This document shows, in pieces, positions 1-64,000 of a stretch of 64,000 nucleotides of DNA (positions are counted from its first letter, which is position 1; the number at the start of each line of letters is the position of its first letter). Origin of the DNA: a virus (taxonomy: Duplodnaviria > Heunggongvirae > Uroviricota > Caudoviricetes); the IMG/VR virus record IMGVR_UViG_3300045988_007243, one strand, 5' to 3'. The translations under genes and the position numbers were made by a program. A model generated the notes under the pieces. The model saw only the letters and a program-made list of their open reading frames with translations, did not search any database and was not told the origin of the DNA.

Positions 1-2938
<2,938 letters not shown>

Positions 2939-2939
<1 letters not shown>

Positions 2940-3178
2940 TACATTTTTCCTGCTCTTCTAAGTTCGTTGTAAGCAATTTCCTCTTTATACGACCTCTGAA
3001 TCTCAAGAAATTGTCTCAATGATAATAAATCAGAGAATGTCATAGCAAAGAGTTGGTCAAGTGTTTCTTTACACCCTTCCATACCATAAATAGCAAGCAC
3101 AAATTTCATCTCGTCTGCTTCTTCATAGGTTGCCTCTACAGCAGCATCAGTTAGTGGTGTCTGTAGAGTGTTACCCAT
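2939..3178 (-). CDS. tail assembly chaperone-like protein (second of pair)
   Basis: 79 aa acidic ORF between chaperone ORF and tape measure; conserved position. Confidence 0.4.
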
Positions 3179-3180
3179 GT

Positions 3181-3579
3181 TTACTGAGAAGTTAGGCTTT
3201 TGAAAATGCTTGCTTCGAAAAAACTTCCGAAGTTTGCCTCCAGCGCAAATGCTAAGTAATCAATAAACTCACCGTAGTTTGCTTGGAAGTACGTATCAAT
3301 ATTAAGTGGGAAGTCGTCAACAGTTGCCCCTTGAAATAATAAGGTAGCCATCTCTTCAAGGTTAATTTCTTCAATTCTGTCAAAACAAGCTTCAACAAGT
3401 TCTTTAAATGGAACCATTGGAGCTTCTTTCTTACCCTTGTCAGTCAGACTTGATAGCATCTGTGCAAAAGTTGGAACAACAATTTTACCCAACTTCATAG
3501 ACATCTTAATACCATCTCTTGCCCCAAGCAGAATGATATTCACTTTCTTACCGTTAATTACTCTAGATTCTGTTTTCAT
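3181..3579 (-). CDS. tail assembly chaperone-like protein
   Basis: 132 aa ORF between tube and tape measure genes; positional inference. Confidence 0.45.
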   Translation of the reverse strand: MKTESRVINGKKVNIILLGARDGIKMSMKLGKIVVPTFAQMLSSLTDKGKKEAPMVPFKELVEACFDRIEEINLEEMATLLFQGATVDDFPLNIDTYFQANYGEFIDYLAFALEANFGSFFEASIFKSLTSQ

Positions 3580-3603
3580 TGTGATTCCTTAATACTTTTA
3601 AAA

Positions 3604-3645
3604 GAAACAAAAAAGGGGAAGACCTTTTAAAGTCTCCCCCTTATA
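3604..3645 (-). terminator. intrinsic terminator after tail tube gene
   Basis: Minus-strand RNA forms GGGGGAGAC/GGTCTTCCCC hairpin followed by TTTTTTGTTTCTTTT. Confidence 0.55.
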
Positions 3646-3652
3646 GGATTTA

Positions 3653-4099
3653 TTAAACACTTGACGCTGGAATTGTAGAAGTGTAGTCTAACTTCTCACA
3701 ACCAAAAATCCAAGTTTTAGAGTTCTGGTCACGACCAAGTTCAATCTGCGGTAATTCCTGCAACCAAGCATTAATACCAGTTGCCAGAACAGAGCCTGAT
3801 GGGTCGTAGATTACGAAGTTAGAAGAGATATCTTCTTCAAGTTCCATATTGTCTTGTTTAGCTTGAATTGCAGAAAGCATCTGGTTAGAGAGAGAAGTCT
3901 GCATTAACTCAATCTCAATAGTACCTGTCTTGTCTGCATTTCTTGTCAGAGCAACTTGACCACCTGCACCAACAACTGGTGTCACAAGCGGTGATGTTCT
4001 CTGTAGACGCAAGAATGAATCTGGGGCAAAGCCTTCAATGGCAATACCATTCCAGCTACATACAACGTCTTTAGGGGAATATTGCTGATACATAGCCAT
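3653..4099 (-). CDS. tail tube protein
   Basis: 148 aa ORF directly downstream of sheath-sized gene and followed by a strong terminator; positional/size inference. Confidence 0.5.
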   Translation of the reverse strand: MAMYQQYSPKDVVCSWNGIAIEGFAPDSFLRLQRTSPLVTPVVGAGGQVALTRNADKTGTIEIELMQTSLSNQMLSAIQAKQDNMELEEDISSNFVIYDPSGSVLATGINAWLQELPQIELGRDQNSKTWIFGCEKLDYTSTIPASSV

Positions 4100-4114
4100 T
4101 CCAATTTACCTCTA

Positions 4115-5467
4115 TTATTCGTAAGCCACTGTACCTTTCAAGTCAACATCCAAGATAGCCCCTGCTAAGATACCTGCGAAGGTAATATCTTTCAGGATAC
4201 GAGCTTTCTTGTCTGCCAAAGCAACTTGAGAGGCTTTAGGAACATTAACTGTGTAAGATGACAGGAAGTTTCTGTTGACTGCTCTTTGCAGAGAGGTTTC
4301 AATGACTTGACGAATACGAGTAATACCAGTATCATCATAAGTAATCTTACCACCCTTCTGGTTAATTAGCAAGTCTCTCAGAGCAGTTTTCAGGTCTGAT
4401 TCTAACCAGTCAACACCACGGACGATATCAATCCATTCCCCACCAGAAGTAATCCCTCTACGAACCACTGGAACACCACCATCAAGGTCAATAAAGTTAC
4501 AGTGACGTGCATCTAAAGCAGATTTCTGAATACTTGTTAGTGGTCTCTTATTAGTTGGTTGTAGAGAAGCAGCTACACCAGTGAGCTGTGCATTACCCCA
4601 AGCAATTGACCCTGCATCATATGGAGCACCATAAGCAATGTATGCCATTTCTGGATAGTCTTCTGCTGCTGTGTGATGCCACAAACAAACTGTACGAGTG
4701 TACATGCTCTTAGCAAGCTGTGCTGGAACATCATTTGCACTAGCCAATTCTGTGCCCTGTAGTGCTGTTACATCTGAGTTAGCTGTAAAGAAGATTTTCT
4801 TACGAGCTTGAATCTCAGAAGCCATTGCTAAGACAAACTGTTGAGTTCTATCTTCTGCTGCAATGAAATACCAGTCAGTAGAATAAGCTTCAATGGCTGC
4901 CAGAGCGGTTGCTGCGGTATCGGCAGTTGTACTTGCAATATATACAGTCTGTGCTGTGGTTGTTGCTTTCACAAAGTCATTATCACCAGATTTGGTAATA
5001 ATCATTGTAGCAGAACCAGCACTACCAGTTACGTTCACAGAAACCTTATCTTTGATTGTTGGGTCAGCTTCAATCTGTGTTTTAAACTGTTGCAAAACTA
5101 CCTCAGCAGTATCTGAGCTTTGTGCTGTATACTGGAGTGGTTGAGAGATTCCACCACCAACAGCTACAGTAATTGAGTAGTCTGTGCTTTCAGTAACGGC
5201 ATCAGGAATTGATACAGTGTACTGCATAGCACGTCTACCAATATAAAGCTGAGTTACTTTAGGAGTCTGACTCCAAAGTTGTTTAGCAGCCTTATATGCA
5301 GCAGACCTCTCATCGAAATCTTCAGCAACTTCAGTTAAGGAAGTGTAGCCACGTACTCTTTCTTCAAAGTTATCTGTTGAAGCTAAGAATAGTGGCAAAC
5401 CAAAACCTTCTCTTGTAGTTCCTGCGGTGTTCAATGTAATATCTACATTAACAATTGGATTCCACAT
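4115..5467 (-). CDS. tail sheath protein
   Basis: 450 aa, position upstream of tube/chaperones/tape measure; composition typical of sheath-like proteins. Confidence 0.5.
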   Translation of the reverse strand: MWNPIVNVDITLNTAGTTREGFGLPLFLASTDNFEERVRGYTSLTEVAEDFDERSAAYKAAKQLWSQTPKVTQLYIGRRAMQYTVSIPDAVTESTDYSITVAVGGGISQPLQYTAQSSDTAEVVLQQFKTQIEADPTIKDKVSVNVTGSAGSATMIITKSGDNDFVKATTTAQTVYIASTTADTAATALAAIEAYSTDWYFIAAEDRTQQFVLAMASEIQARKKIFFTANSDVTALQGTELASANDVPAQLAKSMYTRTVCLWHHTAAEDYPEMAYIAYGAPYDAGSIAWGNAQLTGVAASLQPTNKRPLTSIQKSALDARHCNFIDLDGGVPVVRRGITSGGEWIDIVRGVDWLESDLKTALRDLLINQKGGKITYDDTGITRIRQVIETSLQRAVNRNFLSSYTVNVPKASQVALADKKARILKDITFAGILAGAILDVDLKGTVAYE

Positions 5468-6067
5468 TTATTTTACCCCTTTGGAGTCTACATCTAGATG
5501 GATAGTATATTCTGGTGGCTCTTGTCCTTCTTCGTAAACTAACTCACCATCAGCAATGACACGCTCAATAATACTTCCACGTTCATCTTTCAGGACTGAA
5601 TTTTTTACAAGAGTTACAACAAGAGGTGCAGAATTTTCGAAATCTGTATTGAGATAAGTATAGTCATTCGGGATTGCTCCAGTATCTAGTACTGTGGCCC
5701 CCGTTTCTTCAAGGATTAAATCTCTGACTGAACTCATCTCTAATCGTTGTTTAAGCTCAAGCATGATACTGTGAGCACCCTTACCATTTACCGTAATCAA
5801 TACAGGAATCTGAAAAGCAATTCTGTAGCAAACTACATCATCCTCAACAAACTTATCAAGAACCCAACCATAAGGTGTTGCAGCATCTTGACAGTATACG
5901 GTAATAAATGGCTGGTCAGGTTTTAAACCTTTGTCATTTGAGTTATCAGAAGGGTAAGCTCTAATTACATTCGGTCTATTATTTTTATCACGAGCTAGTC
6001 TGTGACCAATAACATCCACTAAGGTTCTAACTAGACCTTTTTCAAGTTCTGCTGTTTCTAACTGCAT
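5468..6067 (-). CDS. neck/tail completion protein (hypothetical)
   Basis: 199 aa ORF between head and tail modules. Confidence 0.3.
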   Translation of the reverse strand: MQLETAELEKGLVRTLVDVIGHRLARDKNNRPNVIRAYPSDNSNDKGLKPDQPFITVYCQDAATPYGWVLDKFVEDDVVCYRIAFQIPVLITVNGKGAHSIMLELKQRLEMSSVRDLILEETGATVLDTGAIPNDYTYLNTDFENSAPLVVTLVKNSVLKDERGSIIERVIADGELVYEEGQEPPEYTIHLDVDSKGVK

Positions 6068-6443
6068 TCATTTTATCCCTTCTAATAATGATATATTCAT
6101 AATGGGACGTATGGGCTAATTGCTGTGACCAATCCATAGTCATAAATACTTCATACTCATGACCATCAATCATAACAATGTCAGACTCATTCCACTCTAC
6201 ATCGTCTGAAGTTCTAAGTTTATATGTGGTATACAGGATTCTTGTATCGGTAAGTCTAATACCCTCCGGTAAAGCAATCTGTGTACCATTCTTTACAGAA
6301 CCTTTGATATATGGCTGGATATTACCTTTACAGTTAACCTCAACAATATCTTGTGAAGCTACCCAATCACCATCATCATTATAATAACCGTCTTCAGAGA
6401 CTTTACGCTTTACTACAAAGCTGTGTCTGTTTAAGAGTCTCAT
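6042..6443 (-). CDS. neck protein (hypothetical)
   Basis: 133 aa ORF in head-tail joining region. Confidence 0.3.
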   Translation of the reverse strand: MRLLNRHSFVVKRKVSEDGYYNDDGDWVASQDIVEVNCKGNIQPYIKGSVKNGTQIALPEGIRLTDTRILYTTYKLRTSDDVEWNESDIVMIDGHEYEVFMTMDWSQQLAHTSHYEYIIIRRDKMNAVRNSRT

Positions 6444-6922
6444 TTCTTAATACCCTTCTTAGTAGAAATTTTATAAGCAAGGTTATCCCTTAAGTCACCT
6501 GTCTCAACAAGAGGTGCGTTAAAGCCTTTTTTCTTGACTGTGGAAGGTGCATTAGGAGGGAGGATAGCAGAATTACCAAAACCCCTTTTAATTGCCTTTT
6601 GAGCATTCTTTGCAAATGCTTCTAAGGTATCTGAAGGGTCTGTGTTGAGACTGCTAAGTTGCTTATATAGATTCTTCTTAGTCTGCTCTAACAAGGCCTG
6701 TTTGTTTAGCATCATAGTGATTTCAAACAACCTACGATATACTTTACCAGAAGCTGAAGGAACCCCAATAACTTCTTGTAAATACATTAAAGCAGGATAA
6801 GAAAAACCAGAGCTATGTTGACCTTGTTCTTGAAAATACCCAACTTGAGCATTAGCCGTTTGCAAGTTCTTCATAGCCCCGACTAATTTTGCTCTAGCGG
6901 GGTGAATAACCCTTTTAACCAT
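6440..6922 (-). CDS. head-tail adaptor-like protein (hypothetical)
   Basis: 160 aa ORF, position after capsid gene. Confidence 0.3.
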   Translation of the reverse strand: MVKRVIHPARAKLVGAMKNLQTANAQVGYFQEQGQHSSGFSYPALMYLQEVIGVPSASGKVYRRLFEITMMLNKQALLEQTKKNLYKQLSSLNTDPSDTLEAFAKNAQKAIKRGFGNSAILPPNAPSTVKKKGFNAPLVETGDLRDNLAYKISTKKGIKK

Positions 6923-7371
6923 TATTCATCTCGCTCGATAATAAATACGCCATTAACACGGTTGCAGTAATCTCTGCCTTCGTATCTGGCAGCATCACCA
7001 TATTCTGTGTATTTCTTGACAGAGCAAGGATTCTGACGACGCATGTCAATATCACACTGATTAATACCACCTGCATAGGGTAGTCCTGAAACAGAGCTTT
7101 TAACAAGGTCATCATAAACAGCTTTCAGAGATTTGAATCTGGAAGAGTTACGCAAGTAAACACCACCAACCTTCTCATCTCCCATCTTGGCTACTTGAAA
7201 GAGTAAATATTTAAGAGCTTTGATGGCTGCTTTCTTTTCATCCTTTCCAGATTCTAGATAGAACCACTCTAGCACAGACTGCTCAATAAGAATCTCATCA
7301 TTATTGGTGTCTGTGCAGAGGATTCTTACTCTATCAAGAGGGTTATTGGCTGGGTCGCCTGTATAACACAT
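6922..7371 (-). CDS. head completion/connector-like protein (hypothetical)
   Basis: 149 aa ORF immediately downstream of major capsid gene. Confidence 0.3.
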   Translation of the reverse strand: MCYTGDPANNPLDRVRILCTDTNNDEILIEQSVLEWFYLESGKDEKKAAIKALKYLLFQVAKMGDEKVGGVYLRNSSRFKSLKAVYDDLVKSSVSGLPYAGGINQCDIDMRRQNPCSVKKYTEYGDAARYEGRDYCNRVNGVFIIERDE

Positions 7372-7391
7372 TCATAACCCTCCTAAGTTTA

Positions 7392-8498
7392 TCAGCCACC
7401 TTTAGCGTCAGAACGAACATCTACCAGCAACTGAGGACGTGTGCAGTATGGCAGCATGTAAGAGTGAGCTTCAAAGTCAATACCTTCGTCACGGTCTTTT
7501 TCGTATTCGAATACGTACAGTTCCTGACCAAGTGTATTTGCATAACCCATCTTAGGACATGGACCATATGCCACTTCGAAGATGTTGTTTGCTTCACCCA
7601 GCATAGAAACGTTAGGGAAAGCATGACCTACACCAACAGTTGCTGCTACACCATCAATGCTCACCAGAGTGTGAACCTTACCACGCTTGTCTTTGAACTT
7701 ACCGTTGTACTGGACAAACTTAACACCACCGTAGTAGAAAGTGTTCATATGAGCCTGAACGCCGTCAGTACCACCAGTTCTCAGAGAACCAGTAATCTGC
7801 TGCCAAGCCAGTGGAGTCTGCTGTGCAAGATAAGCGTCACGAATCTTAGGATGCTTAACAAGTTTGCTGAAGAATACACGGTCAACGACTACGTGAATTT
7901 CTTCACCGTTGATTACAGTGCCAGTCTTAGCTTCGTCTTCCATGTGCATACGCAGTTCTTCAATAGCAGCGTCAATGTCAGCATTAGGATTGTCAAGGTC
8001 GAAGTGAATAGTCTTCTTCTCGACGTCGAACTGCTTGTACAGGTCAGCGTACAGAGTACCACGAGCATCAACAACTTTACCCTTCAGAGCTTGCATAAAC
8101 AGGAACTCACGAGTAATATCGAACTTGGTACGAATCTTCATCAGCTTCTTAGCACGTACTACAGCTTCGGTAGTCAGTTCGTTTGCAGTGCCTGGCTGAC
8201 GTACACCCTGAATTTCATCAGGAGTGATGCTTTCAACTTCTTTGAAGTACATCATTGGGAAGCTGATTTGACGAACACGCTCAGGTGCGCTAGTCTCTGC
8301 TTTACGGCTATCACGGTCTACCGCATCAAGCAAGCTAACATCCCAATCAGTCAAGTCCATAAGGAAAGTAGTTTGGGTGATTGGTGCTGAACGGAACAGA
8401 CCTAAGTTGGAAATATACCCATAAGTATTTGGGATAGACTGGACTTCACCAGTCAGGTCAGCAAGGAAAAATCTGCTTTTTTCAGAATTAGTCAACAT
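7392..8498 (-). CDS. major capsid protein (lambda gpE-like family)
   Basis: 368 aa; size, sequence character and position after protease/scaffold and decoration-like gene match lambda E-type capsid proteins. Confidence 0.75.
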   Translation of the reverse strand: MLTNSEKSRFFLADLTGEVQSIPNTYGYISNLGLFRSAPITQTTFLMDLTDWDVSLLDAVDRDSRKAETSAPERVRQISFPMMYFKEVESITPDEIQGVRQPGTANELTTEAVVRAKKLMKIRTKFDITREFLFMQALKGKVVDARGTLYADLYKQFDVEKKTIHFDLDNPNADIDAAIEELRMHMEDEAKTGTVINGEEIHVVVDRVFFSKLVKHPKIRDAYLAQQTPLAWQQITGSLRTGGTDGVQAHMNTFYYGGVKFVQYNGKFKDKRGKVHTLVSIDGVAATVGVGHAFPNVSMLGEANNIFEVAYGPCPKMGYANTLGQELYVFEYEKDRDEGIDFEAHSYMLPYCTRPQLLVDVRSDAKGG

Positions 8499-8531
8499 TG
8501 TAAAATTCTCCAGAATGTCTTATTATTGTTA

Positions 8532-8909
8532 TTACAGGCCAGTTGGTACGAAATCAATACCTTTAGCAGCCAGAGCTGTCTTGACTGCATCAGCATCAAC
8601 ACCTGATTCAAGAGTAAGCAGGTCTTTTAGTTCTGCGTCACGGTAAATACCAACCACTTTCAACTGACCGTGGTAAGACAGTTGCAGGTCTGCATAAAAG
8701 TTAACGATACATACTGAATCAGCCTGAGCTTCTTGCCCTGCTGTAACCTTAGTACCATCTGCTTTCAGAACTTCACCTACACGGTATTCTGTTGAAGCAA
8801 CCGGAGTGTACTCTTTGCGAGAGTGGCCTGTTGGGGTAATCTGTTCCCAAAGAATGATATCATTCAGAGGTTCTCTGTTACCTAACTTAGTAAAACCTTG
8901 ATATGCCAT
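8532..8909 (-). CDS. head decoration-like protein
   Basis: 125 aa ORF between protease/scaffold and major capsid, as lambda gpD is. Confidence 0.45.
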   Translation of the reverse strand: MAYQGFTKLGNREPLNDIILWEQITPTGHSRKEYTPVASTEYRVGEVLKADGTKVTAGQEAQADSVCIVNFYADLQLSYHGQLKVVGIYRDAELKDLLTLESGVDADAVKTALAAKGIDFVPTGL

Positions 8910-8920
8910 TATTGTGTTCC

Positions 8921-10267
8921 TTATTTGATAAGAGATTTTAGAGCATTCTGGAGAGCCAGTTTGCGTTGTTCAGCGGTGTCTTCGGAAGCATTTTTAGCTG
9001 GTTCTTTTTCTTCTTCAACCAAATCAGCTTCGCCGTCATTACCCACTTCTTCCATAGCGTTGGAATGTTCAAGAACAGCACCAGCAGTTTCTTTCAACTT
9101 GGTAATTTCTGATTCTTTTTCTTCCATTGCAGAAGCATGGGACGCGATAGTTTCATTAAGTTTCTGGTTAGCACCTTCCATAGCATTCATAAACAGAACA
9201 CTCAGAGGGTTATCAAGACCAGCACCTAAAATAGTCGTTGCAGCTTCTTTTGCATCAAATCCAAAAGCTTCAGCAGAAGCAGAAATCTTGTTAGTCAAAT
9301 CTGACAAAGCAGCTTCCTGTTCTTTAGCTTTCATTTGAGCAACCTGAAGACGCAAAGCTTCTAGTTCTTGCTTTTCTTGTTCAGTCATTTCTTCACCTGA
9401 ATTGTTAACGTTTAAACTTACAGGAGCCTCTTCAGAACCTTGTAAGTAATTTAAGAAATCATCTTGAGACATGATTGAGTTAATTAAACCAAGTTCAAGA
9501 GCTTCCTGAGCAGAATAAACATTCGCCTCAGTATTCTTTACAGCTTCTTCAGAGAGATTACGAGATTCGGCTACAAAACCTGTAAAGGTTGCGTAGGTAT
9601 CATTAATTCTCTTTTGAAGTCTTTCTTTGCTTTCTTCTGAGAGTGCTTGGAATGGTGAACCCATGCCTTTAAACTCACCAGCTTTGATGACGTTAATTGT
9701 TACGCCATTCTTTTCAAATGCCTTAGTTAATTCCTGATGAACCATAATTACACCAATAGAACCAACATCTGCATCTGGTGATGCAATAATTTCTTCAGCA
9801 GAAGATGCAAGAGCATATGCAGCGGAACAAGCGAACTCATCTACATAGGCAATAATTTTCTTTTGGCCTCTTGAAGCCATAATGTGACGTGCTAATTCAA
9901 AGCAACCTGAAGCTTCACCACCACCAGAATCAATGTGCAGAACAATAGTCTTAATTGACTCATCTGCTAAAGCTTCGTCAAAGCCTCTACGCAAACCTTC
10001 ATAAGAGCTTAGTCCACCTGTACACATTGCATCAATGAATGTCATACGATGGGTTAAACCACCCATAATAGGGATAATAGCAATGTCATCTTTTACTTTT
10101 AAAAGACTTCTTGCTTCACCTTTGGGTTTATCAAAGTTTACTGCTGCTTGGACATCACCCAGCAATCTGTTATTCACATAAGTTGCTGCTGAGTGAGCTA
10201 ATGATTCAGTGGCTAGTAAAGGTTGGTTGAATAATCTATCAGCAAGTCTGAAGATATTCGAACTCAT
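8921..10267 (-). CDS. prohead protease (S49/SppA-ClpP-like) with C-terminal scaffold-like acidic coiled-coil
   Basis: N-terminal half carries S49-type motifs (IMGGLTH..., IDSGGGEASG); C-terminal ~180 aa is Glu/Ala/Lys-rich helical. Confidence 0.75.
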   Translation of the reverse strand: MSSNIFRLADRLFNQPLLATESLAHSAATYVNNRLLGDVQAAVNFDKPKGEARSLLKVKDDIAIIPIMGGLTHRMTFIDAMCTGGLSSYEGLRRGFDEALADESIKTIVLHIDSGGGEASGCFELARHIMASRGQKKIIAYVDEFACSAAYALASSAEEIIASPDADVGSIGVIMVHQELTKAFEKNGVTINVIKAGEFKGMGSPFQALSEESKERLQKRINDTYATFTGFVAESRNLSEEAVKNTEANVYSAQEALELGLINSIMSQDDFLNYLQGSEEAPVSLNVNNSGEEMTEQEKQELEALRLQVAQMKAKEQEAALSDLTNKISASAEAFGFDAKEAATTILGAGLDNPLSVLFMNAMEGANQKLNETIASHASAMEEKESEITKLKETAGAVLEHSNAMEEVGNDGEADLVEEEKEPAKNASEDTAEQRKLALQNALKSLIK

Positions 10268-10278
10268 TTTTACTCACC

Positions 10279-10611
10279 CTATTTGTTTAAATCTACAGAG
10301 ACTGAAGAGATAACATAGATACCTTCTTCAGCGAAGAATTGAGGTTTGCTAAGAGCACCAGTTGCCACGCATTTATCGTTAGCATCCCACAAGCTATAGT
10401 GTGAGACCGTTGCAGAAGCTGGAACAGTAATGTTAACTGTGTCTTCTGAGGCAATTAAGCCATTATCCGGTTCAGAAAAATAAATAGCCACTGGCTGAGT
10501 AACCTTATTTGCTGTAGGGTCTGCCGTTGGGTCTACATTGTGTAAAATAATAGTCGTTGGGGTTAGCGTGGCGAGGATTTTATTCTTACCATCAATAGTT
10601 AATGTTCCCAT
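10279..10611 (-). CDS. hypothetical protein
   Basis: 110 aa ORF between portal and protease genes. Confidence 0.3.
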   Translation of the reverse strand: MGTLTIDGKNKILATLTPTTIILHNVDPTADPTANKVTQPVAIYFSEPDNGLIASEDTVNITVPASATVSHYSLWDANDKCVATGALSKPQFFAEEGIYVISSVSVDLNK

Positions 10612-11111
10612 TAATTAAACCTTACTTTTTGTTTAAGGACTGTTGAATGGTTACCAGATTCATCTACCACATTTACAATCATATCATCTACTTTACCTTT
10701 GACAAGTACTTTGTAATCATTTTGTGAAAAAATGTATTCAAGTCTGTTTGTTTCTTTATTAACTGTCATTGGAGATTGAAATGCAGTGTCGAGGGTAATG
10801 AAAGCGGCTTCAATGCTTTTAACATTGATACGTTTATTCTCGCAGTTATATAACTTTACACCCAAAAGGCATGAACTGTCAAATGGAATTTTAACAATTT
10901 CACTACAATTTCCTGAAATAAACGGTTTTCCACTCATTGGAGCATCAAGTAACCTACAAATAGTGAAAACGTCAGAGGTTCCACCGTCACTTACGTAACC
11001 TGAAAGGCTGACCCTTGAGCCAGCCTCTACAGATAATTTGTCAGTGATAATAAGAACACCTCTATACGAATGCACTCGTGTAGCATTTGAAATAGAGATA
11101 ACTTCAGCCAT
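10611..11111 (-). CDS. hypothetical protein
   Basis: 166 aa ORF between portal and protease genes. Confidence 0.3.
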   Translation of the reverse strand: MAEVISISNATRVHSYRGVLIITDKLSVEAGSRVSLSGYVSDGGTSDVFTICRLLDAPMSGKPFISGNCSEIVKIPFDSSCLLGVKLYNCENKRINVKSIEAAFITLDTAFQSPMTVNKETNRLEYIFSQNDYKVLVKGKVDDMIVNVVDESGNHSTVLKQKVRFN

Positions 11112-12586
11112 TATTTATTTGCCTTATTTGCTGTGCTTGGGTCTTTCGCTGAAGGTGTCTTTGCAGTACCTTCTCCAGCGGTCTTATAACCATCTCCTGA
11201 ACGGCTTTGGCTATTTGGAGAAAGCTTTTCAGATACTGGCTGAGACTCATCAGCAGGAGGAAGACCAATATGCTCTCTAAGCTTGTTAGATAGCTCTTTG
11301 TCAACTTCCAAAGCACCTACTGCAACAGTCTTCTGAATATAAGAACCAATTGCTTCAAGGTCTGGAGTTTCGATATCATCATATGTGATTTGTACATGTT
11401 CTTCATCGTCCCACATATTAAGAGCATAAGTCTGTGCAACTAAATCACGGTTAATTACGTTCTTAATTTGCTTCAGCAGAATATCTACTGACATTGCTAG
11501 TAAGCTTGTCTTAGAATCTGCAAGAGAGAATGAACCGTATTTTGACTGACCCATAGCAAGAACATCTGACATAAATGCCATCATAATCTGCTTGGAATAT
11601 CTGTCAATAATAGAACCTGTATCGTATGCTTTAGCACCCTGTCTAGAAACTAATGAGAACTCAAAAATATCCTCTTTAGTATCTGGGTCGATATATCTAG
11701 GCCAGATTAAACCTGCTCTGTCATTAGCAATCATATCGTTAACAACAGTTTTGCAGTATTGTACGAAAGCTTTCTTTTCAGGTTCTGCATTTTCATCCAG
11801 ATAATCTGGTGGTAAACCAATCTTTGGCATACCTACCAAGTCTCTTGAAACACCAACAGCTTCATACTCTTCAATCTGAACTTTATACTTCCACGGTACA
11901 TAAGCATTAAGTAATGGTGAACGACCTTCTGGATTTCCATATTCATCGTCATACTTAAACAGCATGAATTTAGCTCGTGGAAGTTTTCTTGTCAGTGGTC
12001 TTTCTCCGAGATTAATTGCTCCAGCAATATGTGAAACATTTCTAAGATTCTGTCTAACACCAGTAACTTTTCTAAAGTCTTCGTCAAAATACCACTTATC
12101 AAGTGTTGATTGGTTTCTGATTGGTAATTTAGCCCATCCAATTAGACCATCATCAAATTTTGACTGGTACTTTCCTTTTTTACCCTGTCGCTTCTTATAA
12201 ACTTTCTCGTTAACACAGAACCCATAAGTGCAGAATGACATTACAGAATTAATAAAATCTGCCCAATCATGCTCCATGTCATCCATTAAAGAATTAAAGA
12301 AGTCTGCTCTTTCAAGCATTTTAGGGTCTTGCTCTTTTCCCTTTGGAGGTACGAATCTCCAGTTGACTTTTCTGACAAACATCTTAATAATATTTACAGA
12401 TGCTGCTACAGCAGGGTCACGCATCATTAATTGGAAAGTTTTAATACTTTCAGGGAACCTTAGTGCCTGACGAGGTTCTTCATAGATTCTTCCATTCTTA
12501 ACCTTCAGACCCAAAGAACCTACTTCACCCATTCTAAATGGTGGTAAGCTTTCTTGTGTTTCTGTAATATCTGCCATTCTTCTCAC
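11111..12586 (-). CDS. portal protein
   Basis: 491 aa ORF immediately downstream of large terminase, upstream of protease. Confidence 0.7.
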   Translation of the reverse strand: MRRMADITETQESLPPFRMGEVGSLGLKVKNGRIYEEPRQALRFPESIKTFQLMMRDPAVAASVNIIKMFVRKVNWRFVPPKGKEQDPKMLERADFFNSLMDDMEHDWADFINSVMSFCTYGFCVNEKVYKKRQGKKGKYQSKFDDGLIGWAKLPIRNQSTLDKWYFDEDFRKVTGVRQNLRNVSHIAGAINLGERPLTRKLPRAKFMLFKYDDEYGNPEGRSPLLNAYVPWKYKVQIEEYEAVGVSRDLVGMPKIGLPPDYLDENAEPEKKAFVQYCKTVVNDMIANDRAGLIWPRYIDPDTKEDIFEFSLVSRQGAKAYDTGSIIDRYSKQIMMAFMSDVLAMGQSKYGSFSLADSKTSLLAMSVDILLKQIKNVINRDLVAQTYALNMWDDEEHVQITYDDIETPDLEAIGSYIQKTVAVGALEVDKELSNKLREHIGLPPADESQPVSEKLSPNSQSRSGDGYKTAGEGTAKTPSAKDPSTANKANK

Positions 12587-12593
12587 CTAGCTA

Positions 12594-14210
12594 TCAACGT
12601 CTAAGCCCCTCATATGGGTTTCCTCTCACTAAGTCTGTGTGAGCACCCATTGATGGTGGCTTGAATAATTTAACTTCGTTAAGACTGTTGAAAGCATCAC
12701 TGGTAGCATCCACTTGGTCATCTTTAGTTTTGCCATCACCACAAAAGCCTTCAAGCTCTTGAAAGTAAGCTTCATTCCAACTACCTCTCAAGACTTTTAC
12801 AAGTCCAGCTTCAGAAGCAGCAGAAAATCCCGCAAAGCGGGTAACTTTATCTTTATTTGTTGGTTTAGCTCTTGCTCGATAGCCTTTCTCGGCAAGTTTC
12901 CTGATGAGGGATGTTGCGTAGGATTTACCAGCAGCGCCTGGGTCTTGAGGGATAAAAATACCAGTTCGCTTACCGTCACTTTCAGCAGTCAAATTAATTT
13001 GTGTTTCGACTCCAGAGGGTCTATCTCTAAATCTTACTACATCAATGATATAATAGCAACCGTCTTTTTTAGATTTACCCATCTTAACACCTGCTGTCCA
13101 GTCTGGATTAGGGTTAACCTCAGATGGTAAAGTTGCTGCTAAGTCCCATGCTCTAACATCAAATACATCTTCTGGGAGTGAATCAACAATTTCACACCAT
13201 TGTCTTTGCCAATAGTTTGAACCTTCTGCACGAGCCTTCCAGTTACCGAAACGAAGTCTTGCAACGTTTACAGAAGTGTTGTTTTCAAGCTTACCGCGAT
13301 ACTTTGGTTCTAAGAAGTCAAGAATTGGGTTATCATCAATCGTACCAGAGATGAAGGTGTATGTTTGAGGAATCTCAAGAGGGAACATTTCAAGAATCTT
13401 GTCTCTCTCCCAATCAGAAACCATCACACCATCGTTCATTACATACCAACGAATACGACCACACTTTTCAGGGTCTGGATAACCTTCTTCATCTAAGAAT
13501 GGTTCTACCCAATCATAAATAAAATGGTCTCTGTCTGGGTTCATGGAAATCTTCATGTATGAATCACCTTCAGCACCAGAACGTAGACGGGTTTGTAGGT
13601 ATGAAATCTGTGAAGCAGAGAAGTGTGTACCTTCGTCAAAGTAAATAGCTGAGTATTCAATACCCTGATGACCTTCAGCGTGCTTTTCAAGTTCTAAGTA
13701 GGTGAACTTAATAGTTGCCCCAGAAGGGAATGTGATAGTCATCTTCTGCTCGTGAGGAACCCCACCAAACTTACCAAATAGTTTCTTTGCAGCAGGCCAC
13801 AAACCACCTTGTAACTGTGTTGTATTTCGACGGAAATATACAGCATTATAGTTAGGGTCTTCAATAAACCTTAAAGAGTCCATTAACAATGCGGCAGTTT
13901 TACCAGCACCAGCAGCACCACCATAGAGAACCAAGTCAGCATTAGTATTTAAAAAGACCTCTTGAGAACCCGGTTGAGGGGCTACATAGTTCTTATCAGT
14001 CATCAATTTAAAGATAAGGCGAACTTGGTCTGGTGTGTATCTTAATAAAGTCAGAATTTGAGTTGGAAGGAATTTAGAGGGGTCTTTACCGAATGATTTG
14101 ATAATTTCTTTTACTTCATCAGAAAGCCCCAACTCTCCAGCTAGGACTTTCCTAACATCTTCCACTCGCTTCTGCTTAACAGCATTTAAGTCCATTAAGC
14201 GCCTCCGCAA
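12594..14210 (-). CDS. terminase large subunit
   Basis: 538 aa; Walker A (LYGGAAGAGKT) and Walker B (AIYFDEG) motifs, C-terminal nuclease-like region. Confidence 0.85.
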   Translation of the reverse strand: MRRRLMDLNAVKQKRVEDVRKVLAGELGLSDEVKEIIKSFGKDPSKFLPTQILTLLRYTPDQVRLIFKLMTDKNYVAPQPGSQEVFLNTNADLVLYGGAAGAGKTAALLMDSLRFIEDPNYNAVYFRRNTTQLQGGLWPAAKKLFGKFGGVPHEQKMTITFPSGATIKFTYLELEKHAEGHQGIEYSAIYFDEGTHFSASQISYLQTRLRSGAEGDSYMKISMNPDRDHFIYDWVEPFLDEEGYPDPEKCGRIRWYVMNDGVMVSDWERDKILEMFPLEIPQTYTFISGTIDDNPILDFLEPKYRGKLENNTSVNVARLRFGNWKARAEGSNYWQRQWCEIVDSLPEDVFDVRAWDLAATLPSEVNPNPDWTAGVKMGKSKKDGCYYIIDVVRFRDRPSGVETQINLTAESDGKRTGIFIPQDPGAAGKSYATSLIRKLAEKGYRARAKPTNKDKVTRFAGFSAASEAGLVKVLRGSWNEAYFQELEGFCGDGKTKDDQVDATSDAFNSLNEVKLFKPPSMGAHTDLVRGNPYEGLRR

Positions 14211-14216
14211 ATAGAA

Positions 14217-14417
14217 TTATTCAGAGTCTGTAGCAGTCTCTTCTTTCTTAACTTCGAACTTTGCATCAACAGCATCAAGAAGTGCATCCATAGATGCTTC
14301 TTTAATATCAATACCTGTTGCTACAGATAATCTATCTGCAATTGCCATGATAGTATTCTGCATAAACTCTAACTTCTTGTTAGCTTCATAAAGTTCTTTA
14401 TAAACGTTCTCGCTCAT
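14217..14417 (-). CDS. small protein upstream of terminase (possible small terminase subunit or hypothetical)
   Basis: 66 aa ORF with GGAGAAAAC RBS before ATG, directly upstream of large terminase. Confidence 0.3.
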   Translation of the reverse strand: MSENVYKELYEANKKLEFMQNTIMAIADRLSVATGIDIKEASMDALLDAVDAKFEVKKEETATDSE

Positions 14418-14452
14418 TATGTTTTCTCCAAATAATTAATCTTGTTTCCCCT

Positions 14453-14480
14453 TAAAAAAGACGGCACAGAGACCGTCAAG
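14453..14480 (-). terminator. intrinsic terminator separating tRNA array from late operon
   Basis: Minus-strand RNA: GACGGTCTCTGTGCCGTC hairpin followed by TTTTTTAAGGGG. Confidence 0.5.
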
Positions 14481-14638
14481 GAGAAACCACAATGTACGTC
14501 AGAGACATACTGTATAAGTCTTCCTATAAAGTATAACTCTGTAAAAAAGCCCTGTCTAAAAATACTCTTCGGTAGCGAAAGGAAGAATACTTATAGCAGG
14601 GCATTATTATTATTTTAATTGAGAGAGAGTAAAATAAC

Positions 14639-14714
14639 TTGGAGAATCCGAAGGGACTCGAACCCTTATAAACCTGTTTTGCAGACAGGCACATAGCCAT
14701 TTCTGTCACGGATT
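14639..14714 (-). tRNA. tRNA-Cys (GCA)
   Basis: Hand-folded cloverleaf: CCA encoded, 7-bp acceptor, T-loop ACTCGAA(rc), anticodon loop gives GCA. Confidence 0.7.
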
Positions 14715-14718
14715 CAAA

Positions 14719-14811
14719 TTGGAGGAAGATACCAGACTTGAACTGGTACACCGATTTCTCAGCTACTGGCAGTTTAGCAAACTGCTCCCTTACCTTTTAG
14801 GGTTAATCTTC
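14719..14811 (-). tRNA. tRNA-Ser (GCU), long variable arm
   Basis: Perfect acceptor pairing (ggaagat/atcttcc), canonical T-arm, 21-nt variable arm, anticodon loop gives GCU. Confidence 0.7.
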
Positions 14812-14813
14812 CA

Positions 14814-15548
14814 TTATTTCTGTAATGCGTTCTTCATTTCTGGTGTTGCAATAGCATCAATTACACCAGTTTTACAAGCATCATCAAACCAGTCTGGTAA
14901 GATACCTGCTAAGAACCCATTGATATTCGTTTTAAGGTACTCTGCAATAAGGGCAGCTTCTTCTTCAATCATCTGCACAACTTCATCTGCATAAGCTGTA
15001 ATCTTCGAGATACCTTCATTAATCTTACTAACAGCTTGGTTAGCTAAATCAGAAATAGTATCAAGACCTTTGTCAATAGCGTCTTGTAAATCACTTAATA
15101 CATCATTAACACCGTCTAGTGCACTGTTAATCGTATCAATAGCTTTTTGACCATACTCTGTAGCAACACCCATAATACCACTAAATGGTGTACAGCCAAC
15201 TTGTTCACCTGCTGCACCCATAACATTAGAATAACCTTTTGCTACCTGCATACGTGATGAAAACTCATCAATGGACTTTTGACCGTAATCTGTCAGTGTT
15301 TTGGTAGTTGATGTAGTGCTTGTCAGACTCGTGGTAAAGCTGTTAAGCAGAACTGTTGTAAGTCCAGCAGCAACAAGCTTATCTTTTACTGTAGGGTCTG
15401 ATACAGAACTAATAGAGCTTACAAGTGATGTAGAGGCAGCTACGGTTCCACCGAGAACTGCTGCACCAGTAATAAGGGGGTTAGAAAACCCTTTACCAGT
15501 TTTTAAGAGATTAAAAATCTCCTTACCTTGTTCTGTCATCTCTTTCAT
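14814..15548 (-). CDS. hypothetical protein embedded in tRNA array
   Basis: ORF-track start at 15611 overlaps a tRNA; start moved to internal ATG (MKEMTEQ...) with AAAGG RBS. Confidence 0.4.
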   Translation of the reverse strand: MKEMTEQGKEIFNLLKTGKGFSNPLITGAAVLGGTVAASTSLVSSISSVSDPTVKDKLVAAGLTTVLLNSFTTSLTSTTSTTKTLTDYGQKSIDEFSSRMQVAKGYSNVMGAAGEQVGCTPFSGIMGVATEYGQKAIDTINSALDGVNDVLSDLQDAIDKGLDTISDLANQAVSKINEGISKITAYADEVVQMIEEEAALIAEYLKTNINGFLAGILPDWFDDACKTGVIDAIATPEMKNALQK

Positions 15549-15566
15549 TAAGCACCTTTGAAATTG

Positions 15567-15641
15567 GTAGTCCAGTGGGATTTGAACCCTCTTCTCATGT
15601 TTTTCAGACACGCGCTTTAACCATATAAGCTACTTGGACTA
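15567..15641 (-). tRNA. tRNA-Phe (GAA), tentative
   Basis: Acceptor tagtcca/tggacta pairs perfectly, T-loop ATTTGAA(rc), anticodon loop gives GAA; T-stem and D-arm imperfect. Confidence 0.45.
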
Positions 15642-15646
15642 TAAAT

Positions 15647-15722
15647 TGGGGTGACCTACGGGATTTGAACCCGTATAGACCATGTTCACAGCATGGGTCA
15701 TTACCATTTATGATAAGGCCAC
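15647..15722 (-). tRNA. tRNA-His (GUG)
   Basis: Perfect T-stem and anticodon stem, loop gives GUG, discriminator C73 as expected for His. Confidence 0.65.
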
Positions 15723-15753
15723 ATTTAAGGACTCTCGTAAGAATCCTTAGAAG

Positions 15754-15829
15754 TGGCAGCGGCATAAGGATTTGAACCTTAATAAGACAGCTTCAGAGAC
15801 TGCTGCATTGCCAGTTATGCTATACCGCT
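15754..15829 (-). tRNA. tRNA-Gln (CUG)
   Basis: CCA encoded, canonical T-arm, anticodon stem with two G-U pairs, loop gives CUG. Confidence 0.55.
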
Positions 15830-15834
15830 AAATT

Positions 15835-15913
15835 TGGTACTCCATATCGGATTCGAACCGATACATAACACAGATTTTAAGTCTGGCCTCTCTGCCAATT
15901 GGAGTAATGGAGC
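15835..15913 (-). tRNA. tRNA with Leu anticodon UAA, short variable arm
   Basis: CCA encoded, A73, canonical T-arm, anticodon loop CUUAAAA; only 6-7 nt between T and anticodon arms. Confidence 0.5.
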
Positions 15914-15915
15914 AT

Positions 15916-15991
15916 TGGCGGGGGATGTTGGAATTGAACCAACTTCTTCGATTTCAAAGACCGAGGTTTTAACCTTGTAAACTAATCCCCT
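15916..15991 (-). tRNA. tRNA-Gln (UUG)
   Basis: CCA encoded, perfect T-stem and D-stem, anticodon loop gives UUG; position 1-72 unpaired. Confidence 0.55.
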
Positions 15992-15999
15992 TTAAATCT

Positions 16000-16557
16000 T
16001 TACTTTCTCAGTGGATGAATAAAGAATGCCAACATAACTCTTTCCCTTGAGAATGCTCTTTCTTCTGGGACAACACTTTTTAGTTTCCATCCAATATAAA
16101 TTCTCCAGTAAAATTGTTTACCAAAGATTTTAATTGATGGGATAAAAGCGAATAACCCCCAAGCATTACTGTTCCACATTAGGAGATAACCAGTCTGATT
16201 ATCTTCAGGGTCAGAACTTACGTTGATATTACCTTTCCACTTAGTAACATCTTTTACATCTCTTCCTAATACATGGTAAGAGAAGTTATAAGCTTTGTTT
16301 CTCCAGAGCCATCCGACTCTCTGCATATAGACACCAAGCTTACCAATCTTTCTAATCTTAGCCCATCGTTTGATATGACCTGCATCACCATCAATTGGGT
16401 TGTCATAAGTCTCCATCCATCTGAACCCGAAAGGCAAGTGTCCTTTCTTCTCACTGTAGAATGGAACTACAAAAGGTGCTAAGATAACTGCTAAGATTGC
16501 TGCAAATGGCTCTAACAAAGCTAAGAAAATCCATGAAGCATACTTTAAGTATCTCAT
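16000..16557 (-). CDS. membrane protein (hypothetical)
   Basis: 185 aa, hydrophobic N-terminal segment; lies between tRNA sub-clusters. Confidence 0.4.
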   Translation of the reverse strand: MRYLKYASWIFLALLEPFAAILAVILAPFVVPFYSEKKGHLPFGFRWMETYDNPIDGDAGHIKRWAKIRKIGKLGVYMQRVGWLWRNKAYNFSYHVLGRDVKDVTKWKGNINVSSDPEDNQTGYLLMWNSNAWGLFAFIPSIKIFGKQFYWRIYIGWKLKSVVPEERAFSRERVMLAFFIHPLRK

Positions 16558-16796
16558 TGTCTAATCCTCGTAAGGAGGTAAATGTTATTATTCGTTTCTA
16601 AACCTTCTGGTAAAACTGTCTCAAAAATAACACTCTTCAGATGTCTACCACCAAAACAATCACGTATAAATCTTTCTACTCTAGCGGGGTCACATAAGTA
16701 TCCCACTTTTAAGAAAATGTGGTGTTCAACACCAATGACCCTGACAAACTCAATACTCTCACAGTTTTCATGTTCAACTACTGTTAATGTTTGCAT
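16554..16796 (-). CDS. hypothetical protein
   Basis: 80 aa ORF between tRNA sub-clusters. Confidence 0.35.
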   Translation of the reverse strand: MQTLTVVEHENCESIEFVRVIGVEHHIFLKVGYLCDPARVERFIRDCFGGRHLKSVIFETVLPEGLETNNNIYLLTRIRQ

Positions 16797-16814
16797 AGTA
16801 TCACCTTTTTATCT

Positions 16815-16890
16815 GGCGCAGGATAAGGGATTCGAACCCCTATTAACAGCTTCGTAGACTGTTGCTCTTTCCATTTGAACTAATCCTGCA
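16815..16890 (-). tRNA. tRNA-Arg (ACG)
   Basis: CCA encoded, perfect acceptor pairing gcaggat/atcctgc, anticodon loop gives ACG. Confidence 0.65.
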
Positions 16891-16895
16891 AAATT

Positions 16896-16973
16896 GGTGT
16901 TCCAAGACGGATTCGAACCGTCACTAATACAAGGTTTGAGCTTGCATCCTCTGCCAATTGGGATACTGGAACA
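16896..16973 (-). tRNA. tRNA with Leu anticodon CAA, short variable arm
   Basis: CCA encoded, A73, perfect T-arm, anticodon loop CUCAAAC; scaffold paralogous to 15835-15913 and 17476-17552. Confidence 0.5.
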
Positions 16974-16974
16974 T

Positions 16975-17049
16975 GGTACTCACTAAAGGACTTGAACCTT
17001 TTTCTTCATCTTGTAAGGGTGATGTTTTACCATATAAACTAAGCGAGTA
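16975..17049 (-). tRNA. tRNA-Val (UAC)
   Basis: CCA encoded, perfect T-stem and D-stem, anticodon loop gives UAC (one stem mismatch). Confidence 0.55.
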
Positions 17050-17054
17050 TGAAA

Positions 17055-17141
17055 GAGGTCTGAAGTTGTGCCGCTAACTCAACTCCGTGGAATTTGTTAC
17101 GGTCTTCAGTTGACTCAAAGCGGTCTTTCACTTGACCTCTG
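17055..17141 (-). other. tRNA-sized structured element without canonical T-loop
   Basis: 87-nt interval in a tRNA-sized gap with perfectly paired 7-nt termini (agaggtc/gacctct) and internal ctgaag/cttcag repeat, but no GTTCRANY T-loop. Confidence 0.3.
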
Positions 17142-17145
17142 AATT

Positions 17146-17222
17146 GGTGCTGCTCACAGGACTTGAACCCGCATCTCCATCCTTACAAGGGATGTGTAAT
17201 AGCCAATTATACGAAAGCAGCA
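17146..17222 (-). tRNA. tRNA-Thr (UGU)
   Basis: CCA encoded, perfect anticodon stem catcc/ggatg, loop gives UGU. Confidence 0.6.
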
Positions 17223-17229
17223 TTAATTT

Positions 17230-17304
17230 GGAGCATCCAGAGGGAATCGAACCCTCAACCTCAGTTTGGAAGACTGTAATTTTCCCGTTTAAACTATGGA
17301 TGCA
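17230..17304 (-). tRNA. tRNA-Gly (UCC)
   Basis: Perfect acceptor gcatcca/tggatgc, perfect T-stem, U73, anticodon loop gives UCC. Confidence 0.65.
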
Positions 17305-17310
17305 CTAATT

Positions 17311-17386
17311 GGTGGAGAAGCAGGGAATTGAACCCTGTACTTAAGTTTGCAAAACTTATGTTTTAACCATGTAAACTACATCCCCA
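17311..17386 (-). tRNA. tRNA-Ala (UGC)
   Basis: Perfect T-, anticodon- and D-stems; anticodon UGC; G3-U70 wobble and A73 (Ala identity elements) present. Confidence 0.7.
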
Positions 17387-17392
17387 ATGTTT

Positions 17393-17468
17393 GGTACAGG
17401 TGGAGGGAATTGAACCCATCATCTTACTGATTAAGAGTCAGCCGCATAACCATTTTGCTACACCTGCA
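17393..17468 (-). tRNA. tRNA-Lys (CUU)
   Basis: CCA encoded, anticodon hairpin actga/tcagc with loop giving CUU; scaffold paralogous to 19090-19165. Confidence 0.55.
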
Positions 17469-17475
17469 TTAATTT

Positions 17476-17552
17476 GGTACACCTAGAGAGATTCGAACTC
17501 ACACTGAGCAGATTCTAAGTCTGCTGCCTCTACCAGTTGGGCTATAGGTGCA
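17476..17552 (-). tRNA. tRNA with Leu anticodon UAG, short variable arm
   Basis: CCA encoded, A73, perfect anticodon stem gcaga/tctgc, loop gives UAG; 5-nt variable region. Confidence 0.5.
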
Positions 17553-18005
17553 TTAAATCAAATGTCTTGAGAATTGACTGTGGCAATTTGGACACAAGAA
17601 CCGAAGATTCTCTTTTCTATCATCTAACCAGTTCTCGTTAATGTGGTCAACATCAAGAGTTAGAGGGTTATCCAACCAATACGGTAACTGACCACATTTA
17701 GAGCATTTGTATTCGACACCAGAGGCTATTAAAGCTCTTCTTAGTTGTGAAGACCTAGCTCTTTCACCAGATTCACGTAGAATTAGTATTTCTTCAGGCT
17801 TTCTTTTTGGTACAGTTTTAATCTTACCAGCCTTTTGTCCGAGGAAATGAGAAGTGTCTATTTCAAACTTCTCTATAACACGCTTTAGATGTGACTGAGA
17901 ACCACCTGCTGGTTTTCTCCCAAGCTTAATAAGTACTTCTCTGAATGATACTGAATCCTTTACTAAAGGCTCAAGAATATCTTTAGTCAAACTGCTACGT
18001 GCCAT
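17553..18005 (-). CDS. HNH homing endonuclease
   Basis: 150 aa; C-terminal HNH motif (LDVDHINENWLDDRKENLRFLCPNCH); free-standing inside tRNA array. Confidence 0.75.
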   Translation of the reverse strand: MARSSLTKDILEPLVKDSVSFREVLIKLGRKPAGGSQSHLKRVIEKFEIDTSHFLGQKAGKIKTVPKRKPEEILILRESGERARSSQLRRALIASGVEYKCSKCGQLPYWLDNPLTLDVDHINENWLDDRKENLRFLCPNCHSQFSRHLI

Positions 18006-18097
18006 GTGTCAATCTCCCATTAAACCTTTTTAGAGAACTTCTAAGAACCTAAGCAACAAGGTTCCACAACAAGCTGTAATAACCTTAGAAGCCCTCT

Positions 18098-18122
18098 AAA
18101 AAGACCTAAAAAGGTCTTTGCA
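18098..18122 (-). terminator. possible intrinsic terminator/hairpin
   Basis: AGACC-N5-GGTCT hairpin followed by a short U-tract on the minus strand. Confidence 0.3.
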
Positions 18123-18274
18123 TAGTCTTGTTTAATCTGGTGACTAGAACCTTTGGAGAGCTTGATATTATCTCTTCTCCGTGACACCTACTAGGTGCTT
18201 TATCAGTGTGTACGACAACACGAGGGATAAACCGAAAATGCGAGCAAGCATGGACGGTGTAAAATCTTATTAGG

Positions 18275-18362
18275 CGGTAAGTAAAGGAGTCGAACCCTCA
18301 CCGTATCTCTACAGTGGCAACAGTTTTCAAGACTGTTTGGCTGCCATTAGCCGCTACCTACC
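18275..18362 (-). tRNA. tRNA-Ser (UGA), long variable arm
   Basis: Perfect anticodon stem acagt/actgt, loop gives UGA, 20-nt variable arm; CCA not encoded. Confidence 0.6.
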
Positions 18363-18375
18363 CCTAATAAGACTT

Positions 18376-18458
18376 TGGCATGGGACGGAGGAGTTGAACC
18401 CCTTTGAAACGGTTTTGGAGGCCGTTGCTCATGCCTTAGAGTCTTAACATCGTCCCAT
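18376..18458 (-). tRNA. tRNA, identity unresolved (possibly Trp CCA)
   Basis: CCA encoded, perfect acceptor atgggac/gtcccat, canonical T-loop; internal fold ambiguous, about 7 nt longer than class I. Confidence 0.4.
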
Positions 18459-18601
18459 ACTATAATTCGAAGCTCACCGTATTATCTCAACACTGTAAAG
18501 CCCCTTCTCAGATTATTTACATGTTCTGGAAAACATGAGATACAGACCACCTCCCTACAGGAAGACCCGCTTAGGTCGTCTAAGTAATCTGCTAACTAAA
18601 T

Positions 18602-18683
18602 TGGTCGAGGCGGCAGGACTCGAACCCGCATACTCCACTTACTCGGTTAACGGCGGTTTAGAAGACCGCTGAGATACGCCCCG
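18602..18683 (-). tRNA. atypical tRNA-like gene (anticodon hairpin reads UCU, Arg)
   Basis: CCA encoded, acceptor and T-arm canonical, perfect 5-bp hairpin with loop UCU, but no room for a normal D-arm. Confidence 0.35.
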
Positions 18684-18931
18684 TAATTATCTTTAAAGAC
18701 TCTCTTAGAAAGCCCTTAAAGATGCCCACCTTATTAATCATACCGTGGGCGAGTACGCCAAATTCTTTGATGAGGGATTGGAAGACCTCACTGGTGTTTA
18801 GCCTATCAAGCTACTGCCAGAAAAACATTGTCGTTTGCATTTATTTTAAATTTGCAAAATAGACGCTACGCAACGAAAACTAAGGTTAGTATAAAGTAGT
18901 CACATCTCAATGTCAACAACTTTATTGAAAT

Positions 18932-19007
18932 TGGTACTGGTAGGTGGAATCGAACCACCGATGTTCCCTTATCAGGGGAGTGTTATAACCTTCTTAACTA
19001 TACCAGC
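18932..19007 (-). tRNA. tRNA-Ile (GAU)
   Basis: Perfect T-stem ggtgg/ccacc, perfect D-stem, anticodon loop gives GAU. Confidence 0.6.
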
Positions 19008-19008
19008 T

Positions 19009-19085
19009 TGGAGGTTCAGATGGGAATCGAACCCACATTCATAGGGCTTATGAGACCCTTGCATTACCTTATCTGCGACTGAACC
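19009..19085 (-). tRNA. tRNA-Met (CAU) (or lysidine Ile)
   Basis: Perfect acceptor ggttcag/ctgaacc, anticodon stem with GGG/CCC, loop gives CAU. Confidence 0.6.
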
Positions 19086-19089
19086 ATAT

Positions 19090-19165
19090 TGGTAGAAGTG
19101 GAGGGATTCGAACCCATCGCCTGTCAGATTAAAAGTCTGCCGCATCACCATTCTGCTACACTTCC
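19090..19165 (-). tRNA. tRNA-Lys (UUU)
   Basis: CCA encoded, anticodon loop TTAAAAG(rc) gives UUU. Confidence 0.55.
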
Positions 19166-19170
19166 ATTAA

Positions 19171-19312
19171 ATTATCTTTGTAGATAAGCTACCCAGACTT
19201 GCTTAAGGTCTGTAGCGATGTGCCTTTTTGGGTTTAAATCTAGAATTTACCCTTTCACCCTTTGTGGTCGCATACTCACAGGTAAGCTTAATAACTTATC
19301 TACAAAGATAAT
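19171..19312. repeat. 18-bp perfect inverted repeat pair flanking a 106-bp spacer
   Basis: attatctttgtagataag at 19171-19188 is the exact reverse complement of cttatctacaaagataat at 19295-19312. Confidence 0.6.
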
Positions 19313-19365
19313 TACCAGACCGTTGTTTATCATCTTAAGTGCTACCATTACACCAACTCGACATC

Positions 19366-19390
19366 TGCCGAGTGAAGGAATCGAACCTTC
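19366..19390 (-). pseudogene. tRNA 3' fragment (acceptor + T-arm only)
   Basis: gccgagt + gaagg-AATCGAA-ccttc matches a tRNA 3' half but no matching 5' half follows. Confidence 0.35.
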
Positions 19391-19424
19391 GCCTTTTCTT
19401 TACCGAGAAATAGATTGTTTAAGT

Positions 19425-19452
19425 TTTGCTGTAAACGGTCTTCTGTAAATTT
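19425..19452. repeat. 28-bp repeat tttgctgtaaacggtcttctgtaaattt, copy 1
   Basis: Identical 28-mer at 19993-20020; diverged copies at 19512-19536 and 20161-20187. Confidence 0.6.
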
Positions 19453-19619
19453 GTTGAGCCAGACCAAGTTTTAAATTTTTCAAAATTAAATTGGCTTGAA
19501 ATTTTAAGTAACTTGCTGAATTTGGTCTTCTGCTCCTTTAAAGAATACTCGTAAGAACCCTTTAAGGGAGGGGCTAAATAGCCCTCTCAAAACATCATTT
19601 TGAAATACTTATTATAAGT

Positions 19620-19696
19620 TGGCGGCTACGATGAGACTTGAACTCACATCATCTCCCGTGACAGGGGAGTATTTTCTCCAGTTAAACTACATAGCC
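19620..19696 (-). tRNA. tRNA-Asp (GUC)
   Basis: CCA encoded, perfect anticodon stem ctccc/gggag, loop gives GUC. Confidence 0.65.
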
Positions 19697-19701
19697 TTTA
19701 T

Positions 19702-19789
19702 TGGTGTGCCGTGTAGGAGTCGAACCTACCGAGTCTCAATGACAAGGGATTTACAGTCCCCACCGCTACCATCTACGGGATAACGACAC
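19702..19789 (-). tRNA. tRNA-Tyr (GUA), long variable arm
   Basis: Perfect T-stem, anticodon loop gives GUA, about 15-nt variable arm. Confidence 0.6.
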
Positions 19790-19801
19790 ATTTTAATTTA
19801 T

Positions 19802-19857
19802 ATTCAGGATAAGGACTTGCACCTTACAAATCGGTGAGCAATCGCTTCTCTCCTAAA
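19802..19857 (-). pseudogene. truncated tRNA-like element (56 nt)
   Basis: Acceptor-like ends pair, perfect T-stem taagg/cctta around a mutated T-loop ACTTGCA; too short for a tRNA. Confidence 0.3.
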
Positions 19858-19859
19858 TT

Positions 19860-19936
19860 TGGCGGTTAGTCAGGGATTCGAACCCTGTGCCATTCGCTTA
19901 ACAGGCGACCGCACATACCTTATGTGCTTCCTAACC
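19860..19936 (-). tRNA. tRNA-Asn (GUU)
   Basis: Perfect T-stem caggg/ccctg, D-stem gcac/gtgc, anticodon loop gives GUU. Confidence 0.55.
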
Positions 19937-19992
19937 ATGTTTAGTATTACCAGACCGTATCTTTCAATTTTTTCCGCTAAAAATTTCATTAA

Positions 19993-20020
19993 ATTTGCTG
20001 TAAACGGTCTTCTGTAAATT
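19993..20020. repeat. 28-bp repeat tttgctgtaaacggtcttctgtaaattt, copy 2
   Basis: Identical to 19425-19452; abuts the 3' end of the tRNA at 20020-20096. Confidence 0.6.
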
Positions 20021-20096
20021 TGGAGGCGGGTGAAGGAGTCGAACCTGCCGATACCATGCTAATGAGACATGTGAGACGCCCTTTCTCTATACCCGC
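20020..20096 (-). tRNA. tRNA-Met/Ile2 (CAU), second CAU species
   Basis: CCA encoded, anticodon stem catgc/acatg, loop gives CAU; position 1-72 unpaired. Confidence 0.5.
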
Positions 20097-20188
20097 AATT
20101 CTTAATGACCAGACCAAATCTCTTCTTTGTCCGATTTACCTTCAGATGAATAAGATTAAGTTTGCTGTAATTGGTCTTCTGTCAAAAC

Positions 20189-20266
20189 TGGCGTTCCAGA
20201 AGGGATTTGAACCCTCAAATATCCACTTTGAAAGAGTGGTGACTATACCATTTTGTCTACTGGAAC
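20189..20266 (-). tRNA. tRNA-Glu (UUC)
   Basis: Perfect acceptor gttccag/ctggaac, perfect anticodon stem ccact/agtgg, loop gives UUC. Confidence 0.65.
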
Positions 20267-20273
20267 ATTAATT

Positions 20274-20350
20274 TGGTCTCTGTTGGAGGACTTGAACCTC
20301 CGGCCTTACCGCCCCAAACGGAACGCTCTACCAAGCTGAGCTAAACAGAG
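20274..20350 (-). tRNA. tRNA-Pro (UGG)
   Basis: Perfect acceptor ctctgtt/aacagag, perfect T- and D-stems, anticodon loop gives UGG. Confidence 0.6.
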
Positions 20351-20467
20351 ATAAACTTTTCAAACTCTATGTAACCACTTTAACATTATTTTTTAGTGAT
20401 TGTCAAGAACTTTTTAAAATATTTTTCAGTATCTTAGAAAAGCTCTCATTTCGTTTCTATGTAGAAC

Positions 20468-20496
20468 ATATTAAAGGGTATTAAACACATTGTCAA
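20468..20496 (-). promoter_or_regulatory. sigma70-like promoter driving the tRNA array
   Basis: Minus strand reads TTGACA-17 bp-TAATAT about 120 bp upstream of the first tRNA. Confidence 0.55.
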
Positions 20497-20514
20497 TACC
20501 CTTTTTAAAACTTT

Positions 20515-21930
20515 TTACCAGATATAACGGTCAATCATTACTGCTTTGAGCATTACGCTGATTGGGTCAAACTTCTCACCACCAAGCAGAGCTTTTAAAG
20601 TGGCTGGAGAGAAACCAGATACCATTGCTACACCGTTATCCTTAACAGACACTTCGCAAGTACCATTACGGTTTGCTAAGTACCAGAATACCAGTTGTGG
20701 CATTTCGTATCCAGCTTTTTTGTACTTACTCTGAATTGCTTCAAAGTTTGTACGACCGTTAGCTCCATCAACCTGATTGAACTCCATATCGGAGAAGATG
20801 ATAAGCTTACTTGGCATATCTTTCTGAGTCAAGTTGTTTCTTTTACCTGTCTCAAGAATACGGTCAAAAGCAGCTTGTAAGTTAGTTGAGCCATATTCAA
20901 CGTGTCGCATCACCTGACGATGACGGTTTCGTAAATCACCACTCAGTTCGATGAAGTGAGGGTTTGTTGAATAAACCATCAACTCATTCTTAAAGCAACC
21001 TGTATTGCGTTCTGCTACATACAAGGCAAGTGATACACCAATATCCAGAGCAGTAATGGAGCCAAAATTCACCCAATACATTGAACTTGACACATCAGAC
21101 ATACATAGAATGTTTTCACCCTCTGCCATCCAGTTTGGTAGTGCTTTCCACTGCTCATTAGCAACATCTGCATTACCATACTTAACAGATTTAATCACAT
21201 CGTATGGGTAAACAGCACCAGCATTAATCTTAGTCTCACCCTTTGATAAGGACTCGATGTAAGCTTTGTAGCGTTCTCCATCTTTGCGGTTAAACAGTTT
21301 TTGGTAACGTGCAGCAGCAAGTGAAGGAATCTTACTGTAGTCAATCTTACCAAACTCATTAGCAGAGATTTTTTGCTCGACTGTATCAGATAGTGCAGAC
21401 AACAGTGTGCGGTACTCTTTCTCACTCAAGTTGGCAAACTTGCAGAAACGTTTTACAAACTGCTTATGACGTGGTTTGACTCGTGGTAACCACTTAGCTG
21501 CCAAACCTGCTGTTGCAGGGTCTAGTAATGCTGCTTCTAAATGTTTGAAGGCATCTGTCTCGAAACGAGTACCTACGAAGATTTTGAAGTCATCAAAACG
21601 ACCAAGTTCTGCAATCTTATCCATAATGCGAAGAACCTGTGTAGGCTCTAAAACTTTATCTTCAATCGCTTGAAGCAAAACAGTTCTGAAGGCTTTACGC
21701 TCACCCATACCTTCTCGTACATCTCGCATATGCAGTAAAATACGAACTGCAACATCAACATCCTCACGCAAAGCTTTGTAGAACAGGTCTGGTAAGATTT
21801 CTACATTGCTACGGCTTGAACCAGCAGCTTTGTAAAAGTCTACAAGAGCAGACATTGATGAAGTATGGTTTACAGCACCATTTTCAGTTCGACCTGCATG
21901 AAGGTGCGCATGTTTAAATAATTCGCTCAT
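20515..21930 (-). CDS. vWA (MIDAS) domain protein, possibly Ro/TROVE-like
   Basis: 471 aa; DxSxS MIDAS motif (MSDVSSSM) within a vWA-like fold; about 280 aa N-terminal domain of unknown type. Confidence 0.5.
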   Translation of the reverse strand: MSELFKHAHLHAGRTENGAVNHTSSMSALVDFYKAAGSSRSNVEILPDLFYKALREDVDVAVRILLHMRDVREGMGERKAFRTVLLQAIEDKVLEPTQVLRIMDKIAELGRFDDFKIFVGTRFETDAFKHLEAALLDPATAGLAAKWLPRVKPRHKQFVKRFCKFANLSEKEYRTLLSALSDTVEQKISANEFGKIDYSKIPSLAAARYQKLFNRKDGERYKAYIESLSKGETKINAGAVYPYDVIKSVKYGNADVANEQWKALPNWMAEGENILCMSDVSSSMYWVNFGSITALDIGVSLALYVAERNTGCFKNELMVYSTNPHFIELSGDLRNRHRQVMRHVEYGSTNLQAAFDRILETGKRNNLTQKDMPSKLIIFSDMEFNQVDGANGRTNFEAIQSKYKKAGYEMPQLVFWYLANRNGTCEVSVKDNGVAMVSGFSPATLKALLGGEKFDPISVMLKAVMIDRYIW

Positions 21931-22012
21931 ATTTTTCTCTCTTCTCTCATTTTGTTTGTTGATGTGACAGACTTTAGAGTAACTTTATAGAGTCTGTCAA
22001 CATCTTTTAAAA

Positions 22013-22384
22013 TTATTTTTTGAGGGTTGCAACAGCAGAGAACGTTGGTTTGTTATCTGTCTGAGACTGACCACCGTTATCAGGAGTCTTCTTAGTGTCT
22101 GCTGCAATGGCTTTCATCTCACCTGCTGAGTGAGTCATGATAGTTTTACCGACCTCAATCATACTCTTGATGGTTACATCGTCTGTGTTTAACCCGAACT
22201 CTGCAAGCTTAGCAGCGTCCCTTGTAACAATCGCCTCAAACAACTTTGCAGCAAACTCAGCAGAATTATCAATGGTCAGTTGAGCTTTTACAAGTGAGCT
22301 TTTGTTACGAGAGCCTTTTGGTCTTCCAGATGGGTTTCCAGATTGGCCTTTTTTAAACTGGCCTTTGTTTGTTCTGTTTTTCAT
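22013..22384 (-). CDS. hypothetical protein (GNPxGRPKG motif)
   Basis: 123 aa, basic N-terminus with GQSGNPSGRPKGS motif. Confidence 0.4.
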   Translation of the reverse strand: MKNRTNKGQFKKGQSGNPSGRPKGSRNKSSLVKAQLTIDNSAEFAAKLFEAIVTRDAAKLAEFGLNTDDVTIKSMIEVGKTIMTHSAGEMKAIAADTKKTPDNGGQSQTDNKPTFSAVATLKK

Positions 22385-22633
22385 TGGTATGCCTCTTATA
22401 AGACCTCTTAAAAGGCTTTTAAGATAAAAGATAGATATCCAGAAAGATATCTGTTTAAATAGCCTTTTTAGAGGAACCTTTTAAGTTATCTTCTAAGTAT
22501 TTATAAGCCTACACCTTGTCAAGTACTTTGTCAACAACTTTTTTAACTTGCAATAGTTCTTGACTTGTTGTATGGATTACTGTACCATCTTACTTAAAGC
22601 TGTAGGTCTGCCTTGTTCTACAAAGGAGACTTA

Positions 22634-22795
22634 ATGAGAAAATCAAATAAACCGAAGAAAGGTAAGAATACCAATCACTGTAAGGAATCAAAAAGGGTAG
22701 AGTTAATCTACTATTCATCCTCTGAAATTGGTCTGTACCTGTTCTTTCAAAATTACAGAAGACAAGAGGATTATCTATGTGTAGTTCCCAATTAG
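22634..22795 (+). CDS. small hypothetical protein
   Basis: Start moved to internal ATG preceded by AAAGGAGA RBS; basic 53 aa product. Confidence 0.3.
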   Translation: MRKSNKPKKGKNTNHCKESKRVELIYYSSSEIGLYLFFQNYRRQEDYLCVVPN

Positions 22796-23010
22796 AAATC
22801 GCAGATATTATAGATTTATATCAAACTGCAAAGAGTCATGGCTATATAACCTCAATTGGAAAGAATAGTCACTATGATGCTTTGACTGGAATGTATTTCA
22901 GGGCAATGGCTCAATCTAGTGAACAACACTTAATGGTTTCTTCCAGTGAGTTTACTTCGTTTCTCTATTGCAGCAAAATTATAAATCGCAGGAGAACTGA
23001 AAAATGTTAA
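22777..23010 (+). CDS. hypothetical protein
   Basis: 77 aa ORF, first of plus-strand block. Confidence 0.3.
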   Translation: MCSSQLEIADIIDLYQTAKSHGYITSIGKNSHYDALTGMYFRAMAQSSEQHLMVSSSEFTSFLYCSKIINRRRTEKC

Positions 23011-23594
23011 CAGTAAGTTTTAATTACAATAGTGATGGCTCTGTATCAATTAATTCACCATATGCAAATGACCTACTTAAAGAGCTAGTCAATCAGTGTG
23101 ATAGAGGTCTTCACTATGTTCAAAATTCTTTTAAACAGAAGACTATTGCTAATAACTTGATGCGTGTGACGGTTACAACATCAAATCCAAACTATGACAT
23201 TGATAGTGAGAGTCCTTACTCTTTAGTGGCTCTTGGAGAATGCAGTCAATTCAAACTTGTATGCCACGACTCAGAAACATTTCTTAAGGTATTTTCAAAC
23301 CTTATTCATAATAATAAGTATGGGTATGTTGATGGGAGTGTTAACTTCTATCCAGCGAACTATACCTGTCTGTTGATTGATAATATGAGAAGTAGCAAGC
23401 AAGAGCCTACAGAGATTTCATTTGATGTGAACTCTAGTCCAGACGCAGAAACAAGTAATAACTTTGATATGAGTTACGCACTATCACTTAGTAAGAAATC
23501 CGAGTTCATTGATTATGTCAATGGATTTGGTTTTAAGTTTGACGAGAGCATGAATCTCAAAAAACTTAAGAACCTACTTAAGACCAAAGCTTAA
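23004..23594 (+). CDS. hypothetical protein
   Basis: 196 aa ORF; hairpin with T-rich tail follows. Confidence 0.4.
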   Translation: MLTVSFNYNSDGSVSINSPYANDLLKELVNQCDRGLHYVQNSFKQKTIANNLMRVTVTTSNPNYDIDSESPYSLVALGECSQFKLVCHDSETFLKVFSNLIHNNKYGYVDGSVNFYPANYTCLLIDNMRSSKQEPTEISFDVNSSPDAETSNNFDMSYALSLSKKSEFIDYVNGFGFKFDESMNLKKLKNLLKTKA

Positions 23595-23641
23595 GTATAA
23601 ACAGGGGCTAATGCCCCTTTATCTATTTATAAGGATATTTA

Positions 23642-24013
23642 ATGAAGGCTAAGAGTGCAAAAGACTTTTATTGCTTCCTACAATCCTATATTAATTCCGT
23701 GGAGAAAGGTGAGAGATATAATCTTAACGATGTTATTGCATCACCTTTAACATGGGGACTTAGCAAATGGCCTGAAGAAGATATTACACCAACTGCCGAA
23801 CAACCTACCTATAAACCAGAAATTAAACTCCCAGATTCAGATAAGTTACTATACCCAATGTTCCACATTGTTGGGCTTGGTACGTTTCTTATGGATATCC
23901 AGTATGTAATTGGTAAGGGCTATAAAGTTGAAGGTATTGTTGTTAGTGATGTGTCTCCACAACATAAAGGCTATTTTAGATTAAACGCACGTTTAGAGGC
24001 TAAAAAGAAATGA
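23642..24013 (+). CDS. hypothetical protein, paralog of N-terminal domain of next gene
   Basis: 123 aa; shares DFY, W-P-E-DI, YKP, F-MD-QY-I-GK pattern with residues 1-120 of the 24010-25143 product. Confidence 0.45.
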   Translation: MKAKSAKDFYCFLQSYINSVEKGERYNLNDVIASPLTWGLSKWPEEDITPTAEQPTYKPEIKLPDSDKLLYPMFHIVGLGTFLMDIQYVIGKGYKVEGIVVSDVSPQHKGYFRLNARLEAKKK

Positions 24014-25143
24014 TTAAAGCAAAGACTTACCCAGACTTCAAAGAATTTGTAAAAGGTTTCGTTGCAAATGTAAAGGCTGGTAAGAGATATGATTTTAGAA
24101 CATATCAAGAAGCTATTTTACCGCTAACCTATAGCTCATATTGGCCTGAAGCTGATATTGCAGAGGTTGCGAAGTTTGACTACAAACCAGACTACAAAGT
24201 TCCTTTTAGTGATGAACTCCTTTACAGTGTTGGTGCACAGATGAGGACTGCTGATTTCTTCATGGATTTACAGTATGCAATCATCAATGGTAAAGACGTT
24301 GACACAGTGTATTGTGAATGGTTGGCAAGAGTTAAGCCGTTCTCAATGTTGAATGCTAAGTTGAAGGATGCTATTAAGCCACCAGCAATTACTCAGCAAC
24401 CAACAGGTCAAACAGTCAATGAGGGTGGCACACTTACTCTAAGCATTCTAGCAACTAACGCCACTGGATATCAGTGGAAGAAGGATGGTGAGGATATCCC
24501 TAGTGCCAATTCTGCAACTTACACAAAACAGTCAGTAGCACCTTCTGACGCTGGTTCATACACTTGTGTTGTATCTGGAGAGGGTGGAACAAGTGTTACC
24601 TCAGATGCAGCAACAGTTACTGTGAACGCACTACCTGTGATTACCAAGCAACCTTCTAATCAGACTATTAATGAAGGTGGAAACATCAACTTAGCAGTTA
24701 CTGCAACAGGTGCGACAGGTTACCAGTGGAAGAAAGATGGCTCTGACATTCCTTCAGCGACAAACGCTACCTATAGCAAGTCTGGTGCTCTGCCAGCAGA
24801 TGCAGGTTCATACACTTGCGTTGTAACAGGTGCAGGTGGTTCTGTTACTTCTAGCCCTGCAACAGTTACTGTGAATGCACTTCCGGTAATCACTCAGCAA
24901 CCAACCAATCAAGAAATCACTGAAGGTGAGACCTTAACACTGAATGTTGTGGCAACAGGTGCGACAGGTTATCAGTGGAAGAAAGGTGAGGAAGTCATCC
25001 CAGATGCAACTGCTGCAACTTACACCAAAGAAGGTGCAACCGCTGCTGATGCAGGAAGCTACACCTGTGTAGTGACTGGCGCAGGTGGCTCTGTAACATC
25101 TAATGCAGCAACAGTTACAGTTAACCCAGCAGGGGAGGCGTAA
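24010..25143 (+). CDS. Ig-like domain protein (three tandem Ig-like repeats)
   Basis: 377 aa; three ~83-aa repeats each with YQWKKDG...DAGSYTCVV...ATVTVN (Ig-like signature). Confidence 0.6.
   Translation: MIKAKTYPDFKEFVKGFVANVKAGKRYDFRTYQEAILPLTYSSYWPEADIAEVAKFDYKPDYKVPFSDELLYSVGAQMRTADFFMDLQYAIINGKDVDTVYCEWLARVKPFSMLNAKLKDAIKPPAITQQPTGQTVNEGGTLTLSILATNATGYQWKKDGEDIPSANSATYTKQSVAPSDAGSYTCVVSGEGGTSVTSDAATVTVNALPVITKQPSNQTINEGGNINLAVTATGATGYQWKKDGSDIPSATNATYSKSGALPADAGSYTCVVTGAGGSVTSSPATVTVNALPVITQQPTNQEITEGETLTLNVVATGATGYQWKKGEEVIPDATAATYTKEGATAADAGSYTCVVTGAGGSVTSNAATVTVNPAGEA
24391..25140 (+). repeat. three tandem ~249-bp coding repeats (Ig-like domains)
   Basis: Units at about 24391-24639, 24640-24885, 24886-25140 with strongly conserved motif blocks. 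Confidence 0.6.
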
Positions 25144-25607
25144 TGCAACTCTCAAGAAAAGGTTTAGATGCTATTAAGTTCTTCGAAGGTCTGAAGTTAG
25201 AGGCTTACGAAGACTCTGCCGGAATCCCAACAATCGGGTATGGGACAATCCGTATTGACGGGAAACCTGTTAAGATGGGTATGAAAATCACGGCTGAACA
25301 AGCTGAACAGTATCTTCTCGCAGATGTTGAAAAGTTTGTTGCAGCAGTGAACAAAGCTATCAAGGTTCCAACTTCTCAGAATGAGTTCGATGCACTTGTA
25401 AGTGAAACATACAACATCGGTATCACAGCTATGCAGGATTCTACATTTATCAAGCGCCACAATGCTGGTAATAAGGTAGGTTGTGCAGAAGCTATGCAGT
25501 GGTGGAACAAGATTACAGTCAAAGGTAAGAAGGTCACTTCAAACGGCTTGAAAAACAGACGTAGAATGGAAGCTGACATTTATCTTGACAGTGTATATCC
25601 AAAGTAA
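25143..25607 (+). CDS. endolysin, GH24 (T4/lambda-type lysozyme)
   Basis: 154 aa; catalytic E-8aa-D-5aa-T pattern (EGLKLEAYEDSAGIPTIGYG). Confidence 0.75.
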   Translation: MQLSRKGLDAIKFFEGLKLEAYEDSAGIPTIGYGTIRIDGKPVKMGMKITAEQAEQYLLADVEKFVAAVNKAIKVPTSQNEFDALVSETYNIGITAMQDSTFIKRHNAGNKVGCAEAMQWWNKITVKGKKVTSNGLKNRRRMEADIYLDSVYPK

Positions 25608-25614
25608 TATCTTC

Positions 25615-25644
25615 ATAGGCTCCTTCGGGAGCCTTTTTTATTTT
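25615..25644 (+). terminator. intrinsic terminator after endolysin
   Basis: aggctccttcgggagcct hairpin followed by TTTTTTATTTT. Confidence 0.65.
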
Positions 25645-25658
25645 CTAAGGAGAAAACT

Positions 25659-26057
25659 ATGAAACTTTGGGCTAGTGATTTTGGGACTTTTAAATACACT
25701 CGTAATGGTTCGCTTGTACGCATCATTGGAAACAATGTAGTTTCAAGAGGCGACAAGGTGTATACACGGTTTACTGTAGAGCTTGTTGAACTGTCACCTA
25801 TTGAGTCTGTGAACAATGGTATGTTCAAGTTTGAGACTTACAATGTCAATGAGCATGGACAATTCAATCCTCTTGGTGAAAGTGGACTTGATATTATTTC
25901 AGAGCACCCATTGACAAAAGAGCAACTTGCAGGTTACTATAAAACTGTTCTTGAAAGGCAGTTAGCAACACATGAACAAGAAGCTAACTACCATTTACAG
26001 CATTGCGAAACTTTAAGAGCAAAAATCGAACAAGCAGAGAGAGGTTTTTATGAATAA
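25659..26057 (+). CDS. hypothetical protein
   Basis: 132 aa ORF with AAGGAGAAA RBS. Confidence 0.4.
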   Translation: MKLWASDFGTFKYTRNGSLVRIIGNNVVSRGDKVYTRFTVELVELSPIESVNNGMFKFETYNVNEHGQFNPLGESGLDIISEHPLTKEQLAGYYKTVLERQLATHEQEANYHLQHCETLRAKIEQAERGFYE

Positions 26058-26445
26058 TAACAGTCATATCCACGTTAAAGTTGATGTCAGTCGTTACAGC
26101 GAAAATGAGGAACTAGACCTGCGAGATGCTCTTCTATTTGAGAAGAATGGCAATCTTCATTTGCATTTTGAAGGTACAAATACGTACCTCCACAGATGCC
26201 GAGATGATGCAGACGGTTGTCCTGTTTTTGCTTGGTATAATTTAGAGTTTCCTCTTTATGCCATCCACTATCCAGATGGTGGAGAAGACTGGACTACCCA
26301 ATCAATCTTTGATGAGCTTAACGGTATTCCAGTTGAGCAAGAAGAGCAAGAACCTGTTGAACTCACCTTTACTTTCATCAAAGAAGAGAAAGTTGGTGAT
26401 TTGTCTGTAACTGAAGCAATTCAAGTTTCACAGGTTATTCGTTAA
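26050..26445 (+). CDS. hypothetical protein
   Basis: 131 aa ORF, overlapping start/stop with neighbours. Confidence 0.4.
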   Translation: MNNNSHIHVKVDVSRYSENEELDLRDALLFEKNGNLHLHFEGTNTYLHRCRDDADGCPVFAWYNLEFPLYAIHYPDGGEDWTTQSIFDELNGIPVEQEEQEPVELTFTFIKEEKVGDLSVTEAIQVSQVIR

Positions 26446-26738
26446 TGAGCAAAGTACAGGTTATCTTCCCTATTTGTGACTTCTCACTAGAGCGTGAACT
26501 TGACCTGTACGAAGAAATTACTGACGAAATCATCTGGTCTGTTGTAGAAGAGGCTATCAAGAAGCTGTATGGTGGCCTCTTAAACCCATCAAGTAAAAAG
26601 CTCAATACTAAACAAGTAGCTGATACGTACACTTCATACGATGCCTACAACAAACCTTTTGAGAATACCTGCTTTGACCTTATGGTAGGTAATAATAAAG
26701 TCAACTATTTCTTCGTCAGAGAGTTTAACGATGAGTAA
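26445..26738 (+). CDS. hypothetical protein
   Basis: 97 aa ORF. Confidence 0.35.
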   Translation: MSKVQVIFPICDFSLERELDLYEEITDEIIWSVVEEAIKKLYGGLLNPSSKKLNTKQVADTYTSYDAYNKPFENTCFDLMVGNNKVNYFFVREFNDE

Positions 26739-27075
26739 GCTCCATGTCACAGTGTACAAAAACTTCTCAGATATTAAAGAGTCTTTAACCAATAAGCTTG
26801 ACATGCAACGGAAAAGACTCTTTTTAATGTATGACATTGATAACTACAACCACCCTAGAGAGTTTAACTACAAGGATGGTACAAAGGTTGTTGAATTTGA
26901 AGATTCTGTAACAGTGTATGTCAAACATGACTTACCAGCAAAGTACATAGGGATGTTAGAGTATTACATATTTAAACATACAGGTATGCGTGGTGAGTCT
27001 GTCAAGATATCTTCTATAGAAGTTTTTGAGAAACCTAACACACAACTTAAAAAGTATTTAATGAGGAAACTATAA
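26731..27075 (+). CDS. hypothetical protein
   Basis: 114 aa ORF. Confidence 0.35.
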   Translation: MSKLHVTVYKNFSDIKESLTNKLDMQRKRLFLMYDIDNYNHPREFNYKDGTKVVEFEDSVTVYVKHDLPAKYIGMLEYYIFKHTGMRGESVKISSIEVFEKPNTQLKKYLMRKL

Positions 27076-27656
27076 TGTCAGAAGAACATGAGCACATCCA
27101 ACCAGAAGTTACATTAGTCAAACATTTCGGGAATGTAGAAGGCTGTGTAGCACTTTTTCAGACCAACATTAACTCTCCAGTCAAACTGTGCAAATTGACG
27201 ATAAACACCAACAACATCAGTGTATGTGTGAATGAAGAAGTTCAATACTTCAAATTCAATGACAAAGAGGTCGATGCTGCACTATTGAAATATAGAGCAA
27301 ATCTTGAAAAAGATATTGACCATAAAGAGGTGGTGAGTCTCTTTGCAGACCTTCATAAGCTTCTTGATAAGGTTGAAAAAAGAACATACTACATGAATAA
27401 TGGTTCTATCATTACCACTATGATTTCACCATGTATCTCTGAGCCAATCTTCACAGATGACGGTGCTTACTACATTGTAGCTTCAGCGGTATCTGATTGG
27501 TGGTTAAAGAACAACGCCCTGAAAACAGTGATTGATGCTATCAGAGAGCACATCCCTACATTCAGCCCGTGGAAAGGGAAAGGTGATGAGTTTATCGCAC
27601 TATTGAGTGAAGAGAGCAACAAGCGCAGTGCATTACTGCCTAAAAAATACTCTTGA
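27075..27656 (+). CDS. hypothetical protein
   Basis: 193 aa ORF. Confidence 0.4.
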   Translation: MSEEHEHIQPEVTLVKHFGNVEGCVALFQTNINSPVKLCKLTINTNNISVCVNEEVQYFKFNDKEVDAALLKYRANLEKDIDHKEVVSLFADLHKLLDKVEKRTYYMNNGSIITTMISPCISEPIFTDDGAYYIVASAVSDWWLKNNALKTVIDAIREHIPTFSPWKGKGDEFIALLSEESNKRSALLPKKYS

Positions 27657-27739
27657 CCGAATATACAACATTAACTATGATGGGAGCTATCGAGAGGTAG
27701 TTCCCTTTTTAGTTTCTTGAGAAGATACGTGGTGAAAGA

Positions 27740-27958
27740 ATGAAAAAACTAACTACAGTTGAAGATTACTACAAACTGTCCCTGTTAGAACAGTATCGCA
27801 GAAGCCAGAATATCAGAAAATGCTATGGTAAACACGCCGAAGGTGATTTTTACCATTGCTATGATGCAGATTTAAAAGGCGTAACACCTAGAGGGAAAGT
27901 TCTGCAAAGATTTGTTGACCTTGAATGGAACAAACGATTGAGAGGGGTTGGAAAATGA
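27740..27958 (+). CDS. hypothetical protein
   Basis: 72 aa ORF. Confidence 0.3.
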   Translation: MKKLTTVEDYYKLSLLEQYRRSQNIRKCYGKHAEGDFYHCYDADLKGVTPRGKVLQRFVDLEWNKRLRGVGK

Positions 27959-28458
27959 TTTACGAAGAGAGATACAAGATAGATTATCAGGATACTCGAC
28001 ATCACACTTCTTTAAGAGTGACAAAACCAAATGGAGATACTGGTATCATAGCACATTTTGGTGGTGATTATTGGTACGGTACGGGTTGCTTTGAAGGCTA
28101 CAGTCAAGAATACTTGAAAGCTTTCTACAGAGACTTTACAAACGACTACAACAGGGTTGTTGATGAAAAGAATAAGTGCATTAAGCATGAACACCATGCC
28201 AGAGGTTGTCTAAGTATTGTTATGGTACTTGCGTTCTTCTTAGCAATGTTACTGGCAGTATCAGCAATTAGCTGCATAGCTCAAGATTTGACAATTACAC
28301 AGATTACTGCAAAGCTACATGATGTTTGGTACTTGTATGCTGTTCCTTTAGCTGGTATTATCATCTCACTAATGAGGTTCAGAGTTCATAAGAAACGACT
28401 TAAGGACTCTGAGGGTAAACTTGAAGAGGTAAGTAAAGAATGCAACCTACAATTATAG
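27925..28458 (+). CDS. membrane protein (hypothetical)
   Basis: 177 aa with two hydrophobic helices in C-terminal half. Confidence 0.4.
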   Translation: MEQTIERGWKMIYEERYKIDYQDTRHHTSLRVTKPNGDTGIIAHFGGDYWYGTGCFEGYSQEYLKAFYRDFTNDYNRVVDEKNKCIKHEHHARGCLSIVMVLAFFLAMLLAVSAISCIAQDLTITQITAKLHDVWYLYAVPLAGIIISLMRFRVHKKRLKDSEGKLEEVSKECNLQL

Positions 28459-28534
28459 CTGTATGTATTCGTTTTGCAATCGCTGAAATGATTAACAAGG
28501 CAATCTTGAAAGATGCCTATGGAGAGACTAAGTA

Positions 28535-28759
28535 ATGATTAAGACACCTGTACCAATTTTTGGATTTCCTTCTATAGAAGAGTTTAAAGTTTATCTTGAC
28601 AAAAACTTCTACAATGAGCAGCCTGTTACTTTACTGAAGAGTGACTTATCAGAGCTTCTTGATATGGTTATCAAGGCAACTTCTGAGAAGGAACCTGAGC
28701 AGAAAGCTGAGAAGAAGACTAGTAAGAAATCCGATAAGAAGACTGAAAAGTCTGAGTAA
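28535..28759 (+). CDS. hypothetical protein (Lys/Glu-rich tail)
   Basis: 74 aa ORF. Confidence 0.3.
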   Translation: MIKTPVPIFGFPSIEEFKVYLDKNFYNEQPVTLLKSDLSELLDMVIKATSEKEPEQKAEKKTSKKSDKKTEKSE

Positions 28760-28811
28760 TAACTTAGGGGTTACTTGATAGCCCCTTTGTAGAAACTTAG
28801 AAGGTAGCGAA

Positions 28812-29234
28812 ATGAAAGAGCTTATTGGTAAAAGATTGACAGTTTATTGCTCTAAAACAAAGAAACCACTCACTTCTGTGAAGGTCTTTGATGTTGACGA
28901 CACTGGTGTAGAGTATCCAATCCAATGCACAATAATTACTCCATTCAATGCAGATGATATGGATTTTAAAGAGTGCGAAGTGATATCTTTTAATGCTGAT
29001 GGGTATTGGAGAGGTAAGTTAAACAAGCAATCGAAAGATTTTGATATGCAAATCCTCATCAATGAAGGCTATATCGGTGTAAAAGATATCCTTGTAGAAG
29101 CCTATGAAGAAGGTATAATAGATGTTGTGCATGATGTTGAAGAAGCTTTAAAGCTCATTATGCCACATTTAGAATCTGGAAAGCTGACTTTAGAGATGCT
29201 TAATAGGGTTATTCGGAGAGCTTATGAAAATTAA
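28812..29234 (+). CDS. hypothetical protein
   Basis: 140 aa ORF. Confidence 0.4.
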   Translation: MKELIGKRLTVYCSKTKKPLTSVKVFDVDDTGVEYPIQCTIITPFNADDMDFKECEVISFNADGYWRGKLNKQSKDFDMQILINEGYIGVKDILVEAYEEGIIDVVHDVEEALKLIMPHLESGKLTLEMLNRVIRRAYEN

Positions 29235-29688
29235 AGAAGTCGTTCAAAAAGCCATGCTTAACAATTCAACTAAACATGAAATGTACATAGAGATTTGTGA
29301 TAAGTTGAACTGCTCAAGACATGCTGCTAAGGTTCTTGTACATTGTTTTATCTGGGAATGCTCAGAGGCTTATATGCAATATGTAGCGTTTGAGAGTTCT
29401 CACTTACTAGGTGATGTAGAAGCTGGTGAGAAGCTAAAAGAACCTGAAGTGAAAACAGTCCCTAAAGTTGGTAATACATACCCTCTTAAAGACTTCAAGA
29501 CTGGAAAGGTTGTTGCAAAAGGTGTAGTAGAATCTGTTTATCACGATGGTAAATACTTACTTAAAATATTTGAGTATGATAGCCACCACACACACTTATG
29601 TGGGATTACATTCTTAGTAACAGAAGAAGACCTCATTAAGAACAACGGCAACAAGTTCGCAGTTCCAGCTTACCAAGTTTTACGATAA
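29224..29688 (+). CDS. hypothetical protein
   Basis: 154 aa ORF. Confidence 0.4.
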   Translation: MKIKEVVQKAMLNNSTKHEMYIEICDKLNCSRHAAKVLVHCFIWECSEAYMQYVAFESSHLLGDVEAGEKLKEPEVKTVPKVGNTYPLKDFKTGKVVAKGVVESVYHDGKYLLKIFEYDSHHTHLCGITFLVTEEDLIKNNGNKFAVPAYQVLR

Positions 29689-29692
29689 TGGT

Positions 29693-30250
29693 GTGATAGA
29701 TATGGAAAAAGATAACTTAAAAGAAGTTGAAGGTAACTACTTAGTACTTGACTGGAATGATATTCGTGGAGCACTCTACGAAGAAAGCCTTAATAGGTTA
29801 GAACAAATTATCTTTGCAGTACGGGGTTACAGAGAGGTTCAAAATGGTAAAGAGCCACTTGAAGGAATCTTTGTAGAGAAGTCTTATCCGTTCTATGAAG
29901 ACACTTTACAGAAAGTTAAAATGTACTTTAGACAGAAGAACCGTAAAGTGGTCACTATGGTATCTCTTGGTGGACAGAATATGTCTGTGATGGAAGATAT
30001 TAATCCTAAGAGACCGAGTAAAGGTATCTGTATAAAAATCACAGGACATGAAGAGTATATCTCAGTGGATGATTTTAGTTCATTCTGTAATGGCTCTTGT
30101 GTCTTTAATGGTTTTCACTATGATATCCGAGTGTACCCAATCAAGGGAGATGATATCATGATGCAGGTATTTGATAACAACAACGGCTTTACTCATTTTT
30201 ATCAGACAACCAAGTCATCACTAAAAACAGTTCTGGAAACACTGATTTAA
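29693..30250 (+). CDS. hypothetical protein
   Basis: 185 aa ORF, last of plus-strand block. Confidence 0.4.
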   Translation: MIDMEKDNLKEVEGNYLVLDWNDIRGALYEESLNRLEQIIFAVRGYREVQNGKEPLEGIFVEKSYPFYEDTLQKVKMYFRQKNRKVVTMVSLGGQNMSVMEDINPKRPSKGICIKITGHEEYISVDDFSSFCNGSCVFNGFHYDIRVYPIKGDDIMMQVFDNNNGFTHFYQTTKSSLKTVLETLI

Positions 30251-30260
30251 AATATCTTAA

Positions 30261-30293
30261 GAGCCTCCTTAATTGGGGGCTTTTTTAATTTTT
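30261..30293 (+). terminator. intrinsic terminator ending plus-strand block
   Basis: gagcctcc-ttaatt-gggggc hairpin followed by TTTTTTAATTTTT. Confidence 0.55.
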
Positions 30294-31960
30294 ATAAAAT
30301 TTTATCGGTTGTCCCAACCTCTGGGTCACCATCATATGTGAATAAAATATCTATCCTTCTTAGCAACCTTCTTAATCTTACTCTCTATATAGTTATATAG
30401 TACTATATAGTATCTTAGTAACTATCTAGTGGTCTTAATAGCCCTCTGTATAACCCTTCTAACAAGCCCTCTAACAAACCTTCTTAACAACCTATACAAT
30501 CACCTTAACCATCTCTCTACACCTTCTTAGAAGCCCCTATACACCTCTTAATCTCTATGTCAGCTATGATACCCTCTATAGGTGTTCACTAGGAAATACT
30601 AAGCCTCTATATAGACTGTTTTAACAAACTTAACAGGAATATCTTTACAGACCTTATCTCACAAGGTCTAACACGGTACTAACAAGGTATCTTATAAGCC
30701 TGTTTATGCCTGTATTTTTAAAAGACTGTATAGGTAATTATTCAGAATTTTAAAATTTTTATAAAATAGGACTATCAAGTCATTTTTTAGGGTCTTTGAA
30801 GGGACTCAAAAATATCTGATTAGGGTGTATATCTGCTTGGTAGCCCTTAACAGCTCCCTTACAAGTACTTTGCAAAATTTTAAAATATCCTTAACAATCT
30901 CTTAACAGTTCTCACATCTTCTTAACAACTCTTCAAAGGTCTTAACAGATTCTTAACAGAACTAACAAGGCTGTAACAGTTTCTTAACAGTTGATACATA
31001 GGCTTTACAGAATCTTAACAGATGACTAATAAGAGCTAACAGGGATTGGTAGATGATTCGGATGAAGCATCCTCATAACAATACCAATTAGTTAATTTTA
31101 AAGAGTTATTTTGTTAAGATAATTAACAAGTTTCTAACAAGTATTTAATCTTTTTAACAAGCTATTAACATGGTCACTACTCTTTTCTTATCGTTCCCTC
31201 TCCCTCTTAGTGATTCTCTAAACATACCTCTTAAAAGCTCTCTATAGCTCTTTATAAGCCCTTTTAAGCCTCTTCCTAGTAATTACACCCCAACTGTACA
31301 GACACCTTTTTATAGAGCTTTACAGGAGCTTTTAAGGCTATGTCAAAGACTCTTACAAGGCTTTTACGTGGTTTTAACAGAGATTTAACAAGGGGCTAAC
31401 AAGTTGCTAACAAGTGCCTTAAAAGCATAACTATGTAGGGATTGTTAAGAATTTGTTAAGAAAATGTTAAGGGGGCTAGCATTTACGTAACTTTATAGCT
31501 TCTTTTACGTAACTTTGAAGCAACTTTATAGCCCCTATAACATACTTTTAAGACACTAACAATAGGATTCGATAGATTCCTATCTCATAGCCCTTTTTAG
31601 TAGTTCACAAGAATACTAACGAGATAATAAAGCTTATAACCTTATAAGATTCTTTTAAGCCTCTATAAAGCCCTGTAAAGAGCTTTTTAGGGTGAGTTAA
31701 TGCAATCCCTTAAGTTATATTGATAAGGCTGTTATAGAGCTTTATAGAGCGTTTTAGTGGTTGCCCTTCCCTTTCGGGTTATGGGCTTATATTTAAGTTG
31801 ATTTGATAAGAGGTTATAGAGTAAACTATAGAGTTATTGCTTTTAAGGTATGGGATAGATTCTGGAAAGGAAAGGGAAAGGATTGTATAGGGATTCGATA
31901 AGACGTAAAAAAGCCCCTATGAGAAGGAGCTTTGAAGGTATCTGGGGCTATTTAGCCCCG
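30290..31960. repeat. ORF-free region dense in TTAACA(A/G) iteron-like motifs
   Basis: No ORF of 60 aa or more on either strand over about 1.7 kb; dozens of TTAACA(A/G) in both orientations, including phased arrays. Confidence 0.6.
31375..31475. promoter_or_regulatory. convergent 11-bp-phased iteron arrays (candidate origin/operator)
   Basis: Four direct (T/C)TAACA units at exact 11-bp spacing (31375-31418), then three inverted TGTTAAG units at 11-bp spacing (31443-31475). Confidence 0.45.
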
Positions 31961-31969
31961 TTGCGTCGA

Positions 31970-32218
31970 TTAGTTGTAACCTTGTTTATTGTAGTACAGT
32001 GAGATAATCAAGTCACCCCAGTAATGATAGTGATGCTCGTCGTTTAATGCCTCTTTTACAGCGTCTTTCCAGAAGTCATCAGTAGGGTTATAATCTGGGA
32101 TAACTTGCTTGATAACTGTCTTCACTAATGAAAAACACTCATCAGTTCCACCAATATCAAATTTAACGTCCAGAGTATAACAGCCATAAGCATTGACAGT
32201 TGCGCGGATAGTTGCCAT
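31970..32218 (-). CDS. small hypothetical protein (cassette gene 1)
   Basis: 82 aa; start preceded by conserved TAAACTAGGAGATTCAAAA leader. Confidence 0.5.
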   Translation of the reverse strand: MATIRATVNAYGCYTLDVKFDIGGTDECFSLVKTVIKQVIPDYNPTDDFWKDAVKEALNDEHHYHYWGDLIISLYYNKQGYN

Positions 32219-32221
32219 TTT

Positions 32222-32290
32222 TGAATCTCCTAGTTTAAGGACTTTACTTAGTGGGGAAGGCCATTCCCTCCCCGTTGATGAGTAATTTAC
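32222..32290 (-). promoter_or_regulatory. repeated leader element, family A (GC hairpin + RBS)
   Basis: ggggaaggccattccctcccc hairpin plus conserved aaggactttacttagtgg and RBS; copy 1 of 5. Confidence 0.5.
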
Positions 32291-32550
32291 TGCATGTTGG
32301 CGTATGTTGCAAGCCTTTTTTCGTTGTATTTTGTAAGAATCTCACAAGATAAAACATCGTAATTTGTAATAGCGTTGCCTTTGTCGAGGTCAAAGAATCC
32401 AAACGCTTTACCGTCTTTGAATCCTACAACTTCATAAGACTCTTTGATGATTTCACCATTGAACAAATCGCTTTCAATGCGGTGTAATAATGCTACGTTT
32501 TCTTTGTCGGTTGCGATTTGTAAAAGTGTGGTCAATTCTACGTTTTCCAT
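32287..32550 (-). CDS. small hypothetical protein (cassette gene 2)
   Basis: 87 aa. Confidence 0.45.
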   Translation of the reverse strand: MENVELTTLLQIATDKENVALLHRIESDLFNGEIIKESYEVVGFKDGKAFGFFDLDKGNAITNYDVLSCEILTKYNEKRLATYANMQ

Positions 32551-32560
32551 CTTGATAACT

Positions 32561-32620
32561 CCTAGTTTAAGGACTTTACTTAGTAGGGAGGTTATCCCTC
32601 CCGTTGATTAGTAATTTACT
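32561..32620 (-). promoter_or_regulatory. repeated leader element, family A variant
   Basis: gggaggttatccctccc hairpin with conserved flanks. Confidence 0.45.
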
Positions 32621-32770
32621 TGTTTTGATATCTGATTGCAAGCAATTTTTTAAGTTTATCTATAAAGAATCTTTTAAGTTAATCCCTTTTAGATAAACCC
32701 CCTCGAACAAAGTTACCAATGTCAAGGGGCATTGTCAACACTTTTTTAAAAGTTTTTTGTAAGTTATTGA

Positions 32771-33112
32771 TTAACTGATGAATATTTTTTCAGGTTTTAC
32801 ATAGCTGATACGCTGACTTTTTAGCAAGTCATCCCAGATTATTGCCGCAATATGAGAATAACCAGACTCACGCAAGAGCTTCATTGCTTTACATCTCGTT
32901 TCAAATCTGGTTGCGTAGTACTCACTATTCAAAACAGTTTTCTTCCCTTCGTTATCTGTATGGATAATCTGCATTACTTGAAAGGGGCTGACATCCTCGC
33001 CTTTGTTCCATTGCTCAAAGTATTTTAGGCACTGCATAGGTGACATCTTATCGCTTACTTGAGTTGACCAAGATGCGCCAGCTTTATCGGTAATTACGGT
33101 TACATAAGCCAT
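32771..33112 (-). CDS. small hypothetical protein (cassette gene 3)
   Basis: 113 aa; conserved leader upstream. Confidence 0.45.
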   Translation of the reverse strand: MAYVTVITDKAGASWSTQVSDKMSPMQCLKYFEQWNKGEDVSPFQVMQIIHTDNEGKKTVLNSEYYATRFETRCKAMKLLRESGYSHIAAIIWDDLLKSQRISYVKPEKIFIS

Positions 33113-33184
33113 TTTTGAATCTCCAGTTTAGGATTTTATTTAGTGGGGAAGGTCATCCCCTCCCCGTTGATTGACAATTTACAG
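33113..33184 (-). promoter_or_regulatory. repeated leader element, family A
   Basis: ggggaaggtcatcccctcccc hairpin with conserved flanks. Confidence 0.5.
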
Positions 33185-33201
33185 ATTTTTATCAGGCTTG
33201 T

Positions 33202-33435
33202 CTAGTCTTTTTCAATGATAATTTCATATTGACCGTCAACACTGTCGAAATAGATTCCGTCGTCATCTTCTGTCTTAAAGTAACATTGTATATCATCACT
33301 GGCGGGATAGTCTTGCCTTGCTATCTGGCAAACTTGAATAGCATTTTCTTTACTTCCTGTAAACTCTTCAAGCCCTTTAAAGTCACATGAATGGCCATTA
33401 CAAATTGAGAGGATGAGATAAACGGTTGTAAGCAT
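33202..33435 (-). CDS. small secreted/membrane-anchored protein (hypothetical)
   Basis: 77 aa with hydrophobic N-terminus. Confidence 0.4.
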   Translation of the reverse strand: MLTTVYLILSICNGHSCDFKGLEEFTGSKENAIQVCQIARQDYPASDDIQCYFKTEDDDGIYFDSVDGQYEIIIEKD

Positions 33436-33444
33436 GATTTAAGC

Positions 33445-33475
33445 CCTCTAAAAGCCCCTACAAGGGGCTGATTAG
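33445..33475 (-). terminator. possible intrinsic terminator
   Basis: agcccc-ttgta-ggggct hairpin followed by TTTTAG on minus strand. Confidence 0.35.
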
Positions 33476-33501
33476 TGTTTATAAGGTGATTGCATAGGTT
33501 T

Positions 33502-34044
33502 TTAGAAAAAGCTCTTTAAATCCTCTTCTGCAATGTTTCCTGTCAGTGTGTCCATGATGTCACAAAAAACCTGAATACTGTCGGACTGTTGAACACTTTT
33601 AGCAAGAAGTTCCAGAGACTTATCAAGATAGTTTAAATTTGGGTTATCCAGTGAAGGAAGACAAAAAGGCGAAAACATAGCATTAAATTCAGTGATGTAA
33701 ACCTTTTTAATCCAATTTAAATCGAAATATTCTGTAAAACTTGCCACACTCGACATATTATCACAAGAATAATCATCATTTAACTCATCTTCTGGAATAT
33801 CAAGTTCCAAGATGACAATGTTTTGAGTTTTCATCTGAAAAGCTGCGGTGATAGTGGCATTGCCCAGAGCTTGTTGTATACCTTCAGATGCTATCTCTTC
33901 CGCATCGTCGCCATAGATTTTATTTTCTGGATAAACGTAAAAATTGCCGTCCATATCCGAACAATTCCATGCACCTGATGGCTTATCACCGTTATTAATC
34001 AGGTTGAGGAAATTTTCTTGAGTAGTTCCGTGATAACATTTCAT
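33502..34044 (-). CDS. hypothetical protein
   Basis: 180 aa, acidic; conserved leader upstream. Confidence 0.45.
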   Translation of the reverse strand: MKCYHGTTQENFLNLINNGDKPSGAWNCSDMDGNFYVYPENKIYGDDAEEIASEGIQQALGNATITAAFQMKTQNIVILELDIPEDELNDDYSCDNMSSVASFTEYFDLNWIKKVYITEFNAMFSPFCLPSLDNPNLNYLDKSLELLAKSVQQSDSIQVFCDIMDTLTGNIAEEDLKSFF

Positions 34045-34140
34045 TTTTAGAATCTCCAGTTTAGGATTTAGTGGTAAAGCTCTTTATCTGAGGCTTAAGT
34101 TATCAACTTTTAAGCCCCTTGTAAAGTACTTTATTTGTTA
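34045..34140 (-). promoter_or_regulatory. repeated leader element, family B (ggcttaa...ttaagcc hairpin)
   Basis: Conserved ggatttagtggtaaagctctttatctg + hairpin + ccttgtaaagtactttatttgtta. Confidence 0.5.
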
Positions 34141-34334
34141 TTTTTGACAACTTTTAAAACTGCAAGATAGCCTAAGCAATAAGAATCACCGAAGAGAGTC
34201 CTACCCATGAAAGAATCCTCTTTGATATCCTTTGCAGTGACAGTTTTTTCTACGCCGTGGGAAAGGACTATATCACCAACTTTGATATCTTTGATGTGTG
34301 TAGTTTCAATGGTTAAACCATTAATAATAGCCAT
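34131..34334 (-). CDS. small hypothetical protein
   Basis: 67 aa; conserved leader upstream. Confidence 0.4.
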   Translation of the reverse strand: MAIINGLTIETTHIKDIKVGDIVLSHGVEKTVTAKDIKEDSFMGRTLFGDSYCLGYLAVLKVVKNNK

Positions 34335-34433
34335 TTTCAGAATCTCCAGTTTAGGACTTTATTTAGTGGGGAAGGTCATTCCCTCCCCGTTGATGTGTAA
34401 TTTAGACTATCTAAAAATCAGTGTCAACAAAAA
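34335..34433 (-). promoter_or_regulatory. promoter + leader cassette, family A (TTGACA-17-TAAATT, GC hairpin, RBS)
   Basis: Minus strand: -35 TTGACA (34422-34427), 17-bp spacer, -10 TAAATT (34399-34404), then hairpin and RBS. Confidence 0.55.
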
Positions 34434-34437
34434 TTTT

Positions 34438-34842
34438 TTATAGTTCTGCATAAATTGCATCGCAGATATTACGGAAATCGTGATTTGCCAAATTACGCTG
34501 CAACCAAGTGGCGAAAAAGTCAGCGATTGCAAAGTTAGCATCATACTCGACAGATAACCACACTTTAACAGCAAATCGGAACATTTTCAAATCTAACTCT
34601 TTATTCATTACCTTAGATTTGCCTAACATGTCGGCCATTTCATGTTGTGCACCGTCTAGCGTGATACCTGCTGCAACGTCAGTCAATGAGTTTTTTACGC
34701 TTTCAACGTCTAAGATAACACTTTGAATCTTCCCAATAATGTTTTGCAGTGTTTTATCTGGTGCTGATGACGTGATAACATTAATCCGGTTAACGGTCAA
34801 ACGTGCTTTTAAAATTGATAATTCACGGTTATTAATAGCCAT
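34438..34842 (-). CDS. hypothetical protein
   Basis: Start moved to ATG at 34842 (MAINNRELS) directly after the conserved RBS; ORF-track start 34857 lies within the repeated leader. Confidence 0.45.
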   Translation of the reverse strand: MAINNRELSILKARLTVNRINVITSSAPDKTLQNIIGKIQSVILDVESVKNSLTDVAAGITLDGAQHEMADMLGKSKVMNKELDLKMFRFAVKVWLSVEYDANFAIADFFATWLQRNLANHDFRNICDAIYAEL

Positions 34843-34935
34843 TTTTAAGTTCTCCAATTTAGGATTTAGTGGTAAAGCTCTTTATCTGGGGCTTACTTTA
34901 TCGAACTATAAGCCCCTTGTAAAGTACTTTACATT
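34843..34935 (-). promoter_or_regulatory. repeated leader element, family B (near-identical to 36483-36580)
   Basis: Perfect 8-bp hairpin ggggctta...taagcccc; about 95 bp near-identical to the copy at 36483-36580. Confidence 0.55.
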
Positions 34936-35201
34936 AAATGCAGTTTTTTGCCTTTTACTATAATGTAACTCGATGCGCTATTGCTTTGCACATCTTGATA
35001 AATTCTGCGTAAACGTCCTTCGTAGTATACTTTCCAACTGGTTGGAATCTTTTTCCCGTATCCTGTAGCAGTTTTTTGGAGTCCTGCAACTTGCCAATTT
35101 AAGATGTGTTGCTCAGCTTGTAAATCATCAAAGTGCATCACACCATTCACATAGTGACGCAGGGTTACGTTTAAAGTGCGACCGTTGTTAGTAGTATACA
35201 T
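34929..35201 (-). CDS. small hypothetical protein
   Basis: 90 aa; conserved leader upstream. Confidence 0.4.
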   Translation of the reverse strand: MYTTNNGRTLNVTLRHYVNGVMHFDDLQAEQHILNWQVAGLQKTATGYGKKIPTSWKVYYEGRLRRIYQDVQSNSASSYIIVKGKKLHLM

Positions 35202-35227
35202 TTTCAGAATCTCCTAGTTTAAGGATT

Positions 35228-35386
35228 TTATTTTGACAGTTCACTAATTAAGACATCAAAGATTATATCATTATCTGCTACAGTTGCAACACCAGTGATA
35301 TAATCAATTTCTAAGATAACAACAACTTTCGTACATAAACCGTCATCTATATCATTCCAGACAACTTTATCACCTGCACAAAACAT
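35228..35386 (-). CDS. small hypothetical protein (about 52 aa, below ORF-track cut-off)
   Basis: ATG at 35386 directly preceded by the conserved leader; hand translation MFCAGDKVVWNDIDDGLCTKVVVILEIDY... Confidence 0.35.
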   Translation of the reverse strand: MFCAGDKVVWNDIDDGLCTKVVVILEIDYITGVATVADNDIIFDVLISELSK

Positions 35387-35484
35387 TTTTGAATCTCCTA
35401 GTTTAAGGACTTTATTTAGTGGGGAAGGTCATTCCCTCCCCGTTGATGTGTAATTTAATCTATCTAAAAACCAGTGTCAACAGT
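35387..35484 (-). promoter_or_regulatory. promoter + leader cassette, family A (TTGACA-17-TAAATT, GC hairpin, RBS)
   Basis: -35 TTGACA (35475-35480), 17-bp spacer, -10 TAAATT (35452-35457); near-identical to 34335-34433. Confidence 0.55.
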
Positions 35485-35809
35485 TTTGTTTTCGTTTGCT
35501 CAATTCTTGAACAATTACAGCGTAGTAGTCTTTTAAGTCACTGACATTTAAAGCATTTATCAGAGAATTATAATCATCAACTAACTGAAAATTATCTTTG
35601 AAGATGTCACTTATCTGATAGGTTTTCGCTTTATATCTGAAGCTCATCTCTAGCCGCTTTATTTGCTCATCACTGAGGCGCCCTAGAAAGCTTTCTACAA
35701 GGTTATTACTAACCTGCTGCGTAATTGCCTTACTTGCTAGATTATAGGCTTTATATGCCTTATATAGCGCGAAAATGGCAATGATTGCAGTGATACCAGT
35801 CATTAACAT
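35477..35809 (-). CDS. membrane protein (hypothetical)
   Basis: 110 aa with N-terminal transmembrane helix; GAGGAAACACC RBS. Confidence 0.45.
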   Translation of the reverse strand: MLMTGITAIIAIFALYKAYKAYNLASKAITQQVSNNLVESFLGRLSDEQIKRLEMSFRYKAKTYQISDIFKDNFQLVDDYNSLINALNVSDLKDYYAVIVQELSKRKQNC

Positions 35810-36099
35810 GGTGTTTCCTCTTTACGTGATACTTTGCCATTTACAGTTATCTCATAGGATTCTAATAAATCGCTTTTAGACTTTACAGGACTTTTAAAAG
35901 TATTATCGTATATATTAACTTGTAATACAGGTTTTTTATACTCCCTGCAACTGTTCCATAAGCAAATCACTACACGACGACCTTTTATTTTGCCGTGTAA
36001 CCATTCCATAACATCATGCCTATTCCTTGATGTCTCGATAAAATCAATTTTGTTGAGTAATTTGCTCAAATTTTCACGCACTTGATTTGATAATTTCAT
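35803..36099 (-). CDS. small hypothetical protein
   Basis: 98 aa; conserved leader upstream. Confidence 0.4.
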   Translation of the reverse strand: MKLSNQVRENLSKLLNKIDFIETSRNRHDVMEWLHGKIKGRRVVICLWNSCREYKKPVLQVNIYDNTFKSPVKSKSDLLESYEITVNGKVSRKEETPC

Positions 36100-36200
36100 T
36101 TTAGAATCTCCTAGTTTAAGGTCTTTATTTGATAAAGCTCTTTATCTGGGGCTTAAGGTATCAGCTTTTAAGCCCCCTGTAAAGTACTTTATTTGTTAAT
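36100..36200 (-). promoter_or_regulatory. repeated leader element, family B
   Basis: ggggcttaa-N11-ttaagcccc hairpin with conserved flanks. Confidence 0.5.
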
Positions 36201-36482
36201 TTTCAGCTTTGCATAACTTCTCATTGTACGAATGGGGGATGTTAATGCTACGCGTCTAATGTATGCCTTTTTCGTGTATACATTTGTCTTCCCGATAGTG
36301 TTTACACATGTAAAAAGGTTTATCGGTGAATTTTTTAACTTCAACTGTTTATCAACCTTCACGCCCCACCTTACAGCAGATTGTTTTCCGTTGTCAACCA
36401 CTTTCCCGCATAACTTTTTAGCCATAACGCGAGCGTCATCACGAGTCTTTGCAGTAATTACAACGTTTTTGATAATAGCCAT
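36189..36482 (-). CDS. hypothetical protein
   Basis: Start moved to ATG at 36482 (MAIIKNVV) after the conserved RBS. Confidence 0.45.
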   Translation of the reverse strand: MAIIKNVVITAKTRDDARVMAKKLCGKVVDNGKQSAVRWGVKVDKQLKLKNSPINLFTCVNTIGKTNVYTKKAYIRRVALTSPIRTMRSYAKLKINK

Positions 36483-36580
36483 TTTTAAGTTCTCCAATTT
36501 AGGATTGAGTGGTAAAGCTCTTTATCTGGGGCTTACTTTATCGAACTATAAGCCCCTTGTAAAGTACTTTATTTGTTAAT
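36483..36580 (-). promoter_or_regulatory. repeated leader element, family B (near-identical to 34843-34935)
   Basis: About 95 bp near-identical to 34843-34935 including perfect hairpin. Confidence 0.55.
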
Positions 36581-36953
36581 TTTGAAGATAGTTACATAAC
36601 CATCGCTGCCGATGATTTGTGATGCTCCAGCTTTTTCTACTTGATAGCCCATATTTTCAAGATGGTAAACAGCATCATCATAACCATATGCACCGCCCTG
36701 ATAACGTCTCTTATCACATCTTACTAATACCTTTCCACGTCCTGCCAGTGCATTTAGTACGGCTTTTTCACTTGAAAGTGTACCATCTAACATGGTTGCC
36801 GTGTAATGGTTGATTCTATTCCCGTTTACATCATACTTAAAATTGAATGCGTGAACAACGATAATGTTACCTTTAAAATTTTCATCAAGTGACTTCTCCA
36901 GTGCGTTGCGAAAGTTGTCTTTGTTGATGAATTTAGGTGCACGATATGCCATT
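36569..36953 (-). CDS. hypothetical protein
   Basis: Start moved to ATG at 36953 (MAYRAPKF) after the conserved leader; 128 aa. Confidence 0.45.
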
Positions 36954-37199
36954 TTTGAATCTCCTAGTTTAAGGTTGTTGAGCTTGTCGCCCCGTCTGAT
37001 GCAAATATTAGATAACACAGTTCAAAGAGTCAAGAAAATTTTTAAAAATATTTTTTGCAAAATTGTAATGAAACGGGTGCGCGCGACTACCACAAAACAG
37101 AACTACAATCAAGAATTATTTTTCAATCCGCTACAAATTTTTCTGTTGACTTTTATTTTCAGATGTGGTAGCCTTGTGAGAAATGGCGACAGTCCCACC

Positions 37200-37400
37200 T
37201 ACCCCCACCTACCTGCACAATTCTAAAATGATTTTTCTTGCCCGACCTGATTTTTCTCTGCACGTTTTGAAAATGAAAAAACCCTTTGGAGATTACCTGC
37301 ACAGTTTGAAAATGAATTTTCTCTTTGGAGTTCAAAATTTTCTCTATAGATTCCTCTACAGAACTCTACCTGCACAAATCTGAAATGAAAAAGCCCTCCT
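37200..37400. repeat. direct repeats TACCTGCACA...GAAAATGA in non-coding region
   Basis: TACCTGCACA occurs at least three times (about 37211, 37294, 37366), each followed by (T/C)TGAAAATGA within about 15 bp. Confidence 0.5.
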
Positions 37401-37461
37401 TACCTGAAAAATTTACCAGATAAGAAAGGCTTAGTCTATTGTGAATATACTACGAAGTTTC

Positions 37462-38247
37462 TTAGTTCTTTGCGTCTAAGAAGGTAAGTTCTGGTGAAGA
37501 GAAGATTAACTCAATATCCTCATCAGTTCTTGCATAGATATAAGCATCTGCATCACTGCCAAATGTTACTGCAATTCTGTGATTGCTCTTCGACAGGTGG
37601 GTAACTAGAGCGTTACTCAGAGACATCTTCTCAACCGGAGGGTTACTTTGATGTATCTTACCTTTTCTTCGTCTGAAGAGGGTAACTGCATCATTAGTGA
37701 ACACTACTACACCTGCAAAGTATTCTGGTTCACAGTAGTTCTTCCAACCTGAGAGTAACTTGTGGTACATCTCTCCTTCATAGACATATAGATAAACATC
37801 TACACTCTTCATCACCTGATTGATGATAACTGTGACGGCTTGAGGGTCAAGTCCACCGATACCTGCACCAATCATAGGTAAACCAACTTTCTTCAACTGG
37901 TTAACTTCACAGTATCTGTTAAGCTGTTTCAAAGATGACTCTAAAGCACTGTATCGGGCATCTTTACCAGTATGAAGTTGGGTGTAAAGGTTAGCTATAC
38001 GGCCTTGTTTTAAACGTGCTACAGAGAAATTACCTAGTAAATTTTCACAGGGTTTGTGACGAATGCCACCTGCAAACAGGTAAACTTCTGTGTCAGTATC
38101 ATACACTTTTGGATAACGCTTAGAAATAGTTGCTGCAATACCTGCACCCATGAAATTCATACAGTTGCAACCATGACCAATGATATCAAATTTGCCTTTA
38201 TCAAATGCGTCAAAGATATCACCTTTGATGATTTTTACAATACCCAT
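37462..38247 (-). CDS. macro domain protein (ADP-ribose binding/hydrolase-like) with unknown C-terminal domain
   Basis: 261 aa; N-terminal IIKGDIFDA...DIIGHGCNCMNFMGAGIAATI matches macro-domain signature. Confidence 0.6.
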   Translation of the reverse strand: MGIVKIIKGDIFDAFDKGKFDIIGHGCNCMNFMGAGIAATISKRYPKVYDTDTEVYLFAGGIRHKPCENLLGNFSVARLKQGRIANLYTQLHTGKDARYSALESSLKQLNRYCEVNQLKKVGLPMIGAGIGGLDPQAVTVIINQVMKSVDVYLYVYEGEMYHKLLSGWKNYCEPEYFAGVVVFTNDAVTLFRRRKGKIHQSNPPVEKMSLSNALVTHLSKSNHRIAVTFGSDADAYIYARTDEDIELIFSSPELTFLDAKN

Positions 38248-38448
38248 TTAACATCTCTCCCAAGATTCTTTATCTTCTGAAGGTTTTACACGTTGCCCTT
38301 CGTGGTCTACCCAGATACACCCACAACCTTCACAGATTACTGGCATTGCATAACCAGCTTTAAAGTCATCTTCAGTGATAAGACCTTTTAAGTCACCTGT
38401 ATCACGTCCGAACATTTCGATAGAACAGTCTTTACAGAAGTCAGCCAT
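38248..38448 (-). CDS. small Cys-rich (zinc-ribbon-like) protein
   Basis: 66 aa with CxxC...CxxC spacing. Confidence 0.4.
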   Translation of the reverse strand: MADFCKDCSIEMFGRDTGDLKGLITEDDFKAGYAMPVICEGCGCIWVDHEGQRVKPSEDKESWERC

Positions 38449-38460
38449 ATAATATATACC

Positions 38461-38688
38461 TTATAGTTCAGTTTCTCGTAATTCTTTACCTTCATCATAG
38501 AAGCATTTATAGAATGTGTCTATAGAGATTCTGGCAAAGGTGAGGTCTTCAAAGTATTCCTCTGGAGTTGTCCCTGTAAAACTAAAACTGTCGAGGCTGT
38601 AAAATGGTATCACTGTGTCGTGACTCACGAAAACACATGCTGACGTGACTTCTCCAGTATCTTTGTCAATTACCTCTAGAGCTTTCAT
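38461..38688 (-). CDS. hypothetical protein
   Basis: 75 aa ORF. Confidence 0.35.
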   Translation of the reverse strand: MKALEVIDKDTGEVTSACVFVSHDTVIPFYSLDSFSFTGTTPEEYFEDLTFARISIDTFYKCFYDEGKELRETEL

Positions 38689-38989
38689 AGCTTACCTTTT
38701 CGGTTAGTTCATATAAATCAACATGCTCAATACTGTCGATGTTGATATCAATCTTTTTGAAACGTTCTATCACTTCGTTGTCAGTCATCCATATCAGACA
38801 CCAATGATTCTGGATGGATTCTTCAAGAAGGTCAACACAATCTTTAAAAGTTTTTGTATCACTTCTTGTTCCTACCACTGCGATTGTTCCATATAACCAC
38901 TTACCGTTGCCATAGGTCACTTGTGCTACACCAACCTCTTTATCTTTCTCATAGTAAACGGCTACAAAATCTCTTCCATTAATCTGCAT
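38666..38989 (-). CDS. hypothetical protein
   Basis: 107 aa ORF. Confidence 0.35.
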   Translation of the reverse strand: MQINGRDFVAVYYEKDKEVGVAQVTYGNGKWLYGTIAVVGTRSDTKTFKDCVDLLEESIQNHWCLIWMTDNEVIERFKKIDINIDSIEHVDLYELTEKVSYESSRGN

Positions 38990-38991
38990 AG

Positions 38992-39261
38992 TTACTTCCT
39001 CGTTTTAAGAACTGCTAAGATTTCTTTAGAGTCTGGTAAGAACCATGTGTAGTGATTCTCTTTGATTTCTGGATGAGTGTCAACCTTTATTTTGCACTCT
39101 TTACCAACATGCTTAAGTTGTGCTGTGACACCTTGCATAAAGATATGGCACATCACATTATCCATAATGGTTGGTGAGAAATCAACCCGCATATAAGTTT
39201 CTTTTGGTCGTGGTAGCAGTAAGTACCCTTCTACATAGAAAGTATCTTCGTTCTCTGTCAT
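38992..39261 (-). CDS. hypothetical protein
   Basis: 89 aa ORF. Confidence 0.35.
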   Translation of the reverse strand: MTENEDTFYVEGYLLLPRPKETYMRVDFSPTIMDNVMCHIFMQGVTAQLKHVGKECKIKVDTHPEIKENHYTWFLPDSKEILAVLKTRK

Positions 39262-39527
39262 TGCTGCTTATTCCCTAATAAAATCATGTCAATAAGGTTA
39301 TTAGCTTTGATTGTACACTGGTAAAATCCGTCACGGTAGAACTCAAGTGCTGCTGCTACATCACTACCTGTGTTGCCTTTGATAATATACCGTGATTCTT
39401 CTTGTGTGTACTTATCACTCTCACTTACTTGGGAGTTTTTGAATGTACTGCTCACTTTGTTCGTTGAACACCCTGACATAGTTATCAGTAACACAAACAT
39501 TATAAAACTCTGGCTTAGTTTTTTCAT
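39258..39527 (-). CDS. o-spanin-like lipoprotein (embedded/overlapping)
   Basis: 89 aa; signal peptide with lipobox (LITMSGC); start lies inside the preceding ORF in another frame. Confidence 0.5.
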   Translation of the reverse strand: MKKLSQSFIMFVLLITMSGCSTNKVSSTFKNSQVSESDKYTQEESRYIIKGNTGSDVAAALEFYRDGFYQCTIKANNLIDMILLGNKQQ

Positions 39528-39768
39528 ATGTTAGTACCTCTTTTGTATGCTTATTCTTAGCAAGCACATCTTTCAAATCATTTTTGTAATTGGTGCTGAG
39601 TGTGGCTAAACCTTCCTGATAAGCATCTTTAGCAACACTTATTAGTTTCTCATTATTTAGCTCAGTTTCAGCAACTTGATAGTCTCTGTAAGAGTATCCT
39701 CCCCAGACACCTGCACCAACTAAGAAAACAATTATGAAAGTAGCTTGACAGAACTCTTTAAATGTCAT
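39421..39768 (-). CDS. i-spanin-like protein
   Basis: 115 aa; N-terminal transmembrane helix then helical periplasmic domain; overlaps lipoprotein gene. Confidence 0.5.
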   Translation of the reverse strand: MTFKEFCQATFIIVFLVGAGVWGGYSYRDYQVAETELNNEKLISVAKDAYQEGLATLSTNYKNDLKDVLAKNKHTKEVLTYEKTKPEFYNVCVTDNYVRVFNEQSEQYIQKLPSK

Positions 39769-39792
39769 TTAACAATCTCCTAAAATGAAAAA

Positions 39793-39815
39793 GGCTCCCG
39801 AAGGAGCCTGTATCT
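39793..39815 (-). terminator. intrinsic terminator
   Basis: Minus RNA: aggctccttcgggagcct hairpin followed by TTTTTCATTTT. Confidence 0.55.
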
Positions 39816-39820
39816 TAACC

Positions 39821-40285
39821 TTAACCGAGGACTTTAGCAAGGATATTCGCAGCCATCGAAGAAGCTTTTGCAGCAGCAGCTACCCCAGCTTTGATAGCGT
39901 TATCCTTGATAGCAGATACCGTTGCAGCATCAGTAAAGAGATAAGTAGTTGTTTTAGAACCACTTGTAAAGGAAAGCATAAGAGCAGTTTCCAGATTGAA
40001 AGAGCGATACGGAGCACCTTCTTTAACGATACCTTCAGCACCTAATTCTGAGGCCATCCCCATATCATAGATAGTCATCAGGTTTTCTTTGTGTGCAGTC
40101 GTTGAACCAGAACCTTTGACGTGTTTCTTAACATTCAAAAGAGCACGATACTCTCGGATGTTGCCGTCTGCTTTTACATTGACAGCACGGAAGATTTTAC
40201 CCTCAAAGTTGTTCTTGATAATGTTACGAACTACTTCAGATTTGTTTGCCGTAACGTCCAGTGCTACCGTAATGATATTGTTCAT
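39821..40285 (-). CDS. hypothetical protein
   Basis: 154 aa, Ala-rich C-terminus. Confidence 0.4.
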   Translation of the reverse strand: MNNIITVALDVTANKSEVVRNIIKNNFEGKIFRAVNVKADGNIREYRALLNVKKHVKGSGSTTAHKENLMTIYDMGMASELGAEGIVKEGAPYRSFNLETALMLSFTSGSKTTTYLFTDAATVSAIKDNAIKAGVAAAAKASSMAANILAKVLG

Positions 40286-40409
40286 AAGTTTTCTCTCAAT
40301 GTTTAACTAACATGGTTTTGATGTGTGGAAGGATTCTGTTCACCTTCTGCACATTCTTCTCTGTATCTTCTATAAAACATACTATATTAAAGTAAGGAAG
40401 AATGCAAGA

Positions 40410-40991
40410 CTAAATCATCCTCACTTTCAAACTTTCTGCACTTATAGAGTTAGTTCCAAAACCACGCATAAAAAGCAAGTAATCATGCTCTATATTGTGC
40501 CTTAAAAACATCTCAGTAGGTATTCTCTGAGATTCACCTCTCGCTGTCAAGAGTCCAATTGCAGCATGGTTAGCAATTGCATCAATAATATTGAAAACAT
40601 ACGTTGGTTTTGCTCTTACAGAGTCAAGCAAATTAGTGTACTGTGAAAATGACCCATCAATCAATTCTGTTGAGCAATCTTCGTGATTAAAATTTGTAAG
40701 AACACCATCAATATCTGCTAAGATGAGGTTACCTTTTTCTACAAGGTCTTTATTGACTATGACTAAGCTGTCACGCCTTACACCTATAGTTTGTCCAGTC
40801 TCTTTATCTACAACATTCACAATTGTCTCTGATGTGTGGAACTCTTCGAGTGAACATACAACTTCTCTTGCGGTGTCTTCAAAATCCCTACACTGTTCTG
40901 GAGTCCATACACAGGAATCAAGACCTAACTCATGAGGGTGCAAGTCGTAAGCATGGCACAGTACTTCATCAGACTTTCTTAATTTTTTCAT
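40410..40991 (-). CDS. HAD-superfamily hydrolase-like protein
   Basis: 193 aa; motif I-like LILADIDGVLTN. Confidence 0.4.
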   Translation of the reverse strand: MKKLRKSDEVLCHAYDLHPHELGLDSCVWTPEQCRDFEDTAREVVCSLEEFHTSETIVNVVDKETGQTIGVRRDSLVIVNKDLVEKGNLILADIDGVLTNFNHEDCSTELIDGSFSQYTNLLDSVRAKPTYVFNIIDAIANHAAIGLLTARGESQRIPTEMFLRHNIEHDYLLFMRGFGTNSISAESLKVRMI

Positions 40992-41517
40992 GGTTTACCT
41001 TAGAAATGTTTGTTGCAAATTCACATTGAGCAATCACTTTCATATTGTTATAGACATCTTGAGAATATTTCTTAGCTTTAGGAATTTTGTATGAATACCC
41101 AGCATTATAAGATGCTAAAACTTTTTGTAAAGTCTTCTTTGACTTTGGTTGACCATGTACCTTCGTCCAAAACTCAAGCTCTTTGTGAGTTTCCTTAGCA
41201 GCATAATCAAAGTCTTTTAAGAGTTTCTTTTTAGCCACATTAGGACTAATTTTGTTACGCTTTACAACAGTCTTCAAGTGATTCTGGAAAATACCATAGT
41301 CATGGGTCTTTTTATTCTCTACCTTCAGACCTAACTCTGACTCTTGTAAGGCTATAGCAGCTAGAGTGATACCCCAACCTTTACCCATATTATTCTCACC
41401 ATACTGGTAAGCTTTTAACATGTTTACTTTTTGGCTAATTGATAGCTCTGGGCAGTCAACTGCATAAGATAAGTGTGCTGTAAACATTAAGCACAAACCT
41501 AGAATCAATTTCTTCAT
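40969..41517 (-). CDS. secreted lytic transglycosylase (SLT domain)
   Basis: 182 aa; N-terminal signal peptide; SLT motifs (ALQESELG, YGIFQ, SYNAG). Confidence 0.55.
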   Translation of the reverse strand: MKKLILGLCLMFTAHLSYAVDCPELSISQKVNMLKAYQYGENNMGKGWGITLAAIALQESELGLKVENKKTHDYGIFQNHLKTVVKRNKISPNVAKKKLLKDFDYAAKETHKELEFWTKVHGQPKSKKTLQKVLASYNAGYSYKIPKAKKYSQDVYNNMKVIAQCEFATNISKVNHEKIKKV

Positions 41518-41577
41518 TGGTTCCCCTGTTTAGTTTATCGTGACATCAATTATACAGCACTCTGCACAAAATACAAA

Positions 41578-41608
41578 TAAAAAAGGCCGCCGAAGCAGCC
41601 TTTTAAGA
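41578..41608 (-). terminator. possible intrinsic terminator
   Basis: aaggc-N10-gcctt hairpin followed by T-rich run on the minus strand. Confidence 0.35.
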
Positions 41609-41617
41609 AATTACTTA

Positions 41618-42727
41618 TTAGATTTCACGTTTACGTTGAGAGATGAGTTCACCAGCAGTGCCAACGATGACATGCAAAGCTTCAGTCTTACCGTCCCATG
41701 CTTCCAGCACTTTACGTTGATTATCAACGATTGCTGCAACTTCATAACGAGAGGAACGCATCTTCATATCGTTGTAATCAGTTGGAACAGATACAACATC
41801 TCGTGGATGGACACGAACCTTCAGGATTGTATCACCTGAGAAGCAACGAACATAATCCCAAGCACCAACATGAAGACCTTGAGAGCAAGTTACGTTACGG
41901 TTATTATCAACCATCCAACGTGGCATTTCTACAATGTTACCCAAATCATTAGGCACTTTGTAGGTGTGAGAGTCAACCAGCTTGCCTTCACGAGTAGAGA
42001 CTTTCTTCCAACCAATGATGTAGCCTTCTTCATCAATTTCAACATCAAGGTGAGATACAAATCCCCAAAGTTGTTCTACAGAATCTTTAGATGGGTTTTC
42101 CATCAGTTTTTCGAAGAACATCACAAGGCGTTCGAAACCTTTATCTCCAGTCTTCATCATGTGAAGAATACGGTCAACCAGAGTAGAACGCATCTCAACA
42201 GCACCGTAGAATAACTTGTCACCTTTGATTGTGATAGCTCCCTGCGTGAAGTTTTCGATAGACTTACGAATGTTCATCAGTTCAAAGGCTTTCTTGAACT
42301 CACCTTTCACAACATGAACTACAATCTCTTGATAGTTCGGATGAGTAGACTCAACAATTTCAGATTCTGAACCGTAAGTCATAATTACAGAGTCGCCAGT
42401 AATCATGTACTCAATCTTGTCATCTTTCTGCATAGCTTCGTGCAGTTTATTTACTGGAGCTTTCTGTACAGAATCTTTAACAACCTTTTTAACTGGCTTG
42501 TCAGCTTTCTTTTTAAAGGTCTTAGCAACTTGCTTCAAAGTCTTCGTAGCTGGTGTAGAAGTCGCCTTTTTATTCCCTTTTAAGGTTGCTTCATGACGCT
42601 CTACAGCACGACCGACTGAACGGGTTGAGGTATTAAATTTCTGTGCAATAGCTGTTTTAGTCAGCTTGCCCTCTTTAACCAGTTTGTAAATTTCTGCGTC
42701 AATCTGTGCTTTAGTTTTGGTAGTCAT
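41618..42727 (-). CDS. rIIB: rIIB-like protein
   Basis: 369 aa with N-terminal HTH-like segment, immediately downstream of rIIA-like gene. Confidence 0.45.
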   Translation of the reverse strand: MTTKTKAQIDAEIYKLVKEGKLTKTAIAQKFNTSTRSVGRAVERHEATLKGNKKATSTPATKTLKQVAKTFKKKADKPVKKVVKDSVQKAPVNKLHEAMQKDDKIEYMITGDSVIMTYGSESEIVESTHPNYQEIVVHVVKGEFKKAFELMNIRKSIENFTQGAITIKGDKLFYGAVEMRSTLVDRILHMMKTGDKGFERLVMFFEKLMENPSKDSVEQLWGFVSHLDVEIDEEGYIIGWKKVSTREGKLVDSHTYKVPNDLGNIVEMPRWMVDNNRNVTCSQGLHVGAWDYVRCFSGDTILKVRVHPRDVVSVPTDYNDMKMRSSRYEVAAIVDNQRKVLEAWDGKTEALHVIVGTAGELISQRKREI

Positions 42728-42806
42728 CTTATTACTCTCTCTTGTTAGTTAATAAATCATTTTGTGATGCTATTCTAAGGGGCTTTGAAGCCCCTTGTCA
42801 AACACT

Positions 42807-45173
42807 TTAATCGTAAATTGTAGTCCCTTCTGGAACACACTTCACATCAAAGCCTAAGAACTTACCCACTTCGATAGGTGACACTTTATTCCAATCTAAA
42901 TGAGAAAGCAAGAAGTTTTCTTGTTTTCTTTTTGAAAGGTAGTTTGTCACCTTAATGACCATGCGGTCACCAGCTTTCTTAATTTTCTTGTAAAGCTTTG
43001 TATCATTGTCAAGGCATTCTTTCAAAGTTTGCAATCTACTAACAGTGTAAGTGTATGCAAACGGTGCAGCAACGTATTGGATTTTACCGAACATTGCCTC
43101 TACAGCCTCTTCATTACCTTCTAGGAAGATAGTTTTGTTTGTATCCAGTGAATAGCAATAACCACGAGAAATCTTCCTATTATTGAATGTAAAGTTTCTG
43201 GCAATAATCCAGCTACTTGTAAGGTCAAGAACACCATCCATGTAGATGCGTGTCATATACCTGTTATGATTAATCCAATGAACATCAGTTAAGCTGTCAT
43301 TCAAGAGCTTCTCATCTACTTCAATCCAGTCTTCTGGTATCTTTTTCCAATTTGCTTTTCGGAAAACATAGACTGTCTTTCCAATAACATTAGCAACTGA
43401 CTTAGCTACATCTTCTGGGGATGAGCAAAAACATCTACCATCAACTGTGTCGCCTACTGCCTTGATATAAAGCTGAGACTCTTCAATTGTGTCTAAGTCC
43501 TCTGACACCTCTTTGTAGGAGGCTACACCTTCTGCTGGAACAGCTTTCCAGAGTTTTACAACACCTCTTACAGCTTCTTTACGCTGGTAATGGTGTTCCT
43601 TATCAGACATTTTCACAATCTTTAACAAGCTTTTATCAAGTTTGTGCAGATTGATTAAGTCATCTAACTCTTTTTCAGTCGAGAATACAAAGACAATACC
43701 ATTGTATCTGTGAAACAGACTAGACTCACTTGCATAGTCTCGACATGCACCACGCAAGATTTGGTTACGCCCAACAGTCTTCTCAGTGCCATTTTTATTT
43801 CGACGGTCATTAATCACGAACAAAAACTGTCCAATCTGGCTTTTGCGCATTGCACCAAAGATGTTGAACATGCTCGCCTCTTGAGTGTAGGATAGTGCTG
43901 TTGCACGAATCTTACTCTCTAAAGAGTTAAACTTGACATAAGCAACTGGGTCATAAAGATAATCTACTTTAGGGATATTGTTCCCGTTCCTATCAACCTT
44001 AATATTACCTTTACCGTCACGTTCGTAAATGACTGAGCCGTCTTCTGCGTAGATAATTCCACGACGAATGTTTAGCAATTCTTCTTCCAGAGAATCAAGC
44101 TTAACACCTCCCCACTCTAGCTTTGGACACACAGCATTAAACATCTCTCGTGAGTTCAAACGTAACTCAGCATAAGCCTGTGCAGCATCCATGAGTGTAG
44201 GTTGACTATTAACTTTCTTGATAACATCCTTTGTAATCGCTTCAGTTATCTTTTTAGTAGCCTCAATGATAACATTTTTTGTCGTATCATTCATCTGCAA
44301 TGCTTCACGAGAAGCTGCAATAGCAACTGAACCAATAGGCATGTAGATGTTTACAAGGTCTACGCTCCTACGGAAAAACTCTGGCAAGACTTTGAAGAAA
44401 TCATCACCAAGTAATGCTTCCATGTTCACTGGATAGGCAATATTACCCATCACCACATTAAACTCTGTCCTGTTACCACTAGAACGCCAGCTTTGCTTAT
44501 GAATCATGGCATCATAAACACCTTCTTCACGGGCAATGACGTTCATATCTGCTAATACATCGTCGTACTCAATATTACTTTCTGGTTTTACAGTGAAGTA
44601 TGAGTACACATTTCCAGCTTCTTCAAAGAACTTTGAGATACGGTGGTCAGCAACTGCCACACGTACAGCTAAACCATTAGGTTCTTTTGTTGGGTTAGTT
44701 GTCAGCTTAGTTACTTGAGGGATACCATTCTCAAGATAAACAGAGTACTTATTAACAACACCGTCAACATAGCTAGATACTGTGAATGACTGAGCAATTG
44801 CAAATGGTGACTTTGAGCCGATACCCATTGCACCAATGTAGTCATTAGAGTCATTCTTCGTAGAAGCTCCATAGTTTAGGTACAAACTCATAACTTTATC
44901 ATGAGTCAATCCAGTTCCAAAATCACGAACTTCAAAGTAAGGCTCAAAACGAGTAGGTAAATGCACATGGAACGGGATGTTCTCTTTTCCAGCTTCTTTC
45001 TGAGCATCTACTGCGTTACATGACAGTTCACGAATCACTGCCCTTTCTTTAAAGGTATACACACCAGAACTCAAAAGGCTGAACATCTCAGGTGTCATTG
45101 TAATCTGTGCTTGAGACGTCTCTAAAGAAGTTGAACTCTTAATCACTTCTGCGTGGTCATTTACCATGCGCAT
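42807..45173 (-). CDS. rIIA: rIIA-like protein (N-terminal GHKL/HATPase_c-type domain)
   Basis: 788 aa; N-terminal ATPase-like motifs (ELSCNAVDA, RDFGTGL, GAMGIGSKS); size and rIIB-like neighbour. Confidence 0.55.
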   Translation of the reverse strand: MRMVNDHAEVIKSSTSLETSQAQITMTPEMFSLLSSGVYTFKERAVIRELSCNAVDAQKEAGKENIPFHVHLPTRFEPYFEVRDFGTGLTHDKVMSLYLNYGASTKNDSNDYIGAMGIGSKSPFAIAQSFTVSSYVDGVVNKYSVYLENGIPQVTKLTTNPTKEPNGLAVRVAVADHRISKFFEEAGNVYSYFTVKPESNIEYDDVLADMNVIAREEGVYDAMIHKQSWRSSGNRTEFNVVMGNIAYPVNMEALLGDDFFKVLPEFFRRSVDLVNIYMPIGSVAIAASREALQMNDTTKNVIIEATKKITEAITKDVIKKVNSQPTLMDAAQAYAELRLNSREMFNAVCPKLEWGGVKLDSLEEELLNIRRGIIYAEDGSVIYERDGKGNIKVDRNGNNIPKVDYLYDPVAYVKFNSLESKIRATALSYTQEASMFNIFGAMRKSQIGQFLFVINDRRNKNGTEKTVGRNQILRGACRDYASESSLFHRYNGIVFVFSTEKELDDLINLHKLDKSLLKIVKMSDKEHHYQRKEAVRGVVKLWKAVPAEGVASYKEVSEDLDTIEESQLYIKAVGDTVDGRCFCSSPEDVAKSVANVIGKTVYVFRKANWKKIPEDWIEVDEKLLNDSLTDVHWINHNRYMTRIYMDGVLDLTSSWIIARNFTFNNRKISRGYCYSLDTNKTIFLEGNEEAVEAMFGKIQYVAAPFAYTYTVSRLQTLKECLDNDTKLYKKIKKAGDRMVIKVTNYLSKRKQENFLLSHLDWNKVSPIEVGKFLGFDVKCVPEGTTIYD

Positions 45174-45359
45174 AATACTTTCCTCTTAGTTTACTGTTAA
45201 ATTACTTATTAAACATTTTACCAGAACCACCACACATAGGGCAACAACCTGCTCTTGTATAACCTTCTCCGTTACAGTAGTCACACTTCTTGTGTTCTGC
45301 AAAGTACTTACAAAGAAGATAAACAAGGACTGCTACACTACCAAGTGACAGTAAAATTT

Positions 45360-45695
45360 CTACCCAATATGCTTGCATGACTCACCTCTCATGTTTTTGT
45401 AAAGGATAAAGCTTCTGTCATGGACGATACTTGTAGATACTGCAAAGTTACTTTCAAGCATCTGTTTGTTTGGATTGTAGAAGCTTTTTTTAAACTCGTC
45501 AAGCGCAAATTGGTGATGGTCTGGAAGACCTTTTACACAAACCTTTATTGTGATTGCTGCTGCAATCTTGCCAGTCAGTTCTTCTTTAGCTGCTACTAAA
45601 ATTTTGTTAAGGAACTTTTTACCATCTTCAGGTTTCTTAATGTTCTCCCAACGTTCTTCTAAGACAATGTTGATGTTCATCTCTTTGATTTTCAT
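45360..45695 (-). CDS. hypothetical protein
   Basis: 111 aa ORF. Confidence 0.35.
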   Translation of the reverse strand: MKIKEMNINIVLEERWENIKKPEDGKKFLNKILVAAKEELTGKIAAAITIKVCVKGLPDHHQFALDEFKKSFYNPNKQMLESNFAVSTSIVHDRSFILYKNMRGESCKHIG

Positions 45696-45713
45696 AATCT
45701 TCTCCAGAAATTA

Positions 45714-45738
45714 AAAAGGCTCCCGTAGGAGCCTCTTA
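45714..45738 (-). terminator. intrinsic terminator after NAMPT-like gene
   Basis: Minus RNA: aggctcctacgggagcct hairpin followed by TTTTTAATTT. Confidence 0.55.
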
Positions 45739-45748
45739 TCATATACTT

Positions 45749-47530
45749 TTAAAGCTGCTTGTCAATATTATTTCGAATATCACCAAGAGTTGTGTAACCG
45801 AACTGCTCAGAGTCACTAAAGACTAAACGTAAAGCACAAGCTGGGTGGTCAAGTACATCTGCAAAACTCTGGAATCCATAGCCATCTACAGCTTTCAGCT
45901 TATCACCATCCCACATAGGTGCTACACCACCAAAGGCAGATTTCTTAACACCACTATCTGTTTTAGGGTCTTTTGCAAGCATAATCTCTTTACCACCAAT
46001 GCTTGCCAGAGTTGCTTTGACAGCAAATGCAAAGGTGTCACGAGTCATGTACTGGTAAGTGTAAGAACCTACACCAAACACTACGTTAGAGCTTGCAAAA
46101 CCCATTTCATACAAACGCTTCAGTATTTCGTTTGCACGTTCCAACGTGATAGAGTCGCCATAAATAAGCCCGATATGCTCATCCAGTACTTTAAAACCTT
46201 TAGAGTTGATAGTTCCCCCAAAGATGTTATACAGTGTCTTGATAGCTCCATCAATCTCCGCTACAGGACGTGTTACAACGTTTGCAGAACCAACCATATA
46301 AGCATTTTTCAACAGCACTGTATCAGCAACTTCAAAGTCTTCTCTGTCAACAACCATTTCGTAGCCTTCTGACAGTAGCCATCCAGCAATACCATAGTTG
46401 ATGTTTTCAAGCTTCATGTTCAGAACAGCATTCAACATTGTGTCGCTGGCTTCCAGCTTGCTTAAGTGTTCGTAATAAGCCTTTTTAGCACACTCTAAAT
46501 GGATTGCTTTGTATCCTGTGACAATATGTACAGGGTCTCCAGAGTCAGGGCGAATTACCAGTTTACCATCACGTTCCATAATTTCTTTACGGAGTGCTGG
46601 TAAGATTTCTGACACAGTTCTCCAGAAGTTATAAGTATCTGAAACAATACTTGCAATACCAGTTGGGTAAGTTTCTGTTAAGAAACGACGGAAGGTTTGT
46701 AACTCACCTTTAAAGCGTCTTTCTTCTTCAATCAACTCATTACCACCTTCCCAAGCAATGTTTGCACACATTACAGAGTGCTCAGTGGCTGGTACAGAAC
46801 TACCAATATCAGAGATTAGGTAAGACTGACCATAGATTCGTTTAGCCGTGTATACAGCAGGGAAACTATCAGTTCCTTTAAAGCTGGTTAAGTGACCTAC
46901 AGCATTAAATGCGTCATCAGTAAAGCCGGACATACCACGCATAGCAAAGTCATGGCACTGATAAGGCAAATGTAAGTCGTTGTCACAAGTAAGGTCAGAC
47001 CACTTCTTACAGATACGTTTGTAGTGCAATGCAATAGTTGCAATGGTACAAGCCTTCCAAATCTCAGCAGAGAAAGCATCTTCCAGATATCCCGCTACCC
47101 AATGGAAACCTGAAACAGTGTTCTGGAAGACAATCATTGGTACACGCATAGGAACAACTGTGCCTTCTTCTACAGCGTAGACTTCAACTGGTAGATAACC
47201 TAAGTCGTGGAGTGCTTCCCAATGTTCTCGACCAATAGCATCTTTGCCCAGAACACCGTTCATGATTTCTAAGATTTCGTCAATTGCTTCTTTTTTGTCA
47301 CGTTCAAAGAAAGTGGCGTTCCAGTGGTCTATCAAGTAATCTTTAACGAAACGTTGAATACCAAAAGCTACTACACCATCAATTGCTAAAGGGCTGTTAA
47401 ACCATTTATCGCTACGTGGTGTCAGGTTCAGCATAAGGTACTGTGTGGCATCTGGATACTGATATATATGTGATGCCTTGTAAGCATCTGCGTTTAAACC
47501 TGCTGGTACTGCATAAAGTGATTTAGTCAT
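45749..47530 (-). CDS. nicotinamide phosphoribosyltransferase family protein (NAMPT/NadV or Namat-like)
   Basis: 593 aa; NAMPT-family signature incl. HDFAMRGMSGF...GHLTSFKGTDS. Confidence 0.75.
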   Translation of the reverse strand: MTKSLYAVPAGLNADAYKASHIYQYPDATQYLMLNLTPRSDKWFNSPLAIDGVVAFGIQRFVKDYLIDHWNATFFERDKKEAIDEILEIMNGVLGKDAIGREHWEALHDLGYLPVEVYAVEEGTVVPMRVPMIVFQNTVSGFHWVAGYLEDAFSAEIWKACTIATIALHYKRICKKWSDLTCDNDLHLPYQCHDFAMRGMSGFTDDAFNAVGHLTSFKGTDSFPAVYTAKRIYGQSYLISDIGSSVPATEHSVMCANIAWEGGNELIEEERRFKGELQTFRRFLTETYPTGIASIVSDTYNFWRTVSEILPALRKEIMERDGKLVIRPDSGDPVHIVTGYKAIHLECAKKAYYEHLSKLEASDTMLNAVLNMKLENINYGIAGWLLSEGYEMVVDREDFEVADTVLLKNAYMVGSANVVTRPVAEIDGAIKTLYNIFGGTINSKGFKVLDEHIGLIYGDSITLERANEILKRLYEMGFASSNVVFGVGSYTYQYMTRDTFAFAVKATLASIGGKEIMLAKDPKTDSGVKKSAFGGVAPMWDGDKLKAVDGYGFQSFADVLDHPACALRLVFSDSEQFGYTTLGDIRNNIDKQL

Positions 47531-47575
47531 CTTTTAATATCTCTCAAAATGGGGCTTTTAAGCCCCTATAAACTT

Positions 47576-48472
47576 TCAATCAAGGTTTGCTACAGTAACT
47601 TGGCCGTAATGTGTTAAGCCACGGTCTTTAGCTTCACCTAAAGAGTTTGTAGTGTAAATATGGTCGATACCATTGTCAAGAAGGTTTTCAACATCTTTAG
47701 AGAAGATACCATGTGTTACATAAAGCTCCACACGTTTTGCACCTGCTTCACGTAGGTGTTTAGCTGCCTCTATGAAGGTTCGACCACCATCACAGATATC
47801 ATCCAGAATCATGACGGTTTTATCTGCCAAATCAACATCATCAAGGATTCGCATACCAGTAATTTCACCAGTCTTAAGGTTACGTACTTTAGACATTGTG
47901 ATGTATGGTTTATCCACCTCTTTAGCAGTCTCTGCAATCTTCTTAGAAGCACCTGCATCTGGGGCTACTAAATAATCAATCAAAGGGTCATTCGCATAGT
48001 GGACTGCAATTTCCTTTTGAGGAATACTTTGGAAGCAGTTAAACAGGTTATCTGGAACGTAACTGTGAGGGTCAACTGCACAGACTGCACCAAATCCCAT
48101 TGCATTTACCTGTTTAGCAAAAACCTTTAAAGCTGCTGCGTCGCCTTTAAACATGTGACGGTCATAACGTGCATTTGGTAAGTAGTAAAAGATGACAGTC
48201 TTTAAAGCATAATCATGAGGAATTAAATCATCAATTGCTTCTTTAGCAAGTGCCACAGCAAACAATGTATCCTTATCATAACCTTTTACAATCATAATCA
48301 CATTGTTGATGGATGATGCTGCATAAGCAGTGAAATCAACAAACTCTGGCGAAAAGTGTCCACCAATCTCACCAGAAGGAAATTGGATGATGTTAAACTC
48401 TTCTTCATGAGTCCCTTTAGTTGGTGAATGAACTGTAACACGGATAGATGTTTTCATAGTTTTCTCTCTCAA
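47576..48472 (-). CDS. ribose-phosphate pyrophosphokinase family protein (PRPP synthetase-like / possible ADPR-PP synthetase)
   Basis: 298 aa; type-I PRTase/Prs C-terminal motif (VMILDDICDGGRTF); N-terminus diverges from housekeeping Prs. Confidence 0.65.
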   Translation of the reverse strand: MREKTMKTSIRVTVHSPTKGTHEEEFNIIQFPSGEIGGHFSPEFVDFTAYAASSINNVIMIVKGYDKDTLFAVALAKEAIDDLIPHDYALKTVIFYYLPNARYDRHMFKGDAAALKVFAKQVNAMGFGAVCAVDPHSYVPDNLFNCFQSIPQKEIAVHYANDPLIDYLVAPDAGASKKIAETAKEVDKPYITMSKVRNLKTGEITGMRILDDVDLADKTVMILDDICDGGRTFIEAAKHLREAGAKRVELYVTHGIFSKDVENLLDNGIDHIYTTNSLGEAKDRGLTHYGQVTVANLD

Positions 48473-48747
48473 TCAAAGGTTATGTTTGTTACTGCCATTG
48501 CAGATTTGCATTTTGCAGGGTCTACAACGTGATAAAGTACACTACAGTTACCTGTGCTGTCTGGTACAGGTTTGACCCATTGATGCTTTATAGTTGGCTC
48601 TCCTAAATCTTTGTAAGAGCCATCTGTAAAATTGTTTACCATCTCAAGTGCAATTGGTTCTGGGACATGACCACGTATCATGTACATCTCACAGCCGTTA
48701 CCACCTTCACTCACTAATGGTAGAATCTCCCACTTTTCTTTAGCCAT
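48469..48747 (-). CDS. hypothetical protein
   Basis: 92 aa ORF. Confidence 0.35.
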   Translation of the reverse strand: MAKEKWEILPLVSEGGNGCEMYMIRGHVPEPIALEMVNNFTDGSYKDLGEPTIKHQWVKPVPDSTGNCSVLYHVVDPAKCKSAMAVTNITFD

Positions 48748-49255
48748 TATAAGTTGCCCTATAAACTGTCTCGAACTTCAACAGGAGAGATATTGCCAAA
48801 TCTGTATAGTTGTTGTCAAGCACATCTGGCATATTATTTTTGATATATTTCTCTTGCTCTTCATAGGTCATCTTGGGGATACTTAGGAGGCTATCTCCTT
48901 GCTTCTGGTTATCAGTTTTAGTTTGGATAAACCAGTTTGCACAGTGATGTTCACCACCTTTTGTAACAGGTTTGTGATGACCTAATGTAAATGTTTGCTT
49001 ACCCGTATACCTGCAAAGATTGTTCAGTGTTGCAATGGTGTTCTTCACAACACACCATTCATACAGGTTATCTATTGTGTAGTGTGGGTAATAACGGACA
49101 AGTGCTCTTTCACGGAAGTTATCACGATTCCAAAGAACCATGTGATTAGAATTTGAAGGGTCATATTTGTGGGAGTCTATAAACTCTTGACGCTCATCAA
49201 AGCTGAGTCTTAGAACTGACATTGCAGCAGAACGTTTTAGGTTTGACAGATACAT
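48740..49255 (-). CDS. HNH endonuclease-like protein
   Basis: 171 aa; His-Me finger-like LGHHKPVTKGGEHHCANW. Confidence 0.45.
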   Translation of the reverse strand: MYLSNLKRSAAMSVLRLSFDERQEFIDSHKYDPSNSNHMVLWNRDNFRERALVRYYPHYTIDNLYEWCVVKNTIATLNNLCRYTGKQTFTLGHHKPVTKGGEHHCANWFIQTKTDNQKQGDSLLSIPKMTYEEQEKYIKNNMPDVLDNNYTDLAISLLLKFETVYRATYNG

Positions 49256-49305
49256 ATCATCTCCAAAATAAAAGGGAACCTTTACAGTCCCCTTATAGTA
49301 TCTGC

Positions 49306-49626
49306 TTACTGAGCTACTTTCAAGATTCTTGTGAATGGAATTTCACTTTCTTCCATTAACTCTTTAGTTTCTTTGGTAACTTTCACAAAGTTATCTAGGC
49401 AGATAATCTTCTTATCTTTCTTACTATAGGTTAATTTAACCTTTTCAATATCTTTCTCAGAGCTTTTCTCTTCATTGAAGAGTTTTACAGCCTCTTTGAA
49501 TGGGATATATGAGCCATCATTATCACTAATGAATCCTGTACCACAATAGTAGGAGTTATGCTCTATAGCCATAAACTGGCACAGTAAGAAAATCTGTAAT
49601 TTACGAGTGTTATAAACTTTGCTCAT
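49306..49626 (-). CDS. hypothetical protein
   Basis: 106 aa ORF. Confidence 0.35.
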   Translation of the reverse strand: MSKVYNTRKLQIFLLCQFMAIEHNSYYCGTGFISDNDGSYIPFKEAVKLFNEEKSSEKDIEKVKLTYSKKDKKIICLDNFVKVTKETKELMEESEIPFTRILKVAQ

Positions 49627-49628
49627 GA

Positions 49629-49913
49629 TTATTTAGCCTTCTTATTACGTTTACGGTTACGAGCTTTCTTAGCTGCTCGTTTAATAGCTGCTGCACCAGA
49701 CTGACGGTGGGCTTGTTTCTTACCACCTTTGCCACGGCCTACATAGATGTAAGGCTGCTGTTCAATTTGGCTTGTAAGAACCTGTGCAACCGCTGAAGCA
49801 TCTACACCGACCTGCTTTCCAGTCATAGAAACAATTGCTGCTGCTTTTGCCAGTGCCTTCAAGAATCCAGCTTTCATATTACCTAAAATTCCCATTTTTA
49901 GTCTCTCTCTCAT
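49629..49913 (-). CDS. small basic protein (hypothetical)
   Basis: 94 aa, Lys/Arg/Ala-rich C-terminus. Confidence 0.35.
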   Translation of the reverse strand: MRERLKMGILGNMKAGFLKALAKAAAIVSMTGKQVGVDASAVAQVLTSQIEQQPYIYVGRGKGGKKQAHRQSGAAAIKRAAKKARNRKRNKKAK

Positions 49914-49993
49914 TAAAGTTTAATACAGAACTTATGAAGTTCTTCTTCAGTGATACCAATTGGAGTTATACCTTAGTCCATTTGCCAGAATAA

Positions 49994-50479
49994 TCATTCT
50001 GCTCGCCATTGGCAATCGCCTTGCCACCCATACTCTTTTCTCCAGAGGTTTTGGTTATCAGAACCACGATATGGTTTAACTGTTGGTTTAGATGAATCAT
50101 ACTTACCATCAATCACCACGTCAACATATTTCATCACATCAAGGTGAATTTTTTCATGTAACTGAAAACCTGTCCAGAGCCAGATAGATTTTTCTGGGTA
50201 AACGGTTTTAATACGTTTGCATATGTTGGTAACCTCTTGAATGTTTCTATCATCCAGAGGTTCTCCACCAAGTATTGACAGCCCACTGATGGCATTATCA
50301 TCCATTAACTTAATGATGCCATAAAGGTTTGCATAAGTGAACTCTTTACCAGCATTAAACTTCCAAGACTCCCTGTTAAAGCAGCCTTCACAGTGATGTT
50401 TACAGCCAGCTACGAAGAGGCTTACACGAACCCCTTCACCATTAGCTGTGTCAAATGGTCGAATCTCCATGTAATTCAT
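49994..50479 (-). CDS. nrdG: anaerobic ribonucleotide reductase activating protein (radical SAM)
   Basis: 161 aa; CxxxCxxC cluster motif (GCKHHCEGC); close to nrdD. Confidence 0.75.
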   Translation of the reverse strand: MNYMEIRPFDTANGEGVRVSLFVAGCKHHCEGCFNRESWKFNAGKEFTYANLYGIIKLMDDNAISGLSILGGEPLDDRNIQEVTNICKRIKTVYPEKSIWLWTGFQLHEKIHLDVMKYVDVVIDGKYDSSKPTVKPYRGSDNQNLWRKEYGWQGDCQWRAE

Positions 50480-50514
50480 CTAGTTACCTCACCAATATTA
50501 TTTAATTGTTTTAC

Positions 50515-50910
50515 TCATTCAAACACCACCTGACAAGGAACCTGTTTAGTAATAAATTCTTCACAGTGCTCTTTAATGAAGTTTTGTAATGGTACACAAT
50601 CTTGTGCGCAAGTCATTAGCATAATGTACTCTGGATTCATAATATTTTCAAGACTGTAGAAGACAACATCGTTAGATAGTTCATGACCGTCTTCTTCAGA
50701 CCAAGTTCCAGTGACTACAGCTAATTTGTCAAGCAATTCATTAGGCAATGCTACACCATCTTCTACAGAATCACTTAGAACGTTGTCGCTGATGTACAAT
50801 GTGAAGGTCGTATGGAATGTTGAATATCTTACGTGATTCTTTTCGCAAGAGCCACACTCTGAGGCGTAGTCTTTAATCCACTCTAACTGTTTTTGGTTCA
50901 ACTTAATCAT
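50515..50910 (-). CDS. hypothetical protein
   Basis: 131 aa, Cys-containing. Confidence 0.35.
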   Translation of the reverse strand: MIKLNQKQLEWIKDYASECGSCEKNHVRYSTFHTTFTLYISDNVLSDSVEDGVALPNELLDKLAVVTGTWSEEDGHELSNDVVFYSLENIMNPEYIMLMTCAQDCVPLQNFIKEHCEEFITKQVPCQVVFE

Positions 50911-51107
50911 AATTTCACCCTAGTTGGTAATGCACTGAATGCTATAGCTAACCCTAAAAATGGTTTGAAGCATGACCATAAATCCATTTGTCCATGATAT
51001 GATAAACTCCATTGTGGGTCTGAAAAACCCCATACCATAACACTAACCCCAAAGAAGAAGATTAGAATGTGGAGTATGTATATCAACGTTTTTGATATTT
51101 TAAACAT
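50907..51107 (-). CDS. small membrane protein (hypothetical)
   Basis: 66 aa, two hydrophobic helices. Confidence 0.35.
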   Translation of the reverse strand: MFKISKTLIYILHILIFFFGVSVMVWGFSDPQWSLSYHGQMDLWSCFKPFLGLAIAFSALPTRVKL

Positions 51108-51271
51108 TTTAACTTATCTCTCAATTCACAATAAGAAAGTCCTAAAAAGAACCCTAGTAAGACAGAACCTATGAATAGGCCAATGATGTTCTCTGCCATA
51201 TCTAACATCCAATAAAAAAGGTGATGTAAGCCTATCAAGACCCACACCACCTTGTCAAGTTTTACATAAGG

Positions 51272-51829
51272 TTATTTTTTCTTACAATTGTCAAAATGAT
51301 ATCGAGTCATGTTACCAGCACCACCAGTCATACCACAATGAGGGCAAGTTTTCTTTTTCTTTGGCTTTTTTCCGGCTTCTGACATCTTCTTCCTTGTTTC
51401 TATAGACCTTTTACAACCTTTTGATTTTGTATTGCCTATTTGAGATTCTCCTAATCGTCTTCGATGTTCTTCAGTGAAAACCCTACCTTTATTCACAATA
51501 GATAAAGCTTTCGAGTTCAAAGCTCTTACCTTTTCATAGTCTCTGGATGATATTTTCCTATCTAGGCCATCATGAGCTAACCTGTTCCATGCAAACCATA
51601 ACTTATGATTGTTTGGATACATCTTAACCAGTAATTTATGAGCTATATAATGCTCTCTAGGTGTAAGCAAAGCAATATTATCTCCACTAATTTTATCTCC
51701 ACCTAGACATACTGGTATGATATGGTGTCTTTCATAACCCTTACCTTGACATTTGTAGTATGTAAGAGGCACACCCCTTTCAGAATGTGCCTTCTTAATA
51801 ATTGCATTATATATTAGTTCGTAATTCAT
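51272..51829 (-). mobile_element. free-standing HNH homing endonuclease gene downstream of nrdD
   Basis: HNH motif (ERHHIIPVCLGGDKISGDNIALLTPREHYIAH) plus Cys-rich C-terminus; start set at internal ATG because ORF-track start overlaps nrdD. Confidence 0.6.
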
Positions 51830-51836
51830 TTGTATG

Positions 51837-52784
51837 CTACATAGAAACCCTATCCTTAATTTCTGCCATCTTAGCGTCATTCATTCGAGACTGACCTTTA
51901 ATTTTTGTGAATGACAAGTACCCGCACACCCTGTTAATCACAGAGATATCATGTGAATGGCAAACCTCACATTCTTCAACATCAGCCTTTGGTCTGTTAC
52001 CACAATGTTCACAGATTGCTAAGTCAAAGTTAAGCCCTTGATAAAAACCTTTCAACATCCCTCTTGTAATACAACTTTTAAGTGCTGGTAAGTTTTCTGG
52101 GTTAGCTACCCTTACATACTGGATTCTGCCACCTCTACAGATATGGAAGAATGGCTCTTCTAATTCCTGCTTCTCAAATGGTGAGATGTTTGCTGCAACA
52201 TTCATATGGAAACTGTTTGTAAAGTATTCCTTGTCAGAAACGCCTTTAATAACACCAAACATATCTCTGAACTGTTTTAGCTGAGTTCCACACAATGACT
52301 CTGCTGGAGTGCCATATACTGCATACAGGAAGCCATCTTCATTCTTAAACTCTTCAGTTTTCATGTTAATGTATGCCAGAACATCGTATGCAAAACTGGA
52401 ACTTCCAACTTCATGAAGTCGTTTACCTTCAGCAAGAACAGATAACTCATCAAGAGCAGTAACCCCAAAAGAAGCTGTGAAGGACTTCACAATATCCCAA
52501 CCAACCTTGTCAGTAGGCTTCTTAGTCCCTTTATACAGACCACCTTGTGTGAATGCAAGAGGGTTAGAACTTGCTGGCATATTGGCAATCATTTCGTAAC
52601 GTTTCTTATGGAAGCTGCGAATCATTTCTAGGTACTTATCAAGCTCTTTCCAGAAATCTAAACCATTCTCTTTAGAATACTGGTAAATCATTGGTAAGTT
52701 CAAAGATACAGCACCAATGTTAGCACGACCTACATAAAACTCTTCACCATATTCGTTATGGTATGGTGATAAAAATGCTCTACA
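51837..52784 (-). CDS. nrdD: anaerobic ribonucleoside-triphosphate reductase, exon 2
   Basis: Frame stays open upstream of ORF-track start (TTG at 52703) and encodes CRAFLSPYHNEYGEEFYVGRANIGAVSLNLPMIY, continuing from exon 1 ...VISPMG; glycyl-radical motif RVCGYL near C-terminus. Confidence 0.7.
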   Translation of the reverse strand, partial: CRAFLSPYHNEYGEEFYVGRANIGAVSLNLPMIYQYSKENGLDFWKELDKYLEMIRSFHKKRYEMIANMPASSNPLAFTQGGLYKGTKKPTDKVGWDIVKSFTASFGVTALDELSVLAEGKRLHEVGSSSFAYDVLAYINMKTEEFKNEDGFLYAVYGTPAESLCGTQLKQFRDMFGVIKGVSDKEYFTNSFHMNVAANISPFEKQELEEPFFHICRGGRIQYVRVANPENLPALKSCITRGMLKGFYQGLNFDLAICEHCGNRPKADVEECEVCHSHDISVINRVCGYLSFTKIKGQSRMNDAKMAEIKDRVSM

Positions 52785-53526
52785 CTTGTTGTTCAGGTAA
52801 GTTCGCTAAGCTTACCCCGCTTTATTCAAGCTGCTTACTGTCGCCAGTAAGTCCAGACTATATCTTCTACTTATTTCTAAGTAGCGTACCATTTCGAGTC
52901 GCTTGACCCTACACCGCTACATTCATCACGGTTAGTCGTTCGGCATTTAGATGTATTCAAACTCATATTCGAAGTTATTATGCTCTTTTACACCCTTCAA
53001 TATTGAAGAGATGGTCTTGCGATTGTGTCCAAGTATATTGGATAACTCTCGTATTGACTTAGTAACAATAACTTCCTTTGTCACTTTGTGTGTGGCTTTC
53101 ACGGCATATGAACGCTTGTGGAACTTGTAGCACCCGTTCTCATAACCTTCTTTAGCATTCTCAGAATGAGTACCCCATTCTAAGTTGGATGCGTGGTTAT
53201 TTAGTTTGTTATCGTCCTTATGTTTTACAATTGGAAGATTATTTGGGTTAGGTACATATTTCTCAGCAACTAACCTGTGGACATACATGTCACGATTCTT
53301 CTTACCGTAAAACCTCACTTTCATATACCCAGTGTTGGATTTCCACTGCGTAAGCTCTACACCATTTTCCCTAAAGACTTTTCCATCTTCAGTGACGTGA
53401 TAGTTTGGCATGTAAGACTCCTATGTTGTATAGTTTCTTACATCGTACATCATTTAGCACAGGATTGTCTACATCTGTAGAGTTTCCCTGTTTAGGCACG
53501 TTTTAGATGAGCTATAGAGCCTGTTA
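52785..53526 (-). mobile_element. probable group I intron in nrdD carrying an HNH homing endonuclease ORF
   Basis: 742-nt insert between exon 1 (ends ...GGU) and exon 2 (starts UGU...); in-frame stop right after exon 1; insert ends in G; contains HNH ORF. Confidence 0.6.
52947..53411 (-). CDS. intron-encoded HNH homing endonuclease
   Basis: 154 aa; HNH motif (VHRLVAEKYVPNPNNLPIVKHKDDNKLNNHASNLEWGTHSEN) with C-terminal NUMOD-like region. Confidence 0.7.
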   Translation of the reverse strand: MPNYHVTEDGKVFRENGVELTQWKSNTGYMKVRFYGKKNRDMYVHRLVAEKYVPNPNNLPIVKHKDDNKLNNHASNLEWGTHSENAKEGYENGCYKFHKRSYAVKATHKVTKEVIVTKSIRELSNILGHNRKTISSILKGVKEHNNFEYEFEYI

Positions 53527-54723
53527 ACCCATCGGCGAAATAACCTTGCCAGAACGCTCAAAAGCCTCTGCTACAGCACCATGACCAGATACACTTAAGA
53601 AATCTGGATACATAGCTTTAGAGCAACACTCAATAGCTTTACTGTACAGGTGACCTTGACAGATATTTTCATCATGTCTCTTCTGGTCATAAATATAAAC
53701 CAGTTTAGGGAATACAACAGGCTTCTTACTCTTACCTTGTCCATTCATGCGAACATCAAGAATGGTGTTTGCAATCATGTATTGCAGTCGGTTGTCTTCA
53801 TTAGACATATCTGAGTCGAGCAACCCAAATGTTAAAGTTGTGAATGCGAAATCACCACGGCTGCAAGGTACAGTGTTCAGTTTCATTTCAAGTGACTGAA
53901 AACCTTGAGTTAATTCAATCTGTAGCTGCTCCATGACATAATTATGGTAATGTTCTTTAGGAATACCATAAGATGCTGCTTTCTCAGCATGATAGCGTAG
54001 AGACTTCTTAGCATACGGTACAAGCACCTTATCAATCTCTGCTAAAGTAAATCCACCAAATTGCTGTGCAGTTGCTGAAAGAACTACATCACCAATAACC
54101 TGTAAGGCTGACAGCACAGACTTCGGTTCACAGTATTCGATGCCAGACATCTCAAAGCCACCTTTCAGTACTTTACCAATGTCAAACAAGCAACAGTTAA
54201 TGCCGCCAAAAATCAGGTCTCTTAAATCGTGGATATAGATAAACCCTTTTTCAATGGCTTCAAGTTCCTCTGGTGTTAAATGGTACTGCTTAAAGATTTC
54301 TTTAGTCAGGTAACCACGAATAATTGAACCTTTTGTAGAAATTAAACTGCTGTCAAAGTTAGCGTTTTCACGGTCACCTAAGAAGAGCGTGTCTCTAGTC
54401 TTTTGGTAAAGCTCATCCCAATTTTGAGCAACCTCTTTCCGGTAATTTCTGTATGTTGAGTAAGACTCATAAATCTCGTGATTGACTTCTGCCAAAGCAC
54501 CCTCAACAATGCTGTGAATATCATTGACTGAGATGAGTAAATTATTCTGCTTAGTGGACTTTACCAGAATCCTCATAAATGCTGACTCAAGAGCTTGGGT
54601 AACATCTGGTGGGAGTTCTTTATATCCAACCCTGTTAGCTGACTTAGTTACTGCTGCTAAAACTTTTTTGATATCAGGTTCTTCAAGTGAGCCATTCTTT
54701 TTAATAATCTGTACTTTGTTCAT
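53527..54723 (-). CDS. nrdD: anaerobic ribonucleoside-triphosphate reductase, exon 1
   Basis: 398 aa N-terminal part of class III RNR, ending ...YPDFLSVSGHGAVAEAFERSGKVISPMG. Confidence 0.7.
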
Positions 54724-54771
54724 TATTGCCCCTTTACATGCTAAAAAGGTCTCCGAAGAGACCCTTTCATT

Positions 54772-54978
54772 TTAAATCTTTTTAGAAAACTTTGAAACGA
54801 GTTTTCTTAGTTTTTCAGTGATGCCTAGCTGTATCTCTAATATTTCGAAGATAACCCATAGTAACATGGCTCCAAACAATGAACCTTGTTCAAAGTCAGT
54901 AAATAGGTTAACAATCAGCATACCAATCACAATAGCTGGTGCATCAACAACCAAACCTTCCCAAATGCGTTTAAGCAT
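54772..54978 (-). CDS. small membrane protein (hypothetical)
   Basis: 68 aa, hydrophobic. Confidence 0.35.
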   Translation of the reverse strand: MLKRIWEGLVVDAPAIVIGMLIVNLFTDFEQGSLFGAMLLWVIFEILEIQLGITEKLRKLVSKFSKKI

Positions 54979-55213
54979 TATTCACCTCTGCCATAAAATT
55001 CTGTAGCGTCCCAACAGGTTTTAGGTTTTGACCGTCAGTTTTCATGATGAATGGCATCTGACGAACTGGCATCTGTGCAATATCCATCAGGTCTGACAGT
55101 TCATAATCCTGCCCTAACATTCTCACAACATGGTCAATACCACGAGCTTTTGCAAAATTCTTTGCAGTCTCACACTGAGGGCATCCAGTTTTGGAGTAAA
55201 TCACATAAGTCAT
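54971..55213 (-). CDS. glutaredoxin-like protein (NrdH/Grx family)
   Basis: 80 aa with CPQC redox motif, adjacent to nrdB. Confidence 0.6.
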   Translation of the reverse strand: MTYVIYSKTGCPQCETAKNFAKARGIDHVVRMLGQDYELSDLMDIAQMPVRQMPFIMKTDGQNLKPVGTLQNFMAEVNNA

Positions 55214-56286
55214 TAAGGAACCTCTAAAAATCCACTATTCAAATCATCTACAACAGTATTCAATAGGTACGCACCGTTCTGTTGCTCCTGATTAGCATTC
55301 TGCTCTTTATCAATTTCCATCTTCTTAATCATGTACTTCAAAGGTGGTTCTTTAGGAGCTACAAAATCTCTGGGAATGCCAAACATATCATACAGTGGGG
55401 CAGCATTATAGTAAACCCACTCATGAAGAAGCTTTGTATTTAAGCCAACTACAGCACGTCCTTCGGAGAAGATATAATACGACCATTTCTCTTCACTTTC
55501 AACTACTTCATCTAAGATTACTTTAATCTCTGGAAGAATTTGTTGAAAAGCTTTCTGCCACTCATCATCTCTTAAAGTTTCTTTTAAAACTTCAATATCA
55601 ATTTTAGTGTGAAGGATTTCGTCAAGCATAATTTTCTGGACAGCTTGAGCAATACCCTGAAATTTATCTTGAGCATCAAGTGCAAAAGTACATGCAAAGG
55701 ATGCCATAAAAGATATACCTTCAAGTGCAGTCACTGCAAACAGCCCTTTCAGAATCACTTTATGGAAGTGTAAAGGGTCTTTGTCCAGAAGTGAGTCGCG
55801 CACATAACTCAGACGATAGTTTATACCTTCATCCAGTAATTCTTCAAGAACACGATTCACAGTTTTTAATCGGTCTTGTACAGCAACATTCTGGTTAATC
55901 TCATCTAAGATTGTTTCAGGGTTTTTAATACATTGCCTTACAATCTCTGAGTAAGTAAGAGCATGTAGGTTTTCAATCTCAGACTGCTTCATAATTGCAG
56001 TTGCATAGATGTCATCAGAGATAAATGGTGCAAAGGCAAATGCCAAACTCTTAGCAACTTGAGTATCTGCTTCCCACTGCCACTTAAGAATCTCAAGCAT
56101 TACACCTGACATTGATGCTGGTACACTCTCAAAATCAAGACGTGATTGTTCAAAAGGGAACTCATCTTCTGACCAATCTTGTGCTTTTTGTTGTTTATAA
56201 AGCTCAAAGATTTTTGGGTAGTGTTTATTAAGTGAGTCAAAAGTTTTTCTCTCACCACCTAAAAAGATTGGGTGCTGGTTAATCAT
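55213..56286 (-). CDS. nrdB: ribonucleotide reductase class I beta subunit
   Basis: R2-like helices/ligands; start set at ATG 56286 forming ATGA overlap with upstream stop rather than ORF-track start 56346. Confidence 0.7.
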   Translation of the reverse strand: MINQHPIFLGGERKTFDSLNKHYPKIFELYKQQKAQDWSEDEFPFEQSRLDFESVPASMSGVMLEILKWQWEADTQVAKSLAFAFAPFISDDIYATAIMKQSEIENLHALTYSEIVRQCIKNPETILDEINQNVAVQDRLKTVNRVLEELLDEGINYRLSYVRDSLLDKDPLHFHKVILKGLFAVTALEGISFMASFACTFALDAQDKFQGIAQAVQKIMLDEILHTKIDIEVLKETLRDDEWQKAFQQILPEIKVILDEVVESEEKWSYYIFSEGRAVVGLNTKLLHEWVYYNAAPLYDMFGIPRDFVAPKEPPLKYMIKKMEIDKEQNANQEQQNGAYLLNTVVDDLNSGFLEVP

Positions 56287-56540
56287 AGCGTGATTTCTCC
56301 TTTCTTTATCATTTCTAAGGCTTGTTTTCTGTCTAAAACTTCCCAATTTTCTTTGTTGAACATCTCATAAGGTCTTGCGTAGATTTTACCATCTGCTGTA
56401 GAGATGTAAGAGATACCAGCAACCCATGAGTCATCCTTTTGTTTTATCATCATGTCTGTGCTACTCACATAGTACATCGTTTTCCGAGGCTTGTGGAGCA
56501 AGTATATAGGTCGCTCATGTTTTTCTATTAAATCTTTCAT
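56283..56540 (-). CDS. small hypothetical protein between nrdA and nrdB
   Basis: 85 aa; start at ATG 56540 with TGGAGAGACC RBS; stop overlaps nrdB start (ATGA). Confidence 0.4.
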   Translation of the reverse strand: MKDLIEKHERPIYLLHKPRKTMYYVSSTDMMIKQKDDSWVAGISYISTADGKIYARPYEMFNKENWEVLDRKQALEMIKKGEITL

Positions 56541-56595
56541 GGTCTCTCCAAAGTTATTTTTAGAGGGTCTTTTACGACCCTCATAGTTGTTAAAA

Positions 56596-58830
56596 CTAAA
56601 CACCACAACCCTCGCAATAAGCATCTTGCAGTGCAGATTTACCTACACCAATGCGACTGTTAAGGTAGTACATGGTTTTCATACCTACCGAGTTGGCATA
56701 AATCATGTACTTCAAAGCTTGAGCCAATGATACCTTCTTAGACTTTGCATAGTCAACATAGAAATCTGAAGAGATAGCTTGACCAGTGAACTTTTGAACA
56801 ATTGCATAACAATCAATCAGGTCAAAGGTGTCAATACCCCAAGCAATTTCATATACATACTTCAACTCTTCATAATCTGGAACAATAAACAGTACGTTAC
56901 CAGTTGCAGACTTTTTAGTTAAAATAAAGTCACGAATTGGGTACAAGCCGTTTGTCGTATTAGTTGCTAGTGAAGAACTCTCATTAGGCATGTAAGCTTC
57001 TAATACAGAGTTTCGGATTCCACCATTCTCTTTGATACGTTGTGCTAAGTCATCCCAATCATATCGTAGTTTCGCATCATGCTTTTCATCAATCTTCTTG
57101 TTAGCTGTCTTTGGAGGAACCCACCCTTCAGGATACTTAGTGAACTGCATATACTCAGGTACACCACGTTCTTTAGCAAGTCTCAAAGAAGCTTCGTGTA
57201 AGTAGTAAGAGTGCATTTCAGCAAGCTCATGAAGCTTCGTCTTACCTGCTCTTGAAGAATAGTTCACGTAGTTCTTCGCAAGGTAATGAGCCACATTTGT
57301 AAGGCCAATCCCAACAGAACGACGCTTCTGAACATGGTTACGCATCGACGGATACGGATAATCCATAAGGTCAATAACGGAGTCAACCATTGCAAGAGCA
57401 TAATAAGCAACGTCAGCGTATTCATCTTCTGAAATTCTCCCTGCAACCAAACTAGCTAGGAAGCAAAGAGCTACCTCACCATCCTCTTTCACAGCATCAT
57501 CTCTGTAAAGGTCTGTCTCTTTCTCAAAGCCGTACACTGGCAACACAATTTCCATACAAAGATTTGACATCTTCAAAGGCTCTTTAAATGGTGTATGTGT
57601 GTTTGCATTATTCGTGAAGAATGGGTACACACGACCTGTAGCATAACGCTGTTGAATAAACAGCTTAGCAATTTCACGAGCCTTTACCCGTCTGTGCTTA
57701 ACACCTGAATGTACTGCGTGACCAACTGCCATAGCAAACTCATCAGCAGATGCTGTGTAGAACATGTCATAGAGTTTTGGTGCATCTTTGTAAGAGAATA
57801 GCAACCAGTCTGTATCATATTGAACACACTGCCAGAAATAATCATTTGTACCGAATGAGTAGTCCATCTCGTTAATACGTTTAGAAGGAACCGTTGTAGG
57901 GTGCTTCAAACGCAGTAAATCTTCAATCTGCGGGTCTAGAGCAGTGTAGAAGTTATTAGCTGAACCACCACGACTCTTCTGTTTGTTTGCCTCTACAGAT
58001 GAGCGTACAAGCTTGTAATAAGGTAGTTTACCCATGTGCTCAATAGTATTTTGACGGATACCATCACCAATGGTGCGAGTTTCCATCAGCATCCCAATAC
58101 CAGCTTGCTTTGTAGTCATATCATAAGCAACCTTTGCAGCAATACCGAGAGACTCAGCAGTATCATTTGCCTTAATCAAACAGCATGACGCATAACCTGA
58201 TTTAGTTGCTCTTAACCCGTTTAAATATGGCGTAGGGGCGTTAATCTTCAGGTCAGATAGGTAAGTGTACAGCTTGATAACATCTTGCAGTCTACGGTGC
58301 TTTGGTTGCTTCTCAAAGGCTTTCATAGCCATACCCATGAACATAAATTGTGGTGACTCAAAAAGTCTTCCCGTTTTAATATCACGGATACCATACTTGT
58401 CTCTGAACTGTTTCAAGACTGCATAACCGTAAGAGATATCTTTTGAGTGCACAATGTAACCTTGCAGGTATTCAAGCTCTTCCTGTGAGTAGTCCATCTT
58501 CTCCCAAAGTCCTGCTCTCTCCATATTTTTAACGAAGGTAACCAGCGTAGGAACCTTAGTAAAGCCTCCAAAGGCTTCTTTGTAGATAATCCCCAGAAGT
58601 AGCCGTCCAGCCATATCTGAGTACTCTTGAGTTTGTTTATCAACACAAACATCAATCATGGCTTGGTGCATCTCTTTTGTAGTGCAACCCTCATAGACAC
58701 GTTTCATAGCTTCCATAGTGACTTCTGACCAGATAATTCCACGTTTATCTGCCCATGATGCCCACTTATTCAGTCTTTCTGGGTCAAAGCTTACTACTGT
58801 ACCATTTGATTTTTTAATTGTCTTAATCAT
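56596..58830 (-). CDS. nrdA: ribonucleotide reductase class I alpha subunit
   Basis: 744 aa; N-terminal ATP-cone-like segment, R1-sized catalytic body, C-terminal Cys pair. Confidence 0.75.
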   Translation of the reverse strand: MIKTIKKSNGTVVSFDPERLNKWASWADKRGIIWSEVTMEAMKRVYEGCTTKEMHQAMIDVCVDKQTQEYSDMAGRLLLGIIYKEAFGGFTKVPTLVTFVKNMERAGLWEKMDYSQEELEYLQGYIVHSKDISYGYAVLKQFRDKYGIRDIKTGRLFESPQFMFMGMAMKAFEKQPKHRRLQDVIKLYTYLSDLKINAPTPYLNGLRATKSGYASCCLIKANDTAESLGIAAKVAYDMTTKQAGIGMLMETRTIGDGIRQNTIEHMGKLPYYKLVRSSVEANKQKSRGGSANNFYTALDPQIEDLLRLKHPTTVPSKRINEMDYSFGTNDYFWQCVQYDTDWLLFSYKDAPKLYDMFYTASADEFAMAVGHAVHSGVKHRRVKAREIAKLFIQQRYATGRVYPFFTNNANTHTPFKEPLKMSNLCMEIVLPVYGFEKETDLYRDDAVKEDGEVALCFLASLVAGRISEDEYADVAYYALAMVDSVIDLMDYPYPSMRNHVQKRRSVGIGLTNVAHYLAKNYVNYSSRAGKTKLHELAEMHSYYLHEASLRLAKERGVPEYMQFTKYPEGWVPPKTANKKIDEKHDAKLRYDWDDLAQRIKENGGIRNSVLEAYMPNESSSLATNTTNGLYPIRDFILTKKSATGNVLFIVPDYEELKYVYEIAWGIDTFDLIDCYAIVQKFTGQAISSDFYVDYAKSKKVSLAQALKYMIYANSVGMKTMYYLNSRIGVGKSALQDAYCEGCGV

Positions 58831-58847
58831 TTTCGAATCCTACAGAT

Positions 58848-58872
58848 GAAAAGAGCCTCCGAAGAGGCTCCC
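58848..58872 (-). terminator. intrinsic terminator upstream of nrdA
   Basis: Minus RNA: gagcctcttcggaggctc hairpin followed by TTTTCATCTG. Confidence 0.5.
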
Positions 58873-58876
58873 TAGT

Positions 58877-59215
58877 TTAAATCTTGAAAATTTGCTCATT
58901 CTGCCACATATCGTAAAACTTATCACTTACTTTTGTGACTGAAGAAGTGTGCATACAATTCAGGGAGAACCATGATGATGTATTATCATCCATAAGTGTT
59001 TCAAGTTTTTGTGTAACGTTCACATCCATGTCTGCAACAACGTAATTGCCTCGCATCTTGCAAACAATTCTTCCAAACAAGATTGCACTTCTACCTCTTC
59101 GGTCATCACAGTACATAACTGTGTCCCCGTGCTTAACATCTTGTCCGAGGCTGTCAACGCCTAACTTAGCACCTGAGACAATATCATCATAAGATAGCTT
59201 TTTTGCTTTAGACAC
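58877..59215 (-). CDS. hypothetical protein
   Basis: 112 aa ORF. Confidence 0.35.
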   Translation of the reverse strand: MSKAKKLSYDDIVSGAKLGVDSLGQDVKHGDTVMYCDDRRGRSAILFGRIVCKMRGNYVVADMDVNVTQKLETLMDDNTSSWFSLNCMHTSSVTKVSDKFYDMWQNEQIFKI

Positions 59216-59540
59216 GGTATTTCTCCAAGTTTCTTTTTAGATACAACCAACCATAGTCAGTCCTTTCTACACCCATAAAGAGTGGAGCCATCACAACTTT
59301 ACCGAAAGTATTCCTGTGTTGGCAGATTTCAAAGGAATATTCTTTCTCAATATCAATCCCGTATTTGTATAGGACTGCTTTTAAAACTTGTTCATTGTCC
59401 AGAAGTGTATCTGGAGTCTCACCATATTTTTCTAGTAACGGGTCATTCATAAACACCGTCATAGAAATATTGTAGTTTGAGAAGTGGCTCTTTTGAGCCA
59501 CACCCTCTTTATTAATGTTCTGTGAATCCATTATAACCAA
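59208..59540 (-). CDS. hypothetical protein
   Basis: 110 aa ORF. Confidence 0.35.
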   Translation of the reverse strand: MVIMDSQNINKEGVAQKSHFSNYNISMTVFMNDPLLEKYGETPDTLLDNEQVLKAVLYKYGIDIEKEYSFEICQHRNTFGKVVMAPLFMGVERTDYGWLYLKRNLEKYRV

Positions 59541-60267
59541 CCCCTTTTAACCAGCACTTCAGGTTATTAGCATCATAATTCAGTTTCGGGTATGAGGTTA
59601 CATGGAACTGCTCACCATCATAGTAGACAATATCTGCAATCCATAGTCCATTCTCTTTACAGAAATCTTTATCTGCTTTAGAGGTAATTGGATTAACTTC
59701 TACAAAACCATCTACACCCAAATCCTTTAAGCTACATACAATACCTTTGCAGATAACGCATGTATCAGATACTACCACAAAAAGTTCTTGGCTTTCAAGC
59801 TCTACAATGTATTCACCAAGCTGTACTTTAGGGAGATTTGATTGCTTCATAATCTTCCCATCGGCTGCACGGACAATCGCATACCACTCTTTACCATCAA
59901 CCACTGACATTCTGATGATACACTCTTGACCAGTACGCTTCTCAATATCTGCAAGACGTTTTAAAGCTTCTTCATAGTCATCTGTGTACTTCAGGTCATT
60001 ATTATGGCAAACAGCTTTCATAGCACCGTTATGGTCATGTTGTGACAGATAAATCAGACCATCAAGAACATATTGCAAATCTGCCTGAGCATCCAGTGTC
60101 TCAATGGGGTCTTTTTCTTCAATTGCTTTTACAAGCTCTTTTGCTTCTTCAAGCATACACAGAGACTGGGATTTTAAAGATTCCCAATACTCATCACTGT
60201 AAGGTTGCTTTTGAGTGTTTCCACAACGAAGGTTCCAGTTTTTTACTGATTCTCTTGAGTTAAACAT
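59512..60267 (-). CDS. MazG-like nucleotide pyrophosphohydrolase domain protein (tentative)
   Basis: 251 aa; N-terminal EEAKELVKAIEE...LDAQADLQYVLDGL resembles MazG EExxE/D helices. Confidence 0.35.
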   Translation of the reverse strand: MFNSRESVKNWNLRCGNTQKQPYSDEYWESLKSQSLCMLEEAKELVKAIEEKDPIETLDAQADLQYVLDGLIYLSQHDHNGAMKAVCHNNDLKYTDDYEEALKRLADIEKRTGQECIIRMSVVDGKEWYAIVRAADGKIMKQSNLPKVQLGEYIVELESQELFVVVSDTCVICKGIVCSLKDLGVDGFVEVNPITSKADKDFCKENGLWIADIVYYDGEQFHVTSYPKLNYDANNLKCWLKGVGYNGFTEH

Positions 60268-60506
60268 TCGGACTCCTTAAAATATCTGTTAACTTTTAGC
60301 TCTCGTGTTTCAATATATTCTAGATGCTCACGTAGCTCTTGACGTTTAAGCATTAGGTGCTGCATTTGAGACTCAACAGCTTCAACTTCTTTAATTATTG
60401 ACTCTCTGGCATTTGCAAGAATGCGCTCAAGTTCTTCAATCTTGCTGTCAACCTTTGCTACATGACTCACAGCTTTACTTTTGTTAAACATTTTATTCTC
60501 TCTCAA
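60243..60506 (-). CDS. small coiled-coil protein (hypothetical)
   Basis: 87 aa, heptad-like Glu/Leu/Arg pattern. Confidence 0.35.
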   Translation of the reverse strand: MRENKMFNKSKAVSHVAKVDSKIEELERILANARESIIKEVEAVESQMQHLMLKRQELREHLEYIETRELKVNRYFKESECLTQENQ

Positions 60507-60512
60507 TAGTTA

Positions 60513-61010
60513 TCAAGTACAGTTTGCTTTCATTACCTTATGGATTCTTTTTTCAGCATCTTCATAAGTTTCTTTAGTGATAAACTTAATTGCTGCAATA
60601 TTGGCATTGTAGAAGAGTCTGAGCTTAGAGTCAATCCTTTTTGTCATTACATCGAATTTATGTTGGAGGTTTGCTTCACCATAAACTAGACCACCTTTCG
60701 TGTAGTAGGTTTGGATAATGTAAAAGTCAAAAAATTCTTTTCCAAAGCTCTCAATATCTTTTTTAATATACTCAGAAGAAGTCTCATAAGTCATCCAATC
60801 ACTCTCCTTAGTGACTACCTTCTTCCGAGTCTTGCCAGCAACTTTTCTTTTGGTCACACTATTAAGCTGTTTCTTTCCAATATAATATTGTCCGGTCTTC
60901 TTACAGTGTACTAAATAGACAAAACCAAAATGTTTAGTGGGGTCAACTTCCCCACATAAAGATATCCAATGACCATAGGTAGGACAATTGCCAAATCCTT
61001 TAATCTTCAT
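60513..61010 (-). mobile_element. GIY-YIG family endonuclease gene
   Basis: 165 aa; GFVYLVH...QYYIGKK matches GIY-N10-YIG motif. Confidence 0.5.
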
Positions 61011-62040
61011 TCATACACGGCTCCCAATTATATTTCTTGAAAGAGAAATTGTCTTTTGGATTTCTCTCTTGATATGCTATCCAGAAATGCTGTTCCATTA
61101 ACTCTAACGGTGTCTTTGTAACAGTCTGTCCATCCCATGACACATAGGTATAAGAGTCTTTTTTAGCATAGAGTTCATAGATAGCATCAAGACACTCTTT
61201 GTAGGTCTCTTTACCATCTAAAGCATTCATCACAGCTACTTTACCAGCACCTTTAAGTCCGAAGTAGTTGTCTGCATTATCTCCAGCAACAGCCTGATAA
61301 CACAAGAATTTAAAACCTACACCAACTGTTTTTGCAGCTTTTGGTTTTGATTTGATAGGGCAATCCCAGATATCACCAACATTGTTGTCAGCAATAAAAA
61401 TTAGTGGTGACTTTTCATAAGTCATATCAATACAATAAGTCCCTTCAGCTTGTCGAAGGTCTTTGTCAATACTCATAAGAGCAGCTTTCTTACCCATCTT
61501 TTCAGCTTTAGCAATTACGATTGAATCGGCTTCGAAGCCACCCCTTAAGAGTTTGAACTCTGGTCTTGACAGAAGATATTCACGACAAGCAACTAAGTGT
61601 GTTGGTGTGACAGCATCTTTACGGTTACCTTGATATTGGTGCTCAAGACCTTTAATGTCTTTATGCTTATGCACACCTTTCTCTGTTAAATAACCCACCC
61701 AAGTTCTTTCTTTACCAACAACCTTAAGCCATTCCTGAAGCACCTGTTGAGTCGCCATGATAGCTTCTTTCTCACTCTTAGCTTCTTTCCAAGTCTGTCT
61801 TTCCCATTCATCTTCATCAAATGTCAGGCCAAGCTCTTCCACAAGGATTCTCTGGTCTGCTAACCATCTTGCAGCATCTTTTGCATTATCAAACGAATCA
61901 GATTCCTCTGCTGTGAGTTTATTGACATATTTATATTTTGCTTTCTCAACTACACAAGCACCTTTATAGGCAATACTGTCAGAGTCAATAAAAACATGTG
62001 TAACTGAATCGGGAAGTTTTGTTAATGTGTACTTCTCCAT
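61000..62040 (-). CDS. 5'-3' exonuclease / flap endonuclease (RNase H-like)
   Basis: 346 aa; N-terminal VFIDSDSIAYKG resembles FEN/5'-exo motif. Confidence 0.55.
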   Translation of the reverse strand: MEKYTLTKLPDSVTHVFIDSDSIAYKGACVVEKAKYKYVNKLTAEESDSFDNAKDAARWLADQRILVEELGLTFDEDEWERQTWKEAKSEKEAIMATQQVLQEWLKVVGKERTWVGYLTEKGVHKHKDIKGLEHQYQGNRKDAVTPTHLVACREYLLSRPEFKLLRGGFEADSIVIAKAEKMGKKAALMSIDKDLRQAEGTYCIDMTYEKSPLIFIADNNVGDIWDCPIKSKPKAAKTVGVGFKFLCYQAVAGDNADNYFGLKGAGKVAVMNALDGKETYKECLDAIYELYAKKDSYTYVSWDGQTVTKTPLELMEQHFWIAYQERNPKDNFSFKKYNWEPCMNED

Positions 62041-62056
62041 TATGGCTCTCCATATG

Positions 62057-62092
62057 AAAAAGCCCCATACTAAGTACAGGGCTTTAAAGTAA
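62057..62092 (-). terminator. intrinsic terminator
   Basis: Minus RNA: aaagccc-N13-gggcttt hairpin followed by TTTTTCATATGG. Confidence 0.45.
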
Positions 62093-62103
62093 CTTTTTAG
62101 AGA

Positions 62104-62961
62104 TTAGTCTTCTGTATCGAAGTCTTCATCTTCTTCGTCATCTGGGTCTGGCAAGTCTTCATCGTCACCATCATCAGAATTATTCGAAGGTTTGTGGTCT
62201 GTTGCGTCTTCTTCAGTGATTTCACCGTTATCTTCAACACCGTCAAGGCCAAGCATAGCCAGTTCATCTTCATCCAGTTCAGGTTCACCATTAGCACCGT
62301 TACCACCAGTGTAAGGTACAAGAGTATCAATGATAAACTGTTCCTGAATAGGTTTTGTCAGAACATTGTTCTCAAAAGTGTAGAAGTGAGTAGAGAGAAT
62401 CACACTACCGAAAGAACCGTTACCAACTGCAATATCTGGATGAATTACATCATAGTTCTTGTCATCTTCATGTTTATCAGATGCTTGAGCTTTGATTTTC
62501 TTCATCGGCTGTTTAACAGCTACACGCTTACCATTTACTTCTTCAATCAGCATTACAGGGAATGACTGTTTAGCTGTCCATACAGCACCATCTTTATAAG
62601 CTGCTGCACGACTTACTTTCAAGATGTAGTAAGTGTCTGCTTCAAAAGGTGGTTTACAACCAAACTTCTCTTCGAAGTCATCTGCATCAACTGCTTCAGT
62701 AGTAACTTTATCCCAACCTTCTGGGTTCTTCTTAGACTTAGTAAACTCTTTAAAGAGTTTGTTACCGTCTTCTGCCAGAATTGATACGCTGTAGTTACAA
62801 TCTTTTCCTGGGAATTTCTTGTCAATAGATTTACCTTTACCCGGACGTGGTGAAGTGTTCAGGTAATAAAACCATACATCTTTCAGCAGGTAACGCAGAG
62901 TTTGACGTTCAGTACCGTTGTACTTCTCTACCGGAGCTTTCATTTTAACAACTTTAGACAT
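62104..62961 (-). CDS. ssDNA-binding protein-like (acidic C-terminal tail)
   Basis: 285 aa; last ~35 residues almost entirely Asp/Glu; located among replication genes. Confidence 0.35.
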   Translation of the reverse strand: MSKVVKMKAPVEKYNGTERQTLRYLLKDVWFYYLNTSPRPGKGKSIDKKFPGKDCNYSVSILAEDGNKLFKEFTKSKKNPEGWDKVTTEAVDADDFEEKFGCKPPFEADTYYILKVSRAAAYKDGAVWTAKQSFPVMLIEEVNGKRVAVKQPMKKIKAQASDKHEDDKNYDVIHPDIAVGNGSFGSVILSTHFYTFENNVLTKPIQEQFIIDTLVPYTGGNGANGEPELDEDELAMLGLDGVEDNGEITEEDATDHKPSNNSDDGDDEDLPDPDDEEDEDFDTED

Positions 62962-63179
62962 TATTTAAACCTCTATCTCAATTTATGAAGAGTACCAATT
63001 CTAATTTGTTGATACTCTATTGTCAAATACTAATTACTGGAAGTTGTGCTTATCTTTAGAAGCTGCTTTACGTGCAGTTTTTCCAGTTCTTACACGTTTT
63101 TCTTCATAGTATTTTGCTGGTTTTCCAGCAGTGGCTTTTAAGGAATCCCCAAAAACTTTTTCAAATGCTTTAGAGTGTT

Positions 63180-63473
63180 TCATGATATTCTCCGATATAC
63201 TTGATATTCAAACACATTTTCTTTCATTATAAACAGCCAACCAATATTATGTTCAGGTATAGTAATAGTGACTGTGATAATACTGTGATGGAACTTTTCT
63301 TCTACCTCAACACCTCCATCACATTTCATGTAGAGCATTCTATAGAACCTATCAATCTTTGTCAAACACTCTTCCTGAAATTTATTTAAACTTTTTTCTT
63401 CAAAGAAGGGTGTGAACCCCTCTCTTTTATAACTATCACTCAGTTTCGAATGGGCAGTCATCTGCATCCTCAC
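63180..63473 (-). CDS. hypothetical protein
   Basis: 97 aa ORF. Confidence 0.35.
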   Translation of the reverse strand: MRMQMTAHSKLSDSYKREGFTPFFEEKSLNKFQEECLTKIDRFYRMLYMKCDGGVEVEEKFHHSIITVTITIPEHNIGWLFIMKENVFEYQVYRRIS

Positions 63474-63972
63474 TTAATACAGGTGGAATCGTTGAGCTTT
63501 GACGCTGCTCTTCAGTATAGACTTCACCAGTCTCACGGTCAAACACTTCATCCTCATAATGTGGCAAAGAGTCATCATAATGGTCTTCAGCTTCACCAAT
63601 ACCAAACTGTTGGCGAATATTTTCTGCTGCGCCATCAATGTCAACTCCACAACCAGATGCTTTAATGAGACGTCCTGTATCTGGATTGTACCAAGTATGA
63701 CCAGCAATACCAGTTGACTTACCATGACGACGACATTTAGTTAACTTGATTTTTGTCAAGTTTTTCTTAACAGGGTCTGGGTCAACCTTGTTACGCATTA
63801 ACAGAATGTTGTTCATAGAAATCTGGAAATACGCACCAGAGCCTTTAATATCCTCTTCAGAGATATCTCCACCTTCGGAGTTAGCCTTCTGACCACCTGC
63901 ACTTTTACGAACGTGACAGACGTTAACCTGTGCATACTGGTAGCGTTTGCAACGGCGCAATAGCTCAGACAA
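63436..63972 (-). CDS. hypothetical protein
   Basis: 178 aa ORF, acidic C-terminus. Confidence 0.4.
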   Translation of the reverse strand: MSELLRRCKRYQYAQVNVCHVRKSAGGQKANSEGGDISEEDIKGSGAYFQISMNNILLMRNKVDPDPVKKNLTKIKLTKCRRHGKSTGIAGHTWYNPDTGRLIKASGCGVDIDGAAENIRQQFGIGEAEDHYDDSLPHYEDEVFDRETGEVYTEEQRQSSTIPPVLSEDADDCPFETE

Positions 63973-64000
63973 AACTTCCTCTTCATCCGTATCTGAACGT

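Follow-up and report, generated by a model that had tools for sequence, protein, structure and literature searches.

The tRNA island of a Felixounavirus, with non-canonical tRNA genes, Y-RNA-like elements and an RNA resembling the coding body of tmRNA

The tRNA genes of phages T4 and T5 stand in tandem clusters with short spacers, interspersed with small ORFs, homing endonucleases and stable RNAs whose function is unknown. T4 encodes Arg-UCU, Gln-UUG, Gly-UCC, Ile-CAU, Leu-UAA, Pro-UGG, Ser-UGA and Thr-UGU. Outside phages, some mitochondrial tRNAs lack a D-arm. The tRNA clusters of the Ounavirinae Felix O1, wV8 and phiEa21-4 have been in print since 2009-2010, with published counts of 22 tRNAs for Felix O1 and 23 for wV8 and a codon rationale included. 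For Felix O1 the codon-bias argument was already made, an Arg[AGA] tRNA 'might have been expected', and two pseudo-tRNAs were listed (PMC3185647). The YrlA type of Y RNA has been described as an outer stem followed by a T-arm, a closed acceptor-like stem and a D-arm (PMC4201824). Phage pairs of Ro60 and Y RNA are reported from mycobacteriophages, CcrColossus, Bacillus phage G and Thermus phage phiLo, not from Felix-like phages. Mycobacteriophage DS6A has a form of tmRNA that consists of the tRNA-like domain (TLD) only (PMC4131195).

The window analyzed here is a stretch of 64,000 nucleotides, and all features given below lie on its minus strand. Sequence comparison identifies the region as the tRNA island of a Felixounavirus, an E. 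coli myovirus of Felix O1/wV8 type with a strictly lytic life style. The felixounaviruses wV8 and SP22 share 96-97% nucleotide identity with the window, and their records annotate 23 and 25 tRNAs at positions matching its array. The array and its codon-usage rationale are already known from the 2009-2010 literature and are not new.

ARAGORN called 25 tRNA genes between 14640 and 20350, accepting the candidates of the first-pass annotation rather than rejecting most of them; the span and all 25 isotypes and anticodons listed there agree exactly. Rfam matched 24 of the 25, with 22 scoring 44-63 bits against RF00005 (gathering score 29 bits) and Ser-TGA and Tyr recovered through the related tRNA-Sec model. 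Canonical genes found by both programs are, in order of transcription, Pro-TGG (20274-20350), Glu-TTC (20189-20266), Asn-GTT (19860-19936), Tyr-GTA with a long variable arm (19702-19789), Asp-GTC (19620-19696), Lys-TTT (19090-19165), a first CAU gene with G1-C72 and U73 for Met or Ile2 (19009-19085), Ile-GAT (18932-19007) and Ser-TGA with a long variable arm (18273-18362). These are followed by Lys-CTT (17392-17467), Ala-TGC, with the G3-U70 pair correctly noted earlier (17310-17385), Gly-TCC (17229-17303), Thr-TGT (17145-17221), Val-TAC (16974-17048), Arg-ACG (16814-16889), Gln-TTG (15916-15991), Gln-CTG (15754-15829), His-GTG (15647-15722), Phe-GAA with a weak T-stem (15565-15640; Rfam 45 bits), Ser-GCT with a long variable arm (14720-14812) and Cys-GCA, the last gene of the array (14640-14715). 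The CCA end is encoded by 24 of the 25, as had been stated for most of them; Ser-TGA ends in CCT. The earlier estimate of about 27 tRNAs is reached once two non-canonical genes, Arg(UCU) and Trp(CCA), which that annotation did not name, are added to the ARAGORN set, and the 27 cover all 20 amino acids.

The Arg(UCU)-like gene (18602-18683) has no ARAGORN call and was found by Rfam at 18605-18683 with 31.7 bits. Its acceptor stem, anticodon arm (loop CUUCUAA), T-arm and CCA are all normal; in place of the D-arm it has UAUCUCA and a 22-nt segment after the anticodon arm. Across 35 viral contigs, 19 to 360 kb in length, the gene occurs in 24 distinct versions; compensatory changes preserve pairing in the acceptor, anticodon and T stems, and the CUUCUAA loop never varies. 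In other felixounaviruses a canonical tRNA-Arg(UCU) occupies the same slot, and the canonical and D-armless forms are nearly mutually exclusive (34 versus 40 loci, one with both). The Trp(CCA)-like gene (18376-18458), also without an ARAGORN call, has A1-U72, G73, a CCA end, the loop CUCCAAA, an enlarged connector/D region and a D-stem of 3 bp. In relatives its anticodon stem changes from ACGG/CCGU to UAAG/CUUA, its D-stem from CUC/GAG to CAC/GUG and one T-stem pair from G-C to U-A, while the CUCCAAA loop is invariant.

Four of the genes called by ARAGORN are also unusual. Three tRNA-Leu genes, TAG (17475-17551, 77 nt), CAA (16895-16972, 78 nt) and TAA (15835-15913, 79 nt), all matched by Rfam as well, lack the long variable arm; they retain A73, and their D-loop, AAUUGG, is that of a canonical phage tRNA-Leu with a long arm. 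Such short forms also occur in Erwinia phage phiEa21-4. The second CAU gene (20021-20097; Met or Ile2) was called by ARAGORN and not reported by the Rfam search. It has a U1xC72 mismatch, U37 and U73, and a T-stem that is mismatched in the window yet covaries in relatives; given the lack of Rfam recognition and the T-stem mismatch, it may be impaired. The Arg-UCU, Trp-CCA and three Leu genes appear to combine non-standard shapes with retention of the elements for charging and decoding. Charging of these genes could nevertheless be poor or be carried out by an unexpected synthetase.

As the first-pass annotation had observed, an HNH gene and other ORFs interrupt the array. The HNH gene (17553-18005, 150 aa), a predicted free-standing homing endonuclease, matches PHROG 10822 (E 5e-66) and scores 21.1 bits against Pfam HNH, where the cut-off is 21.4. 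The other ORFs encode 80 aa (16554-16796, phrog_14202, function unknown), 185 aa (16000-16557, DUF7338) and 244 aa counted from an ATG (14814-15548, DUF7217). The promoter reported earlier, TTGACA-17-TAATAT, is present at 20468-20496, 118-146 nt upstream of tRNA-Pro, with 10 of 12 matches. The accompanying picture, in which a single promoter serves the whole array, is an oversimplification, as the region has at least three sigma-70-like promoters: a TTGACA-18-TAAAGT with TG lies 27 nt upstream of tRNA-Pro (20377-20406, 10/12), and the best match of the region, TTGACA-17-TATACT, is internal (18888-18916, 11/12). A long hairpin followed by UUUUUU, GCCCUGCUAUAAG...UAGACAGGGC (14543-14602), is the likely terminator of the array on its sequence, and a second terminator-like site lies at 14477-14460. 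Another long hairpin, AUCUUUAAGGGCUUU...AGAGUCUUUAAAGAU, was read at 18689-18723. Similar hairpins stand at about 15750, 18060-18130 and 19560.

Codon usage in 66 phage ORFs (15,710 codons) was set against that of 43 annotated E. coli genes (14,429 codons). The phage is enriched in codons that form Watson-Crick pairs with the anticodons of its own tRNAs (Mann-Whitney p = 0.028), a result of only modest significance that supports the codon mismatch proposed earlier. Each 4- or 6-codon family is served by a phage tRNA with U34, whose matching A-ending codon the phage uses 2-4 times as often as the host does: ACA 4.1x, CTA 3.2x, TCA 3.0x, CCA 2.6x, TTA 2.3x, GCA 2.2x, GTA 2.1x and GGA 2.0x. AAG, read by the Lys-CUU gene, is used 1.7x as often. 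The most host-mismatched codon is AGA, at 15.1 per 1000 codons in the phage versus 1.1 in the host (about 20x by fraction), and its only decoder in the window is the Arg(UCU)-like gene that ARAGORN missed. GC content is 39% in the phage versus 51% in the host. Codons of the two-codon families Asp, Glu, Phe, Tyr and His are used as in the host (ratios 0.85-1.15), and codon bias accounts for only a part of the tRNA set that does not include these five.

The gene content, the conserved and covarying structures, the codon statistics, the promoter matches and the Ro60 fold described below make it very probable that the island is a Felixounavirus tRNA set topping up the decoding of phage-preferred codons, accompanied by tRNA-related non-coding RNAs and the HNH gene. 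For its expression, processing, aminoacylation and translational benefit we infer the following course. Three sigma-70 promoters of host type (at 20496, 20406 and 18916) would drive transcription, and host RNase P and 3' nucleases would process the transcripts to 27 tRNAs reading codons of all 20 amino acids. Their main job would be to boost decoding of A/U-ending and rare codons, AGA above all, which would keep the host tRNA supply from limiting the mass synthesis of virion proteins late in infection.

A different purpose is possible, if on the unlikely side: the set may mainly be counter-defence, replacing host tRNAs that are cleaved or depleted in infection by anticodon nucleases, tRNA-targeting toxins or host shut-off, rather than correcting codon usage. 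Phage tRNAs can evade tRNA-targeting defences, as in T5 and other phages, and a full 20-amino-acid set, including the non-enriched Asp, Glu, Phe, Tyr and His, exceeds what codon correction needs. The alternation of two Arg(UCU) forms in one slot among close relatives is as expected of an arms-race trait, and the island is shared with Ro60/Y-RNA and tmRNA-like elements, which are tied to damaged RNA and stalled ribosomes. On this reading, the odd Arg-UCU, Trp and Leu shapes would hide these tRNAs from nucleases that recognize the normal tRNA body. However, the anticodon loop is identical in the canonical and D-armless Arg(UCU), the strongest codon mismatches coincide with phage tRNAs, and nothing in the window indicates a particular host nuclease.

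The Ro60-like gene (20515-21930, 471 aa) lies immediately upstream of the array and matches Pfam DUF2828 and DUF7788 and PHROG 850 ('RNA-binding protein'). Its product is predicted to have a Ro60 fold (pLDDT 89.5); the top 11 PDB matches of the model are all Ro60, with TM up to 0.65. Sequence comparison revealed three Y-RNA-like stem modules within the array, at 20103-20187 (a CAGAAGACC...GGUCUGG stem with no tRNA-like insert), 19944-20020 and 19453-19538. A YrlA-like RNA, for which no Rfam family matched, was read at 19309-19451 and compared with relatives. It consists of an outer stem AGACCGUU/AACGGUCU, a T-arm GAAGG-UUCGAUU-CCUUC, a closed 7-bp acceptor-like hairpin ACUCGGC-AGAU-GUCGAGU and a D-arm GUGU-AAUGGUA-GCAC. 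In relatives the T and D arms are invariant, and the acceptor-like stem is swapped for other pairing sequences. The Y-RNA-like modules probably partner the adjacent Ro60-like protein.

Between the internal promoter, which is predicted to drive it, and the 18689-18723 hairpin that separates it from the next gene lies an RNA (18724-18881) that, by comparative sequence analysis, resembles the coding body of tmRNA, the RNA of ribosome rescue. Its 5' end, UAGUUUUCGU (18882-18873), is antisense to codons 3-6 of the host ssrA tag. A resume-like context, AAAAUAAAU-GCA, leads into a frame of 10 codons with no start codon (18838-18809, ANDNVFLAVA), followed by the stops TGA and TAG at 18808-18803 within a hairpin and by two pseudoknots, both of which covary. 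The element is found in Felix-like, Ackermannviridae, lambdoid, P1-like and SSU5-like phages, where it is unannotated; no description was found in the searchable literature, and it is apparently an undescribed RNA.

We regard it as unlikely that this element is untranslated and unconnected with trans-translation, being instead a processing element, an sRNA or a leader with structure that resembles a tmRNA tag region only as a relic or by chance. Such a role would fit an RNA with no tRNA-like domain attached, with scores of 16-29 bits in the Rfam tmRNA models (gathering score 47). A model built on the phage elements scores host ssrA at 13.3 bits only. ARAGORN's single 'permuted tmRNA' call was rejected as a composite artefact, and lambdoid prophages carry the element in the late-operon leader, where structured RNAs are common. 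Against this, the frame is fixed at 10 codons in all copies, and its 15 peptide variants follow the pattern A-N-[DE]-x-x-[FYVM]-[LM]-x-[VA]-A. Differences fall mostly at codon position 3 (1075 versus 443 and 483), with a syn:nonsyn ratio of 436:871 versus 17:1203 and 195:1000 in the other frames; one copy keeps the same peptide through three synonymous changes, the first codon included, and the stop codon is always located in the hairpin. Judged by these substitutions, the tag is under coding selection without a start codon.

That the Arg-UCU-like, Trp-like, second CAU and short Leu genes are decaying pseudogenes in an array partly relic and shuffled by homing endonucleases is very improbable. 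In its support, ARAGORN rejects the first two, Rfam rejects the second CAU gene, RefSeq labels several wV8 tRNA genes pseudo or 'tRNA-OTHER', pseudo-tRNAs were listed for Felix O1, and gene content from Leu-TAG to Ile varies between close relatives, with endonuclease ORFs present or missing, but pseudogenes are not expected to maintain helices by compensatory substitution, as the Arg-like gene does in three stems across its 24 versions, the Trp-like gene in three stems and the second CAU gene in the T-stem of relatives, and the Arg-like gene alone serves AGA.

Compared with the Felix O1, wV8 and phiEa21-4 clusters, the array belongs to a phage of the same genus and has the same gene order; as in those phages, it is flanked by the terminase/portal module on one side and by the DUF5681/'RNA-binding protein' genes on the other. 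It differs in its total, 27 against the published 22-23 for Felix O1 and wV8, some of them called pseudo, and its D-armless Arg(UCU) and odd Trp fill the published gaps. Like the T4 and T5 clusters it is tandem with short spacers and interspersed with small ORFs, a homing endonuclease and odd RNAs, and the T4 anticodons are a subset of its own; in contrast, it has more tRNAs, serving all 20 amino acids, and it includes tRNA-Leu without a long arm and tRNA-Arg(UCU) without a D-arm. The latter resembles mitochondrial tRNAs that lack a conventional D-arm in that acceptor stem, anticodon arm and T-arm are all retained. Where those have a short replacement loop, however, it carries a conserved 22-nt GUUAAYCGAGUAAYUGGAGUAU (with GG) following the anticodon arm, and it comes from phages whose bacterial hosts have a normal translation machinery.

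As in bacterial and phage Ro60 (Rsr) and YrlA pairs, a protein of predicted Ro60 fold has a YrlA-order RNA at most 1.2 kb away on its own strand; the protein matches DUF2828/DUF7788 and not TROVE, and the GNCGAA motif is not conserved. With tmRNA (ssrA) the tmRNA-body-like element shares an A-rich resume context followed by GCA AAC GA, a 10-residue tag that resembles ANDENYALAA and has no start codon, and a stop codon in a hairpin followed by consecutive H-type pseudoknots. It differs from tmRNA, two-piece and permuted forms included, in that it has no acceptor stem, T-arm or CCA of its own, and therefore no alanine charging is possible. It also falls below the Rfam thresholds, and its 5' end is antisense to host tmRNA tag codons, an arrangement that is not known from any tmRNA. 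Set beside the TLD-only form of DS6A, the RNA is the mirror image, a tmRNA-like body with no TLD.

The tRNA array reported in the first-pass annotation was borne out in every particular. ARAGORN called 25 tRNA genes in the 64-kb window, on the minus strand only and between 14640 and 20350, and these are the same genes and anticodons that had been listed from hand-folded cloverleaves. The Rfam tRNA model matched 22 genes at 44 to 63 bits, and the long-arm Ser-TGA and Tyr genes were matched via the clan member tRNA-Sec, giving Rfam support for 24 of the 25 candidates accepted by ARAGORN; the second CAU gene (20021-20097) was called by ARAGORN alone of the two. With an Arg-like gene (18683-18602) and a Trp-like gene (18458-18376) added, the single minus-strand array reaches the total of 27 that had been estimated, and its coverage, described as nearly complete, extends to all 20 amino acids. 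The tRNA-Ala cloverleaf contains the G3-U70 pair, and CCA is encoded by 24 of the 25 genes, Ser-TGA ending in CCT. Region 14000-21000 aligns along more than 90% of its length with Felixounavirus genomes, including SP22, wV8 and the O157 typing phages, at 95 to 97% identity, and matched 315 phage records. The wV8 annotation lists 23 tRNAs and that of SP22 lists 25, at positions that correspond to those in the window.

A promoter scan of 14300-20700 recovered the TTGACA-17-TAATAT sequence that had been proposed as the array promoter (20496-20468, minus strand) among its top three sites, together with TTGACA-18-TAAAGT at 20406-20377 and the strongest promoter-like site, TTGACA-17-TATACT at 18916-18888 (11 of 12 matches), both also on the minus strand. 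Past tRNA-Cys, a long hairpin followed by six T's was read from the sequence at 14602-14543, and a second terminator-like site was found by scan at 14477-14460, again on the minus strand. Protein genes, one of them HNH, had been noted within the array, and four minus-strand ORFs do interrupt it. These are a DUF7217 ORF (14814-15548), a DUF7338 ORF (16000-16557), an 80-aa PHROG-14202 protein ORF (16554-16796) and an HNH endonuclease ORF (17553-18005; PHROG 10822, E 5e-66; Pfam HNH 21.1 bits, with a cut-off of 21.4). In SP22, additional endonuclease ORFs lie between the Thr and Gly genes and between the Ser and Ile genes, positions taken up in the window by a spacer of 7 nt or by other content. 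Whole endonuclease ORFs are present or absent across the array region among close relatives, as expected for homing endonucleases, and with both an HNH motif and this presence/absence polymorphism the ORF at 17553-18005 is classed as a putative free-standing HNH homing endonuclease. Farther along the window, the GC skew and AT skew switch sign at 22000-30000, which suggests a plus-strand gene block; together with the minus-strand bias elsewhere, such a block suggests a divergent transcription unit adjoining the tRNA/packaging module.

Codon usage, predicted to be mismatched to that of the host, was compared between 66 long ORFs of the window (15,710 codons) and 43 annotated E. coli chromosomal genes (14,429 codons). 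The prediction held. Codons able to form Watson-Crick pairs with the anticodons of the array are over-represented in the phage compared with the host (Mann-Whitney p = 0.028). In every four- and six-codon family, the U34 of the phage tRNA fits the A-ending codon, which the phage uses at 2 to 4 times the host level (ACA, CTA, TCA, CCA, TTA, GCA, GTA, GGA), and AAG, for which the phage carries a Lys-CUU gene, is used at 1.7 times the host level. The largest mismatch is AGA, with 15.1 per 1000 codons in the phage against 1.1 in the host, or 38% against 2% of Arg codons. These results support a mechanism in which the array would be transcribed from host-type promoters, its transcripts would be processed by the host, and its tRNAs would supplement under-supplied codons; replacement of host tRNAs lost to defence nucleases is a possible added role. 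The same codon-usage argument is already in print for Felix O1 (22 tRNAs; PMC3185647) and wV8 (23 tRNAs), and the array is thus already known. It is textbook phage biology, annotated in hundreds of Felixounavirus genomes, and offers nothing new as written. The value of the region lies in what routine annotation skips inside the same coordinates: a D-armless tRNA-Arg(UCU), an odd tRNA-Trp, tRNA-Leu genes that lack the long arm, a Ro60/Y-RNA-like pair and, above all, a tmRNA-body-like RNA.

The Arg-like gene was not called by ARAGORN and was found as an Rfam tRNA match at 18605-18683 (31.7 bits). It has a 7-bp acceptor stem, the anticodon arm GCGGU-CUUCUAA-ACCGC (anticodon UCU), a T-arm, A73 and CCA. 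The D-arm is missing: at its position the Rfam alignment leaves only 4 nt where 15 are expected. In E. coli, the main identity element for ArgRS is A20, which lies in the D-arm. An extra conserved segment of 22 nt follows the anticodon arm and may substitute for the D-arm. By pattern scan the gene was found in 35 viral contigs of 19 to 360 kb, in 24 distinct versions, and BLAST also placed it in jumbo phages (7t3, PBECO4) and rV5-like phages. Across the 24 versions there are compensatory substitutions in the acceptor, anticodon and T stems. GUAUCUCA, CUUCUAA and GAGUAAYUGGAGUAU do not vary, and most versions have A or G as the discriminator. In other felixounaviruses this slot is taken by a canonical tRNA-Arg(UCU) whose anticodon arm is nearly identical. 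Among the loci compared, the two forms are almost mutually exclusive, with 34 and 40 loci for the two and one locus that has both. We conclude that 18683-18602 probably encodes a working, structurally aberrant tRNA-Arg(UCU), and it is the only predicted decoder of AGA in this phage. The Felix O1 genome paper remarked that an Arg[AGA] tRNA 'might have been expected', yet found none (PMC3185647); the Arg-like gene answers the gap flagged there, and it prompts the question how a tRNA without a D-arm can be acceptable to ArgRS, EF-Tu and the ribosome.

The Trp-like gene (18458-18376, minus strand) departs from the standard cloverleaf, with a 10-nt connector, a D-stem of 3 bp, no ARAGORN call and a match to the Rfam tRNA-Sec model only (23 bits). 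A CCA anticodon, G73 and A1-U72 make up the identity set of E. coli TrpRS, and the gene has all three, along with an encoded CCA end and the loop CUCCAAA. In relatives, compensatory changes are seen in the anticodon stem (ACGG/CCGU to UAAG/CUUA), in the short D-stem (CUC/GAG to CAC/GUG) and in the T-stem. A different, truncated Trp gene of 71 nt with the same three identity features occurs in wV8 (5829-5899 of comparison locus L001), and the Trp gene of Erwinia phage phiEa21-4 is canonical.

The three tRNA-Leu genes (15835-15913, 16895-16972 and 17475-17551, minus strand) depart from the norm in another way. Bacterial tRNA-Leu is a class II tRNA, defined by a long variable arm; these genes are 77 to 79 nt long with variable regions of 4 to 7 nt, against 85 nt for a canonical phage tRNA-Leu (that of muut). 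The Leu genes of phiEa21-4 (5313-5390 and 5851-5927 of its locus, L112) likewise lack the long arm. The identity elements for E. coli LeuRS are A73 and a Leu-type D-loop. A73 is present in all three genes of the window, as in those of phiEa21-4, and their D-loop AAUUGG/AACUGG is also that of the muut tRNA-Leu and the phiEa21-4 Leu genes.

Both CAU genes (19009-19085 and 20021-20097, minus strand) have U73 and neither is initiator-like; they are predicted to be either Met or lysidine-modified Ile2 tRNAs. The second of them has a U1xC72 mismatch, U37 and a T-stem mismatch confined to the window, and its T-stem covaries in relatives. A further degenerate tRNA-like gene may be present in phiEa21-4, where an unannotated minus-strand stretch at about 6165-6250 of L112, just upstream of that phage's tmRNA-like element, combines the T-arm GAGAGGUUCGAAUCCUUA with the motif GAGUAAAUGG and a CCA-like end.

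Immediately upstream of the array, a minus-strand gene for a 471-aa protein (20515-21930) matched DUF2828/DUF7788 in Pfam and the PHROG 850 'RNA-binding protein' only. Pfam found no TROVE domain in the protein and it had no PDB sequence match. Its AlphaFold model (pLDDT 89.5) was used for a Foldseek search, in which the top 11 PDB matches were all Ro60, at full length, with E values of 1e-7 to 4e-5 and TM scores up to 0.65; these include Ro60 from Xenopus (TM 0.65) and human, Deinococcus Rsr and the protein of Thermus phage phiLo. The modelled structure has the HEAT-repeat ring and vWA fold of Ro60/Rsr. Within the first kilobase of the array, four spacers (20187-20103, 20020-19944, 19538-19453 and 19451-19309, minus strand) have a module in common, with a 5' arm CAGAAGACC-NN and a 3' arm NN-GGUCUGG. 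The module folds as a stem interrupted by an asymmetric internal loop, and two base pairs beside its core covary (AA/UU versus GU/AC). A fifth module, a short GACC/GGUC stem, may lie in the spacer that separates the Arg-like gene from the Trp-like gene (18460-18600, minus strand), which contains GACGACCUAAGCGGGUCUUCCUGUAGGGAGGUGGUCUG.

The outer stem of the fourth module, which is encoded near the Ro60-like gene, holds a tRNA mimic made up of a T-arm, a closed acceptor-like hairpin of 7 bp and a D-arm. T-arm, acceptor-like stem and D-arm follow in the same order in the bacterial YrlA Y RNAs (PMC4201824). In relatives the T and D arms of this module are invariant and the acceptor-like stem is swapped for unrelated pairing sequences, one of which has GCCA in its loop. 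Rfam returned no family for the module at E <= 10, and the 5'-proximal YrlA motif GNCGAA(N)G occurs once only, as a GGCGAAG that coincides in part with the T-stem and is not kept in relatives. For these reasons we call the module YrlA-like and not a member of the family. Pairs of Ro60 and Y RNA are known from other phage groups, and no report of one in Felix-like phages was found in the open-access literature; the candidate Ro60-like protein and its Y-RNA-like partners would place such a pair in a major group of therapeutic coliphages and Salmonella phages.

The tmRNA-body-like RNA (18881-18724, minus strand) begins just downstream of the strongest promoter. Two Rfam tmRNA models align this stretch to the tmRNA resume region (RF00023 at 16 bits, RF04321 at 28.6 bits), both below the Rfam gathering score of 47. 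The frame from GCA at 18838 reads GCA AAC GAC AAT GTT TTT CTG GCA GTA GCT TGA TAG, or ANDNVFLAVA followed by two stops. The stop codon lies in a hairpin, after which come two H-type pseudoknots, and the register at the resume codon matches that of the host ssrA. The resume codon context, the short tag ORF without a start codon that ends in a hairpin and the downstream pseudoknots are all features of a tmRNA.

BLAST and collection scans found the element in unrelated phages at 75 to 90% identity. Its carriers include Ackermannviridae (Klebsiella phage May), siphoviruses and prophages of about 46 kb, Erwinia phage phiEa21-4 and phage-plasmids of the SSU5-like and P1-like types. In E. coli lambdoid prophages it is flanked by the genes for the Q antiterminator and the holin, and PGAP leaves it unannotated. 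Phages with a dedicated promoter (that of the window, BUCT610 and phiEa21-4) place it 7 to 9 nt upstream of a conserved 5' motif, AGUUUUCG. A structure-anchored scan gave mostly chance matches among the matches listed.

The pattern of change among these copies argues for selection on the encoded peptide. The tag frame always has 10 codons, and its 15 peptide variants fit A-N-[DE]-x-x-[FYVM]-[LM]-x-[VA]-A. In 25 distinct tag ORFs the differences fall mainly at codon position 3 (1075, versus 443 and 483 at the other positions), and the ratio of synonymous to nonsynonymous changes is 436:871 in the tag frame versus 17:1203 and 195:1000 in the other two. One copy has an identical peptide despite three synonymous changes, including GCT as the first codon. 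In 68 of 78 distinct versions an in-frame stop lies 8 to 17 codons upstream, with no ATG, GTG or TTG before the GCA. An alternative ATG frame over the tag (MQT...WQ*) was rejected, as its residue changes are non-conservative and synonymous changes are almost absent. The structure is conserved as well. In an alignment of 36 sequences, 96.8% of the cells in the pseudoknots pair, versus at most 41% in slid controls, and double-sided changes number 67 versus 17 +/- 4 in shuffles, none of 500 shuffles reaching 67; stem 2 of PK-B was read from the sequences. Taken from comparative sequence data, this is evidence for a real, structured and translated RNA.

The lambdoid late-operon leaders and the P1 tRNA region also contain structured RNA cassettes, bracketed by the same complementary arms of 12 to 19 nt (CACAACAGGUAAGAGCAUU ... 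AGUGCUCUUUCCGUUGUGG). They were seen in the lambdoid-size viral contigs L016, L062, L007, L027, L031 and L004, in the P1-like plasmid L139 (about 2110-2215) and in a prophage of E. coli 55989 (L111), and the bracket arms covary in the P1-like copies. A recurrent cassette combines a D-arm-like hairpin (GCGA-CGUCGGAGA-UCGC) with a T-arm, lacks an anticodon arm and sits before or after the tmRNA-like element at lambdoid and P1-like loci, where it could be a tRNA-like partner of that element. Within the array, long AU-rich hairpins (UUAAGGGNUUCU...AGAGNCCUUAA) recur between genes at about 15750, 18060-18130, 18689-18723 and 19555-19590 on the minus strand; these resemble the lambdoid cassette brackets and may be processing sites.

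The part of a tmRNA that could not be found is the tRNA-like domain. There is no acceptor stem with G3-U70, T-arm or CCA end in the element, and ARAGORN called no tmRNA in the window. The adjacent Arg-like gene, with its G3-U70, A73 and CCA and no D-arm, was considered as the missing domain and rejected, because the 3-70 pair is G-U in the window and G-U, G-C, A-U or C-G among the 24 homologs, because it has a real anticodon arm whose stem covaries around an invariant Arg-UCU loop, and because a canonical tRNA-Arg(UCU) occupies the same slot in relatives. A 'permuted tmRNA' called by ARAGORN in comparison locus L060 was rejected as a two-piece tmRNA, being a composite over 749 nt of a YrlA-like T-arm, part of a tRNA-Lys and the tag, and an Rfam tmRNA_permuted match was rejected as an acceptor piece, as it borrows the T-arm of a genuine tRNA-Ile. 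A covariance model built from 23 copies of the element found a single copy in the window (114 bits). Against the host ssrA the same model scored weakly, with 13.3 bits in the correct register at the resume codon when filters were off and nothing with default filters, and on account of this weak score membership of the tmRNA family is not claimed. In its predicted design the element resembles the body of a tmRNA, but it falls outside the family.

The conserved 5' end of the element is complementary to E. coli ssrA nt 96-108, that is, tag codons 3 to 6 (GAC GAA AAC UAC). This seed matches over 9 to 12 nt in 103 of 125 distinct versions, and over 10 nt in 90 of them, the copies being related so that these counts are not independent events. 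The seed motif matches the element's own tag over 4 to 5 nt only, and with shuffled elements a match of 10 nt to any part of ssrA arose in 1.9% of trials. Lineages differ in the direction in which the ssrA match is lengthened (AGUUUUCGUC, UAGUUUUCGU, CGUAGUUUUCGU), a sign that selection may favour pairing and not one fixed sequence. Translation of the RNA appears to need no start codon, and the RNA appears to base-pair with the host tmRNA.

Mechanisms that would unite these properties are offered as ranked hypotheses only. In its weaker version, the element could be an antisense inhibitor or a decoy of the host tmRNA, a role that would explain both the seed and the pseudoknots, but that in pure form would not explain the coding signature. 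That a frame with no start codon is under coding selection points to a resume mechanism of translation, which would require entry into a stalled ribosome. The only visible way in would be by way of host tmRNA-SmpB, with the 5' seed as a possible tether for the element. We put forward tentatively, as a reading that we hold to be possible though somewhat unlikely, that a previously undescribed RNA, a tmRNA body without the tRNA-like domain, is carried by at least five unrelated types of enterobacterial phage (Felix O1-like, Ackermannviridae, lambdoid, P1-like and SSU5-like) and reprograms or hijacks trans-translation: it would dock on the host tmRNA or ride tmRNA-SmpB into stalled ribosomes, and its own frame would be translated instead of the host tag or after the latter is blocked. 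If the element is real, it would be a new viral way to interfere with bacterial ribosome rescue, and one directly testable in phages and hosts that every phage laboratory owns.

No description of such an RNA, or of its tag peptides, was found in the open-access literature. In a 2014 survey of tmRNAs, mycobacteriophages and Bacillus phage G were the only phages listed with ssrA, DS6A having a form that consists of the tRNA-like domain alone (PMC4131195). The E. coli ssrA sequence, which we retrieved, encodes the tag ANDENYALAA, whereas the phage tag reads ANDNVFLAVA, and codons 3 to 6 of the ssrA tag, the target of the seed, are the part where the phage tag differs.

Follow-up and report, generated by a model that had tools for sequence, protein, structure and literature searches.

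In textbooks, a long variable arm is the near-universal mark of non-mitochondrial tRNALeu. The same view is taken in PMC6614811, in which E. coli LeuRS is described as type II-only and gives zero charging of the S. coelicolor type I tRNALeu(CAA). In S. coelicolor itself, this type I tRNALeu occurs alongside class II tRNALeu in the same cell, and one LeuRS, ScoLeuRS, charges it; A73 is not an identity element for this enzyme. The minimum variable loop reported for type I tRNALeu is five nucleotides, including nucleotide 48 (PMC6614811). In E. coli tRNALeu, A73 is a crucial element, unlike the anticodon or the long arm (reviewed in PMC9976931). According to the passage of that review that cites Larkin et al. 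2002, minimalist E. coli tRNALeu constructs without variable and anticodon arms are charged by E. coli LeuRS, and this charging requires A73 and intact D/T-loop tertiary contacts (PMC9976931). No description of phage tRNALeu without a long arm was found in full-text searches of an open-access library, and the word ‘variable’ is absent from the paper on the tRNAs of Shigella phage Sf14.

Three short-arm tRNALeu genes in one tRNA array

The three short-arm tRNALeu genes described here come from a Felixounavirus genome, a Felix O1-type phage of E. coli/Salmonella, represented by the 64,000-nucleotide stretch of DNA that was analysed (the window). They lie on the minus strand in an array of 25 tRNAs identified by ARAGORN (14640-20350, minus strand), the layout of which is the same in relatives. 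The array tRNAs are interspersed with small ORFs and one weak HNH-endonuclease ORF, and nearly all of them encode their CCA, the exception being tRNASer(UGA), which ends in CC. A conserved D-armless tRNA(UCU)-like RNA was also observed at 18605-18683, with G2:C71, G3.U70, G4:C69 and A73; alanine identity was considered for this RNA and dropped, as only 6 of its 26 variants have G.U at 3:70.

ARAGORN identifies tRNALeu(UAA) at 15835-15913 (79 nt), tRNALeu(CAA) at 16895-16972 (78 nt) and tRNALeu(UAG) at 17475-17551 (77 nt); all three encode the CCA end. Rfam model RF00005 concurs, with scores of 47.5, 44.0 and 57.3 bits (E-values 7e-10, 6e-9 and 1e-12), all exceeding the gathering score of 29 bits, and with matches that span model positions 1-71. 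The leucine anticodons assigned in a preliminary description of this DNA are upheld by both; its coordinates hold for the first gene, whereas the second and third pairs were one nucleotide too high, and the minus strand went unstated.

Each gene has a 7-bp acceptor stem, a 7-nt anticodon loop with U33, a T loop that fits UUCRANY, and a discriminator followed by CCA. The anticodon loops, CUUAAAA (UAA), CUCAAAC (CAA) and CUUAGAA (UAG), fall in the same register with ARAGORN and with the Rfam model. A long-arm fold or a shifted anticodon loop, the two findings named in the preliminary description as contrary to its reading, was looked for with both and supported by neither. Between the anticodon and T stems there are 7 nt in tRNALeu(UAA) (GUUAUGU), 6 nt in tRNALeu(CAA) (AUUAGU) and 5 nt in tRNALeu(UAG) (UCAGU), in agreement with the 5–7 nt given earlier. 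The canonical bacterial class II tRNALeu has a variable arm of more than 10 nt that forms a stem-loop, which these genes lack; they have leucine anticodons and variable loops that close with U48 and are 5–7 nt long, and in these respects match the type I form.

The common scaffold noted earlier (T loop, D-loop region and A73) is present in every listed feature. The T loop is UUCGAAU in all three genes, with the partners U54, U55, C56 and A58, and the discriminator is A73 in 3 of 3. The D loop is CAAYUGGYAGA on a 3-bp D stem (CUC-CAAUUGGCAGA-GAG, UCC-CAAUUGGCAGA-GGA and GCC-CAACUGGUAGA-GGC for UAA, CAA and UAG, respectively) and contains the A14, A15, G18G19 and A20a of class II tRNALeu; position 13:22 is unpaired, being marked as non-canonical in the Rfam alignment. 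The A15:U48 Levitt pair is kept in all three, the final variable nucleotide being U in each gene. Further features are as follows. First, tRNALeu(UAA) combines G1.U72 with a C27.U43 mismatch in the anticodon stem. Second, tRNALeu(UAG) combines G1.U72 with a U50.U64 mismatch in the T stem, and has A37 instead of G37, so that m1G37 is impossible on this tRNA, unlike on its host counterpart. Third, single-sequence folding energies are no better than those of shuffles (z = -1.6, -1.8 and -0.2), and the minimum-energy fold of tRNALeu(UAA) is not the cloverleaf.

The array contains its own long-arm comparators, all predicted by ARAGORN on the minus strand: tRNASer(GCU) (14720-14812; 93 nt, 21-nt variable arm), tRNASer(UGA) (18273-18362; 90 nt, 20-nt arm) and tRNATyr(GUA) (19702-19789; 88 nt, 15-nt arm). 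The Ser and Tyr tRNAs retain long arms of 15–21 nt, unlike the tRNALeu, of which all three isoacceptors are of the short-arm type. The long variable arm is an identity element for SerRS, and bacterial TyrRS binds it, which may explain why the arm is lost in Leu only.

Comparison with host tRNALeu

The E. coli genes leuZ (UAA), leuX (CAA) and leuW (UAG) carry the same anticodons as the phage trio and the same 3-bp D stem and 11-nt D loop (NAAYYGGYAGA), and have in common with it U8, A14, A15:U48, G18G19, the T-loop pattern and A73; leuZ also has G1.U72, as in phage tRNALeu(UAA). When the six genes are aligned, U8, A14, A15, G18, G19, the T loop and A73-CCA are invariant, as are the D-loop A-G-A and the G-U ahead of the T stem, and the main difference of the phage genes is an 8–10 nt gap in the variable arm. 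The E. coli genes are 85–87 nt long with a variable stem-loop of 13–15 nt, whereas the phage genes are 77–79 nt long with a loop of 5–7 nt. Position 13 is G or A in host tRNALeu and C in the phage, and the host has U32 and G37 (UAG isoacceptor) where the phage has C32 and A37. The published identity elements of E. coli LeuRS are all retained in the phage tRNALeu.

The features of tRNASer and tRNATyr (a long arm, with G73 for Ser) are absent, the arm being short and the discriminator A73, and the alanine identity pair G3:U70 occurs in none of the three genes, in which position 3:70 is U:A, U:A and A:U. The E. coli Ile, Lys, Met, Phe, Val, Arg and Pro enzymes, which have A73 substrates, require their own anticodons, which counts against charging by any of them. 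The orthologues in Shigella phage Sf14 are 0–1 nt apart from the window genes, tRNALeu(CAA) being identical, and tRNAscan-SE isotype models place Leu at the top for all of these orthologues (60.2, 49.1 and 67.4); for Sf14 tRNALeu(UAG), the Leu score of 67.4 is followed by Ile2 (65.7) and Lys (63.4).

Conservation and distribution

The preliminary description called the three genes paralogous. The term fits in a loose sense only: their pairwise identity is 66–74%, where the background for the 25 array tRNAs is 58 ± 5%, and each is nearer to genes in other viral contigs than to its genome-mates, which weakens a reading as recent paralogues. Most of 264 phage records carry tRNALeu(UAA) at 100% identity; the genes are therefore no chance matches, and purifying selection is strong.

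Pattern scans of IMG/VR give proportions within the sample of matches listed, with at least 120 loci in each scan, rather than totals. Among the matches listed, short loops are present in ~30–50% of Leu-type tRNAs, whereas at the same loci tRNASer is short in 1 of 157 cases (long in 156 of 157) and tRNATyr is long in 60 of 66. The 199 unique short-loop viral tRNALeu among these matches provide evidence that the cloverleaf is maintained: all 20 stem pairs are 90–100% canonical, compared with 40–87% in a shuffled control (99% at 53:61), and 19 of the 20 occur as 3–6 pair types, the other, G53:C61, being nearly invariant. Features that the search pattern did not impose also recur in the matches listed, namely A14 (199/202), A15:U48 (193/202) and a 3-bp D stem (191/202). 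In the same listed sample, most short-loop tRNALeu (171 of 200) have a nearest neighbour that is itself short, and C13 is much commoner in the short forms (61%) than in the long ones (1%).

Short-loop tRNALeu is also found in named phages of four other groups and in many Actinomycetota genomes; the comparison of phage with Actinomycetota genes covers the first 50 nt of each gene, and its identities are approximate. The rarity implied by the preliminary description does not stand, as short-arm tRNALeu is common in phages and Actinomycetota and a bacterial precedent has been published (PMC6614811).

A probable role in leucine decoding

What was directly observed comprises the three genes with their fold and retained identity elements, the conservation and covariation that they show and the codon usage of the phage. 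The three tRNAs are most probably working leucine isoacceptors on a hybrid scaffold, charged by the host LeuRS; we infer their expression, leucylation and ribosomal use from sequence. The scaffold would combine the normal D arm of bacterial class II tRNALeu with a variable arm cut to 5–7 nt and ending in G47-U48. Transcription would take place as part of the phage tRNA array and host enzymes would carry out the processing, with the CCA already encoded. The E. coli/Salmonella LeuRS would then read A73 and the shape of the elbow and core, through U8:A14, A15:U48, G18:U55, G19:C56, A20a and U54:A58, and would read neither the anticodon nor the variable arm. On the ribosome, the UAA and CAA anticodons would decode UUA/UUG, and the UAG anticodon CUA/CUG, a set that the AT-rich phage uses far more than the host-preferred CUG alone. 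In the window ORFs, UUA accounts for 25% of Leu codons, UUG for 14%, CUA for 10% and CUG for 16%.

The 471-aa ORF carries DUF domains only, and none of the nine other ORFs with 380 aa or more contains a synthetase domain; the 788-aa ORF at 42807-45173 has zero Pfam matches. With no synthetase domain in the ORFs of this size, a phage-encoded LeuRS was dropped as a candidate, and charging would have to be the host's. The preliminary description had offered three possibilities: LeuRS charging class-I-like substrates, miscoding through another synthetase, or no use in translation. The retained identity elements clearly favour the first, and there is little support for either of the others.

Counted against host-charged leucine decoding are the S. 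coelicolor result, a lost LeuRS contact, the mismatches, the weak folding z values and A37. The S. coelicolor negative may not transfer to the phage tRNAs, because that tRNA has C48 in place of the U48 used by E. coli LeuRS. As to the contact, PMC6614811 cites a crystal structure in which the C-terminal domain of LeuRS contacts nucleotides 47f-47i of the arm; this is impossible for the short-arm phage tRNAs, and charging efficiency may therefore be reduced.

Alternative explanations

An unlikely alternative accepts the tRNAs as functional leucine decoders, and so refines the explanation above; it concerns the reason for arm loss. It proposes a counter-defence against host toxins or nucleases that recognise class II tRNAs from the long arm, such that leucine decoding survives inactivation of host tRNALeu. 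Evasion of tRNA-targeting defences by phage tRNAs is an established idea (PMC10264068), and the long variable loop is a handle for MenT3: its deletion from tRNASer abolishes long extensions, and its grafting onto tRNAMet confers them (PMC11541572). However, MenT3 prefers tRNASer and discriminates against tRNALeu via arm orientation (PMC11541572), and no arm-directed toxin acting on tRNALeu in E. coli/Salmonella was identified in this analysis. The nearest-neighbour and C13 frequencies point to a coherent short-loop lineage over unrelated phage groups, but about half of phage tRNALeu among the matches listed keep the arm, as does, judged by its length, that of T5, and the armed tRNASer and tRNATyr that these phages also carry would stay exposed. 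Neutral loss of a dispensable element fits the data equally well. A fuller version, to which we give the same small chance, combines an adaptive counter-defence with a mobile short-loop tRNALeu lineage, which would have C13, the class II D arm and G47-U48 as its marks and would pass between unrelated phages and Actinomycetota. Such tRNAs would be chargeable by host LeuRS yet invisible to arm-selecting toxins or nucleases, meaning MenT3/AbiEii-like nucleotidyltransferases or analogous nucleases.

It is very doubtful that the tRNAs have no decoding role and instead occupy host tRNA-binding factors as decoys or sponges, or persist through array linkage as decaying relics. The function of phage tRNAs is debated, the anticodon loops are unlike those of the host (C32, and A37 in tRNALeu(UAG)), as noted for Sf14, and there are single mismatches in the anticodon stem of tRNALeu(UAA) and the T stem of tRNALeu(UAG). 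Near-perfect conservation across hundreds of genomes nevertheless argues against decay, and covariation maintains every stem. The acceptor stem, A73, encoded CCA and identity elements are kept, although an anticodon-nuclease decoy would need none of them, and the three anticodons cover the most-used Leu codons of the phage, CUU/CUC aside.

That another synthetase charges the arm-less tRNAs and places a non-leucine residue at Leu codons is scarcely credible: the class-I-like overall shape removes a shape-based barrier to other synthetases, and the Ile2 and Lys scores of Sf14 tRNALeu(UAG) are near that of Leu, but the isotype models rank Leu first for each of the Sf14 orthologues, the Leu-specific D arm and A15:U48 are kept in 193 of 202 relatives, and miscoding would, given codon usage in the window, affect about half of Leu positions, which is incompatible with strong conservation.

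Implications

A coliphage with an entirely arm-less and conserved Leu set would constitute a natural test of enterobacterial LeuRS on class-I-shaped substrates in vivo. Short forms make up a third to half of phage tRNALeu and essentially zero tRNASer among the matches listed, which suggests that synthetase requirements decide whether the arm can be lost, and it becomes a question again why cellular tRNALeu should have retained one. For annotation, phage tRNALeu calls of 74–79 nt should not be treated as errors. Phage short-arm tRNALeu may also provide compact natural leucine scaffolds for suppressor and orthogonal-tRNA engineering, and are candidates for resistance to variable-arm-targeting toxins.

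Comparison with known tRNALeu

Phage T5 also carries a Leu isoacceptor, tRNALeu(UAG), in a large tRNA array among which HNH endonuclease genes are scattered. At 85 nt, it has the length of the class II host genes (85–87 nt), and T5 was therefore ruled out as a short-Leu example with experimental history; the short form is thus frequent in phages but not universal. Human mitochondrial tRNALeu(UUR) resembles the phage trio in its short variable loop and in its identity by A73 and A14. Unlike the phage tRNAs, it has a dedicated mitochondrial LeuRS, which also contacts the anticodon stem, a floppy, modification-dependent structure, and a compartment separate from class II tRNALeu.

The S. coelicolor type I tRNALeu(CAA) is similar to the phage trio in being of bacterial type with a 5-nt variable loop (PMC6614811), but has C48, whereas the phage tRNAs have U48 and A73. 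The phage tRNAs further differ in being phage-borne, in their likely dependence on an enterobacterial LeuRS and in that all three isoacceptors are short. The minimalist E. coli tRNALeu, as summarised in PMC9976931, needs exactly the elements that the phage tRNAs retain; those are laboratory constructs, whereas the phage tRNAs are natural genes.

Three leucine tRNAs with a short variable region

The preliminary description reported three tRNAs that carry leucine anticodons and a short variable region, and ARAGORN and Rfam concur. The genes, all on the minus strand, are tRNA-Leu(UAA) at 15835-15913 (anticodon loop CUUAAAA, variable region 7 nt), tRNA-Leu(CAA) at 16895-16972 (CUCAAAC, 6 nt) and tRNA-Leu(UAG) at 17475-17551 (CUUAGAA, 5 nt); the coordinates first proposed hold for the UAA gene and were one base too high for the other two. 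Anticodon loops and variable-region lengths agree between the ARAGORN structures and the Rfam covariance-model alignments for all three genes, and neither a long arm nor a shifted anticodon register appears in either. Common to all three are a 7-bp acceptor stem, U8, a D arm with a 3-bp stem and an 11-nt loop (CAAUUGGCAGA or CAACUGGUAGA), an unpaired C.A at 13:22, G-U at the end of the variable loop, a UUCGAAU T loop, A73 and a gene-encoded CCA. Two tRNA-Ser (93 and 90 nt; variable arms 21 and 20 nt) and a tRNA-Tyr (88 nt; 15 nt) of the same array retain long arms, and the arm loss in this array is therefore specific to leucine.

The 6-kb stretch around the three genes is 94–97.5% identical to Felix O1-type myoviruses; the top match is Escherichia phage SP22, followed by wV8, O157 typing phages, and Salmonella and Shigella phages. 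ARAGORN identifies 25 tRNA genes at 14640-20350, every one on the minus strand of the window (38.9% G+C), and relatives contain the same array adjoining terminase, portal and head genes. Rfam at gathering score supports 22 of the 25 and adds one element absent from the ARAGORN calls. Several array tRNAs are atypical under the general tRNA model, since the ARAGORN-called tRNA-Tyr(GUA) (19702-19789, minus strand) and one of two tRNA-Met(CAU) (20021-20097, minus strand) fall below the gathering score, and tRNA-Ser(UGA) (18273-18362) barely reaches it at 31.1 bits. Within the array, a 150-aa ORF (17553-18005, minus strand) matches HNH endonucleases weakly and narrowly misses the Pfam cut-off (E = 3.5e-4); HNH genes between tRNAs also occur in relatives and in T5. 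ORFs matching the domain families of unknown function DUF7217 (14814-15611), DUF7338 (16000-16557) and DUF5681 (22013-22384) lie in or beside the array. Directly upstream is a 471-aa ORF (20515-21930, minus strand) matching Pfam DUF2828 (E = 3e-43) and DUF7788 (E = 3.5e-29), which is annotated as an RNA-binding protein in relatives and keeps its position in Shigella phage Sf14. The 788-aa ORF at 42807-45173 (minus strand) has no Pfam match at E <= 1e-4.

Predicted charging by the host leucyl-tRNA synthetase

The three genes were aligned with the class II tRNALeu genes of matching anticodon from E. coli K-12, leuZ (UAA), leuX (CAA) and leuW (UAG). The phage genes differ essentially by an 8–10 nt gap at the host arm. 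U8, A14, A15, G18, G19, the A-G-A closing the D loop, the G-U ahead of the T stem, G53-U54-U55-C56, A58 and A73-CCA are the same in all six. The phage scaffold is thus a hybrid, with the D arm and core of a class II tRNA-Leu and a variable loop of class I size. According to the 2023 tRNA identity review (PMC9976931), E. coli tRNALeu depends critically on A73 but on neither the anticodon nor the long arm. The review adds that A15-U48, G18G19 and A20a emerged from in vitro selection, that activity showed no correlation with the sequence or folding of the arm, and that molecules lacking both the long arm and the anticodon arm stay active if A73 is kept together with the D/T-loop contacts. All of the LeuRS-relevant elements named in that review are present in the three phage tRNAs. 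The first of the earlier readings, that LeuRS charges a class-I-like substrate here, is thus well supported by the retained identity elements.

Further observations concern the isotype and use of these tRNAs. The Sf14 orthologues differ from the window genes at 0–1 positions, and published tRNAscan-SE isotype scores place Leu first for three of three. UUA, UUG, CUA and CUG make up 25%, 14%, 10% and 16% of leucine codons in the phage ORFs, so roughly half or more of leucine decoding falls to the three tRNAs; the phage genome is far more AT-rich than its host's. No synthetase domain was found in the large ORFs of the window, and charging must therefore be by the host LeuRS. It is quite probable, judging from sequence, that the three genes are functional leucine tRNAs, which the host LeuRS would charge for leucine decoding. 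Host leuW has G37 and U32, whereas phage Leu(UAG) has A37 and C32 and, because of A37, cannot receive m1G37. Among viral NAG tRNA-Leu, A37 is the commoner base in short-loop forms (56 against 25 with G37), whereas G37 leads in long-arm forms (53 against 30 with A37).

The simplest reading of the arm loss is that LeuRS has no need of the arm, whereas SerRS needs it and bacterial TyrRS binds it, so that only tRNA-Leu could drift to the short form. Escape from arm-directed toxins is a rather improbable cause of the loss: MenT3 anchors on the long loop (PMC11541572) and AbiEii, a toxin of abortive infection, seems to favour tRNAs of class II, but arm-directed activity on enterobacterial tRNA-Leu was not found in the literature. 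Charging by another synthetase, with consequent miscoding, is unlikely, since G3:U70 is absent, the Leu-specific core is kept, Leu is the top isotype score, and half of all leucine codons would suffer. A decoy role outside translation leaves unexplained why the acceptor stem, A73 and CCA are conserved and why the anticodon set matches codon usage.

Maintenance and spread of the short form

Several lines of evidence support the short form as a probable maintained structure. First, in a set of 199 unique short-loop tRNA-Leu, each of the 20 stem pairs is canonical in 90–100% of sequences, against 40–87% in a shuffled-partner control (99% for 53:61), although the cloverleaf requirement of ARAGORN inflates the canonical-pair figures somewhat. 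Second, 19 of the 20 pairs occur as 3–6 canonical pair types, with G53:C61 nearly invariant. Third, A14 (199/202), A15:U48 (193/202) and a 3-bp D stem (191/202), all outside the search pattern, are kept in short-loop tRNA-Leu and are nearly universal in long forms too. C13, present in all three window genes, occurs in 61% of short versus 1% of long forms in IMG/VR loci L005-L295, the long forms having G or A, and in 107 of 129 tRNA-Leu (126 short-loop) of bacterial-genome loci among the matches listed. C13 may compensate structurally or may mark a lineage.

When short tRNA-Leu are compared across loci with the anticodon and variable region masked, 171 of 200 have another short form as their nearest neighbour, which suggests that short lineages move among phages rather than arising by a fresh deletion in each. 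The three window genes had been called paralogous. Core identity is 0.76–0.84 to the closest outside relative versus 0.63–0.68 within the window, so they are either old paralogues or separate acquisitions.

The three genes are under strong constraint: most of 264 phage records, which span Felixounavirus, Suspvirus and, at 98.7% identity, Mooglevirus, match Leu(UAA) at 100%. Hundreds of GenBank records carry such genes annotated plainly as tRNA-Leu; the short-arm form is ordinary for this virus group. Short tRNA-Leu also occur in four cultured phages unrelated to the Felix O1-type group: Aeromonas phage AhP_Mru1 (Demerecviridae; three genes of 77 nt), Lactobacillus phage LpeD (Herelleviridae; 74–77 nt), Cronobacter phage CR3 (Vequintavirinae; 74 and 75 nt) and Cyanophage P-RSM6 (Kyanoviridae; 74 nt). 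A tRNA-Leu gene of phage T5 is 85 nt, the length of the host's class II genes. Beside its three short-loop tRNA-Leu, the T5-family AhP_Mru1 has tRNAs annotated as suppressors, their anticodons being CUA and UCA (L002 1900-1974, 2796-2869). Two loci of Salmonella phage FG1m (L001:5999-6076 and L001:5421-5498) depart from this layout. FG1m has a hybrid gene that begins as Leu(CAA) and takes its 3' portion, T arm and acceptor strand, from Leu(UAA); it looks like a recombination deletion between these paralogues with loss of the intervening genes. In place of the usual Leu(UAG), FG1m has a short-loop tRNA-Leu(UAG) of quite another sequence, altered in all of its stems.

IMG/VR was searched with a fixed Leu-type D loop, an HAR anticodon, TTCGA and A73, leaving the variable region free at 4–21 nt, so the short/long ratios are proportions of a pattern-defined sample and not a census. 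Each of the two D-loop versions of the pattern gave at least 120 loci. Among the matches listed, the variable region is at most 8 nt in 43 of 86 with D loop TGGCADA (mostly 5 nt) and in 26 of 91 with TGGTADA. By ARAGORN on loci among the matches listed, a less biased set has 38 short versus 124 long tRNA-Leu, and loci with at least 10 tRNAs have 23 versus 39; in the fetched loci among these matches, tRNA-Ser is long in 156 of 157 (one short) and tRNA-Tyr in 60 of 66. This wider pattern of frequent short-loop tRNA-Leu in phages, near absence of short tRNA-Ser, and the C13 signature is the more useful result.

The short pattern was also scanned in one-genome-per-species bacterial and archaeal contigs, giving at least 120 loci (L299-L418). 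Among the matches listed, 120 genome loci hold at least 126 short tRNA-Leu by ARAGORN, mostly lone genes within 8 kb and heavily from Actinomycetota (Nocardia, Amycolatopsis, Mycobacterium, Rhodococcus, Arthrobacter and a Streptomyces plasmid). Some Leu(UAA) from these loci are approximately 86–92% identical to the window Leu(UAG) over the first 50 nt only.

A D-armless tRNA-like RNA

A further tRNA-like RNA at 18605-18683 (minus strand) scores 31.7 bits with Rfam but is not called by ARAGORN. A 7-nt connector (UAUCUCA) replaces its D arm; the rest comprises a 7-bp acceptor stem, a UCU anticodon arm with the loop CUUCUAA, a T arm preceded by a 23-nt insert (CGUUAACCGAGUAAGUGGAGUAU), A73 and CCA. 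The corresponding place in Sf14 is taken by an ordinary tRNA-Arg(UCU). ARAGORN finds no canonical tRNA-Arg(UCU) in the window, where AGA is 37.5% of arginine codons. Homologues with 82–100% identity appear in 263 phage records that span widely differing groups (Felixounavirus, Asteriusvirus 121Q, Sugarlandvirus, Justusliebigvirus and Vequintavirinae), and that of Asteriusvirus 121Q is annotated as tRNA-Leu. Across 26 unique IMG/VR variants, covariation is rich in all three stems (acceptor, anticodon and T), whereas connector, loop and insert hardly vary, the search pattern having fixed part of these invariant segments. A literature search found no description of this RNA type.

Comparison with type I tRNALeu

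Full-text searches of the open-access literature found no description of short-arm tRNA-Leu in phages. The three genes are phage-borne, enterobacterial type I tRNALeu, a form that is known but little documented. The genome matches extend the report on S. coelicolor; they suggest that its 'rare' type I tRNALeu may belong to a widespread family, and type I tRNALeu is broader than the searchable literature suggests. The main counter-evidence to charging by the host LeuRS comes from that system: E. coli LeuRS failed to charge the S. coelicolor type I tRNALeu and is described as charging type II only (PMC6614811). However, the S. coelicolor tRNA has C48, and its cognate LeuRS ignores A73 (PMC6614811), whereas the phage tRNAs have U48 and A73, both of which E. 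coli LeuRS uses. Because they retain these two elements, the Felix O1-type tRNAs would be a sharper test case for E. coli LeuRS rather than a contradiction of the S. coelicolor result.

Follow-up and report, generated by a model that had tools for sequence, protein, structure and literature searches.

A candidate core-permuted tRNA-Arg(UCU) gene and further conserved tRNA-like elements in the tRNA array of a Felix O1-like phage

The window analysed here is a stretch of 64,000 nucleotides from a Felix O1-like phage (Felixounavirus), whose tRNA array lies on the minus strand and includes 25 conventional tRNA genes. Four further tRNA-like loci (A, B, C, and D) were found on the same strand, with an offset of no more than 1-2 nt from the positions given in the original prediction, which had described them as damaged or unusual tRNAs. 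The coordinates are collected in Table 1. The description as unusual tRNA-sized elements, locus B with a UCU anticodon hairpin, was correct. The label "damaged" did not suit locus B, which belongs to a large covarying family, and the cores of loci A, C, and D were kept across genera.

Table 1. Positions of the tRNA-like loci, the parts of locus B, and the neighbouring features in the window.
Feature	Position	Strand	Remarks
Locus A, stable hairpin	17054..17140	minus	87 nt; closing stem AGAGGUC/GACCUCU
Atypical tRNA-Trp(CCA), unannotated	18376..18458	minus	compensatory changes; outside the four loci, within their span
Locus B, candidate core-permuted tRNA-Arg(UCU) gene	18602..18683	minus	82 nt; CCA encoded
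B, acceptor 5' strand	18683-18677	minus	
B, U8 A9	18676-18675	minus	
B, U (22')	18674	minus	
B, helix P 5' strand	18673-18671	minus	CUC
B, A26	18670	minus	
B, anticodon stem	18669-18665 with 18657-18653	minus	
B, anticodon loop	18664-18658	minus	CUUCUAA; anticodon 18662-18660
B, linker	18652-18645	minus	CGUUAACC
B, helix P 3' strand	18644-18642	minus	GAG
B, U	18641	minus	
B, D-loop-like segment	18640-18634	minus	AAGUGGA; G18 G19 A20 = 18636-18634
B, GUAU	18633-18630	minus	
B, T arm	18629-18613	minus	
B, acceptor 3' strand	18612-18606	minus	
B, A73	18605	minus	
B, CCA	18604-18602	minus	
tmRNA-like tag-coding RNA, mRNA-like domain only	18690..18881	minus	directly upstream of locus B, codirectional
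Sigma-70-like promoter, candidate	18888..18916	minus	TTGACA-17-TATACT; 11/12 consensus positions
Locus C, T-arm-like hairpin and second hairpin	19356..19390	minus	conservation, covariation
Locus D, tRNA "top half"	19802..19857	minus	56 nt; sequence and fold

The acceptor stem, T arm, and UCU anticodon hairpin ascribed to locus B in the original prediction were all confirmed. The 7-bp acceptor stem (CGGGGCG/CGCCUCG) is followed by A73 and CCA, the T arm (GCGGG-UUCGAGU-CCUGC) carries a UUCRANY loop, and the anticodon arm (GCGGU-CUUCUAA-ACCGC) has a 5-bp stem and a 7-nt loop in which position 33 is U and position 37 a purine. The same prediction saw no room for a D arm. This held at the usual position, where position 9 and the anticodon stem are just 5 nt apart (UCUCA) and no D-arm hairpin was found between positions 9 and 26. 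A D-stem equivalent, CUC/GAG (helix P), nevertheless flanks the anticodon arm, and its GAG strand and the AAGUGGA segment lie 3' of that arm, within a 23-nt "variable" region. The bacterial arginine identity set, reported as A/G73, A20, C35, and U/G36 (PMC9976931), is present in locus B as A73, GGA (A20), C35, and U36.

The covariance-model search proposed as a check gave a divided result. The Rfam tRNA model (RF00005) recovered locus B at 31.7 bits, above the gathering threshold of 29, in an alignment that deleted the D arm and placed a 20-nt insertion, whereas loci A, C, and D had no Rfam match. ARAGORN, run on the window, did not call locus B. The family model R1 scored it at 73.6 bits (E 8e-19) as the sole strong match in the window. 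In the single-sequence fold of locus B, helix P was not predicted and the stability was no better than that of shuffles (z = -0.23).

The locus B family comprised at least 213 distinct sequences. Cultured phages contributed 263 records, and further members came from many contigs of viral metagenomes and from about 44 bacterial genomes. All four helices, including the 3-bp helix P that encloses the anticodon arm, were observed to covary. In 79 sequences, 96.7% of the cells were paired, compared with 61.9% in shuffles, and the covariation score was 0.933 against 0.233 when shuffled, a value reached in 0 of 500 shuffles; with slid partners the family scored 0.13-0.16. The covariation result was repeated on 115 further sequences of the family. 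The paired cells amounted to 98.6% in the acceptor stem and 99.2% in the T stem. Compensatory changes were found at all five pairs of the anticodon stem and, in the 79 sequences, at all three pairs of helix P, whose variants included CUC/GAG, CGG/CCG, CCC/GGG, CAC/GUG, CAU/AUG, CGC/GCG, and CAG/CUG, and further CUU/AAG, CGA/UCG, CAA/UUG, UCC/GGA, ACC/GGU, and AAA/UUU.

The anticodons of the 213 distinct members were UCU (184), CCU (11), ACG (7), UCG (7), GCG (1), CAU (2), and UAU (1), a UCU predominance that is biased because the retrieval patterns required CUUCUAA. Arginine anticodons thus occurred in 210 of the 213 members, and in 26 of the 29 covariance-model neighbours, which are the only unbiased sample. 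U8 A9 was present in 213/213 members, AA in 207/213, and AU before the T stem in 200/213, and GG was near-invariant; we infer tertiary roles for these nucleotides. Their pattern would fit U8, A14/A15, G18-G19, A20 (the main ArgRS determinant), U48, and A/G73. Of the 210 arginine members, 209 have A directly 3' of GG; this base is U in the two CAU members, and the single UAU member retained GGA. The discriminator was a purine in 119 of 140 members, and about half of the family did not encode CCA.

The slot of locus B is occupied by a canonical tRNA-Arg(UCU) in pSJ21, PC79-13, SUSP2, mistaenkt, and Michonne. The flanks were near-identical to those of the window on both sides in pSJ21 and PC79-13, and one or both had diverged in SUSP2, mistaenkt, and Michonne. 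The window contained no Arg(UCU) gene other than locus B, and AGA made up 36% of the arginine codons (14.8 per 1000) in its long ORFs. The authors of the Felix O1 genome paper had expected a tRNA for AGA, a codon that is over-represented, and did not find one (PMC3185647). In the viral contigs L077, L131, and L168, only rewired Arg tRNAs were seen, with up to four isoacceptors and no canonical Arg tRNA nearby. Genes for HNH, HNH_3, HNH_5, and GIY-YIG proteins began 5-60 nt downstream of locus B-type genes in separate lineages, and homing endonuclease genes were scattered through the tRNA array and differed between relatives. The locus B-type gene probably travels between phage families along with the homing endonuclease genes that often lie just downstream.

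Locus A occupies the spacer between tRNA-Thr and tRNA-Val. Its perfectly paired 7-nt ends and the absence of a T loop were confirmed, and no CCA is encoded. The fold (-30 kcal/mol, z = -3.7) was matched by 0 of 200 shuffles. The locus was present in 260 phage records with at least 95% identity in 254, and its apical GUCAACUGAAGACCGUAACAAAUUCCA was invariant. Phage TH18 of the Vequintavirinae has a homolog after tRNA-Gly whose closing stem differs by one compensatory pair. The alternative put forward in the original prediction, a structured RNA with another role, fits locus A as a conserved structured element that is not a tRNA. The species 1 and species 2 RNAs of phage T4 (rnaC, rnaD) are stable RNAs of the T4 tRNA cluster that are co-transcribed with tRNAs. 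Locus A resembles them as a structured RNA inside a phage tRNA cluster, with no sequence relationship seen, but it is shorter (87 nt) and encodes no CCA.

Locus C had been read as a 3' half only, which agreed with our results: the T-arm hairpin (GAAGG-UUCGAUU-CCUUC, 19374-19390) is perfectly paired, and the acceptor 5' strand, D arm, and anticodon arm are absent. Immediately 3' of it stands another hairpin, ACUCG-GCAGAUGU-CGAGU (19356-19373). The T-arm hairpin was identical in Felixounavirus, Suspvirus, and Mooglevirus, with differing flanks, and the second hairpin read ACACG..CGUGU in Suspvirus, a compensatory change. On the plus strand, the T-arm hairpin together with a T run also fits a terminator pattern.

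Locus D was confirmed as a 56-nt element with a mutated T loop (UGCAAGU, U55 to G). It combines a 7-bp acceptor-like stem (UUUAGGA/UCCUGAA) with a T-arm-like hairpin (UAAGG-UGCAAGU-CCUUA) similar to the T arm of tRNA-Val; a 24-nt segment replaces the D and anticodon arms, and CCA is not encoded. The z score of the fold was -3.1 on the minus strand and -0.8 on the plus strand. The locus was found in 107 records, all from Ounavirinae, and comparison with Michonne gave 2 changes in the 56-nt core and about 8 per 24 nt in the flanks. Among Felixounavirus, Suspvirus, and Mooglevirus, the cores of loci C and D were far better conserved than their flanks. A rearrangement origin of C and D is plausible, since both resemble tRNA fragments, but passive decay is unlikely because the cores outlast the flanks and the hairpin adjoining C covaries. 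As conserved spacer elements of tRNA-like or hairpin form, loci A, C, and D most likely serve as processing or regulatory RNAs that are released from the polycistronic tRNA transcript.

We propose, with a probability of about 0.72, that locus B is a functional tRNA-Arg(UCU) that would read AGA/AGG for the phage, with the three-dimensional modules of the tRNA retained but threaded in a different order. The chain would begin with acceptor 1-7, U8 A9, a strand acting as D-stem 22-25 (N-C-U-C), A26, and the anticodon arm 27-43. A linker of 4-10 nt would then lead to a strand acting as D-stem 10-13 (G-A-G-U) and to the D loop A14 A15 n n G18 G19 A20, and the chain would end with 4 nt closing in U48, the T arm, acceptor 66-72, A73, and CCA. 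In effect, the block of the D 5' strand and D loop would be exchanged with the block of the D 3' strand and anticodon arm. Helix P may stack on the anticodon stem in the fashion of a D stem, and G18 G19 may dock on the T loop. This putative three-dimensional threading was drawn from the conserved nucleotides. The host ArgRS would be expected to charge the RNA via A20, C35, U36, and A73, and RNase P and EF-Tu could accept it through the normal acceptor/T limb.

No published description of a permuted-core tRNA-Arg was found. Locus B shares with the canonical tRNA-Arg(UCU) (the pSJ21 allele in the same genomic slot, and E. coli argU) the 7-bp acceptor stem, A/G73, CCA, the identical CUUCUAA loop, the T arm UUCGA(A/G)U, and A20, with putative counterparts of U8, A14, and G18 G19. 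In contrast to the canonical form, the anticodon arm of locus B is preceded by the D-stem 3' strand and followed by the D-stem 5' strand with the D loop; a hairpin D arm is lacking, a linker bulge of 4-10 nt is present, and the D-stem equivalent consists of 3 bp and one non-pair. Circularly permuted tRNA genes were reportedly described in the alga Cyanidioschyzon merolae by Soma and colleagues in 2007, with the 3' half before the 5' half and a circular intermediate that restores a canonical tRNA. Locus B likewise has a rearranged order of tRNA segments, but it is not circularly permuted: the acceptor 5' strand comes first and the 3' strand with CCA last. With normal ends and an exchange limited to internal blocks, locus B would yield a mature RNA that is itself rewired.

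The D-armless mammalian mt-tRNA-Ser(AGY) and Ascaris mt-tRNA-Ser(UCU) form three-armed secondary structures (PMC7609411), and in common with locus B they have no D hairpin between the acceptor and anticodon stems. These organellar tRNAs have a short connector, have lost the D-loop/T-loop contacts, and are flexible, whereas the phage and bacterial locus B-type genes keep a GG D-loop equivalent, putative U8/A14 and A15/U48, a standard T loop, and a substitute helix. Allo-tRNAs and (8/4) tRNAs, non-canonical shapes from metagenomes and phages, are missed by standard finders (PMC5389517). Allo-tRNAs have an altered acceptor/T split, long variable arms, serine identity, and normal arm order; in locus B, by contrast, the acceptor/T limb is of the normal 7/5 type.

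Decay, the main reading of the original prediction, would make all four loci decaying pseudogenes that remained after endonucleases had rearranged the array. Homing endonuclease genes are indeed interspersed in the array and vary among relatives, loci C and D resemble partial tRNAs, and 25 conventional tRNA genes stand alongside. For locus B, however, decay is contradicted by the covarying family, the kept identity nucleotides, the precise replacement of a canonical allele, and the Rfam tRNA score above threshold, the last being a result that the prediction itself had named as speaking against it. The covariation and the invariant, putatively tertiary nucleotides of the locus B family extend across unrelated phage families, locus A is 95-100% identical in 254 records with its core invariant in a second phage subfamily, the cores of C and D are kept while the flanks diverge, and the hairpin adjoining C covaries. 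Decay of all four loci is thus highly improbable. Conservation of locus B as DNA, a homing-endonuclease recognition or recombination site, would suit the position of endonuclease genes, which belong to several families and in many lineages lie immediately downstream. Compensatory changes in four helices are, however, a signature of RNA structure rather than of protein-binding DNA, and 161 of 217 members had no ORF of at least 90 aa starting within about 70 nt downstream and therefore no adjacent endonuclease gene; we give this explanation hardly any weight.

Locus B could also be a non-decoding tRNA mimic with tRNA-like surfaces, acting as a decoy or sponge for a host nuclease or modification enzyme directed at tRNA-Arg, or as a regulator of ArgRS. 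Its core is connected in a non-canonical way, ARAGORN rejects it, roughly every second family member lacks an encoded CCA, and phage tRNAs have been proposed as a counter to tRNA-targeting defences (PMC10264068). A mimic is nevertheless unlikely: locus B takes the place of the sole tRNA-Arg(UCU) allele in AGA-heavy phages, rewired sets of up to four arginine isoacceptors suit a decoding set better than a single-target decoy, and conservation extends to the whole ArgRS identity set and to a normal acceptor/T limb. Returning to a functional locus B, we suggest more tentatively that phages and some bacterial mobile elements keep an undescribed class of permuted yet functional tRNAs, almost confined to arginine isoacceptors. 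The rewiring might be selected for hiding the phage's Arg tRNAs from those nucleases or other enzymes of the host that recognize the canonical D arm, with ArgRS still finding A20.

The candidate permuted tRNA-Arg family is usually missed by annotation in phages. An uncounted tRNA-Arg is probably present in hundreds of sequenced phages, among them Felix O1 relatives, phi92, PBECO4, and T5-like phages, and would alter codon-compensation analyses; the tRNA for AGA was explicitly missed in the Felix O1 paper. Should locus B prove to be charged and to decode, the tRNA L-shape could arise from another chain order in a bacterial translation system, which would bear on the connections needed by ArgRS, RNase P, EF-Tu, modification enzymes, and the ribosome. 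Designers of engineered or orthogonal tRNAs could also use locus B as a natural scaffold.

An atypical tRNA-Trp(CCA) was found between the loci. It has an 8-bp acceptor stem, a 4-bp T stem, an encoded CCA, a conserved insert AUGUUAAGA between the acceptor and D stems, and a CUC/GAG D stem with GG in the loop, and it thus appears to have the 8/4 acceptor/T arrangement of the (8/4) tRNAs. ARAGORN made no call there, and the best Rfam match was tRNA-Sec at only 23 bits. Compensatory changes in three phages were observed in the anticodon stem (AACGG/CCGUU, GUAAG/CUUAC, GUAGG/CCUAC) and D stem (CUC/GAG, CAC/GUG, ACA/UGU), and in the acceptor stem (AUG/CAU versus GCG/CGC). This type was present in 236 phage records and annotated as a tRNA in none, and Ounavirinae probably also carry an uncounted tRNA-Trp.

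The candidate promoter faces the tmRNA-like RNA, locus B, tRNA-Trp, and tRNA-Ser(UGA). Its function is putative, since it relies on the consensus match and the region held 7 promoter-like sites against 9.0 expected from shuffles. The tmRNA-like RNA resembles tmRNA (RF00023, RF04321) in the resume context AUAAAU-GCA, followed by an ANDxxxLAVA-type tag frame with a hydrophobic tail and a stop, and then a hairpin. Unlike in tmRNA, neither ARAGORN nor Rfam detected an alanine-accepting tRNA-like domain (acceptor stem, T arm, CCA), and the tag region alone could be aligned. ARAGORN called no tmRNA, and the Rfam tmRNA and tmRNA_permuted models scored 16-30 bits, below gathering. The tag frame (18838-18806) reads GCA AAC GAC AAU GUU UUU CUG GCA GUA GCU UGA, and in an alignment with four other phage families the frame was kept and the hairpins covaried. 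This widespread phage RNA, which copies the tag-coding part of tmRNA and merits separate study, was present in 610 phage records. The tags of five phage groups were ANDNVFLAVA* (the window), ANDNTFLAVA*, ANDDVVLMAA*, ANEEMYLAVA*, and ANDAQFLAVA*.

The window was up to 97% identical to Felix O1-like phages (Ounavirinae, Felixounavirus). In the interval 14640-20350, ARAGORN called 25 minus-strand tRNA genes, and neither a Trp tRNA nor the Arg anticodon UCU was among these 25. In relatives, the array carried homing endonuclease genes at differing positions. All four tRNA-like loci (A, B, C, and D) lay in the spacers of the array and read on the minus strand. In the 41 long ORFs of the window, AGA accounted for 36% of arginine codons (14.8 per 1000) and AGG for 10%. 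The Felix O1 genome paper listed AGA as over-represented and noted that the tRNA expected for it had not been found (PMC3185647).

Coordinates and main characteristics of the loci and neighbouring elements
Feature	Position	Strand	Description
Locus A	17054-17140	minus	87-nt hairpin filling the Thr-Val spacer
Atypical tRNA-Trp(CCA)	18376-18458	minus	8-bp acceptor stem, 4-bp T stem
Locus B	18602-18683	minus	CGGGGCG-UA-UCUCA-GCGGU-CUUCUAA-ACCGC-CGUUAACCGAGUAAGUGGAGUAU-GCGGG-UUCGAGU-CCUGC-CGCCUCG-A-CCA
tmRNA-like tag-coding RNA	18690-18881	minus	tag frame 18838-18806, ANDNVFLAVA*
Locus C	19356-19390	minus	T-arm hairpin, then second hairpin
Locus D	19802-19857	minus	acceptor-like stem and T-arm-like hairpin, loop UGCAAGU
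29-nt repeat TTTGCTGTAAACGGTCTTCTGTAAATTTG, four copies	19425-19453, 19512-19540, 19994-20022, 20161-20189	plus-strand coordinates	

The original prediction had described locus B as an acceptor stem, a T arm and a UCU anticodon hairpin with no room for a D arm. This description was accurate, since the Rfam tRNA model aligned B (31.7 bits; gathering score 29) with the D arm deleted and 20 nt inserted in the variable region, and ARAGORN did not report it. In a distant BLAST of the array, only the 80-nt stretch of B matched unrelated phages, namely a jumbo phage, a T5-like phage, a Mydovirus, a Justusliebigvirus and a Kuravirus, at 84-88% identity. Stepwise-loosened pattern scans of IMG/VR, filtered for acceptor, anticodon and T stems, yielded a B family of at least 140 distinct sequences. 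In these sequences, the base triplet immediately 5' of the anticodon stem was always complementary to the triplet immediately preceding a conserved UAAnnGGA. The resulting 3-bp helix (helix P), which encloses the anticodon arm, occurred as CUC/GAG, CGG/CCG, CCC/GGG, CAC/GUG, CAU/AUG, CGC/GCG, CAG/CUG, CUU/AAG, CGA/UCG, CAA/UUG, UCC/GGA, ACC/GGU and AAA/UUU. In a MAFFT alignment of 79 family sequences, 96.7% of cells were paired, compared with 61.9% in shuffles. The covariation score was 0.933, compared with 0.233 in shuffles (0 of 500 reached 0.933), and it fell to 0.13-0.16 with slid partners. Compensatory changes were observed at all three pairs of helix P, and an independent set of 115 model-aligned family sequences gave the same covariation statistics.

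A covariance model (R1) was built from the 79-sequence alignment. Its sole strong match in the window was locus B (73.6 bits), while canonical tRNAs scored at most 33 bits; in contigs that already had one member, it also picked up a second, third or fourth copy, with the anticodons ACG, UCG, CCU and GCG. Among 213 distinct sequences, the anticodons were UCU (184, a count inflated by the search patterns), CCU (11), ACG (7), UCG (7), CAU (2), GCG (1) and UAU (1). The other 29 were model-found neighbours unselected for UCU, and 26 of them carried arginine anticodons. GG was followed by A in 209 of the 210 members with arginine anticodons, and by U in the two members with CAU. Bacterial arginine identity is known to depend on A/G73, A20, C35 and U/G36, with A20 as the main ArgRS determinant, and U20 is listed for isoleucine (PMC9976931). 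U8-A9 was present in all 213 members, AA before nnGG in 207, and AU immediately 5' of the T stem in 200; the discriminator was G or A in 119 of 140 members, and CCA was encoded in 73 of 140. The four covarying helices, the invariant bases and the arginine restriction of the family are firm results. Rare members of the class carried CAU, GAU or UAU (L150 4321-4397, L178 2786-2862, L071 1078-1153 and L094 3583-3659), and the CAU and GAU members had GGU in place of GGA. The GGU is consistent with a role of U20 as isoleucine determinant and points to identity switches within the rewired class.

Several other readings of B were considered and rejected. Taking the UCU hairpin as a D arm was discarded, as helix P (CUC/GAG in B) covaries through more than 12 pair sets. 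A small hairpin, YCG-AGUAAn-YGG, can be drawn in the 23-nt region of B; its changes were one-sided only, whereas helix P covaries. If B were a normal tRNA with an intron or insertion, removal of the 23 nt should restore it, but the remainder still had no D arm. B was also rejected as a tRNA-like domain belonging to the tmRNA-like RNA upstream, since each was found without the other in other phages and, in the Felixounavirus pSJ21, this element is followed by a canonical tRNA-Arg. An outer helix pairing positions 9-11 with the base triplet that follows GGA (AGC/GCU, AGU/ACU, AAC/GUU) was not general: it was supported only in a subfamily with an 8-nt 5' linker and was therefore left out of the model.

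Proposed order of elements in the rewired tRNA and their putative canonical equivalents
Order	Element	Putative canonical role
1	acceptor 5' strand	1-7
2	U A	8, 9
3	N-C-U-C	D-stem 3' strand, 22-25
4	A or C	26
5	anticodon arm	27-43
6	linker, 4-10 nt	variable-loop-like
7	G-A-G-U	D-stem 5' strand, 10-13
8	A A n n G G A	D loop, 14-20
9	~4 nt ending in U	end at 48
10	T arm	49-65
11	acceptor 3' strand	66-72
12	discriminator, CCA	73-76

The rewired core would correspond to a swap of the adjacent blocks 10-21 and 22-45. As in a normal tRNA, the '22-25' strand would lead directly into the anticodon stem on its 5' side, and the D-loop nucleotides would come after the '10-13' strand at normal spacing. The invariant bases would fit U8:A14, A15:U48, T-loop contacts of G18/G19, and a variable-pocket position for A20. 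Such a core could result if the D-plus-anticodon block underwent an internal tandem duplication and then lost its first D half and its last anticodon half. We infer this three-dimensional threading from the family sequences. B is distinct from D-armless mitochondrial tRNAs, in which the D-loop contacts are lost, and from allo-tRNAs, which alter the acceptor/T split. It is also unlike permuted algal tRNA genes, which give rise to a canonical mature tRNA. By most criteria B is a tRNA-Arg, the one exception being the D hairpin, which is missing from its usual place; we regard decoding by B as a well-supported inference, with a probability of roughly 0.7. Any adaptive reason for the rewiring would be speculation. 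Neither the rewired class nor a phage tmRNA-like RNA was found described in full-text literature searches or in two reviews of non-canonical tRNAs (PMC7609411, PMC5389517); the searchable literature was incomplete, and a prior description is possible.

At the position of B, pSJ21 and PC79-13 (Suspvirus) have a canonical 77-nt tRNA-Arg(UCU) between near-identical flanks; SUSP2, mistaenkt and Michonne also have a canonical gene there, with one or both flanks divergent. Judged by these comparisons, the exchange is a clean allelic replacement. The rewired allele was present at ≥95% identity in ~107 of ~277 related records. In three viral contigs, the Arg tRNAs were rewired only (UCU, UCG, ACG and CCU in L077; UCU, GCG and UCG in L131; UCU and ACG in L168), and they sat among up to 25 ordinary tRNAs. 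The element occurred in 263 cultured-phage records, where its annotation was nearly always missing or read 'tRNA-OTHER'. Among bacteria, sampled at one genome per species, a scan found ~44 true family members, including Rhizobiales isolates and large Acidobacteria tRNA arrays. Chromosomal examples of the rewired tRNA-Arg(UCU) were observed in Acidobacteriaceae bacterium KBS 96 (L255, 5784-5858) and in Rhizobiales isolates (L202, L210, L234, L238, L251, L254 and L256); one bacterial gene lay within a 25-gene tRNA array, and others were solitary, adjoining ordinary tRNAs. In many lineages, an ORF starts 5-60 nt downstream of the family gene. Eight of ten such ORFs scanned matched HNH-type, endonuclease VII or GIY-YIG families, four of the eight above the Pfam curated cut-off, and annotated endonucleases follow the gene in SP22, PHA46 and Roth39. 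Co-transfer with homing endonuclease genes is a reasonable explanation for the spread of the B gene across phage families.

The neighbouring tRNA-Trp was missed by ARAGORN, and its best Rfam score was just 23 bits, to tRNA-Sec. It has a conserved 9-nt insert, AUGUUAAGA, ahead of the D stem, and comparison of Felixounavirus, Mooglevirus/Suspvirus and a Pectobacterium phage revealed compensatory changes in the acceptor, D and anticodon stems. It was present in 236 records and annotated in none. Together with locus B, it would complete the phage set for all 20 amino acids. The tmRNA-like RNA, found in 610 phage records and likewise annotated in none, copies the tag-coding part of tmRNA, with the resume context AUAAAU-GCA; a tRNA-like domain was not detected in it. 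The tag frame and the covarying hairpins after it were kept in five phage groups, and homologs with a conserved frame occurred in Ackermannviridae (Vi01, T751), Schitoviridae (TR2), ~46-kb Klebsiella/Salmonella phages and Erwinia phages. A promoter-like consensus, TTGACA-17-TATACT, lies upstream of this RNA and B at 18916-18888. In the 48.8-kb Klebsiella phage ZCKp20p (L260, NC_071149.1 24578-27668), the tmRNA-like element lies ~240 nt upstream of a tRNA-Arg(UCU), and a TnpB-family gene is ~800 nt from the element; in the window, too, the element is followed by a tRNA-Arg(UCU).

Locus A had been regarded as a possible tRNA remnant with 7-bp paired termini. The termini (AGAGGUC/GACCUCU) were confirmed, but A is not a tRNA: it is a hairpin (-30 kcal/mol, z = -3.7) conserved in 254 records at 95-100% identity, with no Rfam match. 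A homolog of ~82% identity was found in the Vequintavirinae phage TH18 and one related contig, directly after tRNA-Gly. The apical 27 nt, GUCAACUGAAGACCGUAACAAAUUCCA, were invariant, and the closing stem showed one compensatory pair (to AGAUGUC/GACAUCU). A viral scan for more divergent homologs with the invariant core gave only Ounavirinae and one Vequintavirinae-type contig, so the structure rests on that one pair. We regard A as a conserved spacer RNA; the T4 species 1 and 2 RNAs occupy a comparable setting. Locus C, described as a 3' half only and a possible decay product, probably did originate as a tRNA fragment but is maintained: its T-arm hairpin was identical in three genera with differing sequence on either side, and the following hairpin changed from ACUCG..CGAGU to ACACG..CGUGU. 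On the plus strand, the T-arm hairpin together with a T run matches a terminator pattern. The altered T loop of the 56-nt locus D was borne out. Compared with Michonne, D had 2 changes in the 56-nt core and ~8 in 24 flanking positions; it was present in 107 records, all Ounavirinae, and folded well on the minus strand only (z = -3.1, versus -0.8 on the plus strand).

Each copy of the 29-nt repeat directly follows a tRNA on the minus strand and is partly complementary to a ACGGTCTGG or TTGGTCTGG motif ~50-130 nt downstream, with a GU/AC to AA/UU change in this pairing between copies. The 9-mer GAAGACCGU is common to the repeat and the invariant core of locus A. The repeat contains TTTACA-N17-19-TTTAAT, which is suggestive of a sigma-70 promoter; as such it failed the -10 rule of the promoter scan. 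It may be a promoter or an RNA stem. A 22-nt inverted repeat (19170-19191 and 19292-19313, 95% complementary) encloses 100 nt adjoining tRNA-Lys(UUU) and could potentially form a large hairpin. A 14-nt inverted repeat (18261-18274 and 18363-18376) flanks tRNA-Ser(UGA) and lengthens its acceptor stem. A 20-nt, 90% complementary hairpin (18026-18045/18084-18103) lies in the leader of an ORF (start 18005) that carries an HNH endonuclease annotation in Michonne and mistaenkt.
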